DNA of 64,000 bases from Prorocentrum cordatum (taxonomy: Eukaryota): positions 3,100,001 through 3,164,000 of the forward strand of contig CAUYUJ010000001.1 in NCBI GenBank assembly GCA_963575745.1, given 5' to 3'. The translations under genes were made by a program, and so were the position numbers. Under the pieces are notes generated by a model. The model did not search any database. It saw nothing but the letters and a program-made list of their open reading frames with translations, and was not told the origin of the DNA. This document shows, piece after piece, positions 1 through 64,000 of the stretch. Positions within the stretch are counted from its first letter, which is position 1, and every line of letters begins with the position of its first letter.

Positions 1-199
1 ACCACCACCCACTACGCACGCGCGCGCGGAGCCACAGGTCCGCTACGACACGCGTCCGCGGATAGAGAAAATCAGCGCCATGGTAAGGGATGGGAGGGAG
101 GGGTAGGACGTCAGATATGACGCGAGCGCACCTCGCTTGTCCTTCTCCCCCTCCCCCTCTCCCCGTTCCCGTCCCAATGCCCCTCCCCCTTTCTCCTCT

Positions 200-490
200 G
201 CCCTCCTCCTCCTCCTGCTCCTCCTGCTCCTCCTCCTCCTCCTCCTCCTCCTCCTCCTCCTGCTCCTCCTCCTCCTCCTCCTCCTCCTCTTCTATTCCTC
301 CATCCATCGAGCTAGGCGCGCGACAGTGTCAGCAGCGCCTCAGCAGGCTGAGCGCTCGAGCAGGCCCAGAGCTCCTCCTCCGGCGGCTCCGAGGAGGGAA
401 ACACGCTCATGGGGCCTCCTCCTCCTCCTCCTCCTCCTCCTCCTCCTCCTCCCTCCTCCCTCCTCCCTCCTCCTCCCTCCTCCTCCCTCC
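200..490. repeat. (CCT)n microsatellite split by about 125 bp of unique sequence
   Basis: Direct reading: CCT runs at about 203-290 and 415-490. Confidence 0.95.
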
Positions 491-2009
491 CAGAGGTGCG
501 CCAACAGGGAGGGCGGCGCAGACCTCCGGAGGGCCCCGACGGCCAGTGGACGATCACCCCCGGCCTCTCCGGATAGCGCAGAGAGTCGCTGAATGCACGG
601 TTACGGAACATATGCATTACCACTGGTAATGTATATGTTCCGTCGTCGGCGTCATCGTCGTCGTTGCATATGCCGCGTCGTCGTCGTCGCTTGTCGCTTG
701 TCGCTTGTCGCTCGTCGCGTCGTGCGCGCGGGCGCGGCTGTGGTGCTGGAGCCACACGGCGGGGGGGGGGCCTCACGTCATACCCCCCGCGCCCCCCCCG
801 CCCCATGACGCCTGTCATTACCAAACATAAAGAAACGCTCTCCAGTGGTGGGCGGTTTTTGAATCCCAGGACTTCTGGAGGGTCGAGGACGACGCTGGGG
901 TGGTGTGGTGTATACTTTTTTCCCCGTTTTCCCATGGAAGCAACAGGACATGTATACACCAGGATGCCGTATACACCATAATCCGTTTCCTTGTGCGAAT
1001 CTCGGTGCGGGACCGGGAAAAAGCATCGGCGTATAAAGTTCGGTTCTTTGAAAACGGCTTACGTGGCACCTCCTGCTCGACCGCCCCTGACTCCAGACAG
1101 GGAGGACGGGCAAACGAGAGGGGTGCGACGCAGCAGTGCTGAGGCCACTGGGAGCAGCCAGCGCCAGCAGGTCCGCTGCCGTCGGCTCGACACGGTGGCC
1201 TGGCCTCCAGCCTCTGTGCGGCCTCCTCCTCCTCCTCCTCCTCCTCCTCCTCCTCCTCCCACGCTCGGACACGCTGTTTGCAAGTGTGCTCTGTGGGAGG
1301 CTCCTTTTTTTCCAGGGCTTGGACAGGCTCTGGGCCGCGGACCAGGCGTCAGCCTCCACGGGCTATGCAAACCGTGCACCTGGGTCCAGGCAAGACCGTG
1401 GCCCCCCTGGGCATCCGACCTCTTGGCAGCACGGAGATCATGCCCCAGGAGCCGCAGCAGCAGCCAGAGCTCGGAATCCTGAGGGCCAAGGGTCTGGACG
1501 CTTCTCCCAGGGACCTCGATGTGCCACCGGCCTCGACCACGAGAGGCAGGCTGGGCGGGGGGCTGCTGGTGGGGTCCGCGTCCTCGCCTGAGGCCCGGCT
1601 CTGCAGGTCCTGGCAGCTCGGCCGCATCCTGGATCGTGCTTCCGGCGATCCGCACCTCCTGAACTCCCGCCCACCTTGACGCCGCCTAGGCAACACGTGA
1701 CAGAGAGGCGACCTCGCGTGCAGCAGCAGAGCAGTCAGGATGACACTTGGCTCCTCTGCGTGCGCACTCGTCGGCAAGACGATTACCCCTCCGCTCCCAC
1801 TCCGACGTCCGCCCAGCCTTTACACCCCCGCGAGCTGCCACACCCTGGCCCAGATATGCGCTTTGGGGTTGCCGGAGTCCTGGCCCAGGGAGGGGGACAG
1901 GGCGCAACCGACCGTTCCCTGACAGTCGATGTAAAATTCTAGACGCTTCTCGCATCCCCACCAGCCCATCCAGAAACGACGCCCAGGCGAGTAGAGGGCC
2001 GTCCTGAGG

Positions 2010-2170
2010 GACTCTTGGGCGTCCTGGGTGCCTCGGGGAGGCCTCTTAGGGCCGCTTGGGGTCCTCTTGGGGGCCTCTTGGGGGCCTCTTGGGGCCCTCT
2101 TGGGGCCATCTTGGGGCCATCTTGGGGCCTCTTGGGGCCTCTTGGGCGCCTCTCGGGGCCATCTTGGAGG
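2010..2170. repeat. 10-11 bp 'cttggggcct/cttggggccat' minisatellite; related tracts at about 8685-8745, 58100-58360 and inverted at about 58920-59150
   Basis: Repeated CTTGGGGCC(T/A) units read directly. Confidence 0.85.
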
Positions 2171-2483
2171 AGATCGATCAAACAAGAGGGGAACTTCAAC
2201 TAGGGCCCCCCCCCTCAGGAGGCCAAAATGGGGTCAAAACCTTAGAAAAACCAATAATTTTGGCTTCCTCTCCGAGGCCGTTTTGGACGCTCCGACGACT
2301 CGCGGAACCCCCTGTGCAGGTCCAGGGGAGGGGGTAGGGAGAGGGATCAAGACGCCCTCCCCGCCCGCAAGCCGTCTCGCTCACTCCCACCCGCCCTCCC
2401 AACACAGATGTAGCACCCGAGCCTGGCCCGAGCCGCAGCATATGCAGCAGTCGTCTGTGGATGGGCAGCTACTGGGGGCCAAT

Positions 2484-2518
<35 letters not shown>

Positions 2519-2778
2519 CGCCGTCGCCGCCGGCGCCGCGCCGCCGCCGCCGCCGCCGCCGCTGTCTGCCGCTGCCGCCCGCCGCCACCGCCGCCGCCGC
2601 CGCCGCCGCTGCCAAATCGCCGCCGCCGCAGCCGCTGCCGCCGCAGTCGCTGCCGCCACTGCCGCCGCCGCCGCCGCCGCCGCCGCCCCCGCCGCCGCCG
2701 CCGCCCCCGCCGCCGCCACCGCCGCAGCCGCCGCAGCCGCTGCCCCCGTCGCAGCCGCCGCAGCCGCCGCCGCCGCCA
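2484..2778. repeat. (GCC)n microsatellite
   Basis: Direct reading. Confidence 0.97.
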
Positions 2779-5391
2779 AGTGTACTCGGTATTGCTTTTT
2801 GACAGGGAGTGTTGGGGGAGGCCGCATCGGGTTCGCTGCGCATGCTCGGAATTTGGAGACAGAGTAGTGTGTGTTTGCATTGTTTTTTTAAAAGGATGGT
2901 GGGGGCAGAGTGTGTTGTGTATTGTTTTTTACCAGGGATGGTGGGGGGGTGCCCGCATGGACCTGGGTTGGCTCCCAGTCGCCTGGGGGAGGGGGTGTAT
3001 ATTAATAGGGAACAGTGATAAACCCCTCCCCGAAGGGGAAGGAGGGGTGGAAGAGGAAACGTTCTAAACCACCGACGCCCACAGGGCTAGTGGGATTCAA
3101 CAGTCTCGTATACGCAATCGCACGCATAACAGATGGCCGCATCCTCGCCGTCTCTGGCTTGCCGGAGCGGGGCTAGGTCGGCCGGAACCGCTCCGTACGC
3201 ACAGAACAAGGACCTCACAAACTCGTTTGCCATTACGAAGGCTCAACCCGCCCTTCGAGAAAACTCGCAGTCTGGGTGCAACGCCGATCACTCACTGAAC
3301 GCGATGTCTGACATGAGCCCAGACGCAGGACGGTTGACCCACCAAGCGTGAAGCTCAGTGTCGAATGAGTGGAACAGGAGCGAGGCCCATGGGGCTGGGG
3401 AAGACTCCACAAGCGGCGAACTCAGTCTCCTGATCCCACTCCTCGAGCTGCCTCAAGCCCGTGATCGGGCGTGCTTCACGAAAGCGGCCTCTGTCCGAAC
3501 ATCAAGCTGGGCAGTGCACTCTTGTGGAACAGGGCTCCCGGGGCCCACGGCGAGTTAAGCACGTTCCGTCACTAGTGACAGCGTGATTGCACTGTTTCTG
3601 CTGCTGCGAATGGGCTGTCGAAACTAAAGAGCGCACCGCACTTTGACGATGCTCGATCCACACCTTAGATTTCTTACCGTTCATTTTGACCCTGAGTGGC
3701 GTCCAAAACATCGGGCGGATCCAAGCTCCAGCACGCTGATACTGTCCTCAGGCTGCCACTCCGACCTGGCCAGCGCTGCTCTCTCCGCAAGCATGCGGAC
3801 TTGCGGTGGGGCGAATCTAAGCAAGTCCTGTTTCCCCCCCCGCTCCGAAACGAAAAACCTCACCGACTCCCCCATCCACTCTGTCTCAGACAGGGTCAGC
3901 AGCAAGACGTGGGCAGGTGAGCACGCGGCCCCCACGTCGACCTGGAGGTCTGCAGGTGCCAACGAGCAGCTTCAAAGCAGGTCAGGAGAATGCTTAAACC
4001 GGGCCACCCTTCCCAAATTGCCTGGCACACATAGAAGCAACGCTTTCGTGGTAAAGCTCGGCAGGATCGATCTGGCCTCTCTCAATACGACAGACGCCTG
4101 AGCCCCACCGAGCAGGTCTTTTTTTATATCTCTGAAAGACTGCGCACCGCCTGGAGCCTCAAGCTGTGCAGACGCCTCCCAGGTCAACCCATAACCGAAG
4201 CTCCCCACGAACTGCCAGCCTGCGGCCCCGAGCGGTGCACCGCGCCCATCTCCGCACCGGCTTCTCGCAGCTTGCGAAGCTTCGCGGATCGGCGGACGCC
4301 TCGCCTCGCAGCTGCGAGTCCCAGTGCTGGCAATTAGCGTCTTGCAGCGCCCAACAGAAGCAGCTTCAGTGTCAAGATTTCTCGCCACCTCCTGCCGACG
4401 AAAACCCAGCTTGGACCACTCGGACCAACGGCGGGAGGCGACAGCCTGACATGAGGCCAGAACAGAACTCTTGGCACACTCGAGGACCAGTCGGCGAAAG
4501 GTGAACCCTTCGGCGAGACGTCTTCCTACGGCCCCCAACTGCTCCGACACGTGCGAAAGAGTCCCTACAGACTTTGCCGACACGTTGTCGACCACGTTGC
4601 GCAGCAGCATCGTGGGATGGTCCCGAGCGATGCCCCGTACAGCAGCACTTTCATCAGCGTCGTGGCTAGACTACATCGAGCTAGCACCGTGCCACCTTTG
4701 ACTGAAAATGTATCGCTGCAGCAATCCTGGAAGGTGAGTGCTCTTCGCCCACTGTGCAGCACGTGCGCCGCTCGAAGCACTTTCAGGCTGATACCTAGTG
4801 CTTTGGTTTCCAGACCGAGGGACCCATGGGAAACGTACTCATAGGCTTCTTGAGGTCCGTGAAAAGCGACGCAGTCTCCATCCCCATCGAGTGGCCGTAG
4901 AAGCCGACTAGGTTATGCTCCCAACCTGCCCTGCCACACGACCTGTCCCGTATGCCCCCCCTAGAAGCTCCAAGACGGTGTTCTCGCTCCCATTCCTGTG
5001 CCATGTCTTGGCGCGCAGGCGGCTCCACACACGAAGGAGGCTCGCTATCAAAGCGATCGGCCGAAGCCGTCCTCCTTCTTTGCCGATCAAAAATGATGAG
5101 CGTCGGTCACGCGTCGGACCAATTCAGCACCTGCTCCCACAGCTCCAGGAAGTCAAGCAGACTGATAAAAGAAACAGCTGTCCAGCAAACACCATGGACG
5201 GGGGTTGACACAGTCCCTGCCTAGACCAGCCTTGTGGTCAAACCTAAGGGGCGCACGTCTGAGCCTGGCCAACGACGGCATGGGCAGCTCCACCGTGTCG
5301 GCATCCACCCGCAAGGCCGAGCTCATCGGCTCTTTGCCGTCTAGCCAGTAGCCTTGCCACTTGCTGAGCAAGGCTTCTACTGCTGGGTCGC

Positions 5392-5560
5392 ACCACCCAC
5401 CAAACGACCCCTAACCCAACCCGAAGGCCGCAATTTTCCCTCCATTTCCAGTGGGGGGGGTCGGGAAACATTGACAAAAACACATGGAGCCCGTACCCCC
5501 CCAAACCCGAAATTCGGGTCAAATTCGGGTCTTCGGGTTTGGGTGGGGTGGTCTGGTAGG
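5392..5560. mobile_element. MITE-like element, family A copy 1 (copy 2 at 8440-8594)
   Basis: Imperfect terminal inverted repeats (acccaacccgaagg ... cttcgggtttgggtggggtggtctggta); internal ccatttccagtgg and gtacccccc..aacccgaaattcgggtc shared with 8440-8594. Confidence 0.75.
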
Positions 5561-5621
5561 TAGTACTACAGTGCTTCGCCACCAGGCCCTCTTGGCCCAT
5601 GTGTGGAGTAACATAGTTCAG

Positions 5622-5775
5622 GAGGGGAAACATCACAGACACAATCAATCGTCGATTCCCCAGAAAATATGGGAAAATATGGGCAGTGGGGGGGAAGACC
5701 GAAACTCAAAAAATATGGGAAAATACGGGGAATCCTTTTATCTGTGTGTATTTATTTGTGTGTCCCAGGGCCCCA
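5622..5775. repeat. About 150 bp dispersed repeat ending in gtgtgtcccagggcccc, 3 copies (5622-5775, 10635-10772, 31222-31406)
   Basis: Shared cacag(a/t)cac..aatc..gattccc...tatgggaaa...tgtgtgtcccagggcccc in all three copies, same orientation. Confidence 0.85.
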
Positions 5776-6382
5776 TCACTCCTTGCCGATCGTGTCTGGA
5801 TGCTGACGCATCTCCTCCTCCGTCTGCAATAAAGAGGTGCCTCTTGCCAGCAGAGCCGCTCTGACATCCACCGTGGCCAGCCTGGCCTGCTCGAGGCGGT
5901 CTGGCCCCGAGTCAACATCCGGAGTCACGCTAAATGCCGTGCAACTCAGCGACCTGCTCACGGCAGCGCTGTGGCCACTCATTCACCTGGGCTTCCACCT
6001 GCTTGGCGGCCAGATCGCTGCCGCTTGCCGCGCTGTCTTGGAAATACTGGCCTGGCAGCTCGACTCCCGAAGCCTCGGGGGCCGCAGACTCTCCGAGGCT
6101 CGTGGCTGCAGTCCGCCCGTCGGCGGCACGAGCTGGAGGGCCCATGTGGGACAGGGTCGGGAGTGCCTGGCGCTGACCCGCCCATTTGGAACTGAGCGCC
6201 GTCCAACTGGAAATATTCGGCCTCGTCCCCACCACCTTCTGCAGCCCGGGCAATACGCCACGCCGGCGTCCACCCGGCTAGCGTCAACTGTTTCACGGGG
6301 TCTCTCGTAGCACGATTTGCAACCGGTCGCCGCACGGCAGGCGAGCATCCTCGAGCCCAGGGCCATTGCCTTCCGACGAAGG

Positions 6383-6528
6383 CATCTATACACCACCACC
6401 GTGCCAAGGCAGGGCCATCCTGGGCCCCAGGATGGTGTATAGACCCTCTTGACCTCGGCCAGGAGGGCGTATACACCATCCTGGGGCCCAGGATGGCCCT
6501 GCCTTGGCACGGTGGCGGTGTATAGATG
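6383..6528. mobile_element. Hairpin (foldback) MITE-like element
   Basis: About 59-bp arms catctatacaccaccaccgtgccaaggcagggccatcctggg... and ...cccaggatggccctgccttggcacggtggcggtgtatagatg are near-perfect reverse complements. Confidence 0.85.
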
Positions 6529-8439
6529 ACTTCTGCGAATTGCCTGTTTTTGCCCCCCTCCTCCCCCTCCTCCCTCGGTTCCTGCCCTCCCGTTCCTCCC
6601 CCGGTTCCTGCCACCTTCTGCAGGTCGGGTTGAGGCCAGCGGCGGGTCAGCAGACGAGCGGCGGGCGCCACGGGTGACGCACTTGCCGGGCGGGCGGCGG
6701 TGGTGGGCACGCGGGCAGCCGTGAGAGCGAAGCGCCTGGCCTCTTCTTCCGCTCCCCGCCGCCGTGCTTCAACAAGCGCGTTCCACGACTCGCAGAGTGC
6801 CTGCCCGCAAACGTTCGACGCAAGTCCCGTTCTCCTCGATGTTATATCGCAGATCCCCCACGGCGGATCCAGGCCATTTGCGAGTAGTTACTTTTGCGAG
6901 TAGTGGAGCGCGCTTGTCTAGTTCTGGACTGGTGGATGCCAGTGGCAAGTCGGCGGCAGGGCGGCGGCTGTTCCCGTTGGCGCCCTGCCCTGGCGGTCGA
7001 CGGCGGCAGGCTCGTGGAAAGGTGTGGAAGTACGGCGCCCTGTCGTTCTGCGATCTGGTTTCGGTTTGCCCGCGGCCCCCAGGCTCGAGGCTTCCCCCCC
7101 GTGTCCCGCCCCCCCCCCCTCCCCTCTCCTCCTGTCCCCCCCCCTCCTCCTCCCTCGGGGCCACTTTGGTTTCCCTGCCTCGTCTGGCTTCCCCTCAGGG
7201 CCTGTGGGACAGTTGAGCTTCCCTCGGACAGGAATGACCCCCTCGTACGTGTGCCACATTTCAGTCGAACGCGGCGCGGGGTGCCAGCTCGATCCACACC
7301 GCGGCCTGCGAGCCTTGCCGAAGCCCTGGCCCGAGTCCTGTTTCCGCCCCCGTCGAGAGTGGGCCGGCTTCCCTGGGGTAGTTTCGGCGGATACGGGCGT
7401 TCTGGAAAGCGTCGCCTGCGGAAACCGTGACGCGCCTCTGGGGGCCATTACGTGCCTTCTCGTGCCCCCTGGACCTCTGCCTCTTCCCCCTCGCCGTCTG
7501 GCATCGGACAGCCGACCTTTCCTTCCCCTCTCCTCCTACCTGCCTCCCCTCCCTTCGAAGCCAACTTGTTCCTTTCTTTCCTTTCGACTCCCGTAGACAG
7601 GGCCCGGTGGATCGCGGACGGCGTCGACGCTCGCTAGCGTGGACACGCGAATTCCATGGTTCCGCCAGGCTTTATGGCAGTCTTGTGCTCACTGGGCGCT
7701 CCTGGGGTAGCCAAGGCCCCCACAGTTCCGACAGGCTCCGTGAGTGCGCGCGGTGCTAGTGGAGCCCCACCAACACGGGGTCATCCCAACTGCCCGCGTC
7801 GTGGTCCCGATTAGGTTCCACGTCGCTGATGCAGCCGTATAGGTTCTCACCACCTTTTCACTTTCTGCCGCTAAGGCTCTGGAGGGGCGTAGGACTCCTG
7901 TATGGACCCTCGGCCATCGAAGACGTCCATACAGGAGGGTCCATTCGTACTTCCACCCTATTTACACCGGAACCTCATACACCAGTCAACCGACCACGTA
8001 CACTGATGCTCCGCCGCCTCCTCCTCCTCTTCTCGTGTTTCGCCGCTCTTGTTGACAACGCCAGCGGCGGCGGGGGAAGGCGAAGGGAGGCGGGTGCCGC
8101 GCGGCCTCCCCGGCGGCGCACGGCCCAGGTGGCGCAGCCGTGTGCAGCGCTTCCGACCTCGCCGTGGCCATCGCTTCGGTCTTTTTGGGGGGGCCTCTCT
8201 CCCGCCTCCCGCCGGCTTGCTGGTCCACCTGCCCCTTCCCCCCTTCCCACCTCTTGCTTCTCTTCTCACCCGCCGCTTCCTCACCTGTTCCTCCTCCGCT
8301 CCTCTGCCCCCCCCCCGTTGTTCTCGTCTACTCCGCCCTGTTTGGCCCTGTTCCCTCATTCTGCTGTCGTCGGGTGCCTCTAGCGATGCCAGGGATAGGA
8401 CTGCTACGATAATGCGACCGAAAGTAATATTGCTCACCA

Positions 8440-8594
8440 CCACCAGACCACCCCAACCCAACCCGAAGGCCTCAATTGGCCCTCCATTTCCAGTGGTGGG
8501 GGGGTTCGTGGAACACGGACAAAGCCACATCTGGAATCCGTACCCCCCCAACCCGAAATTCGGGTCTTCGGGTTGGGTTGGGGTGGTCTGGTAG
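8440..8594. mobile_element. MITE-like element, family A copy 2
   Basis: accagaccaccccaacccaacccgaag is the reverse complement of cttcgggttgggttggggtggtctggt near 8566-8592. Confidence 0.8.
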
Positions 8595-9434
8595 GTAATT
8601 AATTGCTGATCCGATCATTTCGTATTGTTCAAGAGGCTTACGCCGTTCCGCCGACCCCAAGAGGGAAAGCATGTCCACGGGGGAGGCCTCTTGGGGGCCT
8701 CTTTTGGGAACCCCAGAAGGGGCCCCTTTTGGGCCTCTTAGGGCTTCTTTAGTCAGGAGGGGAATTAGCCTGACGAAGGACCCAACCATATGCAGGTGTG
8801 ACTACCGCAATTGTGATTCATTTTTTCGGTGGTGATCTCTATGAGGCAACGAACCGTGCTAGGGGTGTGCCCAAATGAGTGGCGTGGTACACAACGCGAA
8901 CGAAAACGATTGATCTGAGTACGTAGGGAGGCTGAGCGCGGGTGAATCTGAGCGCGAGTGCGTCTGACTGTGAATGAATCTGCGTGCGAGCGAGTCTACG
9001 TGCATGAATGCGAATATGGCAAAGCATGATGTATTTGTATATGAATGTCAATAGTTTGAGAATGACTGCCTCTGAGTACTCGTGACGCTGGGCGTGGCCG
9101 CCGCAAGGAGCTTCCCCGGGACTCCCCGACGGCATCGCCCGCGCGCCGCGACGCCAATGTCGGCGCGCCCCCCGCGAGGATCGCGCCCGCTTCCTCCCCT
9201 TCTTTTACTCCCTCTTTGCCCGCGCACTCAAAAGTCCAAGGCTGCGGGCGCAGCGCAGCGCGGAGTTCCCGCGACGCGCGCAGGTCGCCCCGGAGGGGTC
9301 CCATCGACGCGCGCGGGTCGTCCGCTGCGCGGAGCAAAGAGGGCTAGTTGGCTGGCTGATAGCGGGCAAGGCTCTTGCCGCTGGGCAGAGCGTCGACGGG
9401 CGAGCGAGGCGCGGAACTCCGACGGCCTCTGGCG

Positions 9435-10455
9435 GAGGTGTGCTGGGTGGGGGAGACGCATGCGGGCTGCGCCACGGGGACCTTCGGTGGAGCTCCTTAT
9501 GGGGCCACGACGCGCTGCGCTGGGTGGGGGAACCGCATGCGGACTACGCCACGGGGACATCGGTGGAGCTCCCTATGGGGCCACGAAGCGCTGTACTGGG
9601 TGAGGGAGACGCATGCGGACTGCGCCACGGGGACCTTCGGTGGGGCTCTATATGGGGCCACGAAACGCTGTACTGGGTGAGGGGGACGCATGCGGACTGC
9701 GCCACAGGGACCTTCGGTGGAGCCCCATATGGGGCCACGAAACGCTGTACTGGGTAAGGGAGACGCATGCGGACTGCGCCACGGGGACCTTCGGTGGCGC
9801 TTCCTACGGGGCCACGAAACGCTGTACTGGGTGAGGGAGACGCATGCGGACTGCGCCACGGAAACCTTCGGTGGAGCCCGTATGGGGCCACGAAGCGCTG
9901 TACTTGTTGGGGGGGGGGGGGGGGGGGCGCATGCGGACTGCGCCACGGGGACATCGGTGGAGCTCCCTATGTGGCCACGAAGCGCTGTATTGGGTGAGGG
10001 AGACGCATGCGGACTGCGCCACGGGGACCTTCGGTGTGGGTCCCTATGGGGCCACGAAGCGTTGTACTGGGTGGGGGAGACGCATGCGGACTGCGCCACG
10101 GGGACCTTCGGTGGAGTTCCCTTTGGGGCCACGAAGCGCTGTACAGGGTGAGGGAGACGCATGCGGACTGCGCCACGGGGACATCAGTGGAGCCCGTATG
10201 AGGCCACGAAGCGCTGTACTGGGTGGGGGAGACGCATGCGGACTGCGCCACGGGGACCTTCGGTGGAGCTCCCTATGGGGCCACGAAACGCTGTACTGGG
10301 TGAGGGAGACGCATGTGGACTGCGCCACGGGGACCTTGAGTGGGGCTCTATATGGGGCCACGGCGCGCTGTACTGGGTGGGGGAGACGCAGTCGGACTGC
10401 GCCACGGAGACCTTCGGTGGAACCCCTATGGGGCCACGGCGCGCTGTACTGGGGG
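9435..10455 (+). repeat. About 77-bp tandem satellite, about 13 units
   Basis: Unit gcgctgtactgggtgagggagacgcatgcggactgcgccacggggaccttcggtggagctccctatggggccacgaa repeated head to tail. Confidence 0.95.
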
Positions 10456-11388
10456 GTGATGATGCGGATGTTGATGATGATGACGGCGATGACGAAGATG
10501 GTGGTGGTGGTGATGATGATGGTGATGATGATGATGACGATGATGAGAGGAGGGGAGGAGGGAAAAGGAGGAAGAAAAGGAGGAGACGCGGGGACCGTCT
10601 CTTCAAAACGAGGACCCAACAACACAGGTTGGTTGGGGAAAAAGCACACAGTCACAATGAATCCTCGATTCCCCAGAAAAGTGTGGGGGGGAAAATGGCA
10701 ATCCAGAACATATGGGAAACTAGGGGGAATCTTTTTATTAGTGTCTATTTATCTGTGTGTCCCAGGGCCCCTTCATTATGGCGTGGCAGGAACGCATCGC
10801 TGGGGACCAGCGACAGCATCATTTGAAGAGAGGGTAGTCGGGTGGCGTGGAAGGACGGCGCAGAGAAAGGATTCGCGGCGAGATCTTGGGAGGCATTTGG
10901 ATGCTCGGGCCCATGTGGCCAGAGGCCACCTCGAAGCGTTTTCCGTGAACGCGGCAGCAATCTCGCTTCAAATCGCTCGGCAAGGAAAGGCGCAGACGTC
11001 GTAAAATGCGGAATGGAATGGAGGTGGACGCGATGCAGGGTGGTGGTGTGAAACTGATGCACCGCGTAGGAAAGGGTACAGTCAACCCGCATAGCAAGGA
11101 TGGGCGACCTTTCCAAGGGCCCCCTTGCATCCTTGCCTCCTCGGTCCATCCTTGGCCACTTTCGTTGGCCGCGTCTCGCCCGAACAGCATCGAAATGGGC
11201 GTCCAGGGCCCCTGCCCCTGCAATGGGAGACGGGTCTCTCCCAGTGTATACGCATGTGGTTTCCCTCCTTGAGCTGTCCGTAACGCCGCCTTGTGTCAGA
11301 CGCACTGTACGTGTTGCCGGGGATGCTGAGGGGTCTCTGTGGCGAAACCGCTCCGAAAGAACAAGAGGAGAAGGCTCTCGCATCCTTA

Positions 11389-11563
11389 CAGTCGGGGCGC
11401 TGAAGAAGGAACCCTTTTCGTTGGGGAGGGGCTCAGTGTTCCTTGATTGTTGTGCCATTTGCCGCAGGTTTCCCTGAGGTTTTCCGTGGGAAGTCGAAAT
11501 CAACTTTTTCGAAAAAGGGGCACCGTTCCCTATGTAAGGTTCCTTAGGTCAACGCCCCGACTG
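11389..11563. mobile_element. TA-flanked MITE, family B copy 1 (Tc1/mariner-like ends)
   Basis: TA|CAGTCGGGGCG ... CGCCCCGACTG|TA; second copy at 33045-33220. Confidence 0.9.
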
Positions 11564-14065
11564 TACCGCGCATCCTCACCATACGGGTTGGCTGTACGAG
11601 TCGGTGTGCTTCTGCGCTTCTGGCGGGTGCGCCCGCGGGCCTGCTGGGCAGCTGGTCCAGCGTGTACAGGAAGCGTGTGTCGGAGGTGGCTCGGCCTCCT
11701 GCCCTGACACGTCGATTCAGGATTTTGCCGTTCTCGGCTCGCGCGAGGGCGTCGTGGCCGTCGTTTTTGCGGGTCCAGGTTCGTCGGTTTCGGTCCCAGG
11801 CCGTCTTCACTGAGGGGAGGTTGATTAAAGGGAGGTTTGTCCACCGCCGAACGTGTGGTTGTGCGCGCAGAGATGGCAAACAAGGGCTAGGAAGGGGATA
11901 GGGGAGGAGGCGGCGAAGCGGTAAACGAGGAAGACGAGGAGCATGCGTAGGAGATGGCAACAGAGGGAGCGGGGGAGGACCAGATGGTGGGTGCACAGGT
12001 GGCAGGACACAACGACGAGGAGGAACACGCGCAGAGTGAATGCGAGGAGGGAGGCGACACGGCGCGACTGTCTGGTTTGAGCTGGTGTGCAACATCTTTT
12101 TGAGTCGCGGTGTGGGGTCGTAAGCCTAAAACAACACAAACGGCAAACGTAGTGGAACACGCGTGTGGCAATTGAGCAGATGTTTGGAGCGAGTCCCGCC
12201 ACCGCCCGCGGGTTTTGGGACAGAGGATTCGTGGATGCCCGTGTTTTTCGGGGGGCGTCTCTGGGGCGCCTCTCGGAGGCATGTTGGAGACTCTTCGGAC
12301 GCCTCTTGGCCCAGCATAGTGACATCCTACGCGGAGTCTGCTTCGCCTTGATTTCCCTCCCTGCGGGCCTCCCGAAGACCTGGCGGCGTTCCTGCGGGCG
12401 TTTTCTTCCCCCGCGCTGCAGGGCGCAGGGAGGAAACTGCGTCTCTGGCGGGCGAGCTGGGCCTCGCTCGCTTCTTGTACTGGCTATGACCAGCCAGCCC
12501 TGTGAAGCGCCAGAGCGACACGGCGCGGGCCGCGCTGCTTGGTCCAGCGTGCCACTTGAACGTGATAACCAGCCGCCGTCCTTCTTCATCCCACCTCTCT
12601 GTTGTCGTTCTCTTCCTCCTCCCACCATCTCACTGCTGCTGTCGCGTGAACTCTTCGGCCCCTCTTCCGTTCTCTTCCTGCCCTCCATTCCCACTCACGT
12701 TTCCTCGTCGGGCCTGTGGCCTCAGTCCTCGTGATTACGTTGCTGTCCTGTGAGGAGCGCAACGCGTGCGTCTCTCATATCGCTTGCACAACCAATGACA
12801 TATCTGGTATTGCCATCAACCATACTATTCTTGACCAGCTCTCCATGTCGCTCAACGCAGATGGGTTAGGTTCGTTGCACGGTACTTGTGTTTTTGTCGG
12901 CATTTTCTGATAGTGAGCACGTGCGTCGAGTGCGCCAGTGGAAGTGGCAACGCAAGAGAGGAGGGGGACGAGGATCGATGATCCTCAGTACACGTGTTAG
13001 CACAGTGTGTGCTTGCCCCGTTCAGCTTTGCCGACGCATAGCGCGCAGCCTGTATCGGCCTTCACTATGCCGCCCTGTGTAGGCTTCGGCAGACAGGCAC
13101 ACGTTGGGGTTCACGCGCGCTCTGAGGGTCACCGAGAGAGGGAGGCAGGACAAGGAGGAGGCAGAGGAAGGTGAACATGAGCAGGAGGAGGAGGAGGCAG
13201 GACAAGGAGGAGGCGGAGGAAGGTGAACATGAGCAGGAGGAGGAGACGATGGCTCGGAGGAGTGGGAGGAGCAGGGGCGAGGGGCAGACGACGAAGGGCC
13301 TCCGAAGGGGCTCGTGCGCACCGGGCCCGCGCCCTCCCCCGGGGGGGGGGCCTCCCCGCGGAATGCGGTGCGCGGGCAGGGCCTCGCTTTCGCCGCGGGT
13401 GCTGCCCGTCACGCTGGCGTGCCCGGCGGGGAGGCCAGCGCCTCCGCCCCCCGGCCTCGTTCGCGCGCGTGTTGCTGCTGCTGCCCCTCCTTGGGCTGGC
13501 GGGCCCCCAAACGGTGTGGTAACCACACCGTGTGATGAGCCGAGGGGGTTTCGGAATGGCCGCACGGTCTTGTGGTTCGGGTCGTTCTCGGGGGGTGCGT
13601 CGGGTGATTGGGGCCGTGCGATGACGGACTGTGCGGCGAGGTCTTTTGAGATTTCGAGGTCGCCGCACGGTCCGTCACCTCACGGTTCTGGGTCCCGATT
13701 TCCATCCTCTCCTTTCTCGTTCCTCGCTTTTCTGCCTCCCGCTCCTCCTGTAAGTGCCCAAGGGCCGTGACGTGGGACACGCTCGTCCGCAAGCTCGAGA
13801 GGGCCGTGACACAGCAAGCATTACGAAATCGAGCCACCGGTTGCGCCGTTCTTTCAAGAACTGCACAACCGATGAAGCATGATGATTGAAGAATGCCATG
13901 TGTGCAGCTTGGCAACTTAAGTTGTTCTCCTACTCCTTCTTGTCCTCATTGTTCCTCCTACTCTCTCTGCACGACCTCCTGCGGGATTCTGTGGCCACGG
14001 TTCATTCGTGAACGTGGGTGCAATAAGGGCGGCGGCATGGGTAATGCAGCGAGGCGCGCACTTGT

Positions 14066-14085
14066 CGCAGCCATTTTGGCCCAAG
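14066..14085 (+). other. Dinoflagellate spliced-leader relic
   Basis: CGCAGCCATTTTGGCCCAAG matches 18 of 20 nt of CGTAGCCATTTTGGCTCAAG; an ATG follows at 14163. Confidence 0.9.
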
Positions 14086-14162
14086 CTTGTTGGTTCGAAA
14101 CTATGTGTCAGTTTGTTCGTCGCACTGTTCTTACCCAACAGCCTCAAGCAAACTCTTCGGCC

Positions 14163-15430
14163 ATGTCTTCAGATGGCAGCTCGCCTGGCACGATTGCCTT
14201 GCAGTGTCTGGGGTCGCATGGCATGACGAACCAGGGTGCCGAGAGGTCAGTCAAGTGCAGCCTCTGTGAGTCCAGGATTGGTCCACCCAGGATGTTCATG
14301 AGCTGCGTTGGGGACACTTGTGGGTATACTCTTTCTATGGAGTGCGCGGGAGACCAAGCCGCAAAGCACGTTCAAAAGAAACGTCAAACTAAAGAGGGAG
14401 TATCGGGGATGCGCTGCGCTGAGCGCGCTGAGGGGCCAGGAAAGAAGCAATGTGATAGATCTTCGCGTTTGAATTCCATGGACGATGATTCGCCTGTGGG
14501 GCAGGAAGCTGCAGCAGGGCATGCACATCTGGAGGAGGAGGAGGAGTCGGAGGTGAACCTCGTCAAAATGATGAAAATCATGATGAAGGATATGAATGAG
14601 ACGAAGGGGGATATGAGGAAGGCAGCCAAGATAACATGGCGGCCATCGAATAAGCCAAGGACGAGGCAGCCTCAGCCAAGCAGTGTGCGGTGGAGGCTCA
14701 TCTGGGCCTGGCGGCCATGGAGGGGCAGTTCAGCAATATCCAAGAGAGCATCATCACGTAAGAAGACGTCCGCAATATCGTCCTCGAGACCATCTCGTCG
14801 TGCGGGTCACTTCGCAGGACCAGCTTTTCTACGCCGCCGAATTGTTTCACCTACCGCAGTTTTTGGCAACGCTCCCACCGGTAACAGTTTAGACAAAGCG
14901 AAAGTGTGTTTGACAGCGCACTGTCGCAAGCGTGCTCCCCCATCCCTTCCGGAGCAAAACATTTCCTTCAAGAGCGGCTTCAGAAGCATCGTGTTCATCA
15001 AGTTCATGTGCGGTTTCGACAAGGTGAACTTCCTGAGCTCCACCCGGGTGGCTGTTTTGGTTCAGCAAGTCGTTCCAGGAAAGGTGGTGTGGGCTAAGCC
15101 GGACCTCCCCATCGGACCCCGCATGGAGCAGACCGCCTTATTCGGCATCCGTCGGGCGCCCACGCAGCGGGGGTAGAACAAGACTTGCATGAAGATCAGC
15201 ACGGACTGTTCCCCACTAGAGACGTCGGTAGCCGGCGTCACAGTAGTGAAGGCGGTGGTGGACGACTACGCCCTCCAGTTGCATTGGCTTGACAAAGGGT
15301 GGCGCGACTGAGAAGCCCTACAGCAAACCCAGGAGCTTTCCGACATCATCGAGGTCATCCAGGGAAAACTAAACAGGGCGAAGGCCATCAGCCAGACCAG
15401 GGGTTCGGGGAAGGGTCATGGATCCAAATG
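14163..15430 (+). pseudogene. Frameshifted LINE ORF1-like sequence (Cys-rich N-terminus, coiled coil, RRM-like part)
   Basis: CLGSH..CSLC..C.GDTCGYTLS.EC cysteine cluster, VNLVKMMKIMMKDMNETK coiled coil, TAVFGN...IVFIKF...VWAKPDLP; sits directly behind an SL relic. Confidence 0.5.
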
Positions 15431-15764
15431 ATTATCTGACGAGGTTCTAGTGTGGCAGTCATTTGGCCTCATGCCTCATATCACGTTTCACCAACTACTG
15501 AAACCACCGCTCCATTTACAAAAGGAGAGCCAGGGCCAACCCGATACCAAGACACCCCCTCCCACCCTCGTCTGTCTTCCCCGACCTGCCCGGTAGCCTT
15601 TGGTCATTAGTTTCGCATGATGGTGGCATGGACCAGGGCGCCTCTCTGAACGTCCCCAGATGGGGAGATTTTTGGGTTCCTGCAGCGTGCAGCTGTTGAC
15701 TCCGACTCCTACCCCAACAACTTCAGCTCAGAGGGGAACCGCGCTCCGGCTGCGAGGACTTCGT

Positions 15765-15965
15765 CTTGTGCGTCTTCTGCGTCTTTAACTTCTTCTACGT
15801 CCTCTACGTCCTCTACCTCTTCTCCGTCTTCTGCGTCTTCCACGTCTTCTACGTTTTCTACGGTCTCTACGTCTTCTACGGCTTCTACGTCTTCTACGTC
15901 TCCTACGTCTTCTACGTCTTCTACGTCTTCTACGTCTTCTACGTCTTCTACGGCTTCTACTTCCT
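15765..15965. repeat. 9-bp minisatellite (cttctacgt)n
   Basis: Direct reading. Confidence 0.95.
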
Positions 15966-16017
15966 CTGTCTCTTTCTCCTCATCCTCCTCCTCCTCCTCC
16001 CCCTCCTCCTCTACTCC

Positions 16018-16801
16018 TCGGGCTGAACAGGACCCCAAGCGAAACGTCTGTGAATTTTGCTATGTTCCGGGTTGCTTATTTGTTTGCTCGATGTCGTTCT
16101 CGCGCGCGGTTTCTCTGGCGTTGCTGGACGCTCTTCGCGATGCCGCAGCACATGGTCGGGCCCCGACTCGCCTGGGCCCCGCCGCGGAGTCCGTGGGCCC
16201 TGGCCCCAGAATCAAGGGAGATCTGCGCCCTTGAGTCGAGGGCTCTGGACGCGGGGTCCGCGGGGCCCCAAGTACACAGGCCACCCGCGCGCGCTGGGCT
16301 TGCCCCCCGAGATGCCACCGGACGAGGCCACCGAAAGCTGCCCCGAAAGATGGCAGTTTCACATCGGCCGAATTATTAGCGAAAGTTGGGTGAATTATCT
16401 TCGGTCTTGTTTTTAACAGTGCGGAGCACCATCCGAGGCGTCGACGGGCAAGATTCGGAGCCCTTACGCGGCGCGATTCGGAGCCCCATTCGGGGCGTCG
16501 ATGGGCAAGATTCGGAGCAGGAGCGCGGCCGCCGCAGGCAAGATTCGGAGGTGGGATTCGGCTACATGAGGTGCGATCAGCGCCGCCCTCAGCAGCCTCT
16601 CAGAAGCATCGGAGGAGCCCCTTGGGAGCTTCTCCGGAGCCTCTCAGGATCATCTCAGACTCTTCGCGCTCGCGCCCGCGCAAAGGCGGGCTCAATGCCC
16701 CCCCGGCGCTGCGTCGTGAAATGGAGCGTGCGATTTGCATCTTTCAGATTTGAAGAGGAAGCCGCATTCACATGCCATCTTGGGGGGGCAGTTCAGCCCG
16801 A
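16018..16801 (+). mobile_element. 784-bp non-autonomous TIR element, copy E1
   Basis: Ends TCGGGCTGAAC ... GTTCAGCCCGA; left flank CTACTCC, right flank GAAATAC; near-identical to 17460-18242. Confidence 0.9.
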
Positions 16802-17063
16802 GAAATACCGCTAGGGGATCGACGCTCGCCGCGCGGTGTCTGAAATACCGCTGAGGGGATCGACGCTCGCCGCGCGGTGTCTGAAATACCGCTAGGGATC
16901 GACGCTCGCCGCGCGGTGTCTGAAATACCGCTGAGGGGATCGACGCTCGCCGCGACGGCCGCGCGGTGTCTGAAATACCGCTGAGGGGATCGACGCTCGC
17001 CGCGCGGTGTCTGAAATACCGCTAGGGGATCGACGCTCGCCGCGCGGTGTCTGAAATACCGCT
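16802..17063 (+). repeat. About 41-bp tandem repeat, 6 units plus a partial one; one more unit at about 17420-17459
   Basis: Unit gaaataccgct(g)aggggatcgacgctcgccgcgcggtgtct. Confidence 0.95.
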
Positions 17064-17459
17064 ACGCCGTTAAGCTACGCGTCACGTTTCATGATGAGAG
17101 CTTGAAGGTGGCATGGGTTTCGTGTCTTCCTTCCGCGTGAGCAAGCGGGCAGAGGCTGACCACTGCCCTGGCCGCGCCGAGCTGGCCCCCCCTTCCCCCC
17201 TAGAATCTTAGCGGACTGAGTCAAGAGCGGTCGGATCAAATATCCGGGATTTCTAAAAGTGGGATTTCATCCCTTACTATAATAGTATAGATTTAATACG
17301 GGACATTTTGAAATCCCGATGTGAATTCAGTCGGTTCCAGAAATCCCACCGGGGCGGGATGTGTCTTTGCTTATGCGAGATGATCGACTTTTATTTTATG
17401 ACGAAACTTATGTAACGCCGATGAGGGGATCGACGCTCGCCGCGCGGTGTTTGAAATAC

Positions 17460-18242
17460 TCGGGCTGAACAGGGCCCCAAGCGAAACGTCTGTGAATTTT
17501 GCTATGTTCCGGGTTGCTTATTTGTTTGCTCGATGTCGTTCTCGCGCGCGGTTTCTTGGCGTTGCTGGGCGCTCTTCGCGATGCCGCAGCGCGTGGTCGG
17601 GCCCCGACTCGCCTGGGCCCCGCCGCGGAGTCCGTGGGCCCTGGCCCCAGAATCAAGGGAGATCTGCGCCCTTGAGTCGAGGGCTCTGGACGCGGGGTCC
17701 GCGGGGCCCCAAGTGCACAGGCCACCCGCGCGCGCTGGGCTTGCCCCCCGAGATGCCACCGGACGAGGCCACCGAAAGCTGCCCCGAAAGATGGCAGTTT
17801 CACATCGGCCGAATTATTAGCGAAAGTTGGGTGAATTATCTTCGGTCTTGTTTTTAACAGTGCGGAGCACCATCCGAGGCGTCGACGGGCAAGATTCGGA
17901 GCCCTTACGCGGCGCGATTCGGAGCCCCATTCGGGGCGTCGATGGGCAAGATTCGGAGCAGGAACGCGGCCGCCGCAGGCAAGATTCGGAGGTGGGATTC
18001 GGCTACATGAGGTGCGATCAGCGCCGCCCTCAGCAGCCTCTCAGAAGCATCGGAGGAGCCCCTTGGGAGCTTCTCCGGAGCCTCTCAGGATCATCTCAGA
18101 CTCTTCGCGCTCGCGCCCGCGCAAAGGCGGGCTCAATGCCCCCCCGGCGCTGCGTCGTGAAATGGAGCGTGCGATTTGCATCTTTCAGATTTGAAGAGGA
18201 AGCCGCATTCACATGCCATCTTGGGGGGGCAGTTCAGCCCGA
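17460..18242 (+). mobile_element. 783-bp non-autonomous TIR element, copy E2
   Basis: Same TIRs as E1; left flank GAAATAC, right flank CTACTCC. Confidence 0.9.
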
Positions 18243-18299
18243 CTACTCCAGCTCATTCGTCGCCGCCCACCGCTGGCGGGGACTGCCGGTCAGGTAACG

Positions 18300-20700
18300 A
18301 CCACCTTGGTCTTGCCAGGTACGAATGCAACGTCCGTGCTCTCATCAACTTCGACGAGCGCGTCGAACGATGCATGAGGGAACTTGGGGGCAGCATTGGG
18401 ACTTCATTGCGTTTTCGGGGACATGGCGCGAAGGGCGAGATGAAACATGGGGCGCTGCAGATGGGCATGCGTTTTTCGGGAGCGGGGGCGCGCATGGATC
18501 TTGTGGTGTGGGTTTTCTTGTGCATCGGCGCTGGGATCGCAAACGGTTCACTCCTGTTTCAAGGATGTTCGCCGCGCTGGGCGTCGACGTAGTTTCCGTG
18601 GGCGTGATCCGAGAATCCGCTGTGTACATGCCCCGCTCCAAGATAAGTGACGAGGGGGTCAGCGAAGTGCTCGGGCAGATGGATCAGCATCTCTGGGAAG
18701 CCCGAAACAGGAATTACATATTCGGCGGCGACTGGGGATCTCAACGCGGAGATTGGGTCCAAGGATGGGTCCGATGACCCTGATCTTGTCGGCGCCAACC
18801 CCATGCCAGTTAGAGTCGGGAGTGGGCGAGGGGGCGCGTTCGTCCACTGGCGCATGGTCAACCGCATGGCTATTGCAATTTCTTTTGGAGCGTCTTTGTC
18901 CGAAGATGCATGGGCGTGCCGAAATGCCAAGCGGCGGGCCCAGCTGGGTGGCATCTTGGTGGGTCCAAGCCTGCGCTGCCACGTAGATTCCTGTTGCGTG
19001 GGCGCAACGGTAGGCGTTGGCTCAGGCCGCAGACGAGTCAGAGTGCGACCGTCAAACCCAGCGCGCCGAGGAGGAAGAGGAGGAAACGCAGACGTGGTTG
19101 CTGGAAGCCCAGGTCGTCTTGTTGCCGCGTTGCAAGCCGCCTTTGACGACGTCGATCGGGGGCGGTGCGACGCAGCTGAAAAGGGCCGCCCGCCTCGACC
19201 CGTGCGCGCGGGGCGCCGTGCAAAAAGATGTTCGGGATATCCAGGTGCAAAAGCGCAGCCTCATCGGGCATTCCGCGCAGACGCCCAGATGCAGTCGTTG
19301 ATATATCGAAGAAGGAACCTGCGCTTGTCTGACTTGGCGCCCCGCGAGATGGAGAAGAAGCGAATGGTTGGTGTTGGGCAAGGCCATGCAGAGGCTTATC
19401 CGAGAATGGCAAACCCAGCCTGGAGAGCCCGGGGGAGGTGCCGCCTTCGTGGGGCCGAGGATGGCTGCGCAGTAGGCGAGTGGGCCCATGCTTGCGATGA
19501 ACTACGCATGGGGTGATGTCACGCACTCGCCTTAGGAGGCCTCTGCGTCGGTAGTGGGCCCCGTGGCATCCTATGGCGTGCGACTGAGAGACGTGTAGCC
19601 TGGGCAAATCGCAACCCTGGAACAGACCTGAATCAGATGCAGGTCGGCAGCCAGCAAGCCCAGGCCAGGCCTCGAGGTGAGCTACCACGGGCCCGTTGAG
19701 GGCCGATGTGCAGGGCGCGCATGGGTCTGAGCTCGTGCTCGGCAATGCTTGTGCGTAGGCATCCTGTTGGCCTCCGCGCAGCCGACGCAAAGGCTGGTCG
19801 GAATCCCATGCAAAAACAGCTGTAGTGAGCGTGCGGCGGACCTGCAGTGCGGATGGGGGGAGCACTTTTCTGTGCGCCCACTGTGAATGTATTTAGGTCT
19901 TTCGGTAAATTGGCCGCCTCCCAACGCGCCCGTGGCAAGTTTTAGCGCGTGCGATGCGCGGGGCCCCTGCGGCGCGTCAGGTTGGCCGCGCGCGGGCGCA
20001 TGGGGTCCCCATGATGGGGAACTAGATGTAGACGTGCGTATCGTAGGGCAGGATGTAAACAGGCAGCCCTCGCGCAGGCCCGTGGCGGGCTTGCGCGTGG
20101 GCGATGCGCAAGCCTACTGTGCACCTATAGGTGGGCGACATAGGCCGATCGGAATCAAGGTGGGCCGCGGGTCGGTCGTCGTCGGGCTCGTTGCTTGCAG
20201 GGGCCGGGTCTGGCGTGGCCCCTCGGAGAAGGTCAGCGTCGGTGGCCCGCGGCGCTGTTGCGTTTCTATATCCCGCAGCCAGCCGGCGCAGTCGCCAGAC
20301 CACTTCGCGGCGTGAAGAGCGCTTTTGCCAGCAGGCTCGCGGCGGCCGTGGAGGCGTCGGCCGGGTCGGGGTTCATCGACTTCCGCCCCGGCCGGGTCTC
20401 CGCGGGCACCTCGCCCTTCCATCGGAGCACTTCGACAATCCGCCGGGGCGGCCCAGCCGCGAGATTCATGGTCGCAGTGCCCTTAGCCTGTCTGGCGAGA
20501 TCAGCTTTGGCGGCGCGTGGCGCCCGTGGGCGCCGCGTTGTCGACGCGCGAAGTTCTCGCGGGTCTGCGCCGCGTTGCGCCGTGCTCCTCCGCGGGCAAA
20601 GCGGCTCGCGCGGCCGCCCGCGCGTCGGCCCGGCCCCGCCGGCCCGCTTAGACTGCGCGCAAACCGCCCCCCGACCCCCGTCGCGGGAAATGCGCGCCGA
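18300..20700 (+). mobile_element. Heavily decayed LINE ORF2 (APE endonuclease followed by RT remnants)
   Basis: ECNVRAL, WDFIAFSGTWR (degenerate xxxETW), GSCGVGFLVHRRW, AVYMP and GDLNAEIG are APE motifs; the downstream RT region is barely readable. Confidence 0.75.
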
Positions 20701-20919
20701 ACCGACCGTCAAATTACTGATCGACCATCAGCCAGCTGCCATTAGATAGTCGGCCAGGTTCCTGAAGAACAAATCCCCCTAGCTGAGATATCCCAGGGGG
20801 GCGGGGGGAGACTGGTGTCGACGCCCCGCCGCTTTCGCCACTCGAAGACGCGGGCGCTCGGGACGTCCTGGACGAGCAGGGCAGGCAGCGTCTCCTGTCC
20901 TGGCCCCGTCGACGCCATC

Positions 20920-21960
20920 AAGTGGCGACCGAAGGCGCCAGTGGCTCTGACCACGTGCGCCCCGCGCCACTCAGCACGGCGTTTCGTGGGCCTATAGGGA
21001 CAGTGGTTGTGGCCACGTGCGTCCCGCGCCACCCATTATGGCGCTTCCGTGGCCCGGTAGGGTGCTCCACCGATGGCCCCACTGGTTGTGACCAGAAGCG
21101 TCCTTCGCCACTCAGTACGGCTTTTCGTGGCCCCGTAGGGAGCTCCACCGATGGCCCCAGTGGTTGTGACCACGTGCGTCCCGCGCCACCCAATACGGCG
21201 TTTCGTGACTTCAAGAGGATCTCCACCGAAGGCGCCAGTGGCTGTTGCCAGATGCGTCCCGCGACACCCAGTACGGTTTTTCGTGGCCCCGTAGTGAGTT
21301 TCAGCGAAGGCCCCACTGGCTGTGACCACACTCGCCCTTCGCCGCTCAATGCGGCGCTTCGTGGCCCCATGGGGAGCTTCACCGAAGGTGCCAGTGGTTG
21401 TGACACGCGTTCCGCGCCACCCAGTGCGGCGTTTCGTGGCCCCATAGGGAAATCCAGCGAAGGCCCCTGTGGTTGTGACCGCATGCGTCCAGCGCCACCC
21501 AGTACGGCGTTTCGTCCAGAGGGAGTTCCACCGAAGGCGCCAGTGGCTATGACCACATGCTTTCCGCACCACCCAATACGGCGCTTCGTGGCCCCTTGGG
21601 GGATTCCACCGAACGCCCGATTGGTTGTGACCACATGCGTCCCGCGCCACCCGGTACGGCGTTTCGTGGCCCCATAGGGAGCTCCACCGGTTGTGACCAC
21701 ATGGTTGTGACCAGAAGCGCCCCGCGCCACCCAATGCAGCGGTTCGTGGCCCCATGGGGAACTTCACCGAAGGCACCAGTGGTTGTGACCACATGCGCCC
21801 CCCCCGCCCATTTCGGCACCCCCCACGCGTTTGGTGGCCCCAGAGAACTCCACCGACGGCTCCAGTGGCGACGTTCGCATGAGCCCCCGTCACGCGCTTC
21901 GTGACGTCGTGGCCCCATAGACAGGGGGCTCCACCAAGGGCCCCACTGGCGACGTTCGCA
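20920..21960 (-). repeat. More diverged relative of the 77-bp satellite in inverted orientation
   Basis: Units contain tttcgtggccccatagggagctccaccgaagg, the reverse complement of the 9.4-10.4 kb unit core; the remainder of the unit differs (cagtggttgtgacc). Confidence 0.9.
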
Positions 21961-22204
21961 TGGAGGCCCCGCTCCATGTCGGCACACTCATCACACGTTT
22001 CGTGGCCCCATACCACCGAAGGCCGCAATGACTGCTCCCGCATGCGTCCCCGTCCGATTTCGGCACGCCTTTTACACGCTGCGTGGTCCCAGACGGAGAT
22101 CCGCAGAAGGCGATACCCACAACGGCGATGTTCACCACTGCGTATGATTGGTCCCTTCGCTGGGGTATTACCTTCGGGGGTCAGCAAGAAGGAGAGGGAG
22201 GATC

Positions 22205-22535
22205 ACGATGATGATGACGATGATGATGATGCTGCTGATGATGATGATGATGGTGATGGTGATGGTGATGATGATGATGACGATCATTATGATGATGCTC
22301 ATGATGATGCTCATGATGCTGATGCCGACGCTGATGGTGGTGGTGATGTTGTTGATGATCATGATGATTCTGCTGATGATGATGATGATGACGATGGTGA
22401 TGGAGATGGTGATGATGATGACGATGCTGATGGCGATGATGAGTGTGATGGTGATGGTGATGGGGGTGATGATGCTGATGCTGCCGATGATGCTGATGAT
22501 GCTGGTGATGCTGCTGGTGATGATGCTGATGATGC

Positions 22536-22576
<41 letters not shown>

Positions 22577-22613
22577 TGATGATTATTATGATGATTATGA
22601 TGATGATTATAGC

Positions 22614-22670
<57 letters not shown>

Positions 22671-22750
22671 GGTGGTGGTCGTGGCGGTGGTGTTGGTGGT
22701 GATGATGATGATGATGATGATGCTGCTGATGCTGCCGATGATGCCGATGC

Positions 22751-22782
<32 letters not shown>

Positions 22783-22799
22783 ATGATGATGTTGATGCC

Positions 22800-22872
<73 letters not shown>

Positions 22873-22968
22873 GATGATGATGCTGCTCATGATGCTGATG
22901 CTGATGATGATGATGACGATGGTGACGGTGATGATGATGACGATGACTGATGATGATGGATGATGATG

Positions 22969-23066
<98 letters not shown>

Positions 23067-23402
23067 GGTGGTGGTCGTGGCGGTGGTGTTGGTGGTGATG
23101 ATGATGATGATGATGCTGATGACGATGATGATAATGATGAGGATGATGATGAGGATGCTGATGACGAAGCTGCTGCTGCTGATGATGATGATGAGGATGG
23201 CGATGCTGATGATGCCGATGATTATGGTGATGAGGATGATGCTGACGACGATGCTGATGATGATGACGAGGATGCTAATGATAATGCTGACGATGATGAT
23301 GACGACGACGATGGTGATGATGACGATGATGATGATGGTGGTGATGATGCTGCCGATGATGATGATGATGATGACGATGATGATTATGATGATGTTGATG
23401 CC

Positions 23403-23454
<52 letters not shown>

Positions 23455-23552
23455 GTGGTGGTTGTGGTGATGATGATGATGCTGCTGATGATGCTGATGA
23501 TGATGACGATGGTGACGGTGATGATGATGATGACGATACTGATGATGATGGC

Positions 23553-23613
<61 letters not shown>

Positions 23614-23649
23614 CTGATGATGTTGATGCCGATGATGATAATGATGATA

Positions 23650-23714
<65 letters not shown>

Positions 23715-23752
23715 GGTGGTGGTGGTGGTGGTCGTGGCGGTGGTGTTGGTGG

Positions 23753-23787
<35 letters not shown>

Positions 23788-23825
23788 CTGCTGATGGTGA
23801 TGGTGCTGGTGGTGGCGGTGGTGCT
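22205..23825. repeat. Long imperfect (GAT)n/(GGT)n array
   Basis: Direct reading; marker ggtcgtggcggtggtgttggtggtgat recurs near 22680, 23075 and 23730. Confidence 0.97.
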
Positions 23826-24299
23826 GGTTGACGGCCGGCCCTCGAAAGAAGTTTACCACTCGTCTTGTGGCAGTTGCGGCGCACGCATGCTGGCATGGAT
23901 TGCCAAACATCTGGCGCCCCGTCAGAGCACTGCGCCTCAATAATCTGAGACTATTGATGCACAGGCGGCCCTCAACATCTTGAGCCACTGCACTGTATGT
24001 GGACAGAGCGCAGGCTGGCGGGTGAGCTCCGCCTTCAGGGGAGCGCAGTGCGGCGAGCAGGCCGCCTCATCCCCGACAGGGGGTGGAGCGAGACGGTTTG
24101 GCCGACAGGCGCTCGCCAGACTGAGGCTATCGCAGACATGGATTGAGGGGGCGGGCATCAGCGACGGGTCCCGTTTCTGCGGGAAATCGCGTATTTCCGC
24201 CGCCGAGCGAGGCGGCACCGGCCGCATTTTGGGGGAGGGCACCTCCACCGATCCATGGATTTGGCGACCGCGCGCCAAATCCATGGATCGCGAATCTGA

Positions 24300-24448
24300 A
24301 GTCGGGCCTGCCCTCCTACAGGGGGATTTTGGACCAAAAAAAAAGTCAAAAAATACCATCAAAATATTCAAAAATGGTCAAAGAATAGTCCACAGACTAT
24401 TTTTGGACTCTTTTTGAATGTTCCCCCTGTAGAGGGACAGGCCCGACT
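24300..24448. mobile_element. MITE family C copy 1 (copy 2 at 45442-45624)
   Basis: TIRs agtcgggcctgccctcctacaggggga ... tccccctgtagagggacaggcccgact around an A-rich then T-rich interior. Confidence 0.85.
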
Positions 24449-24759
24449 CAACGCTAATCCCTGTCTGCGCGCCCGCCGACAGACGCTCGCCACGCGAAGG
24501 GCAGAGCGGCGGGCCGCCGACGAAGAGGGTCGCCCCAGCCGCCCGCGTCGGCGTCGGCGCCCCTCCCGATGTTTTGCCTCGGCCTCTGCGAGGCCGTGCT
24601 CTCCTCCTCCTCCTCCTCCTGCCTCCTCCTCCCTCCTCCTCGTCCTCGTCCTCCTCCACCTCCTCGTCCTCCTCCTCCTCCTCCTCCTCCTCCTCCTCCT
24701 CCTCCTCCTCCTCCTCCTCCTCCTCCCCCTTCCCCCCCTCCCCCTCCTCCTCCCCCGCC

Positions 24760-25960
24760 GCTCGGTCGCCCACTGCCGCTGCGAGCCCGTGCTCTCGCAG
24801 GATCCCCGAGCACTGCTGCCAGCGCACGATCGCGGGGGCGACGGCGGCTCCGTCGACCCTTCCGGGAGCGCCCGCGCAGCCGAGAGCCGGGAGCTGCACG
24901 CACGCGTGGGCGAACACGGCGAACAAGTACCCGATCCCCACCGCGCCCGAGGGGAACAGCTTCACATGGAAAGTGAGCCAGGCCGGCATGAGAACCGCCA
25001 GACAGCTGCCCGCTCACGGCGCCCACATGACATCTACCAGCTTCCTCGGTTGCGCGACGAGGGCGACGCGCAACATACTTGGCCATGTTGAAAACGAAAC
25101 GGTTTTCGACACCAGAGCGTCCATGGCGCGCGGAGTGACCAGCCTGTTGATGCGGGGCACCTGCATGCCGAGGCACAGCACCGCACCACCGGCGAAAGTC
25201 ATGCGCAACAGCACGAGCTTCAGCGATGCGATGGCCATGCCCCCGATCATGTGCAGGGCGGCGCAGCCCTCCAGGAAGACTATCCTGAGCATAACGCCGA
25301 TGCCCATGGCGAGGTCCAGGACGTACCGACAGCCCCGCAGCGCGGCGTAAAAGTATGTACAGTAGACGAGCTTCAGCAACACTGCGACCTTCCTCGATCA
25401 GGTGCAGTCCTCTGGCCGACCACCAGGTCCAGTATCGGCAGACCCACATCGCCGCGTAGACCCTGAGGCAGAATACATGATACCGAGAACGGCTCATCGA
25501 ACATGCGCTCCTCCACCAAGCCGAAGGAGATGCCGATGCGAGCAGCGCCGAAGATCTTGCTCACCACGCCCACGACGCTGAGCAGACCCGAGCGAAGATG
25601 GCGCCCGAGCGCCTTCAGCGGTTCGCTGGCCCAGTCCACGGCCTTGACGAGGCGCGGCACGTTCTCCCATGCACAACAATCGCCGACTCCAAGCTGTCGC
25701 GCGGCCCTCGGGTTGACAGGCGCCTGCGCAATCTTTGTGGTTGAATCAAGTTGTCCTTGGCGCGGCGGGAAGGCTGGTGAGCCGCACGGCCAGCGCAGCG
25801 GCGACCGTGCCGTCCTCATTTTCCGAGCAGAGGAGGCCGCGCACAGCGTGCGGCCTTGCAACATCCGACGCGCACAGCTGCCAGCGAGCGACTGAGCGCT
25901 GGGGGCGGTACGAGCGAGCGCGTGGCGACCTCCCGAAAGGCTCGAGCCCGAGTGGCCGAC
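24760..25960 (-). pseudogene. Putative processed pseudogene of a multi-pass membrane protein resembling the ER lumen retention (KDEL/ERD2) receptor family
   Basis: Frameshifted minus-strand pieces VYAAMWVCRY/LDL, YAALRGCRYVLDL, ALVAQPRKLVDVMWA and GIGYLFAV resemble ERD2 RYLDL, EILWTF and HYLFAL; no obvious introns; SL-like GCCACTCGGGCTCGAG at the 5' end (25941-25956). Confidence 0.5.
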
Positions 25961-26281
25961 GATGATGATCATGGTGAGCATGATCATGATGTTGGTGATG
26001 GTGGTTATGACGATGATGCCGATTCTGTTGATGGTGATGATGGTGATGCTGCTGATGATGATGATGCTGATGCGCATGCTGATGCTGCTGCTGATGATGG
26101 TGACAATGATGTAGCTGATGATGCTGATGATGATCATCATCATGATGTTGTCGATGCTGATTCTGCTGATGATGACGACAACGATCTCGACGACGATGAC
26201 GACACCGACGACGACGATGCTGCTGCTGCTGATGATGATGATGATGAGGGTGACGATGATGATGACGATGACGATGCTGCT

Positions 26282-26326
<45 letters not shown>

Positions 26327-26573
26327 GATGCTGCTGATGATGATACTGAAAATGAAAATGATGTTGATGATAAGGATGGTGCTGATGGTTATGATGATGC
26401 TGATGATGGTGATGATGATGCTGTTGATGAGGGTGGTGCTGATGACGATGGCGGTGATAACGGTATGTCTGATGCGGACTTTGTTGGCGGTGGTGGTGGT
26501 GGCGGTGGTGATGCGGGCGATGCTGCCGATGCTGATGGGCATGTGATGATGGTTGTGTTGATGATTTTGTTTC

Positions 26574-26605
<32 letters not shown>

Positions 26606-26838
26606 CTGATACTAATACTAATGATGGTGATGATGATGGTGATGATGATGATGATCATGATGATGATGATGCTGATGCTCATGCTGATGCTGATTTCGAT
26701 GATGATGATGATGATGATGCTGATTCTTCTGATGGCGATGATGGTGATGGTGATGGTGATGGTGATGGTGGTGGTGGTGGTGGTTGCTGCTGATGATGAC
26801 GCTGCTGATGACGACGATGCTGATGATGCTGATGCTGC

Positions 26839-26870
<32 letters not shown>

Positions 26871-27132
26871 GTGGTGGTGGTGATGAGAACGATGCTGATG
26901 ATGGCGATGCTGATGCTGATGGTAATGCTGATGACGACGATGACAACGATGTTACTGCTGCGGATGATGGTGCTGATGACGATGATGATGATGCTTATGA
27001 TGATGACGTAGATGATGAATGCGTCGGTGATATATTGGGGTTGATGCGGGTGATAGCAGCGATGGTGATTATGCCGATGATGATGCTATCACTGATGATT
27101 ATAATGATGACGATGATGATAATGATTACGCC

Positions 27133-27190
<58 letters not shown>

Positions 27191-27363
27191 CTGACGCTGC
27201 TGATGATGGTGCTGCTGACGCCTCTGCTGATGATGGGAACGTTGATTACCAGTCGGATGGTGATGACGATGATACGGATGATGGCGCTGCTTATGACGAC
27301 GACGGCGATGACGATGCCGATGGTAACGACGACGACGATGACGCTGACGATGACAATCATGTC

Positions 27364-27409
<46 letters not shown>

Positions 27410-27783
27410 CTGATGATGCTGATGGCGGTGCTAATGATGATGCTGATGATGTTCATGATGATGATGATGATGATGCTGATGACGATGGCGATGCCGCTGC
27501 CGATGACGATGACGCTGATGATGGTGCTGATGCTGCTGATGATGCTGATGATGATGCTGATGGCGGTGCCGATGATGATGATGCTGATGATGATGACGAT
27601 GAAGATGACGATGAGGGTGCTGATGATTATGCTGATGCTAATGATCACGACGATGATGCTGATGACGATGATGATGAATCATATGATTTTTTTTATATTA
27701 TGCTGATTCTGCGGCTGATGATGATTTTGACGGTGATGATGCTGCTGCTGCTGTCGATGATGATGATAAAGACATGATGATGC

Positions 27784-27824
<41 letters not shown>

Positions 27825-28084
27825 GGGATGACAATGACGATGCCGATGATGCTGACGATGCCGATGCCGATGACGATGACGCTGATGATGATGATGCTGA
27901 TGGTGATGATGCTGCTGATGCTGATGCTGACTGATGACGATGATGGTGGTGGTCATGGTGATGATGATGATGATGATGCTGATGATGATGATGATTATTC
28001 TAATGGTGTTCATGATGAGGAGGAGGAGGAGGAGGTTGATGATGATGATGATGGTGATGCAGAGGCTTAGGATGATGAGGATGC

Positions 28085-28176
<92 letters not shown>
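25961..28176. repeat. Long imperfect (GAT)n array
   Basis: Direct reading. Confidence 0.97.
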
Positions 28177-28177
<1 letters not shown>

Positions 28178-28394
28178 GGCTTCATAGGAGTGGTCTGGGA
28201 GCAGAGCTCGGCACAGCCACCTTGCATTCGGCATGCACGGTCGCAAGGGCCCCGCGGGGTCCAAGCCAGACCCAGGCGACGAGGGACGGGCCCCAGACGC
28301 CAGACAGGGGCAGCCCCCCGCTACGACCCCTGGTGTCTGAGGCCACCAGGAGCATCGCGGTCAGGCCGCCCCCTTCGCCCGAGCCCTCGCGGGC

Positions 28395-29699
28395 TCAGCG
28401 GACGTGAGGGCCCCCAGACCCCGACGGGGGACCGACGACGGCCGCCTCGGGGCCGTCGGCTGAGTTTTTCGAGCCGCGTCCAGCGGGTCTTATCTTCGCG
28501 CCCTCAGGCCGACCCGCGGCTCGAATTGCGTGCAGCTGGCTCGGGCGGCCCAGCTGCCGTGGTGCGGCCGCCATGGCTCTGCACACGGCGCGCTGGTCAC
28601 GCCCCTTCTTGAGGCGGTGGCCGAGGGGGCAGTGCGAGGCCCGCGGCGCCTCGCCACCTCCGCCCTTGGTTGCTCCAGCTGCTTCCTCGAGCGCTGGCGG
28701 CCTCGTCGCCCCGCTCGCCCGAGGTCGCGGTGGCTGGGGCGGGGTGGGCCTGCCGCCGCCGCGCCGGCGGGCGCGGCGCCCGAGCTCGGCGAGCCCCGCC
28801 CACAGGTCCGCCAGGAGCAGCGTCCGCACGCTCGGCGCGGGCGGCATGCTGGAGAGCAGCATCACGGCCAGCTCCACGAGCCAGGCGCCGCGCTGTTTCG
28901 CGGAGGCGGAGCTCCGCATCACCGCTGCCGTGACTACGACGGGCGACACGAGGAGCGTCTGCGCGACCAGCTCCGCGAGCTTCAACGTCGTCTCGGCGGC
29001 GCACGCCGCGCGAGCGGCGAAGTGCGACACGAGCGCGGACCCGAAGACGATCAGCGCCAGCGGCATCGCCTGCTCCGCCTCGACCTCGTGCGCGACCTCG
29101 GCGCCGCGGGGAAGCTCGAGGGCCTCCTTCCCAAAGTCGACCAGCTCCGTGCTTGGCTCCGTGCCGTCGTCGCCGAAGGCCTCCTGCTCGGCGAGGCGCT
29201 CGGCGCCCCCGGGAGGGTCGGCACCATCGCGAGGGTCGGTACCGCCACGATGGTCATCCTCTCCACGATGATCCGCACCTCCACGAAGATCCGCGGCGGG
29301 CAGCCCTGGCAGCTCCACCGCGTCCCCGTCCACGGTGCGGGCCCCCGCCTCGGCTACCAGGAACGGCATGGCCGAGCTGCGCAGCGCCGAGCGCGGCGCG
29401 CCGCCCGAGCCGCCGACGGCGGCGGCCGCGATCGCGGCGGCGGCGGCCCGCGCCCCCAGGGCAGCTGCCGAAGGCTGCGCCGCTCGCATGGCCTCCACCT
29501 CGGCCGTCAGCTCGCTGCAGCGCCGTCGCAGGCTCCGCGCCTCGCGCAGAGTCGCCTGCAGCAGCGCCTCGGATGCCAGGCGGGCTGCCCGCCGACGCCT
29601 CCGCCTGTCGGCGCTGGGGCCGACGGGGTCCAGCTCTCCAGCGGCCGCGCCATGGCGACGGCGGGCCGCTTCCCGTGCGCGCACGTCAGCTGTGCGCAT
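28395..29699 (-). CDS. Intronless 434-aa ORF of unknown function inside a 1.57 kb insert (28177-29745) in the (GAT)n array; putative retrocopy
   Basis: ATG at 29699 lies 27 nt after GGCTCAAG (SL 3' end, 29727-29734); open frame with a coiled-coil-like RRCSELTAEVEAMR segment and a C-terminal HCPLGH motif. Confidence 0.5.
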   Translation of the reverse strand: MRTADVRAREAARRRHGAAAGELDPVGPSADRRRRRRAARLASEALLQATLREARSLRRRCSELTAEVEAMRAAQPSAAALGARAAAAAIAAAAVGGSGGAPRSALRSSAMPFLVAEAGARTVDGDAVELPGLPAADLRGGADHRGEDDHRGGTDPRDGADPPGGAERLAEQEAFGDDGTEPSTELVDFGKEALELPRGAEVAHEVEAEQAMPLALIVFGSALVSHFAARAACAAETTLKLAELVAQTLLVSPVVVTAAVMRSSASAKQRGAWLVELAVMLLSSMPPAPSVRTLLLADLWAGLAELGRRARRRGGGRPTPPQPPRPRASGATRPPALEEAAGATKGGGGEAPRASHCPLGHRLKKGRDQRAVCRAMAAAPRQLGRPSQLHAIRAAGRPEGAKIRPAGRGSKNSADGPEAAVVGPPSGSGGPHVR

Positions 29700-29745
29700 G
29701 GTCGCAATACGGCAAGGCGAGCACGGCTTGAGCCGCATGACAACT

Positions 29746-29803
<58 letters not shown>

Positions 29804-29888
29804 GGAGGAGGATGAGGATGATGCTGATGATGATGATGATGATGATGATGCTGATGATGATGCTGATGATGATGATGATGATGATGCT

Positions 29889-29942
<54 letters not shown>

Positions 29943-30002
29943 GGTGGTGGTGATGGTGGTGGTGGTGGTGGTGATGATAATGATGATGATGATGTTGATG
30001 AC

Positions 30003-30048
<46 letters not shown>

Positions 30049-30318
30049 CTGATACTGATGCTGATGCTGATGATGATGATGCGGATGAAAACGATGCTGC
30101 TGCTGATGATGATCATGATGATGATGATGCTGATGATGATGATGATGATGATGCTGATGGTGCTGATGCTGATGCTGATGCTGATGATGATGATTATGAT
30201 GATGATGGTGATGGTGATGGTGATGGTGATGGTGATGATGATGATGATGATGATGATGCTGATGATGATGATGACGATGATGATGACGATGATGCTGATG
30301 CTGATGATGATGACGAAC

Positions 30319-30416
<98 letters not shown>

Positions 30417-30427
30417 CATGATGATGA
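29746..30427. repeat. (GAT)n array, continuation after the insert
   Basis: Direct reading. Confidence 0.97.
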
Positions 30428-30883
30428 CGGACGGGAGACGTGGACGAGGATATGCCGTTTCGGATGAGGTGAGGATGGGAGTATGTCCTGGAGCCCACTG
30501 GTGCGATGGCGTTGGTCTGATGCCCGCAGGAGGTGCCTGGAGTCTTTGCGCCGACGCCGACATTGGCTTGGACGCGGACGGGTTAAAAGGGCAGCTTGGC
30601 GTTGAAGCGCATCTTTTGGTTGTAGATCTGTCCTTGCCTCTCCCCTCCCCTGCCCCCCCTCCCTCTCCCTCCACTCTCGTCCTCCACGCTGCCCGTCCTC
30701 TTCTCCACTCAGCGTGATTCAAGGCTTGCACATGTGTGCTCGCGCTCTGTACATGCACGCGACTATTTTTGCGGACACCGTACGGGCGGTCAGACAGTCC
30801 CGCAACGCCAGCCCATGGTTGACAGGCTTCTTGAGCAGGGAAGATGTGCGGATGAAGGATGGCTTGAGTGGACACTGGGATAA

Positions 30884-31034
30884 AGGGGGCCACGTGCAAA
30901 CCCTACCCCTACCCCCCACGATTTCTGAAGGGGGAGGGTGGGGTCCACTTCGTTCGGGAGCTCCAGAGCGAAGTGAACCCCACCCTCCCCGTCAGAAGTC
31001 TTGGGGGCAAGGGTCGGGTTCACATGTGGCCCCT
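30884..31034. mobile_element. Foldback MITE family D copy 1 (copy 2 at 33408-33559)
   Basis: gggggccac.tgc.aaccctacccctacccccc ... gggttcacatgtggcccc, palindromic about a central gggagctcc. Confidence 0.85.
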
Positions 31035-31409
31035 CCTCCTCCTCCTCCTCCTCCTCCTCCTCCTCCTCCTAGATGGCTTGAGTGGGCACTGGGCGTTTTG
31101 CCGCAGGACGCTGAACCCGACGGGGCTTGCGGCCTCTTCGTATGCCTTCGCGCTGCTGTGCTTCCTACCCGGGCGAGAGGCCCGCCTTCCACGAGCTGCT
31201 GCCTGCACTGCTTTGCCAGGAGGGGAAGAACCACACAGACACGATCAATCGTTGATTCCCTCGAAAATCGTTGATTCCCTCCCTCGAAAATATGGGAAAC
31301 TATGGGAAATGTGGGGGGGGGGGGGAAGACAAACACCCCGTACCTATGGGACACCTATGGGACCTCCTGTTATCTATGTCTATTTATGTGTGTGTCCCAG
31401 GGCCCCTTT

Positions 31410-32750
31410 CATTTTGAGTTCTCTAGACGCTCGGCCTGCACGTTTGCTCCATCTCGAAAGCGGTCGACCAGTATGGCGCTCGTTTGTACTTCATAACGGT
31501 TGAACGCTTCGTGTCCGCATGTATCCACACGTATTGTGATATTGTTCGACGTATTTGCTGTTTGGTCGTTACGTCCTTGGGGATACATTGCGCTCTGTGG
31601 TTAGTTTCATTCGCCACGCCGAGCCGACGCTTGTTCAAGATCAGCGATATCCTTCCATATCGGATGGACGAGGGATCGAGAAGAGTTGAAACGGCGACGG
31701 GGAATGATATTGCGAGGGGGATGACGCACAGCTCCCTGGCCCCCTGGTCTGCTGCACAGTAAACAGGGAGGGAGGAGATTCTGCAGGGAGAGCTCCAGGA
31801 AGCGAAGTCCATGCCGACATGCAGCCCAAGAGTACCTCTACCACCTCGCCCATTGAAAGTGTCAGCGATTGCTTCTGCATATCGACGTCTCGCTGCTGCC
31901 GCTCACTCTGACAGTCCCCGTCCTGTCTCTCTTCAAGGCTTCCTTTTTCAGATAAGCCTTGGAGGCCATGGGCATGCTGCTCCGCTCGGTGTGCCGTGTG
32001 TTCTGTGGCCGTCAAGACCTATGCGTCGATCAGGCGATCGTCTATGTTCTTTGCAGCAGGCAGTTCCACCAGTCACACTCATGGAGTTCTTGGGTATCGT
32101 CCCCCCATCCAGCGCGGCTCAGTTGGTGAGGCTCACAGTACTGCCGTTGTTAGCGATACCACTTGTTTGCGACGCCCCAAACAGCTGGCGCGACTTGTTT
32201 CGTGTTTGCTCGACGTCATCAGCTTGTTTGGCGTTGAGGCGTTTGTGCGCACGATGCGTCTACAAACAAAGCTAGTTCAGTTGATTTATTAGCCTTCTGC
32301 TCATCAGGACATCGGGGCATGGGTGGGATTGAGCATGTAATGCTTCTGTTGAGCGTCTGTTTGACGTGCACGCTACAGATCCGCATGTCGATCCACATCT
32401 ATATCACATCTGAATCATCATTTGTGTGTGGATACAACGTGCTTCGCATTTTGTAATCATGTACTGGCAGCTAGTTGACGCCACATTGTGTGGAAATCAG
32501 ACTCTAGAATGGCTACTGATTGCAATGTACGGCGCTGGTGTCGTGCAACAACGACACCACGACATCTCGATATGCTGCACCGCAACGTCACAAACATGTG
32601 CTACCACAGTTGGTACATAGTGTTGGGCCTGATGTGGCTCGCGGCTCCGTCGTAGTCATCTCACCGTGGGTTAGCGCCAGCTTCCGAACTCATAACGCTT
32701 CGTAAATCCCCAGCAGCCCATCCGTGAACGATCCCCAGGCGGGTTGCAAT
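31410..32750 (-). mobile_element. Very decayed, lower-GC retroelement-like fragment, possibly the 3' part of a restriction-like-endonuclease LINE
   Basis: Lower GC than the flanks; minus-strand KKEALKRDRTG..V resembles the E..K..RY region of RLE domains; many stops. Confidence 0.3.
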
Positions 32751-33044
32751 GACCAGGGAAGTGTGGGTGCACGCAGTGGATCAGAGAGCGGAGGCCGCCG
32801 TCAAACCAAAGCTCGGGATGAGCCTGGCTGGATCTAGGAGTCAGCTACGATGGCCTTCGTGCCTCGTTCGATTTGAGAGCCTTTTGACAGCTCTGGGGTA
32901 TGGCTCTTGGGGCTCTCTTCGCCCCCCCCGCCCTGGGCGCAGGGGGGGATGGGGGTCCCAGATCACCCCGCTGGGCGCAAGGGGGGACAGGGGGGGTTCT
33001 GACCCCCCCGCCTTTGAGGAAACGCCCCGAAGGTTGGGCGTTTA

Positions 33045-33220
33045 CAGTCGGGGCCCTGAAGAAGGAACCCTTTTCGTTGGGGAGGGGCTCCGCGTTCCTT
33101 GATTGTTTCGCAGCTTGCCTTGGATTTCCCTTAGGTTTTCGATGCGAAATCGAAGTTCAACTTATGGAGAATAGGGGCCTCGCTCCTTATTTAGGGTTCC
33201 TTAGGTCAACGCCCCGACTG
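33045..33220. mobile_element. TA-flanked MITE, family B copy 2
   Basis: TA|CAGTCGGGGC ... GCCCCGACTG|TA, internal sequence homologous to 11389-11563. Confidence 0.9.
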
Positions 33221-33407
33221 TATGTCTGGCTCGACCGCTTCCCTTCGGGTCCCAGGCGGCGCCGCCGTATCTGCACCCGCGGTGGGCGCTGCCTGCCCGA
33301 GTCTCTGCGGCGGTGGGCAGGGTGGAAGGCCTTCATCCCGGCCCTGCCCCCGCCACTGCCATCCTATCCCTTACTCGGGGGCGGAAAAGAGGGGGGTGAT
33401 GACTATA

Positions 33408-33559
33408 GGGGGCCTCATGCGAACCCTACCCCTACCCCCCACGATTTCTGAGGGGGAGGGTGGGGTTCACTTTGCTCGGGAGCTCCCGAACGAAGTGAAC
33501 CCCACCCTCCCCCTGAGAGAAATCGTGGAGGGTAGGGGTAGGGTTCGCATGTGGCCCCC
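33408..33559. mobile_element. Foldback MITE family D copy 2
   Basis: TA|GGGGGCC ... GGCCCCC|TA, near-perfect hairpin over its whole length. Confidence 0.9.
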
Positions 33560-34499
33560 TAGACTAGGGGGGGGTGGATATCATGGCGGGGGCCATGCTA
33601 TTTCCCCAGATTTCATGGCGCCTCTTCTTATTTCATTAGGTCCCTGCCCCCCCCCGCTGGGCCGCGCACATGCCGCCGGTCATGATTTGCAACCCCCCCT
33701 CTTGGACACCCCCCTCTTGGCCGCTCCCGAATCCTATTCTTTACACTTCCATTTTGCCATGAAATGGCATTCTGCTTGTACGCGGCAGCTCGACTCGCCT
33801 CCATCATCGGCGTGATTACCTACGCCGGCCAGCAGTACGACGGAGGCTACCTGCAGGACGCTACAACACCACGGTGGACTCCTGCGGAGATATCCACCTG
33901 AACGGCGCCGACGCTGCTACTGCGCTTTCCTCGCCTAGCACATGGACTTCGCGCGCGAGGAGATTCGACCGCTTTACAGAAGGCTTTTCTATTCCCAAGA
34001 ACGACCTCCTCTACTACGTCATTGTCGAGTGCGCGTGGAGAAGCGACCGCTACCAGTACGACGCCGACATCTTATGCCTCCTCTTCGTCGAGTGCGCGTG
34101 GATTCCTGACCCCCTCCACCACGGCGACTAGTTCATTCACTACCATTGTTTCCATCATTACTTCTCCCGCCTGCGGAAACTCGATCGATGCCATACATCT
34201 CCGAACTTCCGGATCGCTTACTCCCGAAACCATCCTTGTTTCCTGCTGCTCGTGGCCGTGGCACCGTGACGGGCACAATCTCTACATCTCGGCGCACTAC
34301 GACCCCATCCACCTTCCCCAATCGTTTCCACTACCTGGGCCTTGTCGTACACAGACTCATTTCTACAGCCATTGGTGCGCTCATAGGCCACGTGATGCGT
34401 GAGCGAGACGGAAATCAGATGCGAGGTCCCGCGCGGGACCAGGCTGGCATCGTTCCTTGTCGCGTATGGGGCGAATGACGCCTTCGCGCCAATCTGCAG

Positions 34500-35580
34500 C
34501 CTTTCAGCGTGGATTGCAAGGCCTTGCGCGCACTCTAGCGATGCGCATGCCGTCTGCCGTCGTCAACTCTGGCGCAGAGGTGAATTGTGTCCGCGCTGTC
34601 TCTGTCGCCTACCTGTTGCACAACGTGACCCAGAGGTTCTAGAACCTGGAGGACGAACGGCAGCTACAACAGGGGCTGGGGCCTGTGGAAATTCGCGTCC
34701 AGCCCAATACACGCATCGATGGCCTGCTGGCCAGGTGGGAAATCGCCCGCGTGAAAACTGACGCAGCAGGCTTCGGTCTTGGCAACATCCAGTTACTATC
34801 TACTGCCCTGGCGCGAGATATGTTACGCATACCACCGAGCGAAATACGATCATTACTGCAGCCACTCAACCACGCACCCAGAAGGTTTATGACAACCTAC
34901 TGGAATCCGTCTGGCGACGACGGCCCATCACGGGAGGGCAGCTGATGGGTGGCCGCGCCAAAGCCGATGCAGGTGCGGCGGGCGCGCGCCTGCTGGGGGG
35001 GGCCCGCGACGCGACGGACACCTGAGGGGGCCCCGGCGCCTGGATCCTGGGACGCCGCGGCTCCAGGAGTTCAGCGTTCAGCGTGTTCAAGGGAAGTTGA
35101 CAGCTGGGAGGCCGCCGAGTGCACCGGCGGTGCCTGCAACCATCCCCACAGCCACTCTGGAGCAATCCTTACTGACGAGGGCGACAGCGGTGCGGACGCG
35201 GACGCGGCTTCTGCCGATTACGACGCTGAGTATACCTGGAAAGATCTTGCCGATTGACCCAAAAATCAACCCGCACAAGGATTGTAAGCCAGTCCGACGA
35301 CTGTGGCCCTTCATGAAGTACGCCCTGAACGGTGGCGGGCGAGGAGGCCATGCAGGGCGCCGACGGTCAACGGGCACAGGTGCGCAGGCCTACGTCATTG
35401 CCCTCACCGATGATGCACGTACGCAATTACTTTTCGGAGGCAGAGGCAAAGGACGGGGCGAAGGATGTTTCGATCGGGCCCGCTCAACAGGGAAAGGCAA
35501 GGGCCGCAGGCAAAACTCACAGTAAAATCTGTAAGGACAGGTATAGTTCATGAGAAAGCATTGGGGGGTGCCTATACCTG
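34500..35580 (+). pseudogene. Decayed gag fragment related to the copia gag at 46572
   Basis: AYLLHNVTQRF...NTRIDGLLARWEIARVK..AAG aligns by eye with LLLLVLSRSF...ENTDQTLSRFEVTRRR..ALG; both end in GKGKG/GKGRR tracts. Confidence 0.6.
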
Positions 35581-36199
35581 GTGTTCGACGGCGTTAAGGG
35601 GCTTTATGATTTGAACAACACTTATTCAAGTAACGAGTAGCTCGGCTCCTGGGGACACGACCAGATGCGAGAGACATGGGGGAAGCAGGTGCACTTCGGC
35701 ATGTGGAAACACGACCCGAACCCTCCGAACCCGAACGCGAGGCGTTACGTCCATGTCGCGTCCTTTCGATGTTGAGCGCGCACGCGGCATGAACCGCGAG
35801 GTTGTGGACGACGATGACGCACCTCCTTGCGCCGGGGGGCAGGGGTCTGGAACCCTCCTGCCTTTCGCCAGGGGAGGGGTGGGGCCAGAAACCTTTCTCC
35901 CGGGGGAAGGGGCGTGGGGGGGGGTGGTCGATGGTGGAGTGGCGCCCTCCGGTTTCGGAGGGGGGCTCTGGATTCTTTGTTTTGGCCTGGTCGGTCCGCG
36001 GTTTCGAGACTTCCCTCGTGGATTTTTTCTAGGCGGTGGAAGTGGGCGTGGGGATGCCACGCTCCTCCCTCGTCCTGGTTGGTTGGTTGGTTGGTTGGTT
36101 GGTTGATTGGCGCGCCTTCGTGCGTGTGCCGGCGGCGCGAGGCCGCTCGGAGTGCGTCTGGGTGCGTGGCCTGGTGCACGGCGTTGCCGCATTCACCAG

Positions 36200-36660
36200 G
36201 TGCCCTTGCTAGGGCTGGGTTCCGCTGGCGCGCCCCAGCTAACGCTGGGCGGCTCCAGTCACCCTTGCTGACGCTGTGTTCCGCTGGGCCGCCGAAGCGC
36301 TTGCTAACGCTGGGTTCAGCTGGTGCGCCCTTGCTAACGCTTGGCGGATCCAGTCACCAAAACCCTTGCTGACGCTGGGTTCCGCTGGTGCGCCCTGGTT
36401 AACGCTGGGCGGCTCCAGCCACCAAAAACCCTTGCTGACGCTGGGTTCCGATGGTGCGCCCTTGCTAGCGCTTGGCGTTTCCATTCGCCAAAAACCCTTG
36501 CTTGCGCCGGGTTCCGCTGGTGCGCCCGTGCTAACGGTGGGCGGCTCCATTCATTGAATATTATTGCTGACGCTGGGTTCCGCTGATACCCCTTTCTAGC
36601 GCTAGGCGGCTCCAGCCATCAGAATCCTTTGCTAACGCTGGGTTCCGCTCCAAGGCCAGC
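36200..36660 (+). repeat. 66-bp tandem repeat in the 5' region of the YR element
   Basis: cccttgct recurs at 36363, 36429 and 36495; each unit has two related halves. Confidence 0.9.
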
Positions 36661-37161
36661 AGCACTTGCTGGCGCTGAGTTGCTTGCAGTGGGGCGCCTG
36701 TGCTATCGCTGGGCGGCTTCGCAGCTGGGGTGCTCTAGTGGCCAGGTACCTTCGCTCATCTTTCCACGCCCGCGCCCTTGCTCACACAGGGCGGCCCTGG
36801 TAGCCCAGAACCTTCGCTGACGCTGGGTCTCACGGAGGCGCCCTTTGCTTGCCTGGGGCAGCTGTGACAGCCACGAACTGGGTGGTCGCTCACTCGCCCT
36901 GGCCGGGCGGCCACAATAGCCCTTGCTTGCATTGGGTTCCCGCGGGAACGCCCGCGCTGGCGCTGGGCGGGTCCTGCCCCTGCAGGGCCTGTTTTTGCGC
37001 GGGGGGGCTCTGGTCGCGCATGTTTTGGCTGGATTCGCCCGCTCTCGTTCCGCGTTTTGCGTTTGTGCGGCTGGTGTTGTCGCGTTGTCAGTGGGCTCGG
37101 CGGTTCGAGTTGTTTGCCCTCATTCGCCAGTCTGCAGTCCTCCGCCGTGCTGTCCAGAGGC

Positions 37162-38465
37162 ATGGCGCAGGTGTCTGACGCAGAGATCGCTGCCGATCTC
37201 GAAGGCCTGCCGGATGCAGCTTCTGCGGGCGCCACCATCTCGGAGAGGTTGAACTGGGTCCGGTTCGTGCTTGAGGTGGATGAGGCACCACGGGCAAAAC
37301 ACGGATTCCGCTGCTACTCCAGCGTGGCCGGGCTTCTGGCCGACTTGGTCGGCAGGGTCCGCCCTAGCGACTACGGCGACGTCGTCATCCGCGGGGTGAT
37401 TGCGGAGGGCCTCAAGCCAGGTGATTTCCCTTTCGTTGGCGAGGCCTACCCTGAGTCGTGGAAGTTGCTGAATTTCACGCCGGCGCAGATCGTGTGCGCC
37501 TTGCGCGTTCAGGGCAAGTGCGTCGCCCAGGTGACCCCTGGGAGCGGCATTTCGGGCTCGGGCGGCGCACTTGCGACGGCCGCGCCGGCTTCGAGCAGCG
37601 GCGCCCTGCGGAGGCCATGCGTGACTTCGCGAAACAGGCGAGCACCCAGCCCAAGAAGGGCTCGTCTTTCAGCTTGGCAGACCGGATTCGCGAGGTCGGT
37701 CTGCAGGGCTTCCTTTCGGAGGCGTTGCCCTCCGAGGAGCTCGCCGCGAAGTGGGGGGCCGCCGGCCGCGCTGCCGCCGACCGGGGCAGGGCTTGCGTCG
37801 GAGGCGCCGACGGTGACGACCTCCGGGCAGCCCGCAGGCCCCAGTGGAGCCGCGCGCCGGGGATCGACGCGGTCGCTCCAGGCGGGTCCTGGGAGGGCCG
37901 CGTGCGCGCGTCGCTTGAGATGCGCCGCACGCGGGCGCAGGAGGACCGGGTGCACTCCTTCGGGTTCGCCACTTTCTCGGGCCATGTCATGACGTGGGGT
38001 CAGAAGATCTGCATCATGAAGGTTTGTTCTGCGCACGAGGTTCTGGGTTGCGTCTTCTTGCCGGCCCGGGTGGCCGAGGAGTTTGGCGGCGTGCGCGCGG
38101 CTTATTTCTACGACTGGCTCGCGCGCCGCGAGATGGCGCTGTGTCTCGGGAGAGGCGAGGCGTGCATGTCGCACTTCTTTCAGAAATTTGATCGCCAAAT
38201 CGTCCGTGACGCCCGCGACAAGGCGCAGATGGCCATGGGCCGCGCCGGCAAAGCTGCAGCCAAAGGCACTGCGCAACCGACGCAGGCCAAAGGCAACAGC
38301 GGCATGGCCAGCAGCAGCGAGCAGTCCACCCCAAAGGGCGGCGGTAAGACTGGCAAGGCCGACGCGGGCAAAGGCTGCGCGCCAGTCTCTCACCAATTGA
38401 ACCGTTCCAGGAGTGCCCGGGCCAGCCGGGTCAACCGGAGCAACCGGCGCAGTGGCAGCGGCTGA
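37162..38465 (+). pseudogene. gag-like ORF1 of the YR retrotransposon (frameshifted near 37600)
   Basis: MAQVSDAEIAADLEGLP... then VAEEFGGVRAAYFYDWLAR (A..YD...R motif seen in DIRS-type ORF1) and a GK-rich tail. Confidence 0.6.
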
Positions 38466-38599
38466 GGCGGCCGAGATCCCAGCAGCTCAGATCCAGAGCT
38501 TTCCCATGTTGATGGCAATGGCACTCCGGCCCACGCGCTTGCGCGCGCAAGTTCTGGCAGTGACCCGGGGCCGCCTGTGCGCGAGCTGGCGCCGGGCGG

Positions 38600-40646
38600 A
38601 TCCGAGTTTCACGTTGCGTGCCTTGATTGCCCTGGCGTTGCGGCTGTGCGCGAGGCTGTGCGTAGCTTCCTTTCCGGTCCTGGGGTGCGTGGGCTCACCC
38701 CGTTGGATCGCCTAACTTGGGTATTGCAGTTGCCGTCGTGTGACGAACTGCCAGAGGTTCCCGCTGCAATCGCGGAACCTCTCCACCAGTCGCTCTGCCT
38801 GAACGGGCGCAGTTTGGCCGAGGCCCGCGCTGAGGGCCTCGAGCACTGGCGCCGGCGCAAGCGTGTGCTGGGCCCGCTTTGGGCGCGCAAGTTCGGGGTT
38901 GCCCGCGCGCGTCCAGGGCGTCCTCGGCCCGAAGAAGAATTAGCTTGTGCTGGCCGAGATGCTCGAGGCAATGAGCTGGTCTGACGCCCGGCTCGTTGTG
39001 GACCTGCAGGGCGGCTTCCCACTTCTGGGCCCAGTCCCACGCAGCGGAGCCCCCCCCGAGCATTCCTTTTCCCGAGTGTGCCGAAACAGCAGCTGCGCCG
39101 CGGGATCGGGCGCGCTCTCTCTCAACTCTGAAACGCTGCGCCGCGCGCGGCGGCCTGCCGCTGTGGAGCAGTTGGTCCAGGCAGTGTTTCATTAGAAATG
39201 TCAACGGGAGGTCAGCGATGGTCGCGCTTGGTGGCGCCCTCTGCGTGGCACGTGCGCCCTCGCTGCAAGGTTTCCGGCAGGGGGGCTGCCTCGAGGGGGG
39301 TCCGCTGCATCGGCGATTTGGCGGCGTCGCATATAAATGCAGTTGTTTCCGTAGGCGAAGCTGTCCAGCACGACAGTTTATATTTGTTCGTGGCAGTCTT
39401 CTGCGAAGCTATTCTCGCAGGCGCTGGCGGGGCCGCGCTTCGCAGGGGGGATTTCGTGAATGCTTTCAAAGCGCTCCCACTTGCGAGCTCGCACTTGCAG
39501 TTTGCTGTTGTTGCCTGGGCTGCGGCCGAGTCGCGTGGTCAAGGGCATCAGCTTTTGGCGTGGCCCTTTGGCGCGGCCGCCTCTGTCTGCAACTGGGGAA
39601 GATTTGGCGCGGCTGTCCGCGCCATTCTGGCCGGGCTGTTTCACGTTGTGTTTCTCCGCTTCGTGGGCGACCTTTTCGGGGCCGACCCAGTCTTGGTAGG
39701 GGCGCCGCGTTTGGGCGCGCCAGCAGGCGCCAGCGACGTGGCGTGCGAGGTTGTCGCGGGCTTGCCTGGGCGGCAGCTGGGCGGTTCAAGCGGGTGTCTA
39801 CCGCCGCCTCTGCGCAAATGCTGGGAGTGGATTGCGAGATTGTTCAGGGCTGTCGCGCCGTGCGCTGGTCGATTGGCCTCGAAAAGCCTGCGCGGTGGAG
39901 CGCGCAAATTCGTGCCATTTTAGGCCAGGGCGCGATGTCTCCAGCGGAAGCCAAGAAATTGGCCGGCCGGCCGACTCAGCTGGGGGTCGTCAGCAGTGTT
40001 TGGTCGCGCGGCCAGAGTGCACCTTGCTCCTCTTTTCAAGCGCGCCACGGGGCGCGGCTCCAAGCTTTCGGGCCTTGTTGCTCGCGCGCTGCGGTGGTGG
40101 CTTCGCTTTCTCGAGTGCGTTCCGCCCCGGAATGTGCTGTGCGCGAGGCCAGCGGCTCGCGTTCGCTGCGTGGTGTATTCGGACGCCACAGGAAGTGGCA
40201 ATGTTGCATGGACCCTCTGCCTTCCTGGCGCGCGCCTGTGTTCGGCTGCCACTGTGCCCGAACCGGCGTGGAAATGGGCCCGCCACCGCAGGAATCAGGT
40301 GGCCGCGTGGGAACTGCTCGCCGCAATTTGCGCGATCAATTTCCTCCTCGGCCAGAACTTGGGCGAGCTCGAGGTGTTGCTTTTTGTGGGCAGCACTGTG
40401 GCCCCCGGCACTTTGATCCGAAGGTCGTCTAGGCAGTCCGATTGGAACGATCTGATCGGCGACCTGTGGCTTCGAATCGCCCGCGCCGGCGCGCCCCTCC
40501 ATCGTTTTTTTGTTCCCAGCCACCCGGGCGTGGCAGATGCGCCGACCAGGCCGGAAGGCAAGGCCGCAGCGCTGGAAGCGATGCGGGCCGCAGCTTTTCG
40601 CCGCGCCGCATGGGCGGCGCCCCGCGATGCGCCGTGGCCGCAGTGA
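38600..40646 (+). pseudogene. Reverse transcriptase-RNase H of the YR retrotransposon
   Basis: VRCIGDL, GDFVNAFKALP, WPFGAAASVCNW, FVGDLFG (mutated YVDD); RNase H VYSDATG, QVAAWELLA, VPSHPGVADAPTR. Confidence 0.85.
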
Positions 40647-41041
40647 GGCTGTGAATCAGAGAATGGGCGCCATGGAAAAATCATGTGTTCTATCTGCGTG
40701 CTCTTGTCGTCTCTGCCCTGTGGTGGCGTGTTCTGCCCTTGGGTGCATCGGGGCCTCCCGAAACCAGGTCGCTGGTTGGGGCGCGGCAGTGTCCAGGTTG
40801 TGGTTTGGGCGTTGGCTGCGTTCCGGGTGCCGATTTGGGCGGACCCCGCCCGTGGGCGTGGTTTGGGGCGCGTTCTTCTCTGGGTTCCGGGGGCGTGGTC
40901 GCTGTGGATTTGCCATTTGGGCGTCCAATCCGTGCATCTCGTGCTTGGTTTGCAGATTGGGGCGAGTCATGGTTGCGTCGCTAACGCGCGGCCTGTCCGT
41001 CATCGCCGCAGCGCGTCGAATCTGTAGCAGCTTGGCCCAAT

Positions 41042-42750
41042 ATGCTCAAATTCGTCGAGCAGAGCCGGGCTGGCGCCGCTGGGGGCTCAGATGGTGCAGC
41101 GGGCGCCCCTTCGGGCTCGCGTTCGGCGGCTCCGTCTGCAGGTTTGTCTACGTTATTGGGGCGAGCGGCTGCTGTTTCCAAGACCGACGTTGACGCGACC
41201 TCGCTGTGCAGCCGGCTTCAGGAGGCAGGCGTAGCAGCTTGGCCCAATGTGCTCAATTTTCTCGAGCAGAGCCGGGCCGGCGTCGCTGGGAGCTCGGTTG
41301 CTGCAGCGGGCGGCCCTTCGGACTCGCGTTCGGCGGCTCCGTTTGTAGGTTTGCCCACGCTGTTGGGACGAGCGGCTGCTGTTTCCAGGGCCGTCGTGGA
41401 CGTGACATCGCTGTGCAGCCGGTTTCAGGAGGCAGGTGTTTCGAACAGTGATGATTTCCGTTGTATTTCTGTGCAGGAAGCAATTCTTATTTGGGCACCT
41501 TTGGTCACCTCTCCCGAGTCGTTCGTTCGTGCGCTGGTTGACTTGTTCAGCCCTGCAGCGCGAGTTGCAGCGCCCCAGGGTACTAGTGGGGCAGGTGTCC
41601 AGTCGGGTTCCCCTCCTGGTCGCCAGGGCGCAGCAGGCCCGCGTGCACCGCCTGCGGCGCCTGAGTCCAGGGCGACAGCTGAGGCTGCGCTTCGATTGCG
41701 TGCTGTGACGCGTGCTTCTGGGCAGATTCCTGACCCAGAGGCCCTCGCGAAAGCGATTCTTGCATTGGCGAAGTATGATTGTGGGCCGCGCGTGCTCCCG
41801 ACGAAGACGCCGCGCGCGGAGCTCTTGCAGGCCCACTTGGGGCCAACGGCGCTGGCTGGGCAGGCAGTTTGGGTGGAATTCTGCGGGTGGAAGCCAGTGC
41901 TCCTGGCATCGCGTCGGCGGTTCGCCTCTACGGGCAGGCAGCGCGTGCTTGCGGGGGCCGCCCGTGGCCTCCCACGCAGGTGGCGCTGGTTTGCTGTGTT
42001 GGATTATTTCGCAGCGCGGCTTCGTTGAGCCATTACTTGTCGCATCTCCGCGCAGTACTTTCGTGGCTGAGGTGCCGGGTCGGGCCACTGGCGGACGCGG
42101 CTCGAGTGGTTCGAGGCGCGGAAAAGGCAGAGCGAGCACAGTGGAGGCTGCGGGTGCGAGCTTCGGCTGGGGAGACGAGAGCCCTCGCCTGGTGGTGATA
42201 GGTGGTGCGTCAGTATCGGTTTCCCAATGCTGGGCGATTCCTGGGCTGTCGCCCGGCATTTCTGCTTGCGCTACGGCGAGGTGCTCCAGAACGGGACCGA
42301 CCGCGCCCCTGTCCGCGTCGGCGCAGCACCAGGCGGGCGCCGCCACTTTTGCATCATTTTCATGCAGAGAAAGTGTTTCTCGGAGCCTGTGGAGGTCACG
42401 CGAACCTGCATCTGCAAACTGCAGGGTCGCGCCCTCTGTGGCGTTTGCGTCGTGGTCGGGCTGCGTCGCGACGCACAGGGTCCCAACATTTTCTCGGGCA
42501 TTGCTTGCGCTGGAAGCTTGGGGGTTCTCAAGATTGCCGCCGGCGCGTGCGGCTTTGCAAGCGCAGCGTCCTGGGGCGCCCGCGCCTTCCGGCGGGGCTG
42601 GGCTACAGAGTGCCTGCACTCAGGTGGCCCGCCTGCTGTGTTCTATTCTGGCGGCTGGCGCGCGTATTGACCTCATTCGCGTGCGCTTCCGCGCGCGCCA
42701 GGGGGGCCGTTGCGGCGGCAGAGTTCCATGTCGACCATTCTGAGTCGTCA
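41042..42750 (+). pseudogene. Tyrosine recombinase ORF of the YR retrotransposon (stops and frameshifts)
   Basis: FCLRYGEVL (box I Arg), TCIC..LCGVC, WGARAFRRGWA (box II HxxR position) and GGWR..Y. Confidence 0.8.
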
Positions 42751-45441
42751 GAAGCTGGCAAGTGAAAAGCTCCCGCTCGCACTGGGCCCAAATATCTTCA
42801 CAGTCGCTTCGCGCAGCTGCGGGTCCCTGCCTGGGTGCACTGGGCCATTCTGGACCTCCCAGGTCAAGGCCCGCCAGCTGCACGATCCCGTTCCGCACTC
42901 AGTACGTGCGGGAGCGCGGGCAGCCTAATGCTGCGACGGTGAATTTCCGTCGCTTTAGATTGCGCAGCCATTTGGGGGGCAGGGAAATTTGAGCAGCGGG
43001 CATGTGGTGCATTTTGCCACGTGTTGCCTCATTGCCTATTGGCCTTCTTGCTAGTGGGTTCACACCCGTGGGCGCTCCCAAAGCGGGACTGCGGATCCGT
43101 GTGTGGGGGGGTCCCGTTGGGGTCTCTGCGGGGCCTCCCTGGCGCCCTGCTGGTCTCTGTCGGGTCCCTTCTGTGCTCCGCGCCTTGGGCTGCGTTGCTG
43201 CCAGTGGAAGTCGGCGTGGGGATGCCGCGCTCCTCCCTCATCCTGGTTGGTTGGTTGATTGGCGCGCCTTTGTGCGTGTGCCGGCGGCGCGAAGCCGCTC
43301 GGAGTGCGTCTGGGTGCGGCCTGGTGCACGGCGTTGTCGCATTCTTGCCCGCCCTCTCCACCCTGTGCTGTGCGCCGCTGGCGCGGCACAGCTGCTGCAA
43401 TTGGGGGGGCCCCCTACGCTATCCGCGTTCCGCTGGCTCGGGCCACTCTGGAATTCCCAGGTCAAGGCCCGCCAGCTGCACGATCCCGTTCTGCCCTCAG
43501 TGCATGCGGGAGCGCGGGCAGCCTAAAGCTGCGACGGTAGATTTCCCAAGGCGATCCACCTCGAAAGCGCTCTCTTCTAGTTTGGGCAATCCCCTTCGGG
43601 AGGTAGAGGATTGAACTCTTTGGGCGCCCTTGGGGCGCCATTGGGCGCTCAGGGGGCCGATTTGGGGCCTTATTCGAGCATTCGAGGGGCTCTCCTAGCC
43701 GATACTGGCGACATCGCGAGGCTTCAGAGGCCCATTGGAAGCGAAAGTGCGAGAAGGCACATACACATGGAACCGCCTTATGCCACCATCCGAATTGGTC
43801 GCCTGTGATTTCTCGTGGCTCGATGCTCCTCTGCCGTGACCGTCTCGTGGGGGTTGTTTGTGGGATGTCGATCAGGTGAGTCGTGGCCCGTGGTCATCTC
43901 TGGGCTCATGGCCTCGTGGCCCTCTCGTGTGGGTGGCGTGTGAAGGTTTGATGCGGTTCACGGGCGTGGTCGTCTCAACGGTGGAGCCGGTAGCTTGTTG
44001 GCGTCTCTTCCAGGATTACGATTTTGTGTTCAAGCTTGATACATCGACCGAGAGGGAATGAGGTTGTGCGAGAGGGAAAGAGAAATAAAGAGAGAGAGAG
44101 AGAGAAATACAGAGTGCGAACAGCGGTGAATCAGGTGAGCAGGCTTTCAGCCATGCGAAGTACCGACGCGTTAATCATCCTCGCGAACGCCGTCGTGGAC
44201 TGCTGTTGTGAAGTGCGTATGTAAGGGTGAGGCATAGACCATGGTATCAGGATTGGGGGCTGTTGTCTGGTCTGCAGCCTTGAAGAGGCCTGGGTTGGGT
44301 CAGAACATAGAGCAAAGGAAGGGGCAGGAGATTGAATATCATAGTGGAACCAGCACACACACATCACTGCTGCTCAAATGCCAACGCGCAGGCCCAGACT
44401 GCTCAGAGGAAAGATGATTGGATTGCGGGGCATGCGTTCGAAATGGTCCACGGAGAGTTTTTTCAAGAAGTTGACAGGAGCGATTTGGTCACCGTCACGA
44501 ATTGCTGCTTCCCCGCAGTGGGACCAGCATCCTTGAAAAACCCTGGGCGCTCGATGCTCGATTCTCGAACCTCCTCCTCGTCCTCCTACTCCTCCTTCCC
44601 CGTCCTCCCCGATGCTCCCCAACGAGTCGAGGAAGCCTTCGTTGGCACAGGGAGGGCCGGGATGGGTGCCCACACAGCTGAGCTTCGCGGTACAGGTCCT
44701 CTTCACCCGAGTCCCTCCCTCTCTACTCGAGTCCTTTTCCAGGGGCCCTCCTCACTGGGGCCCTCTTCGCCAGGGGCCTTCTTGCTGGGTCCCTTTTCGC
44801 CAGGGCCCTCTTCGCTTCGAACCGCTTCGGCGCGAGCTGGGCGGGCGGGCGGACCTTACAGGGCGGGCGGATCCTAATAGGCGGCGGGACGTTCACGCGG
44901 GCGGGCGAGCGGGCGGACCCGAACGCGCGGTCGGACGCACTCTAACGGGCGGCCGGGTGGGCGGGCAGACCCCAGCGGGCAAGCGGCGGGCGGGCAAGGT
45001 AAAGAGGGCCCCCAGCGAAGAAGGGACTTTGGCTGAATAATTAGGGCCTCCCCCGGCCTCGCCGAGGCCTCTGGAGCGGTGGCGGGTTGGCCTCGATCGT
45101 CCCCTCGTGGCCCTGGTGCTCGGGCGCGAGTGGCAGCGGGGGGAGGCGGGGGTGGCAGCGTGGGTAGGGAGGGGAGGAAGGGGCGGCATGGAGGGATGTA
45201 GAGGTGTGCTAGGGAGGGAGGGGCGGAGAGGGAGGGGGAGGGAGGGCGTGGTGCGATCGAGTGCAGATCGCGTGTCAAGCGGAGAGTGATGGACCCGATA
45301 GTCAGATCTGTGGGAGTGTTGTGTGCAAGAGAGGGTCAGCGAACCACCCGGAGGGGCCACTGGGCTTTCTGCCTCCCTCCCCGGTGGGGCAGTCTGGGCG
45401 TCTCGCCTGAGGCTTCCTCAGGTCTGGAGCTCCAGGCGTTA

Positions 45442-45624
45442 TGTCGGGCGTGTCCCCCTACAGGGGGATTTTCGACGAAAAATAAAAAATACCGAGAATA
45501 CACCAAAAGGTCAAAAAATAACAAACAAGTAGTCCCCGGACTATGTTTTGATTATTTTTTGATTATTTTTGGGGTATTTTTTTTTTTCGTCGAAAATCCC
45601 CTTGTATAGGGGACAGGCCCGACT
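45442..45624. mobile_element. MITE family C copy 2
   Basis: gtcgggcgtgtccccctacagggggatttt ... aaaatccccttgtataggggacaggcccgact. Confidence 0.85.
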
Positions 45625-46140
45625 TAATCCAAGCGTCACACGGATTGATGGAACGTCTTTCCCGAGTGTTTCTCGCCAGAGATTTCCCAGCATTTTCTGG
45701 ATCTTCCTCGGGGGAAGTCGGACAGTAGATTCTGTTTGAGGACTCGCCGCGTTTCAATATCTGGCCCGTGCCTGATGATTCCTTACATTTGATGATTGCA
45801 CCTGGGAGGGTACATGTCATGAATCTCGTTCAAGTGGCTTGCTCCATCCGCCGACTCCCAGAGCTTGCGACGGTCGTGGAAGTTATCGAAGACGCCCAGG
45901 GCGAATCACCACCGCCCCCTGCCTTTTGGAATCGCCCATGTGGCCGAACATTGTGGCCAGAGCTCTGCCAAGCTATTCGATCATGTGCTTCCCCAGCCGT
46001 TGTGGACACCGTTTGGCGAACACGCGGGGGAGAAAGAAAAAGCGGAGGAGAGGGAGGAGCAGTAGAGAGTAAGCTGAGGATGATGAGGAGGAAGAGGAGG
46101 CGGAGGAGGAGGAGGAGGAGGAGGAGGACGAGGAGGAGGA

Positions 46141-46324
46141 AGTCGAGAACATGGCCCTGGACCCCCTCCCCGACGGCGACGGCACAGCGGCGTGACCGCC
46201 GCTGCTGTGGCTCAAGGCCACACGCAGGACGCGTGCGCGGGGTGCACGCGTGGGCCCGAGGGCCCTGGAGCAATTGCGAGGTGCACCGAGGGCACTTCGA
46301 GCGGGGAAAGGACGCCCCGCGACT
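46141..46324 (+). repeat. 5' LTR (184 bp, AGTCG...CGACT)
   Basis: Direct repeat of 56407-56590. Confidence 0.93.
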
Positions 46325-46336
46325 TGGTAGCGGAGC
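46325..46336 (+). promoter_or_regulatory. Primer binding site, probably initiator tRNA-Met
   Basis: TGGTAGCGGAGC directly after the 5' LTR; TGGTAGC is complementary to the GCUACCA 3' end of many eukaryotic initiator tRNAs. Confidence 0.8.
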
Positions 46337-46571
46337 CCTGGTCCACTTCGGGCTAGGGCTCAGCGCTGCCACTGCGCGGCAGCCGGAGGAGTCCGGCTTC
46401 AAGCGGGTCATCGAGGTGACCCACGGGGCAGAGGCGGTCTTCATCGAGGTGAAGTACGACCACTCCGCAGACTACGATATCCGCTACGACAGCTTCAGTA
46501 CTGGACAGCTTCGGTACGAGAAGTATTCCGTATCACTGGCGTGAGCTTGCTCACAGACTACGTACACCCGA

Positions 46572-48212
46572 TTGTTTGGCGAGATGGAGCACCTACATCT
46601 CGAGGTTATGGGCAGCCTCAAGGTCCCGCCGGCGTGGAGCCCAGAACAGGGCAGACAGTACCCCTTCAGATTCTGGTTGACGGATGTGACGATGTGGGCG
46701 GCGGCGGCGGCGAGAGAGGTCATGCCCGAACAGCAAGCTCCAGCAGTTGCGCCACGACTCGGAGGCGCAGCAAGGAGCTTGGCGAGAGATATTCCACTGG
46801 GACAGCTACGATATGGAGCGATAGCAGACCCAGGCGATGGAGCAGGAGCGCGACAACTCACAGGACTGCAGCTCTTGCTGCTCGTTCTTTCTAGATCGTT
46901 TGCCCCGCTCGGTGACGAGAACGAGAGCAGGGCGACCTCAGACTTGCTGGGCTTCTACCGCAAGAGCTACGAGAACACAGACCAGACGCTCAGCAGGTTC
47001 GAGGTCACACGACGACGGTCAGCGGCTCTTGGAGGATTTCATATGGGACCACAGGGCTACGCTTGGATGTTGATGACGGCCCTGGGCTGTAGCCCTGCGG
47101 AGTGGAATGAGTTGCTGATCCACCTCAGAGGCCACTTGCCGAGGACAGAGCAGCAGTTCGCCGAGCTGGTTGAGTCCATTCGACGGTACGGACACGTTCT
47201 GGAGAAGGGGCCGATGTCGGTGAATCGAAGCAGCAAGGGCAAGGGCCACGGCCACTTCTTCTTTCCGACGTTCAACTTCGGCGGCGGCGACGGACATCAA
47301 GATGATCCAGCAGATGGCTACAGTGGCGGAGGCATGGCAGCATCGTGGGCCCCCTCGGCTCCCTGGACGCCTACCGCGGCAGTGCCGCCGGCGCCAGATC
47401 CATGGCAGGCCTGCTACGGCAACGAGTACGACGAGAACTACACGGATACCGATGACGACGACGGAGAGGGCCTGGACGGCTCGGATTTCCTTGGACAGAT
47501 CGGCCACGACGACGCGGTCATCCAACAGTACCTCTACCAGAACTACGTCTTTCATAAGAAGCGTTGGCGACGGTTTACAGGCAGACCTACGAGATTCCAC
47601 AGGTTCGGTAAAGGTAAGGGCGGAAATGGATCTCTGATCCCGTTTCGTGGAGGTGGAGCTTTCGGTCAACGTGGACAAGGTAAGGGCTACCACTTCGAAG
47701 GAAAAGGGCGACGAAATCCCACCGGACGTGACGGCAAGGTCATGAAGTGCCTCGCGAAGGGTTGCGAGAGCGAATTCCACCTAATCAAAGACTGCCCCCA
47801 CCGACAAGGCAAAGGGCAAGGAAAAGGCAATTTCGTCACGAACGGACCCCGGCCGGTGTCAGCGGCCTCGGCAGCGGTTCCATGGTTTGGATTCAACGAC
47901 GCCTCAGCCGCGTCGACGGCAGCGACGACAAGCAGCTCGGCCTACGGTTCTGGATCGGTGAGCTTCTTCGCCACGGAGGCAACCAAGAACGACAGCGAGC
48001 AGCAGGCGAGCGCGAGCGTGGAGGGCTCGCACGGCTTCGCCGGCGCGGTGATATCGCCAGTGCAGCCGAATGCCATTGAGGATAAGGCCCCGGAGTGGTT
48101 CGGGCCGAGACCGATGACGGAAGCATGGAGCCACCAACGACAGGATCGGCATTGTCCTCGAGCGGCGGGCCCTACTTATGTCACCGACCTTGGGGGCCGC
48201 CAAGTTCGGTGA
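46572..48212 (+). CDS. Gag-like ORF with zinc knuckle
   Basis: 546-aa open frame with KVPPAW and CLAKGCESEFHLIKDCP (C-x4-C-x4-H-x4-C knuckle variant). Confidence 0.85.
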   Translation: MFGEMEHLHLEVMGSLKVPPAWSPEQGRQYPFRFWLTDVTMWAAAAAREVMPEQQAPAVAPRLGGAARSLARDIPLGQLRYGAIADPGDGAGARQLTGLQLLLLVLSRSFAPLGDENESRATSDLLGFYRKSYENTDQTLSRFEVTRRRSAALGGFHMGPQGYAWMLMTALGCSPAEWNELLIHLRGHLPRTEQQFAELVESIRRYGHVLEKGPMSVNRSSKGKGHGHFFFPTFNFGGGDGHQDDPADGYSGGGMAASWAPSAPWTPTAAVPPAPDPWQACYGNEYDENYTDTDDDDGEGLDGSDFLGQIGHDDAVIQQYLYQNYVFHKKRWRRFTGRPTRFHRFGKGKGGNGSLIPFRGGGAFGQRGQGKGYHFEGKGRRNPTGRDGKVMKCLAKGCESEFHLIKDCPHRQGKGQGKGNFVTNGPRPVSAASAAVPWFGFNDASAASTAATTSSSAYGSGSVSFFATEATKNDSEQQASASVEGSHGFAGAVISPVQPNAIEDKAPEWFGPRPMTEAWSHQRQDRHCPRAAGPTYVTDLGGRQVR

Positions 48213-48859
48213 GATCACAGACGTGCCATCGGGGCCCACGTTTGGAATCGGACATATCTTGGGACTTTCATCGATAGTGGGCCCGCAGGATGAGGACGGA
48301 GATGGAGTGCCGGAGCCACCGACTGCTGAAGTTCCTCTCCCGAAGGCGACAGCGGGAATACCAGCGAAGGCACCTCCGATGGTATCGGAGATACTCGACA
48401 TCAAGAAGGCAGACGAGAAGCAGGACCCGTCTTCGATCAACATAGGCGGTTTGATCTTCAGCCCCGTTCCAGCGAACATGGTGACCCCCCAGAGCGCGAG
48501 CAGCGGAGTTCAGGATTCGGCGGCGAGCTGGGACAAGGTGTCGAGCGTGCCCGAGCAGCAGGTGGATTCGTCATCCTTCGACCTCGACGCCGAGAGCTTC
48601 TTTCAGCCTGGACATCCACATGAACGTGGGCGCCCAGAACTCCCGAGAGGAGCGGGCGAGATCGCCATTCCGGATGATGATGAATACACCGAGCATGACG
48701 GACAACACGAAGAAGCTGGAGAGACAACGACGGCCTGCAGATTCCTCAGGACAAGCACACAGGCGGAGTGGACTTCAGCGATGATCATGGAGGCTTCAAC
48801 GGTGTTGCCTGGACCCTGGGGGAGAACCGCGGGGGGACCTACCTGGGACACGAGCGCGC

Positions 48860-49320
48860 CCGGCTCGACGGTGGCGAGATGGGCGTCCTTGTGGACCCGG
48901 GAGCGCGCGGCAACCTCGTTGCAGAGCGCTGGGCGCGACAGCAAGCGGAGAAAGCCAAGCAATATCAGCACGACACGGAGAAGACCGAACTGCGAGAAGC
49001 CCTGGAAGTCAATGGAGTTGGACGAGGACCCGACTACTGCCACCGGCAATGGAAGATCCCCATCGGCACGCAGGAAATTTATCAGGAGGGCGATGGCAAC
49101 GGCAACCTGGACACGTACACGGCCCCCATCATTCCTTGAAGCGATGTTCCTGCGTTGCTGGGCAACAGTTCACTAAAGAAGCTCGATGCGATCTCGGAGT
49201 GCGGGCCTGGCATGCTACATCTATGCGGACCTGGACGCAGAGAGCTCGTTCTTCCAGCAGGGGCTCGCAGCTACAACCTGAAGGAAAGCAGAAGTGGCCA
49301 CTGGCTACTACCCTGTTCAC
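48860..49320 (+). pseudogene. Aspartic protease domain (one in-frame stop at 49137-49139)
   Basis: VLVDPGARGNLV active-site motif and SDVPALLGNSSL. Confidence 0.8.
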
Positions 49321-50784
49321 GATTCAGGGGGGCATCGACTTCCAGCGGCAATGCAGGATATCCTATCGACCGACTGCAACCTCACCCCGGGCGCTTGGAC
49401 TTCATGTGGGGCGATTTCCGGGGGGAGATGAGCGGCCTGGGCTTGGCGCTCAAGGAGATGTCGCAGCTGTGCGCCGAATGCAAGCAACGCGTGCAGAACA
49501 AGAGTTGGAATGGATTTCGACGCTCGCTGCAGGTGCATGGCATCTACAAGGAGTGTATTCCGAGCAAGAAGTGGGCCAGCATCAAGGAGATCTTCGGTGG
49601 CAAGAAGGAGAAGGAGGTGCGCTTCGAGGTGCTGCCGGATCCGGCAGCATCCTCGGGCCTTTGAAGGGGCAGGGCTCCGGCCGCGGCGGCCGGGGCAGCT
49701 GCCGAACGCCGTTCGGCGACGCCGCATCATCATTTTCACGCTCAAGTTCTTGGCCACCGTTTGGGATTGGCAACTACGATGCGCGCGGCGCGAGAAGGAG
49801 GACGGCCCGTGACACAGGTGATGGCCTACGACCAGGTGATAGGCAAGGAAGCGCGATATCTGAAACGACACCTCACCGAAGGACGCTTCCGGCTACTGTG
49901 GGCAGATCTACCAGGACGTCGAGGAGCTGAGCGAGGACAGCGACCACAACAGCGCTTGCGACTTCTTGAGGGCTGCGTGCGAGCGCAGGTTGCTGGGGGC
50001 GGAGACGCCGTGGTAGTTGCCGAGCGTGGGAGCTCTATGTGGGCGGACCCGACGATCTTGAAGCTCAGACGAGGTCCCCCACGAGGTGGAAATGAACTGG
50101 TGTTCTTTCGACGTGCAGTCTCTACCGGACGAGGCAGGATAACGGGGATGGAGTGACCGAGTAGACCGAGTCCAGCCTACGTTCACGGTTCGAGCCCAAC
50201 CATGTCAATGTCAAGGACAAGGACGTCGGCACAAGAGTGATTGGAGGAGCTCGTCCGGAAGCGACGAACGCAGACAACAGCGAGACGAACAGCGCGCACA
50301 GTATTTGGTGGCGATGTTTCGGGAGATCAACGACGCCCTCTTGCTAGAGGGTAACCGTTTACCGCCAGAGTCGAGAACTATGGAAGCGCCTGCGGGCGAG
50401 ACCAGGGCAGGCAACGATGGGAACTCCTACCCGACGGAGGCGAGGATGCGCGCGAAGATGAAGTCGCTGACCGACAAACCGAAGGAGGCCAAGAAGCAGA
50501 AGTTCGAGATCGAGAAGCACTTCGACGACTGCGGCGACAGTGCCAATGGCTTGGCCATGGACGACTCCCTTTTCGCTATCTATGAGGACACGGACATGTA
50601 CTCGGACGACGACGATTAAATTAACATGTTCGTGGGGGAGGAATTTGACGATGGCAACAGTTACGCATCATGCCTGCGGGGAGTTGCCGGAGATGACGGA
50701 GCAACCTGGTACGAAGGACCAGGAGTCAGGAAAGCAGCAAGCCTCTCTCACCTCACAGCTTACCTGGCGAAGGCGGCCTCCGGC

Positions 50785-51489
50785 ATGGATGTGTTGGAAA
50801 TTTGCGGAGGGCGAGGCTGCGTCTCCAGGATTTGCGTGCGAAGAGAATGCAGAGTGGGACCCGACTGGAAATTTGCGGAGGACGAGGCTACGTCTCCAGG
50901 ATTTGCGTGCGAAGAACATGCAGAGTGGGACCCAACTTCGACATTGTTTGCGGTGCGGACTTGTCGGATCCCAACGAGCAGTGGACGCTGTGGCTTTACT
51001 TGGAGCGTGGAGTGATGGCTGTTATCATGGCACCTCCATGTGCTCCCCTACGGACGTTTCTCCAGCGTAAATTTGGTCAATGCGACGGAGAACTGGAGGG
51101 AAAGTTATGAGCGATGCAGGCCGCTGGCCTTGCTGTGCGGAGAAGTGGCGCTGTACCAGCTGCGGAAAGATCGAGCCTTCATCAACGAGAACCCAGCCGG
51201 CTCCAAGTTATATCAAGAAACACCGTGGCAAGCAGTTGCTCAGTTTCCTGGAGTCGTATACGCTGTGGTGGATCAGTGCATGGCCGGACTGAAGAGTGCT
51301 CGAGGTATACCACAACAGAAGAGGACGGAGTTATGGGCATCCCACGAGGCACTACTTCGACACGTGGTTGGATATCAATGCGACGGGAGTCACATGCATG
51401 ATACTACTGAAGGACGAGAAGCCACGTCGAGGGCCAGATTATGGCCCTGGAGATTCGCGGTGGCTATCGCCAATGGCGTTTCAGACTAG
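50785..51489 (+). pseudogene. Cytosine-C5 DNA methyltransferase-like domain in pol (frameshifted)
   Basis: DVLEICGGRG (motif I-like), IMAPPC (IV), FINENP (VI), DQC...QQKRT (VIII-like), WPWRFAVAIA (X-like) in canonical order. Confidence 0.78.
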
Positions 51490-52129
51490 CTGTCGGAGAA
51501 AAGAAACGCAGAAGTCAAGACGTACTTGCAGGACGCTACGGCGTATCCCGGGGCAGCGGCGGCATCGCCATTCGAGGAACGCGGGCCCTGGGTTCCGCCC
51601 TGGGATCCGCCGCCCCCCTCCAGATGCATTGCCGGAAGGAGCTGGCAGAAGGAGGCTGTCCAGAAAGACAGAATACGCCAGTGTACCAGCACCTGTTCCT
51701 GAAGATGCCCCAGCACCAGCACCGGGGCCGCCGGCGGCAGCGATTCGGCCACCAGATCCGAGGACGCAGCTACCACGAGTGCGAGAATGGGAATGCCGAG
51801 CTTGCAACGGAGCACATGTTCCACACTCTCGGATACCTGGAAAATGTCGGATTGCTACACCAGGAGTACGAACATGGAGATGTGAGCAGTGTCAGCGAGG
51901 CAAGCCCGAAGATGCACCTGGACATACCCTCGTGGCAGGACAGTGTAGATGGGCAACCGAAGTGGGCCAAAGACCAGCTGGAGGGGGGCGCCGACGAGCA
52001 CGAGCAGCTGCCCACGACCCAGCACCAGGAGCAGCCGAACCAAGACCGGACGGACCTGTGAATGCTGCAGATGTCCCAGACTCACCAGCACGACCCGAAG
52101 TAGATCAAGGTATGGAGGTGGACTGGTCT

Positions 52130-53000
52130 AGCTGGGATCTTGGATCCGCCTGGCGAGCGTTGTTCGGCAATAGCGAGGCAGTGGCACGAAGAGTGCTACG
52201 TTGATTGCACCTGAGGTGGTTCCACGCCGACAAGAAGGCCATGAAGCGCATGCTCTCGGCCGGAGGCGTGCCGCCCAAGGTCTTGCAGATGGTCGACGAC
52301 ATCGTGGACACCTGCCGAGTCTGCCGATTGTGGATGAAGAAGGGAACCAGGGCGACCACGACGATTAAGCTGAGTGTGCAGTTCAACGACGAGGTGCAGT
52401 TGGACCTTATATTTTATGAACGACGCGTTGTTGGACATCTCATCGACGGCTGTACTAGGTTCACCGTGGCGCGAGAACTTCCAGATAACACGATCGAGAC
52501 GCTCTTGGACTTCATATGGGTGAACTGGATTCAGGTTTTCGGGCCTATGGCAGTACTGGCCTTCGACGGCGAAGGAGCTATGGCATCAGGAGAAGCTGGG
52601 GTGGCTCTCGGACGCATGGGGACCACGCGCAAGCTGAAGGCTCCAGGACAACACGCGCAAGTAGTTGAACGACATCGTGATATACTACGCAGGCAGATGC
52701 GCGTCATAGACGCACATCCCCAAGAGCTCGGCATCAAGTTGCCCTTAGCTCGAAGATTGGCCGAAGCAGTTCTCGCCTAGAACTCGTTCCTGACGATCGG
52801 AGAAGGCACGCCATACAAAGCACTTTACGGACGTGTGCCTCTTGTTCTCAGGGATTTTGACAGGAGTGGAGCTCGAGAGTTGGATGATGAGGATGGGCTA
52901 GCTATGTTCAGGCACTCGCAGAGGCTCCGAGAGCTCGCGACCATGTCCATCATCGAGGCCGCGGCACAGGCGAGGACGGAACGAGCGGCCAAGGCACGAA
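52130..53000 (+). pseudogene. DDE integrase (in-frame stops at 52203-52205 region and 52778-52780)
   Basis: HLRWFH...CRVC (HHCC), VQLDL, AFDGEG, VERH, TPYKALYGRVP. Confidence 0.9.
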
Positions 53001-54339
53001 CTGCCCCGGCGACGGAGGATCTGCATTTGGAGATCGGAGACCTCGTGGATCTCCACAAGCCGGGGAAAGCGCCAAAGGATGTGCCGCGTTGGAAGGGACC
53101 AGCCAAAGTTGTCTCGGCACAAGCACCAGAGACGGGGACGATTACCATACCCTGGCAAGGACGCGACATGATAGTCAACACTCCTGATGTTAGACGTGCG
53201 ATACTGTATCGCTACTCAGTATCCTTCATGGCGGTTGAAAGCGACCCAGCGCTGATTCTATTGGACCACGTACATAATATCAGAGAAGGCTTCGAGCATC
53301 TCGGCTGGGCGAGCACGTCATCAGGATGGGCTCTGACGAAGATATCCAAGAGCTATCCCATCGTGGTGGTGGCCATGCTCCAAGTCGCTTCTTGCGGACT
53401 TCATATCAACGGAGCAGTGGCCGCCCGAGTTGGCAGGAAGGTACCAACACTTCCTGGACTTCACGATTTCGAGTACTACACTTTGTGTTGGTGGACTGCG
53501 AAGCGTCTGGATAAAGGAGATTCCGGAGTAGAGGCCATGTGCTATGGTGAGGGATCTGCAGCAGAACATCTCAGCCTTCGATATATCTTCGGCGAAAAGG
53601 AATGGGCTTCGTGCTATTTTCGTGCAGTTCCTGACTGTGGAGCCTGATGTTTTGGACGTCTTGCAAGGACAGGCGCCGCAGATACCAGACATGGGCGGAC
53701 CTCACCTACCAGGAGTTGACGCATGGATGCGCGAACATCGAGAGATGCGGAAAAGGGCGCGTTCGGAAGGATCGCAGGGCTCGGAAAATCCAGCAGAGCA
53801 TATAGCAAGAAGGCTGGAAGATGAACCGCCAGATAGACCAGAACCACCTCCCGGGCTGCCAACGCCAGCTGAACCTACACAAGCAGCAGATGATGGCGCC
53901 AGCACACCAGCCAGCGGGAGTACGGTTCCAGCAGAGGCAGCGTCGTCATTGCAAGGATTGTACAGCCTGGAGGCTTTCTGGGCAATACACAAGGAGGACT
54001 CGGACTTGACGAGGGACGTGGATGAGAACGATTTCATGGGCATGATCGGCTACTTCACGGAAGAGCCAGACATGTCCGTTCTCGAGCGGAACGAGATCAT
54101 CCAGGACTACGATGTGATGGAGGCCTGGAACACGCAGAACACCACACACGCGAGGGCGACGGGCGACATAGTGGAGTCACTGCAACCGGAGAAGGCCTTC
54201 CAGGTAGGATTCGCAGCAGGAGCCTGGAATATGCAAAACGAGCCGACCATCAATGGAGACCCTACGCATGTGGACGATGTGGCTGCGTTGAGCTTCTACG
54301 AGGACGGATCCGCCAAGGCCGTGATGGAGAGAGATGACA

Positions 54340-55981
54340 ACTTGCTGACGCCTGCCGAGAAGATCGAACACCGAGAAGCAGTTCGAGCGGCACGACTTAA
54401 GGAGTTACGTCACTTGGCAGGATTCAAGGCCACGTCGAGGCGACCTCGTAGGCAAGCCAAGAACCTCATCGACGCGAAGTGGGTTGATAAATGGAAATGG
54501 GTACAAGCAGCAGACGGAACTATGACCATAATCATACGATGCAGGCTTACGGTACGTAGTTTTGAAGACAGACACAAGGATGAGGTGAAGACGTTCACCG
54601 CGACCAGTACGAGATGGGGACAGAGAGTGGTGAATATTCTCGCAGCGCAGCATCGTTGGAAGCTATGTAGCGCGGACATCTCATCGGCCTCCCTACAGGA
54701 AATGACTTTCGAGGAGGTCGCGAAGTTGCTCGACGAGCCGATTTGGGACATCTGTTTCGAGATGCCGAAGGGCACAGCTGAGCTATTATGCGAAGTGGAA
54801 GGTTTCGAGGGTTTCAACTCGATTTTGGAGGTCTTGCATATGGAGAAAGGAGGATTTGGTCTCAACGATGCCCCGAGGTTATTTTGACTTCGACGTGATC
54901 AAGTTTTGTTGTCGAGCGGGCTTAGGCCAACACATGCGGACCCTCAGCTCTGGCTGAAGCACATCCAGGAGGTTCTGGTAATGGTTGTTTCCACTCATCT
55001 AGATGATCTGAGATACGCGGGAACCGATAAGGCGACCGGCGAGATGATTTCATCCCTGGAGGCAGTTTTCGGCAAGATGACTATGAGGGAAAGCAACTTT
55101 TTGCAATGTGGCCTGCGCCACAGGCAGCTTGAGGATATGAACATCGAGGTGGGCCAGACCGAGTATATCAAGAATTTGAAATGTATCGATGAGAAGGAAC
55201 TGCAGGGCAGAGGAGACGACGAATATCCACCGGAGAAACACGTGAAGCTACCCGTCTTTGCTTGGAGCTATCGCGTGGTGCATCATGACGAGGATTGACA
55301 TATGTATCTATGTTGCAGCACTCCAACGCCACGGCAAGGCACCGAAGGTTGGACACATCAGGAAGATGAATGTGTTACTTAAGTATATGAAGGAGAATCC
55401 TTTGGTTTTGACTGCGCAGAGGTTGACTCCTCCCGTGAAGCTGATGGCTGTTGGAGATGCGGCATTCCGGAGAGAACCCGACGATAAGGATTTGGCTATG
55501 CGCTGTTTATTTGTTGATCGAGACGAAGCAGGAGCTTGGAGGTAGATGCAACGCTTTAGAATACGATTCCTGGAAACAAGCTAACGTTGTACGATCCACT
55601 TGGGGAGCAGAGTTATGTCAGTTTTCAGATTGCTGTGATTATTTATTGCTGCTGGCCGGCTTCTTGACAGAAGTTCAGACGTGAGAATTGGCGGCCAGAC
55701 ATCTGCGAGACATGGTCGACGGAAGCGAAGCTGGTATCAAGCCAGCAATTGATCTGGAAGGCTGTGTGGATGCCCAGAGTATGTTTAGTGGCATCACGGC
55801 GGAGCAGGTGCGGATTCCGGCGGAGAGACATACTCTGTACCATGCTAAATGGATCCGAGAACTTCTGGAGCGAGGTATACTGAAGAGATTGTGGTGGACC
55901 GACGCGAGGGATTTCTGTGCGAATGGACTAACGAAAGGAGCTGTTTTACGAGACGCACTGAGGTGCGTCGCACGAGGCTAG
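54340..55981 (+). pseudogene. Copia-type reverse transcriptase and RNase H (several stops and frameshifts)
   Basis: IDAKWVDKWK, RCRLTVRSF, SADISSA, FGLNDAPR, STHLDDL; RNase H GDAAF, STWGAEL, VDAQS, ANGLTK. Confidence 0.92.
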
Positions 55982-56406
55982 TGGAAGACGGTGCACGAGG
56001 CACTACCGTGGACCTCTTCAGGACGAGTGCTCCAGAGTGTCGGCTCGAGTTGAGCATGGTCGTGGAGACCGCGGTGTTCATGGTTTTTTTTGGCATCCAG
56101 GTGGAGGTTTGGATCGGCGTCAGGACGCTAAGTCGCCGCGCGGGTCTGGGCCTCGCAACGGACACATCGCCGGGCCCTCCTCAGTCACGCTGACGCGTAG
56201 GAGGTCCGGCTAGGATGCTGCTGAGGCAGTCAGTCCGCGGGGTTCCGCCCATTGCTGGGCGAGCTCAAAATTATGTACATGACGGACCAGTCCGTGGAGA
56301 CAGATTGGTACGTGGACTAGGCCGACCTTGTGGGGTTCACGGGCGTGTACTCGTGGAAGGTCAGATGCGAGCTGGAGATCAACGACCTGAACACGTTCAC
56401 CACCAG

Positions 56407-56590
56407 AGTCGAGAACATGGCCCTGGACCCCCTCCCCGACGGCGACGGCACAGCGGCGTGACCGCCGCTGCTGTGGCCCAAGGCCACACGCAGGACGCGT
56501 GCGCGGGGTGCACGCGTGGGCCCGAGGGCCCTGGAGCAATTGCGAGGTGCACCGAGGGCACTTCGAGCGTGGAAAGGATGCCCCGCGAGT
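56407..56590 (+). repeat. 3' LTR (184 bp)
   Basis: Direct repeat of 46141-46324. Confidence 0.93.
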
Positions 56591-56724
56591 GAGGAGGAGG
56601 AGGAGGAGGAGGAGGAGGAGGAGGAGGAGGAGGAGAGCCCCTGTGGCTCAGGCGTCTGCCTGAGGAGGGGCCATTCGCTTGCACGTGCGAGCCGCTGTTC
56701 TCCCCCCTTGCCCCCCGCGCCGCC

Positions 56725-57666
56725 ATGGTCTCAGCAGCCAGGCTCCATTGGATCATCCAGGAGCTAGCGAATGGCCGCCAAGGTGCTGTCAACATGTGCA
56801 GCCGCAGCGGCAAGCTGATCATGCAGATCTGCCTGTTCCCCGTCTGGGAGCCGACTATGCGGAACAGCCTCATGATAAGTTTGCTCCACATGGTGCAGCT
56901 GGACATCGACGACGCTAGTATCGTGGACCACGGGCACAAGAACTCCAAAGGCGAGTCCCGCATCCGTCTTGTCGTGAAGCCCCTTCCGGTTTTCTTCGGA
57001 GGCTTCTCTGATGCGCCGCCGGACACGCGTTCTGCGGTGCAGGAGGGCTCCGAGCGCCAGACGCGCGCCGAGTCCATCGGGCCAGTCCTGGCGCACGAGA
57101 AGGATGAGTCGTCCAGCGTGCAGCTTCCTGGTGAAGGTGGCGCGAGTGGCTCGGGCTCTGTGGCGATGGAGAGCGAACCCTGTGCCAAGGCGGAGACTGA
57201 TATTGATGTGGTGAGGCCCCAGCGGCACGGAAAGGCCATTGTTCCTCAGCAGCAAGGCGAGAAGCACACATTCGTTCCAGGCATGGCCGCGCGCCTTGTT
57301 GGCCTCAAGGCTAGGCCGCTGCTAAATGGTCGCGAAGGCACCCTGTGCTTCTACGGCGACGCTGCTGACCGCTGGGCCTTTAAGACTGGTGCGGAGGCCA
57401 TTCGTGTCAAGGCATCTTGTCTTGAGCCTATCGGCTCCCATACGAAGAAGTCTCTCGGCATGGCGTTCCAAAAGGCCGCTTTCGAGCGCCAACATGTGGA
57501 CCCAGTTGCTAACGACCAGGTGTTCCAGATATTGTACGACCTCGCTGCTCAAGAAGGGCAGCCTGGGGTGGCCGCTGCATTCCTACCGTTGCTCAGCGAC
57601 AAGACAGCCTTCGACAAGATGTACTGCCACACGGCCGCCAGGAGTCCTGAGATCGTCTACCAGTGA
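56725..57666 (+). CDS. Intronless 313-aa ORF of unknown function; putative SL-headed retrogene (insert 56636-58018)
   Basis: Open ATG-to-stop frame of normal complexity; SL-like AGCCCCTGTGGCTCAGG at 56636-56652; A-rich AAGAAAGAAAAAA at 58006-58018; contains ARLVGLKARPLLNGREG..DRW..IRVK, an SH3-like beta module. Confidence 0.7.
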   Translation: MVSAARLHWIIQELANGRQGAVNMCSRSGKLIMQICLFPVWEPTMRNSLMISLLHMVQLDIDDASIVDHGHKNSKGESRIRLVVKPLPVFFGGFSDAPPDTRSAVQEGSERQTRAESIGPVLAHEKDESSSVQLPGEGGASGSGSVAMESEPCAKAETDIDVVRPQRHGKAIVPQQQGEKHTFVPGMAARLVGLKARPLLNGREGTLCFYGDAADRWAFKTGAEAIRVKASCLEPIGSHTKKSLGMAFQKAAFERQHVDPVANDQVFQILYDLAAQEGQPGVAAAFLPLLSDKTAFDKMYCHTAARSPEIVYQ

Positions 57667-58485
57667 GTGGCGCTTAGCTGCATTCTTGGTGCGCCTAGTG
57701 CATCCATTCTTGCGCCCCCATTCGCCATTCCTTGCGCCCCACGTCGTCCGTTGGGTTGCGCTTCTCGTCATGGCTGCTGGCGCCCCCATGTACGTTGGGG
57801 CTGCGCTTCCCGCCTAAGGTCCTGGTTTCATGTGCTACTCGTTCCTTCGGGCGAGTGCAGTGTTGCCAGGTCTTGCGGGCGAGATTCGGCTGCGTCTCTC
57901 GTGCGCGTTGCTGCTCTCCTCGTCCCTCGCTATACTTGCCGCCTATCTCACCGCTGACGTATGCATGTGTGGACACCTCAGACATTGGTCCCTCAGGGCT
58001 GCGGGAAGAAAGAAAAAAGGAGGAGGAGGAGGAGGAGGAGGAGGAGGAGGAGGAGGAGGAGGAGGAGGAGGAGGAGGAGGAGGAGGAGGAGGAGGAGGAC
58101 TCTTGGAGCCTTCTGGCGGCCTTCTGGGAGCTTTTTTTGGGCCTCTCCGGGTCCTCTTGGAAGCCTCCGTGGGCCTCTAGGGGGCGTTTTGGGGCTTTTT
58201 GGGGGTCCCTTGGGCCGTCCTAAGGCGTTCCTGGCTCGTCTGACGCCGTCGGAAGCCGTCTTGGGGGCCGCTCTGAACCGACTCGGGGCCTTCTTGGGGC
58301 GCTTCAGGGCCGTCCAGGAGGCCCTCTTGGCCGTCTTGGAGACTTCTTGGGCCGTTATGGGGTAACCCACGCGAAGGGGAGCACCTTGGGATTTGGAAAA
58401 ATGCACGCTCTAAACCACTCACGTGCTAAGTGGCTGGTGGTATTTTGCCGCAAATCGTGCATAGTTTTTTTCTGTGCAGGGATGA

Positions 58486-58487
<2 letters not shown>

Positions 58488-58537
<50 letters not shown>

Positions 58538-58578
58538 TACATATACATATGCATACATATACATACATGTACACACAC
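58488..58578. repeat. (AT)n/(AC)n microsatellite
   Basis: Direct reading. Confidence 0.97.
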
Positions 58579-58593
58579 CCAGGTTGCGGGGGC

Positions 58594-58877
58594 GAGGCCG
58601 CCAGGAGTGTGCCTGCGCCCTCCATGGGGGTTCCGGGGCTCACTTTCATTTTGTTTTTGCAGGGCTTCGGCGTTCCAGGGCCTCCGAGCCCGCCAGGAGT
58701 GTGCCCGCGCCCTCCATGGGGGCTCTGGGGCTCACTTTCCCTTTGTTTTTACAGGGTTTCGGCGTTCCAGGGCCTCCGAGGGAGGCCGCCAGGAGTGTGC
58801 CTGCGCCGTCCATGGGGGTTCCGGGGCTCACTTTCCTTTTGTTTTCACAAGGTTTCGGCGTTCCAGGGCCTCCGAGG
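58594..58877 (+). repeat. Three tandem copies of a 92-96 bp unit
   Basis: cgccaggagtgtgcc recurs at 58599, 58691 and 58787. Confidence 0.93.
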
Positions 58878-60756
58878 CGGCAGCGGCGACGCCAGACTTC
58901 TTGTTGACCTTCGGACGGAGGCCCAAAAGCAGCCCCAGAGCGCTCCAAGACGGCCGACGAAGCTTCCTACACCGCACCAAGACGGCCCCAGAGAGCCCCA
59001 AACGGCCCCCACGACGGCCCAAGAGGGCCCCAAGACGGCACAAGAGGCACCGAAAACGGTCCAAAGGAGTTCCGACGCGGACCCCGAGAGGCGACAAAAA
59101 AAAAAACAGAGGCCCTCCACATGCCCAGGCCGCCCAAGAGGCCAAAAAAGGCTTCGAGATCGACCAGGGCATACCCCAAGAAGCTTGAACAACTGCGTCT
59201 CACCACGCTTCTCGTCCGCCTTATCACCTTCCTCCTCCTCATTTCTTTTGGTTGTCCACCTCTCTCCCGGTCTCAGGAAATCTCAGCATATTCCCGGAAC
59301 TGCCGGGAACAGCATTTTTCGAGTGTTTTGTTGTTTTCTTCGCCGCCCTGTTCCATCATCATTCCCTGATCCTCCGCCTGCTGCGGCTGCTCTTCATGCC
59401 ACTCCCGCGCTTCCCCCTTCCCCCACCTCCCGCTCCCCTTCTCCGTCTTCTCACCCACATGCTTGTGGCGCTCTCCTGGTCTCTTGAAGTATGTTCCCGG
59501 AACGCTTGCCGGGAACGCAATTTCTGTGTTTGCGTTCGAGTGTTTCTTTTGTTCTTCGCCACCCTGCCTCTTCGACTTTCTTCCCATGTCCTCCTGCAGC
59601 GGCTGCTCAACATTCTGCTCCTGCACCTCCCCCTGTCCTTCTTCTACCTCCTCCTGCCCCCCTTGAACCTCCCTTCCTCCCGCTCCCCTGCTTCTCCTCC
59701 TCACCCTCCTTCCCTTCCGCCTACTCCTTATGTCCTGCTCGTTCTGCTCCCCCTCCTCTTCCTGCCGCTCACCTTGTTCTGCGTGTCTGTCCTCCTCGTC
59801 CTTCTCATCCTCCTGCTCCTCCCCCTCCTCTTCCTCCTCCTCCTTCCCCTCCTCCTCTTCCTTCTCGAGATTCCTCCTCCTTCCCGTCTTCCTCCTCCTT
59901 CTCGGGCTCCTCCTCCTCCTGCTGTCGCGAAATATGTTCTCGGGAAGCTTCCCGGGGGTGTAATTCCGCGTGCCCCCCTTTTCTCCACCTCACCGATATT
60001 ATCCTCCTTCTCGCCCCCCCTCTTTCTCAGGCCCCTCCTCCTATCGCGCAAAATGTTCCCATGAAGACTCCCGGGGACATGAGTCCCACGCCCTTGCTCA
60101 AGCGCCTAATCCCTCCTGGGCGGCCCTTCCCCCTCCTCCTCCTTCCTCTGATCCTCCTCCTCTGGCTGCTCTTCCTCCCATTCCTGTTCCTCTCCCTCTT
60201 CTTCCTCCGCCTCCTCCAGCTTCCCCTCGACTTCTCACTCTCTGCCCCTTGCTTCTGCCGCGTGTCTTTCCTCGTCACTCCGCGGGTCGTGGGGCCGAAG
60301 AGTCTCGGAAGCCGATGGGTCGTGGGGCCGCGATTGAGGATCTTCGCCCCTAGAGGTCAGGGGCGCCCTGGGACCGAAGGATTCGGAGGACTCCTGGGGC
60401 CGACTTCAAGGGTCGCGGGGCCTACGCCTCCCAGAGGTATCCTGACCGAGGGGGGCGCCCAGATCGGGGGGCGTCCGGACCAGGGAAGGGGAGGGGGGGA
60501 AGCAGGAAGGGCAGAGGATATTGAGGTGGAGGAGGAGAAGGAGGATGGGGGGGGAAAAGGAGGGGAGGGAAGAGGGGGGGGAGAAGAACGTGTACGAGGA
60601 GCAGAAGCAAATGAGGAAGGAGGAGGTGGTGGAGGAGAAGGAAGGAACTAAGGAAACGGAGGAAAGAGACAGACGAGGAAGGGGGGGGGAAAGAGGACGA
60701 ATGAGGAGGAAAAAGAGAAGGAGGAGGAGAAAGAGGAGGGGGAGGAGAAGGGCTGA

Positions 60757-61091
60757 CATGTATGTATGTATGTATGTATGTATGTATGCATGTATGTATG
60801 TATTTATGCATGTATGTATGTATGCATGCATGTATGTATGCATGCATGTATGTATGCATGCATGCATGCATGCATGTATGTATGTATGTATGTATGTATG
60901 TATGCATGCATGTATGCATGCGTGCATGCACGCATGAATGCATGCATGCATGCATGCATGCATGCATGCATGTATGTATGTATGTATGTATGTATGTATG
61001 TATGCATGCATGCATGCATGCATGCATGCATGCATGTATGTATGTATGTATGTATGTATGTGTATGTATGTATGTATGTATGTATGTATGC

Positions 61092-61122
<31 letters not shown>

Positions 61123-61200
61123 TGTATGTATGTATGTATGTATGTATGTATGTATGTATGTATGTATGTATGTATGTATGTATGTATGTATATATATACA
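60757..61200. repeat. (TATG)n/(CATG)n tetranucleotide array
   Basis: Direct reading. Confidence 0.97.
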
Positions 61201-61297
61201 CATAAGAAAAGGCCTGCCTTGATTCTGCTGCCAGGGCCTTGCCGTGATCTCGGCTAGAACGAAAGCGCGCGCGAAGCGCGCGCGATGGTTCTAGTGC

Positions 61298-61349
61298 ATG
61301 TGTGTGTGTGTGTGTGTGCGTGTGTGTGTGTGTGTGTGTGCGTGTGTGT
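61298..61349. repeat. (GT)n microsatellite
   Basis: Direct reading. Confidence 0.97.
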
Positions 61350-61400
61350 CCGTAGTCCCTCTGGCTCGAGCTCCCCTGGCTCAAGCCGCTCTGGCTCGAG
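61349..61400 (+). other. Three stacked spliced-leader relics (22 + 15 + 15 nt)
   Basis: TCCGTAGTCCCTCTGGCTCGAG | CTCCCCTGGCTCAAG | CCGCTCTGGCTCGAG compared with DCCGTAG-CCATTTTGGCTCAAG. Confidence 0.85.
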
Positions 61401-63499
61401 GGGGGCCGCAGCGGCCGCTGCCGCGGGGCCGGAGGTCGATCCCGACCCCCGGCGTGGCCCGGCCAGGGTGGGGGCCCGAAGGGGCGCCTCTTTCTTCCTG
61501 GCCCGCCCCCCCCTCCCGGTGCTATGGCGGGCGCCCCTGCCCGCGGCGAAGGGCCTGCGGCGCGGAGGCGGCGGCGGCGCCGGGCTGCTGCCGCCCGCGC
61601 TGATGGCCCTGCTGCCGCCTGCGCCTACGGCGCCGCGGCCGCCGCTGGCCCCGCTGGCCCCGCTGGCGCTCCCTGTGCCGCGACGGCCGTCGCCGCCGCG
61701 GCGGCCCGGCCGCCGCGCGCGGCTCGCCGCCGCTGGCCGCCGCGGGCGGCCGCGTGCGCCGCCCCCGTCTCCGCGGGCGCCGCTTTTGCCGCCGGCGCCG
61801 GTGGCGCCGCGGGCGCGGCTGGCGCCGCGGTGGCCGCCAGCCCCGCTGGCGGCTCCAGGCGCTGCTGGCGCTGCGCGTGCGGCCCTGCCGCCCCCGCGGC
61901 CGCGCGCCGCGGCCGCCGGCCTCCGCCGCGTGCGCCGCCGCCGCGGCCGCTGGCGCACGCGCGCGCCGCCGCGGCCTCCGCTGCCGCCGTGGCCGCTGGC
62001 GCCGCCTGCGCTGCCAGCGGGGCTGCGAGCGCCGCCAGTGCCGTTGGCGCGGCTGGCGCCGTGGGCGCCGCTCGCGCCAGGGCTGGCTGGCGCCGCTGGT
62101 GCCAGGGCCGCTGGCGCCGCGCGCGGCGGCGAGGCGAGGGAACCAGAGGAGGAGGTGTCCGCGACGGTCTGGGCGCAGTTCGTGGCGTCCGGTGCGCGTC
62201 GCGAGTCGTTCCAGGACCAGTCTGCCGGCATCCTTGCAGCGGGGGGTGACGTCGAGTCCACGGCGCTGACGTTCAGCGACGCCAGGGACAAGCAGAAGAA
62301 GGTGGCGGCCTACATCGCCAACGGCTGTCTCAGAACAGGAGAGAACACATAATCACAAAGGGTTTTTATTGGTTTTACGCTGGAAGGGGGCGTCGTTGAG
62401 AGGGTGCCTGGCACGGCTGCGGGGATCGGGGTGGCGTCGGTGTTTGGAGCTGTCGGTTTGCATGGCAAGTGCGTTTAGCTGGCCGAATTTGTTTCGAACG
62501 CGTGACGGGTGGAAGGCCGTTCGCCAGCAATTGGCAGTCCCCTGCCCGCGTGCCAGAACATATCGTTGCGCGCTTGCAACGGGGCATGGGAAAGGGGGTT
62601 GGGAAGCGAGTCTCCTTCCCAAGAAGTCCCTTCGATAGGCAGCAAAGAATTCTTTTTCTATTCGTATGCCGCGCGGCCAACCGAGCGAACGAACAAATGT
62701 CTCGGCGCGCAGTGTTAGCTTCGCTCGCGCGCATCCTGGCTTCCTTCCGTTGCTTCTTTCGCTTCTTTCTCGCCCTCCTCTTAGTTTTCCATTTCCCCTG
62801 CTTTGCCCTGCCTCGCCCCCCTTCTTTGCCAGCTCGGAGCTGTCGCCGCGCGTGAGAAGCGCAATCCAAAGGGCGTTGCTGTAATTCTTTTGTGCGCCGC
62901 GAAGTCTCGCGCAATTCCTTTGTGTGCGGTCTGGCTACATTGCCGACGCGGGGGGCGCGCAAGGGACTTTCCTGTGCGTGCGATCGTTTTCGCCGGCCCC
63001 GCAAGAGCACGCGCGATTCCTTTGTGTAGAGCCTCATTGTCCCGCCTCGAGGGGCGCGCGGGGCCTGGCGCTGCGAGCGCAAGGCCGCGGCTCGTGGCAG
63101 TGCGAAGGAAGCAGCTGCGCCGGCTACCACGCCCGACCGATCCTACGTGGATTTCGGCACTTCTGCCGAAATCGCGCTGGCAGCTGGCCAGCCACATCGC
63201 GGGCCCTGCATGCCTTCGCGCGCTACTGCGTCCTGCTGTCGCGACGCGTGCGGCTGTCAACGGATGAACAAATTGACGTTGCATGGTGGTTTGGCCGTGC
63301 CAAACCACCATGTGACATTTGTTGGTAGCGGAGCTTGGGATCTCGTTGCTGCCGACAGCGCTGCCATACCATGCTTTTCAATTACACTGTAGAGCATGGC
63401 CGTTCATCAACCCTGGGTCGGATCGCCAGGGGTCCAGTGGCATGGGTGCACATGCGTTGCGCCGTTGCGGGTGCCAAAACCCTTTGTGTGCAAATCCTT

Positions 63500-63620
<121 letters not shown>

Positions 63621-64000
63621 TTCGGGCTCCTATGGTCTGGCCGCGATGGCGGTCATCGGAGCGCTTGACCGTGGCGGCTAGACCGGCTCCGCGCGGGCCG
63701 ATTCGGCGTTGTACGCGCGTTCTTCGCCGCGAATGGGCTGGGCGCAGGTCGTGGCCTGTGGCGCGCTCCGCGAGGCGTTGCAAGAGCGGGCTGCTGGCTT
63801 TCCCGTCGCGGCGGGAGGCGTCGGCTTCGACGCGCCGACGCTCGGCGGCGCCGACGAGAAGCATGATGAATTTACGCTTGAGATTGCCGACAGTCGCATG
63901 GCCATGATGGCGATCATCGGCGCGCCCATCCACGACGGCTTGGTTGGCTCCGCGCGGGGCGACAGGGCGCGGTGCTCGGGCCCCCCGTTGCGCATGCTCG

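What the first reader, a model, noticed from the sequence alone, without database searches (positions are those of the whole stretch)
16011..18249. Swapped 7-bp target duplications: a cointegrate-like structure that may record capture of a small DNA circle
Seen: CTACTCC | E1 (16018-16801) | GAAATAC ... 658 bp ... GAAATAC | E2 (17460-18242) | CTACTCC. E1 and E2 are near-identical direct copies with TCGGGCTGAAC/GTTCAGCCCGA TIRs. Neither copy has its own matching TSD pair; the outer flanks match each other and the inner flanks match each other. The 41-bp repeat array at the start of the middle segment continues in register at its end, so joining the two GAAATAC gives a seamless circle. Established: replicative transposition or recombination between an element on a circle and one on a chromosome leaves exactly this pattern. 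Inference: a roughly 0.65 kb circular molecule was integrated through this TIR family, or an E-middle-E tandem moved as a composite transposon. Either is unusual for a eukaryotic non-autonomous element, and a 7-bp TSD with T...A ends does not fit the common superfamilies.
Basis: partly seen in the sequence, partly recalled or inferred. Interest (0 to 1): 0.8.

Follow-up and report, generated by a model that had tools for sequence, protein, structure and literature searches.

The report
Two transposon copies carrying trapped repeat DNA
Two near-identical copies of a small inverted-repeat transposon enclose a piece of a high-copy repeat and sit together inside one 7-base target duplication, most likely because the pair moved as one block; it is a tidy but not extraordinary transposon rearrangement.

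Summary
E1 (16018-16801) and E2 (17460-18242) are 99.1% identical direct copies with perfect 11-bp inverted ends. The outer flanks are both CTACTCC and the inner flanks both GAAATAC. Joining the two ends of the 658-bp middle restores the register of its 41-bp array (32 of 34 letters).

New evidence:
- E is a mobile element in its own right. Three database proteins that read out of E's right end diverge exactly at ...CCCGA|. With the two window copies this gives five different right flanks.
- In public runs, contigs of E and especially of the middle have far greater depth (about 400-500 and 3,000-12,500) than a unique flank contig (3.4). Contigs from two other runs bridge E's right end into the same array.

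So the middle is part of a high-copy repeat family that E commonly sits in, not a private 0.65-kb circle.

Explanations, with confidence:
- Best (0.4): E-middle-E moved as a composite ("macro") transposon through its outer ends.
- Main rival (0.3): homologous recombination of a resident solo E with a circle or tandem donor.
- A replicative cointegrate, an LTR-like element and an assembly artefact are each unlikely.

A 7-bp duplication is known for Galileo (P superfamily). No genome or raw reads were available to decide between the models.

The parts
16011..16017 (+). Left outer 7-bp duplication, CTACTCC
   Evidence: Identical to 18243-18249; the neighbouring bases differ, so it is exactly 7 bp.
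16018..16801 (+). E1, a 784-bp non-coding TIR element (ends 16018-16028 and 16791-16801)
   Evidence: It matches the E contigs of the runs everywhere except 16115 and 16216, plus 16495 where the runs themselves vary. No Pfam family in its ORFs and no Rfam family.
16802..16808 (+). Inner 7-mer GAAATAC, the first letters of the 41-bp array (old duplication, right copy)
16802..17064 (+). Array of six units of 39-50 bp (consensus GAAATACCGCTGAGGGGATCGACGCTCGCCGCGCGGTGTCT)
   Evidence: (period 41, 6.3 copies, 89% matches). It has the greatest contig depth of the whole stretch in all four runs.
17065..17417 (+). Unique part of the middle, 50% G+C. It holds an A+T-rich core between inverted GGGATTTC / GAAATCCC motifs (16-nt arms 17245-17260 and 17303-17318).
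   Evidence: pair I14; DNA fold z = -2.19. It differs from the run contigs at 17208, 17241, 17297, 17330, 17331, 17361 and 17377.
17418..17459 (+). One further array unit ending in GAAATAC (17453-17459), the left copy of the old duplication
   Evidence: 95% to the units; 32 of 34, in register with the array start.
17460..18242 (+). E2, 783 bp, a direct copy of E1
   Evidence: It carries five A-to-G changes and a 1-bp deletion in its first 260 bp relative to E1.
18243..18249 (+). Right outer 7-bp duplication, CTACTCC

Best explanation
E is a roughly 784-bp non-autonomous cut-and-paste (TIR) transposon that makes 7-bp target duplications. In this lineage it commonly sits inside a high-copy repeat, at the GAAATAC of that repeat's 41-bp array. 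At some donor place two E copies lay in direct order one repeat period apart (E-middle-E, one and a half units of a reiterated [E+middle], either in a tandem arrangement or on a multimeric circle). A transposase supplied in trans then used the left end of the first copy and the right end of the second and moved the whole 2,225-bp block into CTACTCC. This duplicated those 7 bases on the outside and carried the old GAAATAC duplication along on the inside. Shown: the anatomy, the 7-bp length of both duplications, the restored array register, E's mobility (different flanks), and the high contig depth of both parts. Inferred: the donor arrangement and the use of the outer ends.
For: Anatomy. Both duplications are exactly 7 bp, and the inner pair restores the array register at 32 of 34. 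That marks an ordinary E insertion into the array, later carried inside the block. E is mobile on its own: 3 of 136 candidate proteins matched the E ORF, and they diverge from E1, E2 and each other directly after ...GAVQP, giving five different right flanks. The family context is the array: the 855-nt record of X12 and the 846-nt record of X7 bridge 16801|16802 by 41 and 32 letters, and one X2 record joins an array-unit end (...GAAATAC) to E's start (tables 8 and 5c). Contig depths in X1: unique flank record 3.4, E records 380-487, middle bins 3,097-12,533. E1 and E2 both carry G at 16216/17657, where every covering contig of all four runs has A (table 3). This fits two neighbouring donor copies. 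Precedent: a maize Ac/Ds macrotransposon bounded by two elements (PMC3260210, passage), and alternative transposition that uses the ends of two nearby elements and leaves family-length TSDs (PMC4270019, passages).
Against: No second E-middle-E block with its own duplication was seen, and no donor arrangement was seen directly. No genome is held, and contigs cannot show long arrangements. In X12 the only listed contig that leaves the unique part at 17427 runs on into other sequence (ATCCACGATGG...) and not into a unit plus E (records and loose ends). So the closed [E+middle] period is not the general arrangement of the family. E1 and E2 differ at 7 sites, and E2 carries most of the changes. The tool warns that summed contig depth is not a copy number and that contigs drop rare variants. 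Homologous recombination gives the same end product.
Confidence: 0.4

Rival explanations
1. Homologous recombination. A solo E first inserted at CTACTCC in the ordinary way. Later either a 1,442-bp circle [E+middle] crossed over with it, or a break in it was repaired by copying from a tandem [E+middle] donor with the two ends in different registers. Either route adds one middle and one more E without any new transposition.
For: It gives exactly the same topology. Solo-type E copies with non-array right flanks exist, so the required resident copy is plausible. All 7 differences between E1 and E2 lie in the first 513 bp and the last 271 bp are identical, which is compatible with a crossover to the right of 16523. 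Two of the differences look like family polymorphisms rather than new mutations. In X1, contigs placed on E2 around 17715-17722 sum to depth 164.8, against 2.8 at 17569 and 17594. The A at 16523 is the letter of the X12 contig. Exchanged 7-bp TSDs are the accepted mark of ectopic recombination between Galileo copies (PMC2775673). Loose ends suggest that the closing junction GATGAGGG|GATCGACG could arise by recombination between short similar motifs within one repeat copy (inference).
Against: It needs more steps: a solo insertion, then a circle or tandem donor, then recombination. Both parents would have to carry the G at 16216, which no covering contig in the four runs shows. No solo-E allele and no circle junction was observed, but contigs could not have shown them.
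Confidence: 0.3
2. Replicative (Shapiro-type) cointegrate. A circle carrying one E transposed replicatively into CTACTCC, duplicating E and linearising the circle between the two copies.
For: The topology is the textbook cointegrate (from general knowledge of bacterial transposition, not tested here). The middle closes seamlessly.
Against: The two copies would be identical at birth, yet they differ at 7 sites, at least two of which look like pre-existing family variants. Replicative cointegration is not known for eukaryotic cut-and-paste elements (general knowledge). The middle belongs to a high-depth chromosomal-type repeat family with other flanking contexts.
Confidence: 0.05
3. One element with long terminal direct repeats (LTR- or TRIM-like), where E is the terminal repeat and the middle is the internal region, inserted once.
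For: Direct terminal repeats with short inverted ends and one outer duplication. E's commonest neighbours being the start and end of the middle is what an LTR's inner neighbours would look like. Solo copies exist.
Against: The ends are TC...GA, not TG...CA, and the duplication is 7 bp rather than 4-6. There is no TGG-type primer site after E1 and no purine tract before E2 (read). The inner 7-mers are identical and restore an array register, which this model does not explain. The middle has more contig depth than E, the opposite of a 1:2 ratio. No reverse transcriptase or integrase domain was found in the window.
Confidence: 0.07
4. Assembly artefact: reads from [E+middle] repeats were wrongly threaded through a solo E.
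For: The repeats have high depth and are hard to assemble. No independent read spans the block.
Against: The outer duplication is perfect, E1 and E2 differ at 7 sites, and the middle has private letters. In X1, contigs fitting E2's own variants lie at depth 2.8, near the 3.4 of the unique flank, although X1 may be the source sample.
Confidence: 0.05

Closest known systems
Maize Ac/Ds macrotransposons and composite insertions from alternative transposition
   Same: The ends of two separate nearby elements of one family are used together. The intervening DNA travels with them, and the block is flanked by a duplication of the family's usual length (PMC3260210 passage; PMC4270019 passages).
   Different: There the family is hAT with 8-bp duplications, and the events were seen genetically from a known donor. 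Here the family is unclassified with 7-bp duplications, the donor is inferred, and the passenger is 658 bp of a high-copy repeat.
Bacterial composite transposons and IS-mediated cointegrates
   Same: Two direct copies bracket a passenger, with a new outer duplication and the old duplication on the inner flanks (general knowledge).
   Different: The window looks eukaryotic: no prokaryotic gene pattern, microsatellites, and no Pfam family in 150 ORFs. There is no transposase or resolvase. The copies are not identical.
Galileo (P superfamily) in Drosophila
   Same: 7-bp target duplications. Non-coding copies are common. Exchanged duplications are used to infer recombination between copies (PMC2775673).
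   Different: Galileo has long, internally repetitive inverted ends, and there the exchange produced inversions between inverted copies. Here the ends are 11 bp, the copies are direct and the result is an insertion block. No transposase was available to test membership.
Tandem dimers of transposons as seeds of satellite DNA
   Same: Two copies of one element in tandem with a short spacer, and interplay between a transposon and a tandem repeat (PMC5932611, title and start of abstract in the listing only).
   Different: There the dimers arise by double insertion at one site. Here the spacer is a full period of another repeat and the pair has its own outer duplication.

Membership tests
Non-autonomous TIR (class II, cut-and-paste) transposon | Terminal inverted repeats | tested here: met
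   11 of 11 perfect, 16 of 19 when extended. The 14-mer occurs only at the four E ends, and 0 of 100 shuffles reach that count.
Non-autonomous TIR (class II, cut-and-paste) transposon | Target duplication of fixed length | tested here: met
   Two events, both exactly 7 bp. GAAATAC restores the array register at 32 of 34; CTACTCC surrounds the block. No solo copy with both flanks could be read.
Non-autonomous TIR (class II, cut-and-paste) transposon | Copies at different sites with a sharp common boundary | tested here: met
   Five different right flanks start after ...CCCGA. For the left end, 0 hits among 22 candidates, so only the right boundary is confirmed outside the window.
Non-autonomous TIR (class II, cut-and-paste) transposon | An autonomous partner with the same ends that encodes a transposase | not testable with these tools
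   None in the window. No genome is held.
P superfamily (Galileo-like) | 7-bp target duplication | tested here: met
   The Galileo value comes from PMC2775673.
P superfamily (Galileo-like) | Target consensus GTAGTAC | tested here: inconclusive
   Both window 7-mers match 5 of 7 (joint chance about 3e-4, post hoc). Back-translating the three other right flanks gives G, A and A at position 2, not T.
P superfamily (Galileo-like) | THAP-type P transposase | not testable with these tools
   No coding partner is available.
LTR retrotransposon / TRIM | TG...CA repeat ends, 4-6 bp duplication, primer-binding site and polypurine tract | tested here: not met
   Ends are TC...GA and the duplication is 7 bp. 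The inner borders GAAATACCGC... and ...GTGTTTGAAATAC show neither motif (by inspection).
Composite transposon / macrotransposon | Two same-family elements bracket a passenger, with one family-length duplication outside them | tested here: met
Composite transposon / macrotransposon | The same block at other sites, or a known donor | not testable with these tools
   No genome. The public DNA collections gave 0 matches.
Integrated extrachromosomal circle | The ends of the passenger join seamlessly | tested here: met
   32 of 34, in register.
Integrated extrachromosomal circle | The free circle, or a circle junction in reads | not testable with these tools
   All four runs laid were contigs. Table 5 lists no joint, and the single record in table 5c (array end to E start) also fits a linear arrangement.

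The most novel reading that the evidence does not exclude
[E+middle] is a 1.44-kb extrachromosomal, multi-copy circular element. Its 41-bp array and A+T-rich inverted-repeat core would act as an origin-like region. It enters chromosomes by transposase-mediated cointegration, or from multimers, through E's ends. This would make it a eukaryotic counterpart of an IS-bearing plasmid. The window would then record one such capture, and the high contig depth of E and the middle in several runs would partly reflect free circles.
Probability: 0.07. Interest if true: 0.8.

Novelty: new member of a known kind. Interest (0 to 1): 0.35.

Why it matters
If the composite reading holds, this is a clean natural example from a non-model eukaryote of two small non-autonomous TIR elements moving intervening DNA, here a piece of a high-copy repeat. 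That is one way in which satellite-like DNA gets seeded at new chromosomal sites. It also defines an unclassified TIR family with 7-bp duplications and a frequent home inside a 41-bp array. It does not by itself open a long-standing question. Only the low-probability circle-replicon reading would be surprising.

Tried and rejected
- **Whole genome.** None is held, so E flanks could not be tabulated genome-wide.
- **Exact-pattern scans, all 0 matches.** Array unit in viral, metagenome and genome contigs. An E 28-mer in metagenome, genome and viral contigs. A 28-mer from the middle in viral contigs.
- **blastn (distant) of E+middle** against plasmids and phages: no match.
- **Rfam.** 0 at gathering score for the whole window and 0 at E <= 1 for 15900-18350.
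- **Pfam.**
  - 12 long ORFs, then the 150 longest stop-to-stop ORFs out of 311 of at least 110 aa: nothing at or above any curated cut-off.
  - On reading ORF 18298-18774 I guessed it was endonuclease-like. No family matched at E <= 1, so I dropped the idea. One search was an error caused by a wrong frame.
- **Protein Atlas** for ORF 13893-15173: best score 0.82, below the level the tool treats as meaningful.
- **Earlier findings of this scan:** nothing.
- **Protein search with the frame that enters E from the left:** 0 of 22 candidates.
- **Sequencing runs.**
  - No RNA holder was listed.
  - No listed record spans the whole stretch.
  - Table 5 lists no joint: none that skips E-middle (solo-E or empty allele) and no back-joint of a circle.
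  - The left flank 15000-15719 had no cover in any of the four runs, and the unique flanks had none in X2, X12 and X7.
  - Because all four runs were contigs, none of these blanks counts as evidence.
  - Shares of 0.12-0.23 in metagenome runs that I did not lay are not used as evidence of habitat.
- **Loose-end consensus strings** were searched in the window: 0 matches with up to 3 mismatches.
- **Virus-like origin in the middle.** From memory of the NANTATTAC nonamer, the minus strand has TACTATTAT (8 of 9). It lies in a 42-nt loop and lacks the final C, and the fold z-score is only -2.19. I rejected it as a match.
- **Empty-site reconstruction by index.** Open frames cross the join, but the sequence is low-complexity, so this says nothing either way.
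- **Galileo-like target consensus.** See the membership test; it is not supported by the three extra flanks.

Full report
**Observation.**
- The region reads exactly as described: CTACTCC | E1 16018-16801 | GAAATAC ... GAAATAC | E2 17460-18242 | CTACTCC.
- E1 (784 bp) and E2 (783 bp) are 99.1% identical. They differ by six substitutions and one single-base indel, all within the first 513 bp.
- Each copy has perfect 11-bp inverted ends, 16 of 19 when extended. The end 14-mer occurs nowhere else in the 64 kb, and 0 of 100 shuffles reach 4 matches.
- Both 7-mer pairs are exactly 7 bp, because the neighbouring bases differ.
- The 658-bp middle consists of six units of a 41-bp repeat, about 360 bp of unique sequence at 50% G+C, and one more unit.
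- Removing one GAAATAC and closing the middle puts that last unit in register with the first (32 of 34). The closed form would be 651 bp.
- A chance 7-mer match is expected at about 8.5e-5 from composition. It is seen at 0.17% of positions at this spacing in this repeat-rich window.
- The window holds no other copy of either part.

**What E is.**
- E has no Pfam or Rfam match and no long credible ORF.
- An accidental open frame runs out through its right end, and I used it as a probe of the protein collection.
  - 3 of 136 candidates matched, with 93, 91 and 83% identity.
  - They follow E to ...GAVQP and then diverge from E1, from E2 and from each other.
  - With the two window copies this gives five different right flanks starting directly after ...CCCGA.
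- So E's right boundary is confirmed outside the window, E is a dispersed mobile element, and neither GAAATAC nor CTACTCC is a fixed part of it.
- In P0003 the tail runs into a second E right end in the opposite orientation about 104 nt away (30 of 35 residues).
- The corresponding search for the left end found nothing (0 of 22 candidates).
- The inner GAAATAC pair is best read as the duplication of an ordinary E insertion into the array. The length of 7 bp is then seen twice independently.

**What the middle is.**
- No genome is held, so I laid Logan contigs of four public runs on 15000-19300.
- In X1 a 458-nt contig matches the unique right flank with no differences at depth 3.4. E contigs have depths of 380-487, and the bins of the middle sum to 3,097-12,533.
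- In X2 the figures are about 900-1,300 for E and 10,000-21,800 for the middle.
- The tool warns that summed contig depth is not a copy number. Even so, the contrast shows that both parts belong to abundant repeats and that sequence like the middle is more abundant than E.
- Two contigs from other runs (X12, 855 nt; X7, 846 nt) carry the whole of E and bridge its right end into the same array by 41 and 32 letters.
- All contigs that start E begin their match at 16021. This is what one G fewer in the GGG run would produce.
  - One X2 record joins an array-unit end to E's start with the letters TCGGCTGAACA in between (table 5c).
- Loose ends show array units and the end of the unique part continuing into other sequence. 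For example, in X12 the contig covering 17250-17427 runs on for 104 letters that are not a unit plus E.
- The middle is therefore a member, and here a circularly permuted derivative, of a larger and heterogeneous high-copy family. E sitting in its array at GAAATAC is a common state of that family, not something private to one small circle.

**Variants.**
- Relative to the E contigs of the runs, E1 differs only at 16115 and 16216, plus 16495 where the runs are mixed. E2 carries the other changes.
- Both window copies have G at 16216/17657, where every covering contig of all four runs has A. They share a variant that is rare at best.
- Contigs placed on E2 around 17715-17722 sum to depth 164.8 in X1, against 2.8 at 17569 and 17594. 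The A at 16523 is the letter of the X12 contig.
- By inference, at least two of the seven differences are pre-existing family variants rather than mutations since a duplication.
- This argues against a replicative cointegrate from a single E. It is compatible with two neighbouring donor copies or with a recombinant.
- The window's middle differs from the run contigs at seven positions of its unique part, which is more than E does.

**Mechanism.** Three routes give this topology.
- **(a) Composite transposition (best, 0.4).** The outer ends of two E copies one period apart are used together, as in maize Ac/Ds macrotransposons and alternative transposition (passages read). The 2,225-bp block lands in CTACTCC. 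This needs the fewest steps and fits the shared rare variant.
- **(b) Homologous recombination (0.3).** A solo E at CTACTCC recombines with a circle or a tandem donor. Exchanged 7-bp duplications are the accepted sign of ectopic recombination for Galileo. Solo-type copies exist, and the differences lie to one side of a possible crossover point.
- **(c) Replicative cointegrate (0.05).**
- An LTR-like single element (0.07) fails the tests on ends, duplication length and inner borders. It also predicts less middle than E.
- An assembly artefact (0.05) is unlikely given the perfect outer duplication and the private variants. No independent read spans the block.

**Comparison and novelty.**
- From memory, other superfamilies also include 7 bp in their range. 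This was not checked here.
- Both window 7-mers match Galileo's consensus at 5 of 7 (about 3e-4 jointly, post hoc). The three back-translated extra flanks do not follow it, so superfamily membership stays open.
- The case is a new member of known kinds: a TIR element family and a composite or recombinant block.
- The one exciting reading is a self-maintaining 1.44-kb circle that cointegrates. The evidence does not exclude it, but nothing I could test supports it.

**Limits.**
- All outside DNA evidence comes from contigs of four runs, and X1 may be the source sample.
- Seven exact-pattern scans of public collections and two blastn searches found nothing.
- The host lineage was not identified. 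No Pfam family reached its cut-off in the 150 longest ORFs.

Noticed in passing
window 9439-10453 and 21001-21920: Two arrays of a 77/78-bp repeat lie in opposite orientation about 10.5 kb apart (arms 72-83% complementary) and bracket the finding. The pair could be the internally repetitive inverted ends of a large foldback-like element, or just two satellite blocks.
   Followed up: partly
window 22207-23802, 25961-28177, 29746-30427: Very long (GAT)n and (ATG)n tracts (531, 737 and 227 copies). They lower G+C to about 47% and raise GC skew to about 0.5.
   Followed up: no
whole window: None of the 150 longest stop-to-stop ORFs (of 311 with at least 110 aa) reaches a Pfam cut-off, and there is no Rfam family at gathering score. 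The window is 60.5% G+C and full of tandem repeats (56 TRF rows). The host lineage was not identified.
   Followed up: partly
window 15762-15960: A 9-bp repeat, CGTCTTCTA, in 22 copies directly left of the insertion site. On the minus strand it reads as an acidic VED/VEE repeat. The block sits at the end of this low-complexity tract.
   Followed up: no
window 17474-17715 (E2): Five of the six substitutions that separate E2 from E1 are A-to-G on the + strand, and all five lie in the first 260 bp of E2. This could be a conversion tract from another subfamily or a directional mutation process.
   Followed up: partly
protein P0003 (another assembly): Its reading frame leaves one E right end, crosses about 104 nt of an AGRQ-type repeat and enters a second E right end in inverted orientation. 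Two E copies lie tail to tail inside another tandem repeat.
   Followed up: partly
window 17245-17350: The 8-mer GGGATTTC occurs twice forward and twice as GAAATCCC around an A+T-rich core (ttactataatagtatagatttaatac) in the unique part of the middle. The DNA fold z-score is -2.19. Its function is unknown.
   Followed up: partly
window 16422-16553 and 17863-17994: Inside E, the motif GGCAAGATTCGGAG recurs four times at 23-34 bp spacing within a 57-bp duplication (families D5-D7). These are possible protein-binding repeats.
   Followed up: no

What the first reader, a model, noticed from the sequence alone, without database searches (positions are those of the whole stretch)
46131..46340. LTRs end in AGTCG...CGACT rather than TG...CA, and no polypurine tract is visible
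Seen: LTR identity starts at AGTCG (46141 and 56407). The 5' LTR ends in its reverse complement CGACT, followed without a spacer by the PBS. The 3' LTR ends CGAGT. Upstream of the 3' LTR the sequence is acacgttcaccaccag, which is not purine-rich. Established: almost all LTR elements have TG...CA ends and a PPT. Inference: an integrase with altered end specificity and possibly a different plus-strand priming route. The boundary could be off by 2 nt, but no shift produces TG...CA, so standard LTR finders would miss the family.
Basis: partly seen in the sequence, partly recalled or inferred. Interest (0 to 1): 0.7.

Follow-up and report, generated by a model that had tools for sequence, protein, structure and literature searches.

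The report
Dinoflagellate copia retrotransposon with AGT...ACT ends
The repeats are the two ends of a decayed copia-type jumping gene of a dinoflagellate; they really do end in AGT...ACT and not the usual TG...CA, and no purine-rich primer tract precedes the second repeat, which is unusual but has precedents in fruit-fly gypsy elements and in a published Symbiodinium element.

Summary
Observation confirmed. Window 46141-56590 (+) is one 10,450-bp Ty1/copia-like LTR retrotransposon (integrase before RT). Its nearest proteins are from Prorocentrum cordatum. The LTRs are 184 bp with 4 differences.

- **Ends:** they read AGTCG...CGACT (CGAGT in the 3' copy). The PBS TGGTAGCGGAGCC follows directly.
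- **Upstream of the 3' LTR:** the last 15 nt are 40% purine, and the last 300 nt hold no purine run of 7 or more.
- **Insertion site:** the element sits in a (GAG)n microsatellite, so a 5-bp TSD (GAGGA) fits but proves little.

Support from elsewhere:
- A diverged metagenome relative (L031, LTR 63% identical) keeps the first 9 and last 9 LTR bases. It also keeps 31 of 32 bases before the LTR.
- In the published data for Symbiodinium SmTCL3, 5 of 5 copies end ...CAACT, and 4 of 4 readable copies have 5-bp TSDs directly outside AGTTG...CAACT. The authors drew TG...CA three bases further in.

AGT...AnT ends are known from Drosophila errantiviruses. This is therefore a new variant of a known kind, not a new mechanism. 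An integrase that accepts ...ACT-3' ends is a reasonable inference. A different plus-strand priming route is not shown: the primer site is conserved but not purine-rich. An earlier scan had already noted the worn spliced-leader copy in LTRs of other copia elements of this genome. Interest is moderate.

The parts
46076..46140 (.). Left flank: (GAG)n microsatellite, the insertion target. The last 5 nt, GAGGA (46136-46140), are the candidate target-site duplication.
   Evidence: TRF: period 3, 21.7 copies. Flank comparison.
46141..46324 (+). 5' LTR, 184 nt. Starts AGTCG (46141-46145) and ends CGACT (46320-46324), a 5-nt terminal inverted repeat.
46196..46216 (+). Worn copy of the dinoflagellate spliced leader inside the LTR: 15 of 21 positions match, ungapped, and the last 9 nt TGGCTCAAG are intact. 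It probably marks the start of R. The same block lies at 56462-56482 in the 3' LTR (14 of 21).
   Evidence: Alignment to the DinoSL printed in the abstract of PMC5585692. The same block is present in L031 and in the LTR stretches shown from supplementary files 8, 9 and 10 of PMC5776459.
46325..46337 (+). Primer binding site TGGTAGCGGAGCC, directly abutting the LTR. It is complementary to a tRNA 3' end ...GGCUCCGCUACCA.
   Evidence: The same 12 to 13 nt follow the LTR in 3 of 4 Symbiodinium SmTCL elements, in L031, and in contigs with gag homologs.
46545..48212 (+). gag-like ORF (555 aa, open) with a C-x4-C-x4-H-x4-C knuckle-like motif.
   Evidence: tblastn finds homologs just downstream of the same PBS in L021, L023 and L025, at 29-42% identity. 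No Pfam hit.
50143..51489 (+). Conserved pol segment of unknown family between gag/protease and integrase, with 2 in-frame stops. A 71-bp tandem duplication lies at 50795-50937.
   Evidence: tblastn finds a homolog in L021, 27.5% over 360 aa, E 2e-22. No Pfam or PDB sequence match.
52205..53647 (+). Integrase with an HHCC finger and a D,D,E core (1 in-frame stop).
   Evidence: Pfam rve, E 0.0013, below the gathering score. 77% identical over 193 aa to P0002. Motifs read from the translation.
53949..55999 (+). Reverse transcriptase (to about 55265) and RNase H (about 55246-55999). Decayed: 1 stop in the RT frame, several stops and frame changes in RNase H.
   Evidence: Pfam RVT_2, E 2.6e-4, below the gathering score. 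tblastn with P0001, P0002 and P0003. P0003 carries PF07727.
56375..56406 (+). Conserved, non-purine-rich block immediately before the 3' LTR (GAGATCAACGACCTGAACACGTTCACCACCAG). It is the likely plus-strand primer site.
   Evidence: 31 of 32 nt identical in L031, while the 28 nt further upstream match at 7 of 28. Purine content. No significant RNA fold, z = +1.35.
56407..56590 (+). 3' LTR, 184 nt. Starts AGTCG and ends CGAGT; the C to G change at 56589 is private to this copy.
   Evidence: L031 has CGACT at that place.
56591..56635 (.). Right flank: perfect (GAG)15. The first 5 nt, GAGGA, are the candidate target-site duplication.

Best explanation
The feature is the LTR pair of a single, old (LTRs 2.2% diverged) and decayed Ty1/copia-like retrotransposon of a dinoflagellate, inserted into a (GAG)n microsatellite.

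**The ends.** The LTRs truly end 5'-AGTCG...CGACT-3'. Both 3' ends of the double-stranded cDNA that integrase joins to the target therefore read ...ACT-3' and not ...CA-3'.
- Right end: set by the tRNA primer. The PBS, complementary to a tRNA ending ...GCUCCGCUACCA (probably initiator Met), abuts the last T.
- Left end: set by a plus-strand primer that ends ...CACCACCAG. This site is conserved in sequence but is not a polypurine tract.

**Shown:** the anatomy; conservation of both termini and of the pre-LTR block in a diverged relative; the same AGT...ACT plus 5-bp TSD design in Symbiodinium SmTCL3.

**Inferred:** the integrase of these lineages has co-evolved to accept AGT/ACT ends, as the errantivirus integrases of Drosophila are thought to have done. 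RNase H leaves a sequence-specific primer that is not purine-rich.

The LTR also carries a worn spliced-leader copy that probably marks the U3/R border.
For: **Anatomy and family.**
- LTR pair, inverted repeat, abutting PBS and composition.
- Integrase lies before RT, with weak rve and RVT_2 matches.
- Nearest proteins are 77% and 63% identical and named Prorocentrum cordatum. A third relative carries PF07727.

**The microsatellite** stops exactly at 46140 and resumes exactly at 56591.

**Relative L031** (metagenome contig, positions 794-963):
- LTR is 170 nt and 63% identical overall.
- The first 9 of 9 and last 9 of 9 LTR bases are identical, as are the next 14 bases (PBS).
- 31 of 32 bases before the LTR are identical.
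- Adjacent stretches match at 7 of 28 and 7 of 16.

**SmTCL3** (supplement of PMC5776459):
- 5 of 5 genomic copies share ...TTCAAACAACT and then diverge.
- 4 of 4 readable copies (the fifth is Ns) have ATACC, TTAAT, ATTAG or ACCCC on both sides, directly outside AGTTG...CAACT.

**Same PBS elsewhere.** TGGTAGCGGAGC follows the LTR in 3 of 4 SmTCL elements.

**Metagenome contigs.** Contigs with ...GACT|TGGTAGCGGAGCC have gag homologs downstream (L021, L023, L025; L004 weakly) or RT/RNase H homologs upstream (L034, L021).

**Sequencing runs.** In run X1, 358 Logan contigs lie on the element, split 39/87/190/42 into the identity classes 99+, 95-99, 90-95 and under 90%. Diverged copies therefore exist. 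One contig of run X2 bridges the LTR/PBS junction (46160-46401) and another the internal/LTR junction (56341-56575, 1 gap).

**Precedent** for AGT/AnT ends: PMC5408687 and PMC3601003 (passages).
Against: - Only one copy lies in the window and no genome is held. No solo LTRs or further insertions of this family with unique flanks could be read.
- The TSD is uninformative because both flanks are (GAG)n.
- L031 has no host flank. Its contig runs internal end - LTR - PBS, as collapsed assemblies of LTR elements do, so its left LTR boundary is placed by homology with the window.
- The metagenome pattern contained GACT. Its hits therefore cannot say how common such ends are, and 42 hits is about the number I estimated for chance.
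- 3 of 4 SmTCL elements have ordinary TG...CA ends with TSDs GACTC, GAGCC and CGTAG. The trait is not general to dinoflagellate copia, and whether the window's family is close to SmTCL3 was not tested.
- SmTCL3 has a good purine tract (GAATGAGGGGGG) before its AGT, so the two oddities need not be linked.
- The conserved pre-LTR block lies in an open frame in both copies, and its single difference is synonymous in that frame. Coding constraint is not excluded.
- No integrase or RNase H activity was tested.
Confidence: 0.75

Rival explanations
1. The copy is truncated or its boundaries are misplaced. The family's real LTRs would be longer and end TG...CA, with a polypurine tract.
For: Only one copy lies in the window. 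The microsatellite flanks make the TSD uninformative.
Against: - Identity stops at the same bases at which the (GAG)n flanks stop.
- The ends form a 5-nt inverted repeat, and the PBS abuts the right end.
- L031, 63% identical in the LTR, keeps exactly these ends and the same non-purine sequence before the LTR.
- A truncation would have to have hit both LTRs symmetrically and been inherited.
Confidence: 0.04
2. The ends are canonical for the family and were changed in this dead copy by mutation after insertion.
For: The copy is decayed, with stops and frame changes across pol. One terminal base did mutate: CGACT against CGAGT.
Against: - Both LTR starts are the same AGTCG, and L031 has the same start and end.
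- With 4 differences in 184 nt, the coordinated change of four terminal positions is not expected.
Confidence: 0.02
3. The ends are real, but plus-strand synthesis uses a truly different route and not a primer left at the U3 border. One example would be a host RNA annealing to the minus-strand DNA. The minus strand reads ...CGACT-C-TGGTGGTGAAC... next to the LTR, which mirrors the LTR-PBS arrangement ...CGACT-TGGTAGCGG... of the 5' end.
For: - No purine tract is present.
- CCAG directly precedes AGTC in the window and L031, and in the position I infer for L011.
- The block is conserved.
Against: - The 17 nt concerned do not look like a tRNA 3' end beyond ACCA. The base where C61 would fall is A; this parse rests on recalled tRNA numbering.
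- L021 has CCTG|AGTC and SmTCL3 GGGG|AGTT at that place.
- Priming there would add one base (G) that is not in the 5' LTR.
- The window and L031 are one family, so the recurrence is weak evidence.
Confidence: 0.08
4. The 184-bp repeats are not retroviral-type LTRs. They would belong to another class, such as a DIRS-like or Penelope-like element or a segmental duplication.
For: Short repeats, odd ends, no PPT.
Against: - A DDE integrase with an HHCC finger precedes an RVT_2-type RT and RNase H.
- A tRNA-type PBS follows the 5' repeat.
- gag homologs follow the same PBS in other contigs.
Confidence: 0.01

Closest known systems
SmTCL3, a Ty1-copia-like element of Symbiodinium microadriaticum (Chen et al., ISME J 2017/2018, PMC5776459). 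Main-text passages and supplementary files 2 and 9 were read in part.
   Same: - Dinoflagellate copia-type element of about 9 to 10 kb with short LTRs (179 nt as annotated there, 185 nt by my reading).
- A spliced-leader relic lies inside the LTR.
- By my reading of the published alignment, the ends are AGTTG...CAACT, with 5-bp TSDs in 4 of 4 readable copies.
   Different: - The authors annotated TG...CA three bases further in, so the AGT...ACT reading is mine, not theirs.
- SmTCL3 has a purine-rich tract before the 3' LTR and a different PBS (GGTTATCAGCC after ACT).
- Kinship of its pol with the window's was not tested, because its sequence could not be passed to the tools.
Drosophila errantiviruses (gypsy, ZAM and Idefix subgroups; Metaviridae)
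   Same: LTR ends are AGT...AnT and not TG...CA. Some have 5 to 7 fully complementary terminal bases (PMC5408687, section 4 passage; Zam clade AGTTA...TAACT in PMC3601003). In the window the ends are AGTCG...CGACT.
   Different: - Those are Ty3/gypsy-type elements (RT before integrase, many with env) of insects, described there as target-specific.
- The window's element has integrase before RT.
- A 4-bp duplication (recalled for gypsy) does not fit the flanks here; only 2, 5, 8 or 11 bp fit.
- The resemblance is therefore convergent.
Non-TGCA Copia elements of plants (LTR_retriever preprint, bioRxiv 10.1101/137141; passages read, Supplementary Table S2 not seen)
   Same: Mostly Copia, with short LTRs (mean 272 bp) and non-canonical terminal dinucleotides, including types that end in CT (TACT is named in the passages).
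   Different: The passages state that the first nucleotide T is invariant among the seven plant types. Here the first nucleotide is A, and both ends are changed symmetrically.
Diatom CoDi families without TG/CA (CoDi3.2, 4.2, 4.3; Maumus et al. 2009, PMC2806351, passage read)
   Same: Copia-like elements of a marine protist lineage that lack the TG/CA terminal repeat (3 of 26 families).
   Different: Their actual terminal sequences are in an additional file that could not be read here. Whether any is AGT...ACT is unknown.
The other three SmTCL elements (supplementary files 7, 8 and 10 of PMC5776459)
   Same: - Same PBS core TGGTAGCGGAGC, at 0 to 1 nt from the LTR.
- Short LTRs.
- A spliced-leader relic in the stretches shown for files 8 and 10.
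- Two of the three (files 7 and 8) also lack a clear purine tract before the 3' LTR.
   Different: Canonical TG...CA ends, with TSDs GACTC, GAGCC and CGTAG.

Membership tests
Ty1/copia (Pseudoviridae) LTR retrotransposons | Integrase encoded before reverse transcriptase and RNase H | tested here: met
   rve-like region at 52205-53647, RVT_2-like region at about 54800-55070, RNase H to about 55999.
Ty1/copia (Pseudoviridae) LTR retrotransposons | RT of the RVT_2 (PF07727) family | tested here: inconclusive
   The direct Pfam match has E 2.6e-4 and 21.1 bits, below the gathering score of 31.6. The 50%-identical relative P0003 carries PF07727 in the database's precomputed annotation.
Ty1/copia (Pseudoviridae) LTR retrotransposons | LTR pair, with a PBS complementary to a tRNA 3' end (usually initiator Met) next to the 5' LTR | tested here: met
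   184-nt LTRs, and TGGTAGCGGAGCC at 46325. The iMet identity itself was not testable: no tRNA gene lies in the window and no genome is held. The implied A1:U72 pair is an initiator hallmark by recall only.
Ty1/copia (Pseudoviridae) LTR retrotransposons | 5-bp target-site duplication | tested here: inconclusive
   GAGGA fits on both sides, but 2, 8 and 11 bp fit as well because the flanks are (GAG)n.
Ty1/copia (Pseudoviridae) LTR retrotransposons | TG...CA terminal dinucleotides (usual, not universal) | tested here: not met
   The ends are AG...CT, and no shift of 3 nt or less gives TG...CA.
Ty1/copia (Pseudoviridae) LTR retrotransposons | Polypurine tract directly before the 3' LTR | tested here: not met
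   40-42% purine in the last 10 to 15 nt, and no purine run of 7 or more in the last 300 nt.
Errantiviruses (Drosophila gypsy/ZAM/Idefix group, Metaviridae) | AGT...AnT LTR termini | tested here: met
   AGTCG...CGACT, against the description in PMC5408687.
Errantiviruses (Drosophila gypsy/ZAM/Idefix group, Metaviridae) | RT and RNase H before integrase (Ty3/gypsy gene order) | tested here: not met
   Integrase precedes RT. It is therefore not a member; the resemblance is limited to the ends.
Plant non-TGCA Copia (the seven LTR_retriever motif types) | One of the seven listed end motifs, all beginning with T | tested here: not met
   The ends are AG..CT. The passages of bioRxiv 10.1101/137141 say that only the first T is invariable. 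The full motif table was not seen.
Dinoflagellate copia-like elements with a spliced-leader relic in the LTR (SmTCL-like) | DinoSL-derived block inside both LTRs | tested here: met
   15 of 21 matches at 46196-46216 and 14 of 21 at 56462-56482, with ...GGCTCAAG or ...GGCCCAAG. The block GGCTCAAG is seen in the LTR stretches of SmTCL files 8, 9 and 10 and in L031.
Dinoflagellate copia-like elements with a spliced-leader relic in the LTR (SmTCL-like) | Shared PBS TGGTAGCGGAGC | tested here: met
   Window; SmTCL files 7, 8 and 10. SmTCL3 differs.

The most novel reading that the evidence does not exclude
A lineage of dinoflagellate copia elements has replaced both canonical cis signals of LTR replication at once. 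The integrase joins ...ACT-3' ends and not ...CA-3' ends. Plus-strand synthesis starts from a conserved, sequence-specific primer that is not purine-rich (...ACGTTCACCACCAG|AGTC), or even from a host RNA annealed to the PBS-like mirror sequence on the minus strand. That would mean co-evolved integrase and RNase H specificities that differ from those of all characterised Ty1/copia elements. A whole class of elements would then be systematically mis-bounded or missed by motif-based LTR annotation in dinoflagellate genomes.
Probability: 0.2. Interest if true: 0.7.

Novelty: new variant of a known kind. Interest (0 to 1): 0.45.

Why it matters
- **Annotation.** Dinoflagellate genomes are huge and rich in retroelements, and their annotation leans on tools and habits that expect TG...CA and a polypurine tract. 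Here at least two copia families (this one and published SmTCL3) end in AGT...ACT. In the published case the ends were drawn three bases too far in. Boundaries, TSDs, insertion ages and solo-LTR counts for such families will therefore be off, or the families will be dropped.
- **Mechanism.** This is an independent second occurrence of the errantivirus-type AGT/ACT end, now in the copia lineage. It gives a natural comparison for asking which integrase residues read the terminal bases.
- **Plus-strand priming.** The conserved but purine-poor sequence at the plus-strand priming site is a concrete, testable exception to the polypurine rule.

Tried and rejected
- **Genome search:** none is held for this window.
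- **Other copies in the window:** none. blastn of the LTR and of the whole element found only the element itself, and tblastn with the relatives found only this pol.
- **tRNA genes in the window:** none, so the PBS could not be compared with the host's initiator tRNA.
- **Related loci by protein pattern:** nothing in viral contigs or in metagenome contigs. A first alignment was too loose to search with.
- **Sequencing runs:**
  - No RNA holder is listed. Only two DNA runs hold a small share of the words, 0.15 and 0.06.
  - Laying them gave short contigs without their letters.
  - The 'joints' 46140 to 56589/56590 have 20-nt sides made of (GAG)n. I do not count them as empty sites.
  - No loose ends at the LTR borders were among the 15 of 65 rows shown.
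- **Rfam on 45500-57200:** one chance-level row, E 0.7.
- **RNA folds:** the fold around the internal/LTR junction is no better than shuffles, z = +1.35. The U5-PBS region folds into two hairpins, z = -2.64, which I did not pursue.
- **Second LTR copies or 9-nt inverted repeats in the 42 metagenome loci:** none. L021 against L036 places the LTR start at AGTCAAATG or up to 4 nt earlier, which is ambiguous. The LTR starts of L011, L023, L035 and L041 are motif-based guesses only.
- **The pol segment 50143-51489 and its L021 homolog:**
  - No Pfam family.
  - No PDB sequence match better than E 0.03.
  - The protein atlas gave only a 0.76 lead to DNA_methylase.
  - Its methyltransferase look is therefore unconfirmed here.
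- **Diatom CoDi end sequences:** supplement not readable.
- **Earlier-notes look-ups:** nothing by place (near), by sequence, or for words on LTR ends.
- **Literature:** four full-text searches found no paper that reports AGT...ACT ends for a copia-type element or for dinoflagellates. Subscription journals are not covered.
- **Phylogeny of SmTCL pol against the window's pol:** left out, because the SmTCL sequences exist only in a paper's supplement and could not be passed to the tools.
Full report
**What is there**

The window holds one pair of long direct repeats around the finding: 46141-46322 and 56407-56588, 98% identical over 182 nt without gaps (blastn E 1.5e-88). Read to their ends, they are 184-nt LTRs (46141-46324 and 56407-56590) with 4 differences.

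The 10.1 kb between them carries, on the + strand:
- an open gag-like frame (46545-48212);
- a long stretch without database matches;
- an integrase (52205-53647);
- a reverse transcriptase and RNase H (about 53950-56000).

The Pfam matches are weak. rve has E 0.0013 and RVT_2 has E 2.6e-4, both below their gathering scores. However, the order integrase-before-RT is the Ty1/copia order. The nearest database proteins are 77% and 63% identical and are named Prorocentrum cordatum. A third relative, 50% identical, carries PF07727.

The integrase has an ordinary H-x4-H-x29-C-x2-C finger and a D..D..E triad (read). The copy is decayed. Integrase and RT each have one in-frame stop, the segment 50143-51489 has two, and the RNase H region has several stops and frame changes. 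That fits LTRs 2.2% apart.

No other copy lies in the window, and no genome is held for it.

**The observation**

- Both LTRs start AGTCG, and the base before differs (A at 46140, G at 56406).
- The 5' LTR ends CGACT, a perfect 5-nt inverted repeat of its start. TGGTAGCGGAGCC follows with no spacer.
- The 3' LTR ends CGAGT and is followed at once by a perfect (GAG)15.
- The sequence before the 3' LTR...ACACGTTCACCACCAG, is 40-42% purine over its last 10 to 15 nt, against 56% for the internal region. There is no purine run of 7 or more in the last 300 nt.

The microsatellite breaks off and resumes exactly at the LTR ends, which helps fix the boundaries. It also makes the target-site duplication uninformative. 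GAGGA fits, but so do 2, 8 and 11 bp, and outward shifts of the boundaries also yield a duplication. The boundaries therefore rest on LTR identity, the inverted repeat, the PBS and the microsatellite break, not on the TSD.

**Is it a private accident of a dead copy?**

No.

A scan of metagenome contigs for the 17-nt LTR-end/PBS junction returned 42 loci, about the number I estimated for chance. One of them, L031, is a diverged relative of this very family. Its contig runs internal end - LTR (794-963, 170 nt) - PBS, as collapsed assemblies of LTR elements do. Its LTR is only 63% identical to the window's. Even so, the following are identical:
- the first 9 of 9 LTR bases (AGTCGAGAA);
- the last 9 of 9 LTR bases (CCCGCGACT);
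- the next 14 bases (PBS);
- 31 of 32 bases before the LTR.

The stretches beside these blocks match at only 7 of 28 and 7 of 16. L031 has CGACT, so the G in the window's 3' LTR is a private change.

This pattern is what cis-acting ends look like: highly conserved termini and a highly conserved site before U3, set in a fast-evolving LTR. L031 has no host flank, so its left boundary is placed by homology.

Other hits of the same scan are real copia contigs too.
- gag homologs (29-42% identical to the window's gag) lie downstream of the PBS in L021, L023 and L025, and weakly in L004.
- RT or RNase H homologs lie upstream of the LTR in L034 and L021.

Because the pattern contained GACT, these contigs say nothing about how frequent such ends are. 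Their LTR starts could only be guessed.

Logan contigs of one DNA run also show that diverged copies exist. 358 contigs were laid, 190 of them 90-95% alike. Single contigs of a second run bridge the LTR/PBS junction and the internal/LTR junction.

**An independent family with the same ends**

Earlier notes of this scan pointed to the Symbiodinium SmTCL elements (PMC5776459). That paper's supplement holds annotated sequences and an alignment of five SmTCL3 copies.

The authors annotate the SmTCL3 LTRs as TG...CA (3866..4044 and 12860..13038). The alignment shows otherwise.
- All 5 of 5 copies share ...TTCAAACAACT and only then diverge.
- All share AGTTGAAAC at the start.
- In the 4 of 4 copies whose 5' flank is readable (the fifth is Ns), the five bases outside AGTTG and outside CAACT are the same on both sides: ATACC, TTAAT, ATTAG and ACCCC.

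SmTCL3 therefore ends AGTTG...CAACT with a 5-bp TSD. With the authors' boundaries, no TSD exists.

By the same reading, the other three SmTCL elements have ordinary TG...CA ends with TSDs GACTC, GAGCC and CGTAG. They carry the same PBS core as the window, TGGTAGCGGAGC, at 0 to 1 nt from the LTR.

Dinoflagellate copia elements thus come in both kinds. AGT...ACT is a recurring design there, not an artefact. Whether the window's family and SmTCL3 are sister lineages could not be tested.

**How it most likely works**

The right end of the reverse-transcribed DNA is set by the tRNA primer, and the PBS abuts the final T. The left end is set by the plus-strand primer, whose last base is the G of ...CCAG. 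Both 3' ends offered to integrase therefore read ...ACT-3' and not ...CA-3'. The simplest reading is that the integrases of these lineages have adapted to that end. This is inferred, not shown.

The same terminal trinucleotides, AGT/AnT, are described for the errantiviruses of Drosophila. A review calls them the exception among LTR elements (PMC5408687, section 4 passage; also the Zam clade in PMC3601003). Those elements are Ty3/gypsy-type, so the likeness is convergent.

For the missing polypurine tract, the evidence argues against 'no primer site' and for 'an unusual primer site'. The 32 nt before U3 are nearly invariant between subfamilies, although they are not purine-rich and do not fold better than shuffles. 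Two of the three TG...CA SmTCL elements also lack a clear purine tract, while SmTCL3 has a good one. The two oddities are therefore not tied to each other.

Two caveats apply.
- The conserved block lies in an open frame in both copies, and its one difference is synonymous there, so coding constraint is not excluded.
- The minus strand beside the LTR reads like a mirrored PBS (...ACT-C-TGGTGG...). I list this as a low-probability rival.

**Other structure in the LTR**

Positions 46196-46216 match the dinoflagellate spliced leader printed in PMC5585692 at 15 of 21 positions, with the 3' TGGCTCAAG intact. L031 and the LTR stretches shown for SmTCL files 8, 9 and 10 carry the same block. This agrees with what earlier notes of this scan reported for other copia elements of the same genome. 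It suggests a U3 of about 55 nt, with R starting at the leader copy.

**Novelty and verdict**

Non-TG/CA ends are known:
- AGT/AnT in errantiviruses;
- seven motif types in plants, all starting with T (bioRxiv 10.1101/137141, passages);
- 3 of 26 diatom CoDi families, whose end sequences I could not see.

Four full-text searches found no report of AGT...ACT ends in a copia-type element or in dinoflagellates. Subscription literature is not covered.

I rate this a new variant of a known kind. The integrase inference is reasonable. The alternative-priming idea is open. The practical consequence is real: motif-guided annotation misplaces or drops such elements, as the published SmTCL3 boundaries illustrate. 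Interest is moderate (0.45).

Noticed in passing
window 46196-46216 and 56462-56482: Both LTRs hold a worn copy of the dinoflagellate spliced leader (15 of 21 and 14 of 21 matches; the 3' TGGCTCAAG is intact in the 5' LTR). The same block is in L031 and in the published SmTCL LTR stretches that I saw (files 8, 9, 10).
   Followed up: partly
window 50143-51489; L021 289-1224 (- strand): A pol segment between gag/protease and integrase is conserved in a metagenome relative (27.5% over 360 aa). It has no Pfam or PDB sequence match. By eye it has methyltransferase-like motifs, and the protein atlas gave only a weak DNA_methylase lead (0.76).
   Followed up: partly
window 50795-50937: A 71-bp tandem duplication (93% identical) lies inside that pol segment. 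Because 71 is not a multiple of 3, it shifts the frame.
   Followed up: no
PMC5776459 supplementary files 2 and 9 (SmTCL3): The published LTR annotation of SmTCL3 (TG...CA) lies 3 nt inside the ends indicated by the authors' own five-copy alignment and the 5-bp target duplications (AGTTG...CAACT).
   Followed up: yes
window 46300-46360: The end of U5 and the sequence just after the PBS fold into two strong hairpins (-37.3 kcal/mol, z = -2.64). The second hairpin includes the 3' part of the PBS.
   Followed up: no
window 56403-56406 (CCAG before the 3' LTR); L031 790-793; L011 (inferred position): CCAG directly precedes AGTC at the LTR start. On the minus strand this reads ACT-C-TGG..., a mirror of the LTR-PBS junction.
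   Followed up: partly
window 58018-58099, 58593-58878, 59790-59920: More trinucleotide arrays, (AGG)27 and a (TCC)n-like array, and a 92-96-bp tandem repeat (3 copies) lie just downstream of the element. (GAG)n-type microsatellites are common here, so insertion into one may be chance.
   Followed up: no
window 22001-24000 and 26001-28000: Two 2-kb blocks have a GC content of about 0.46-0.47 and a GC skew of about +0.5, unlike the rest of the window (0.52-0.68).
   Followed up: no
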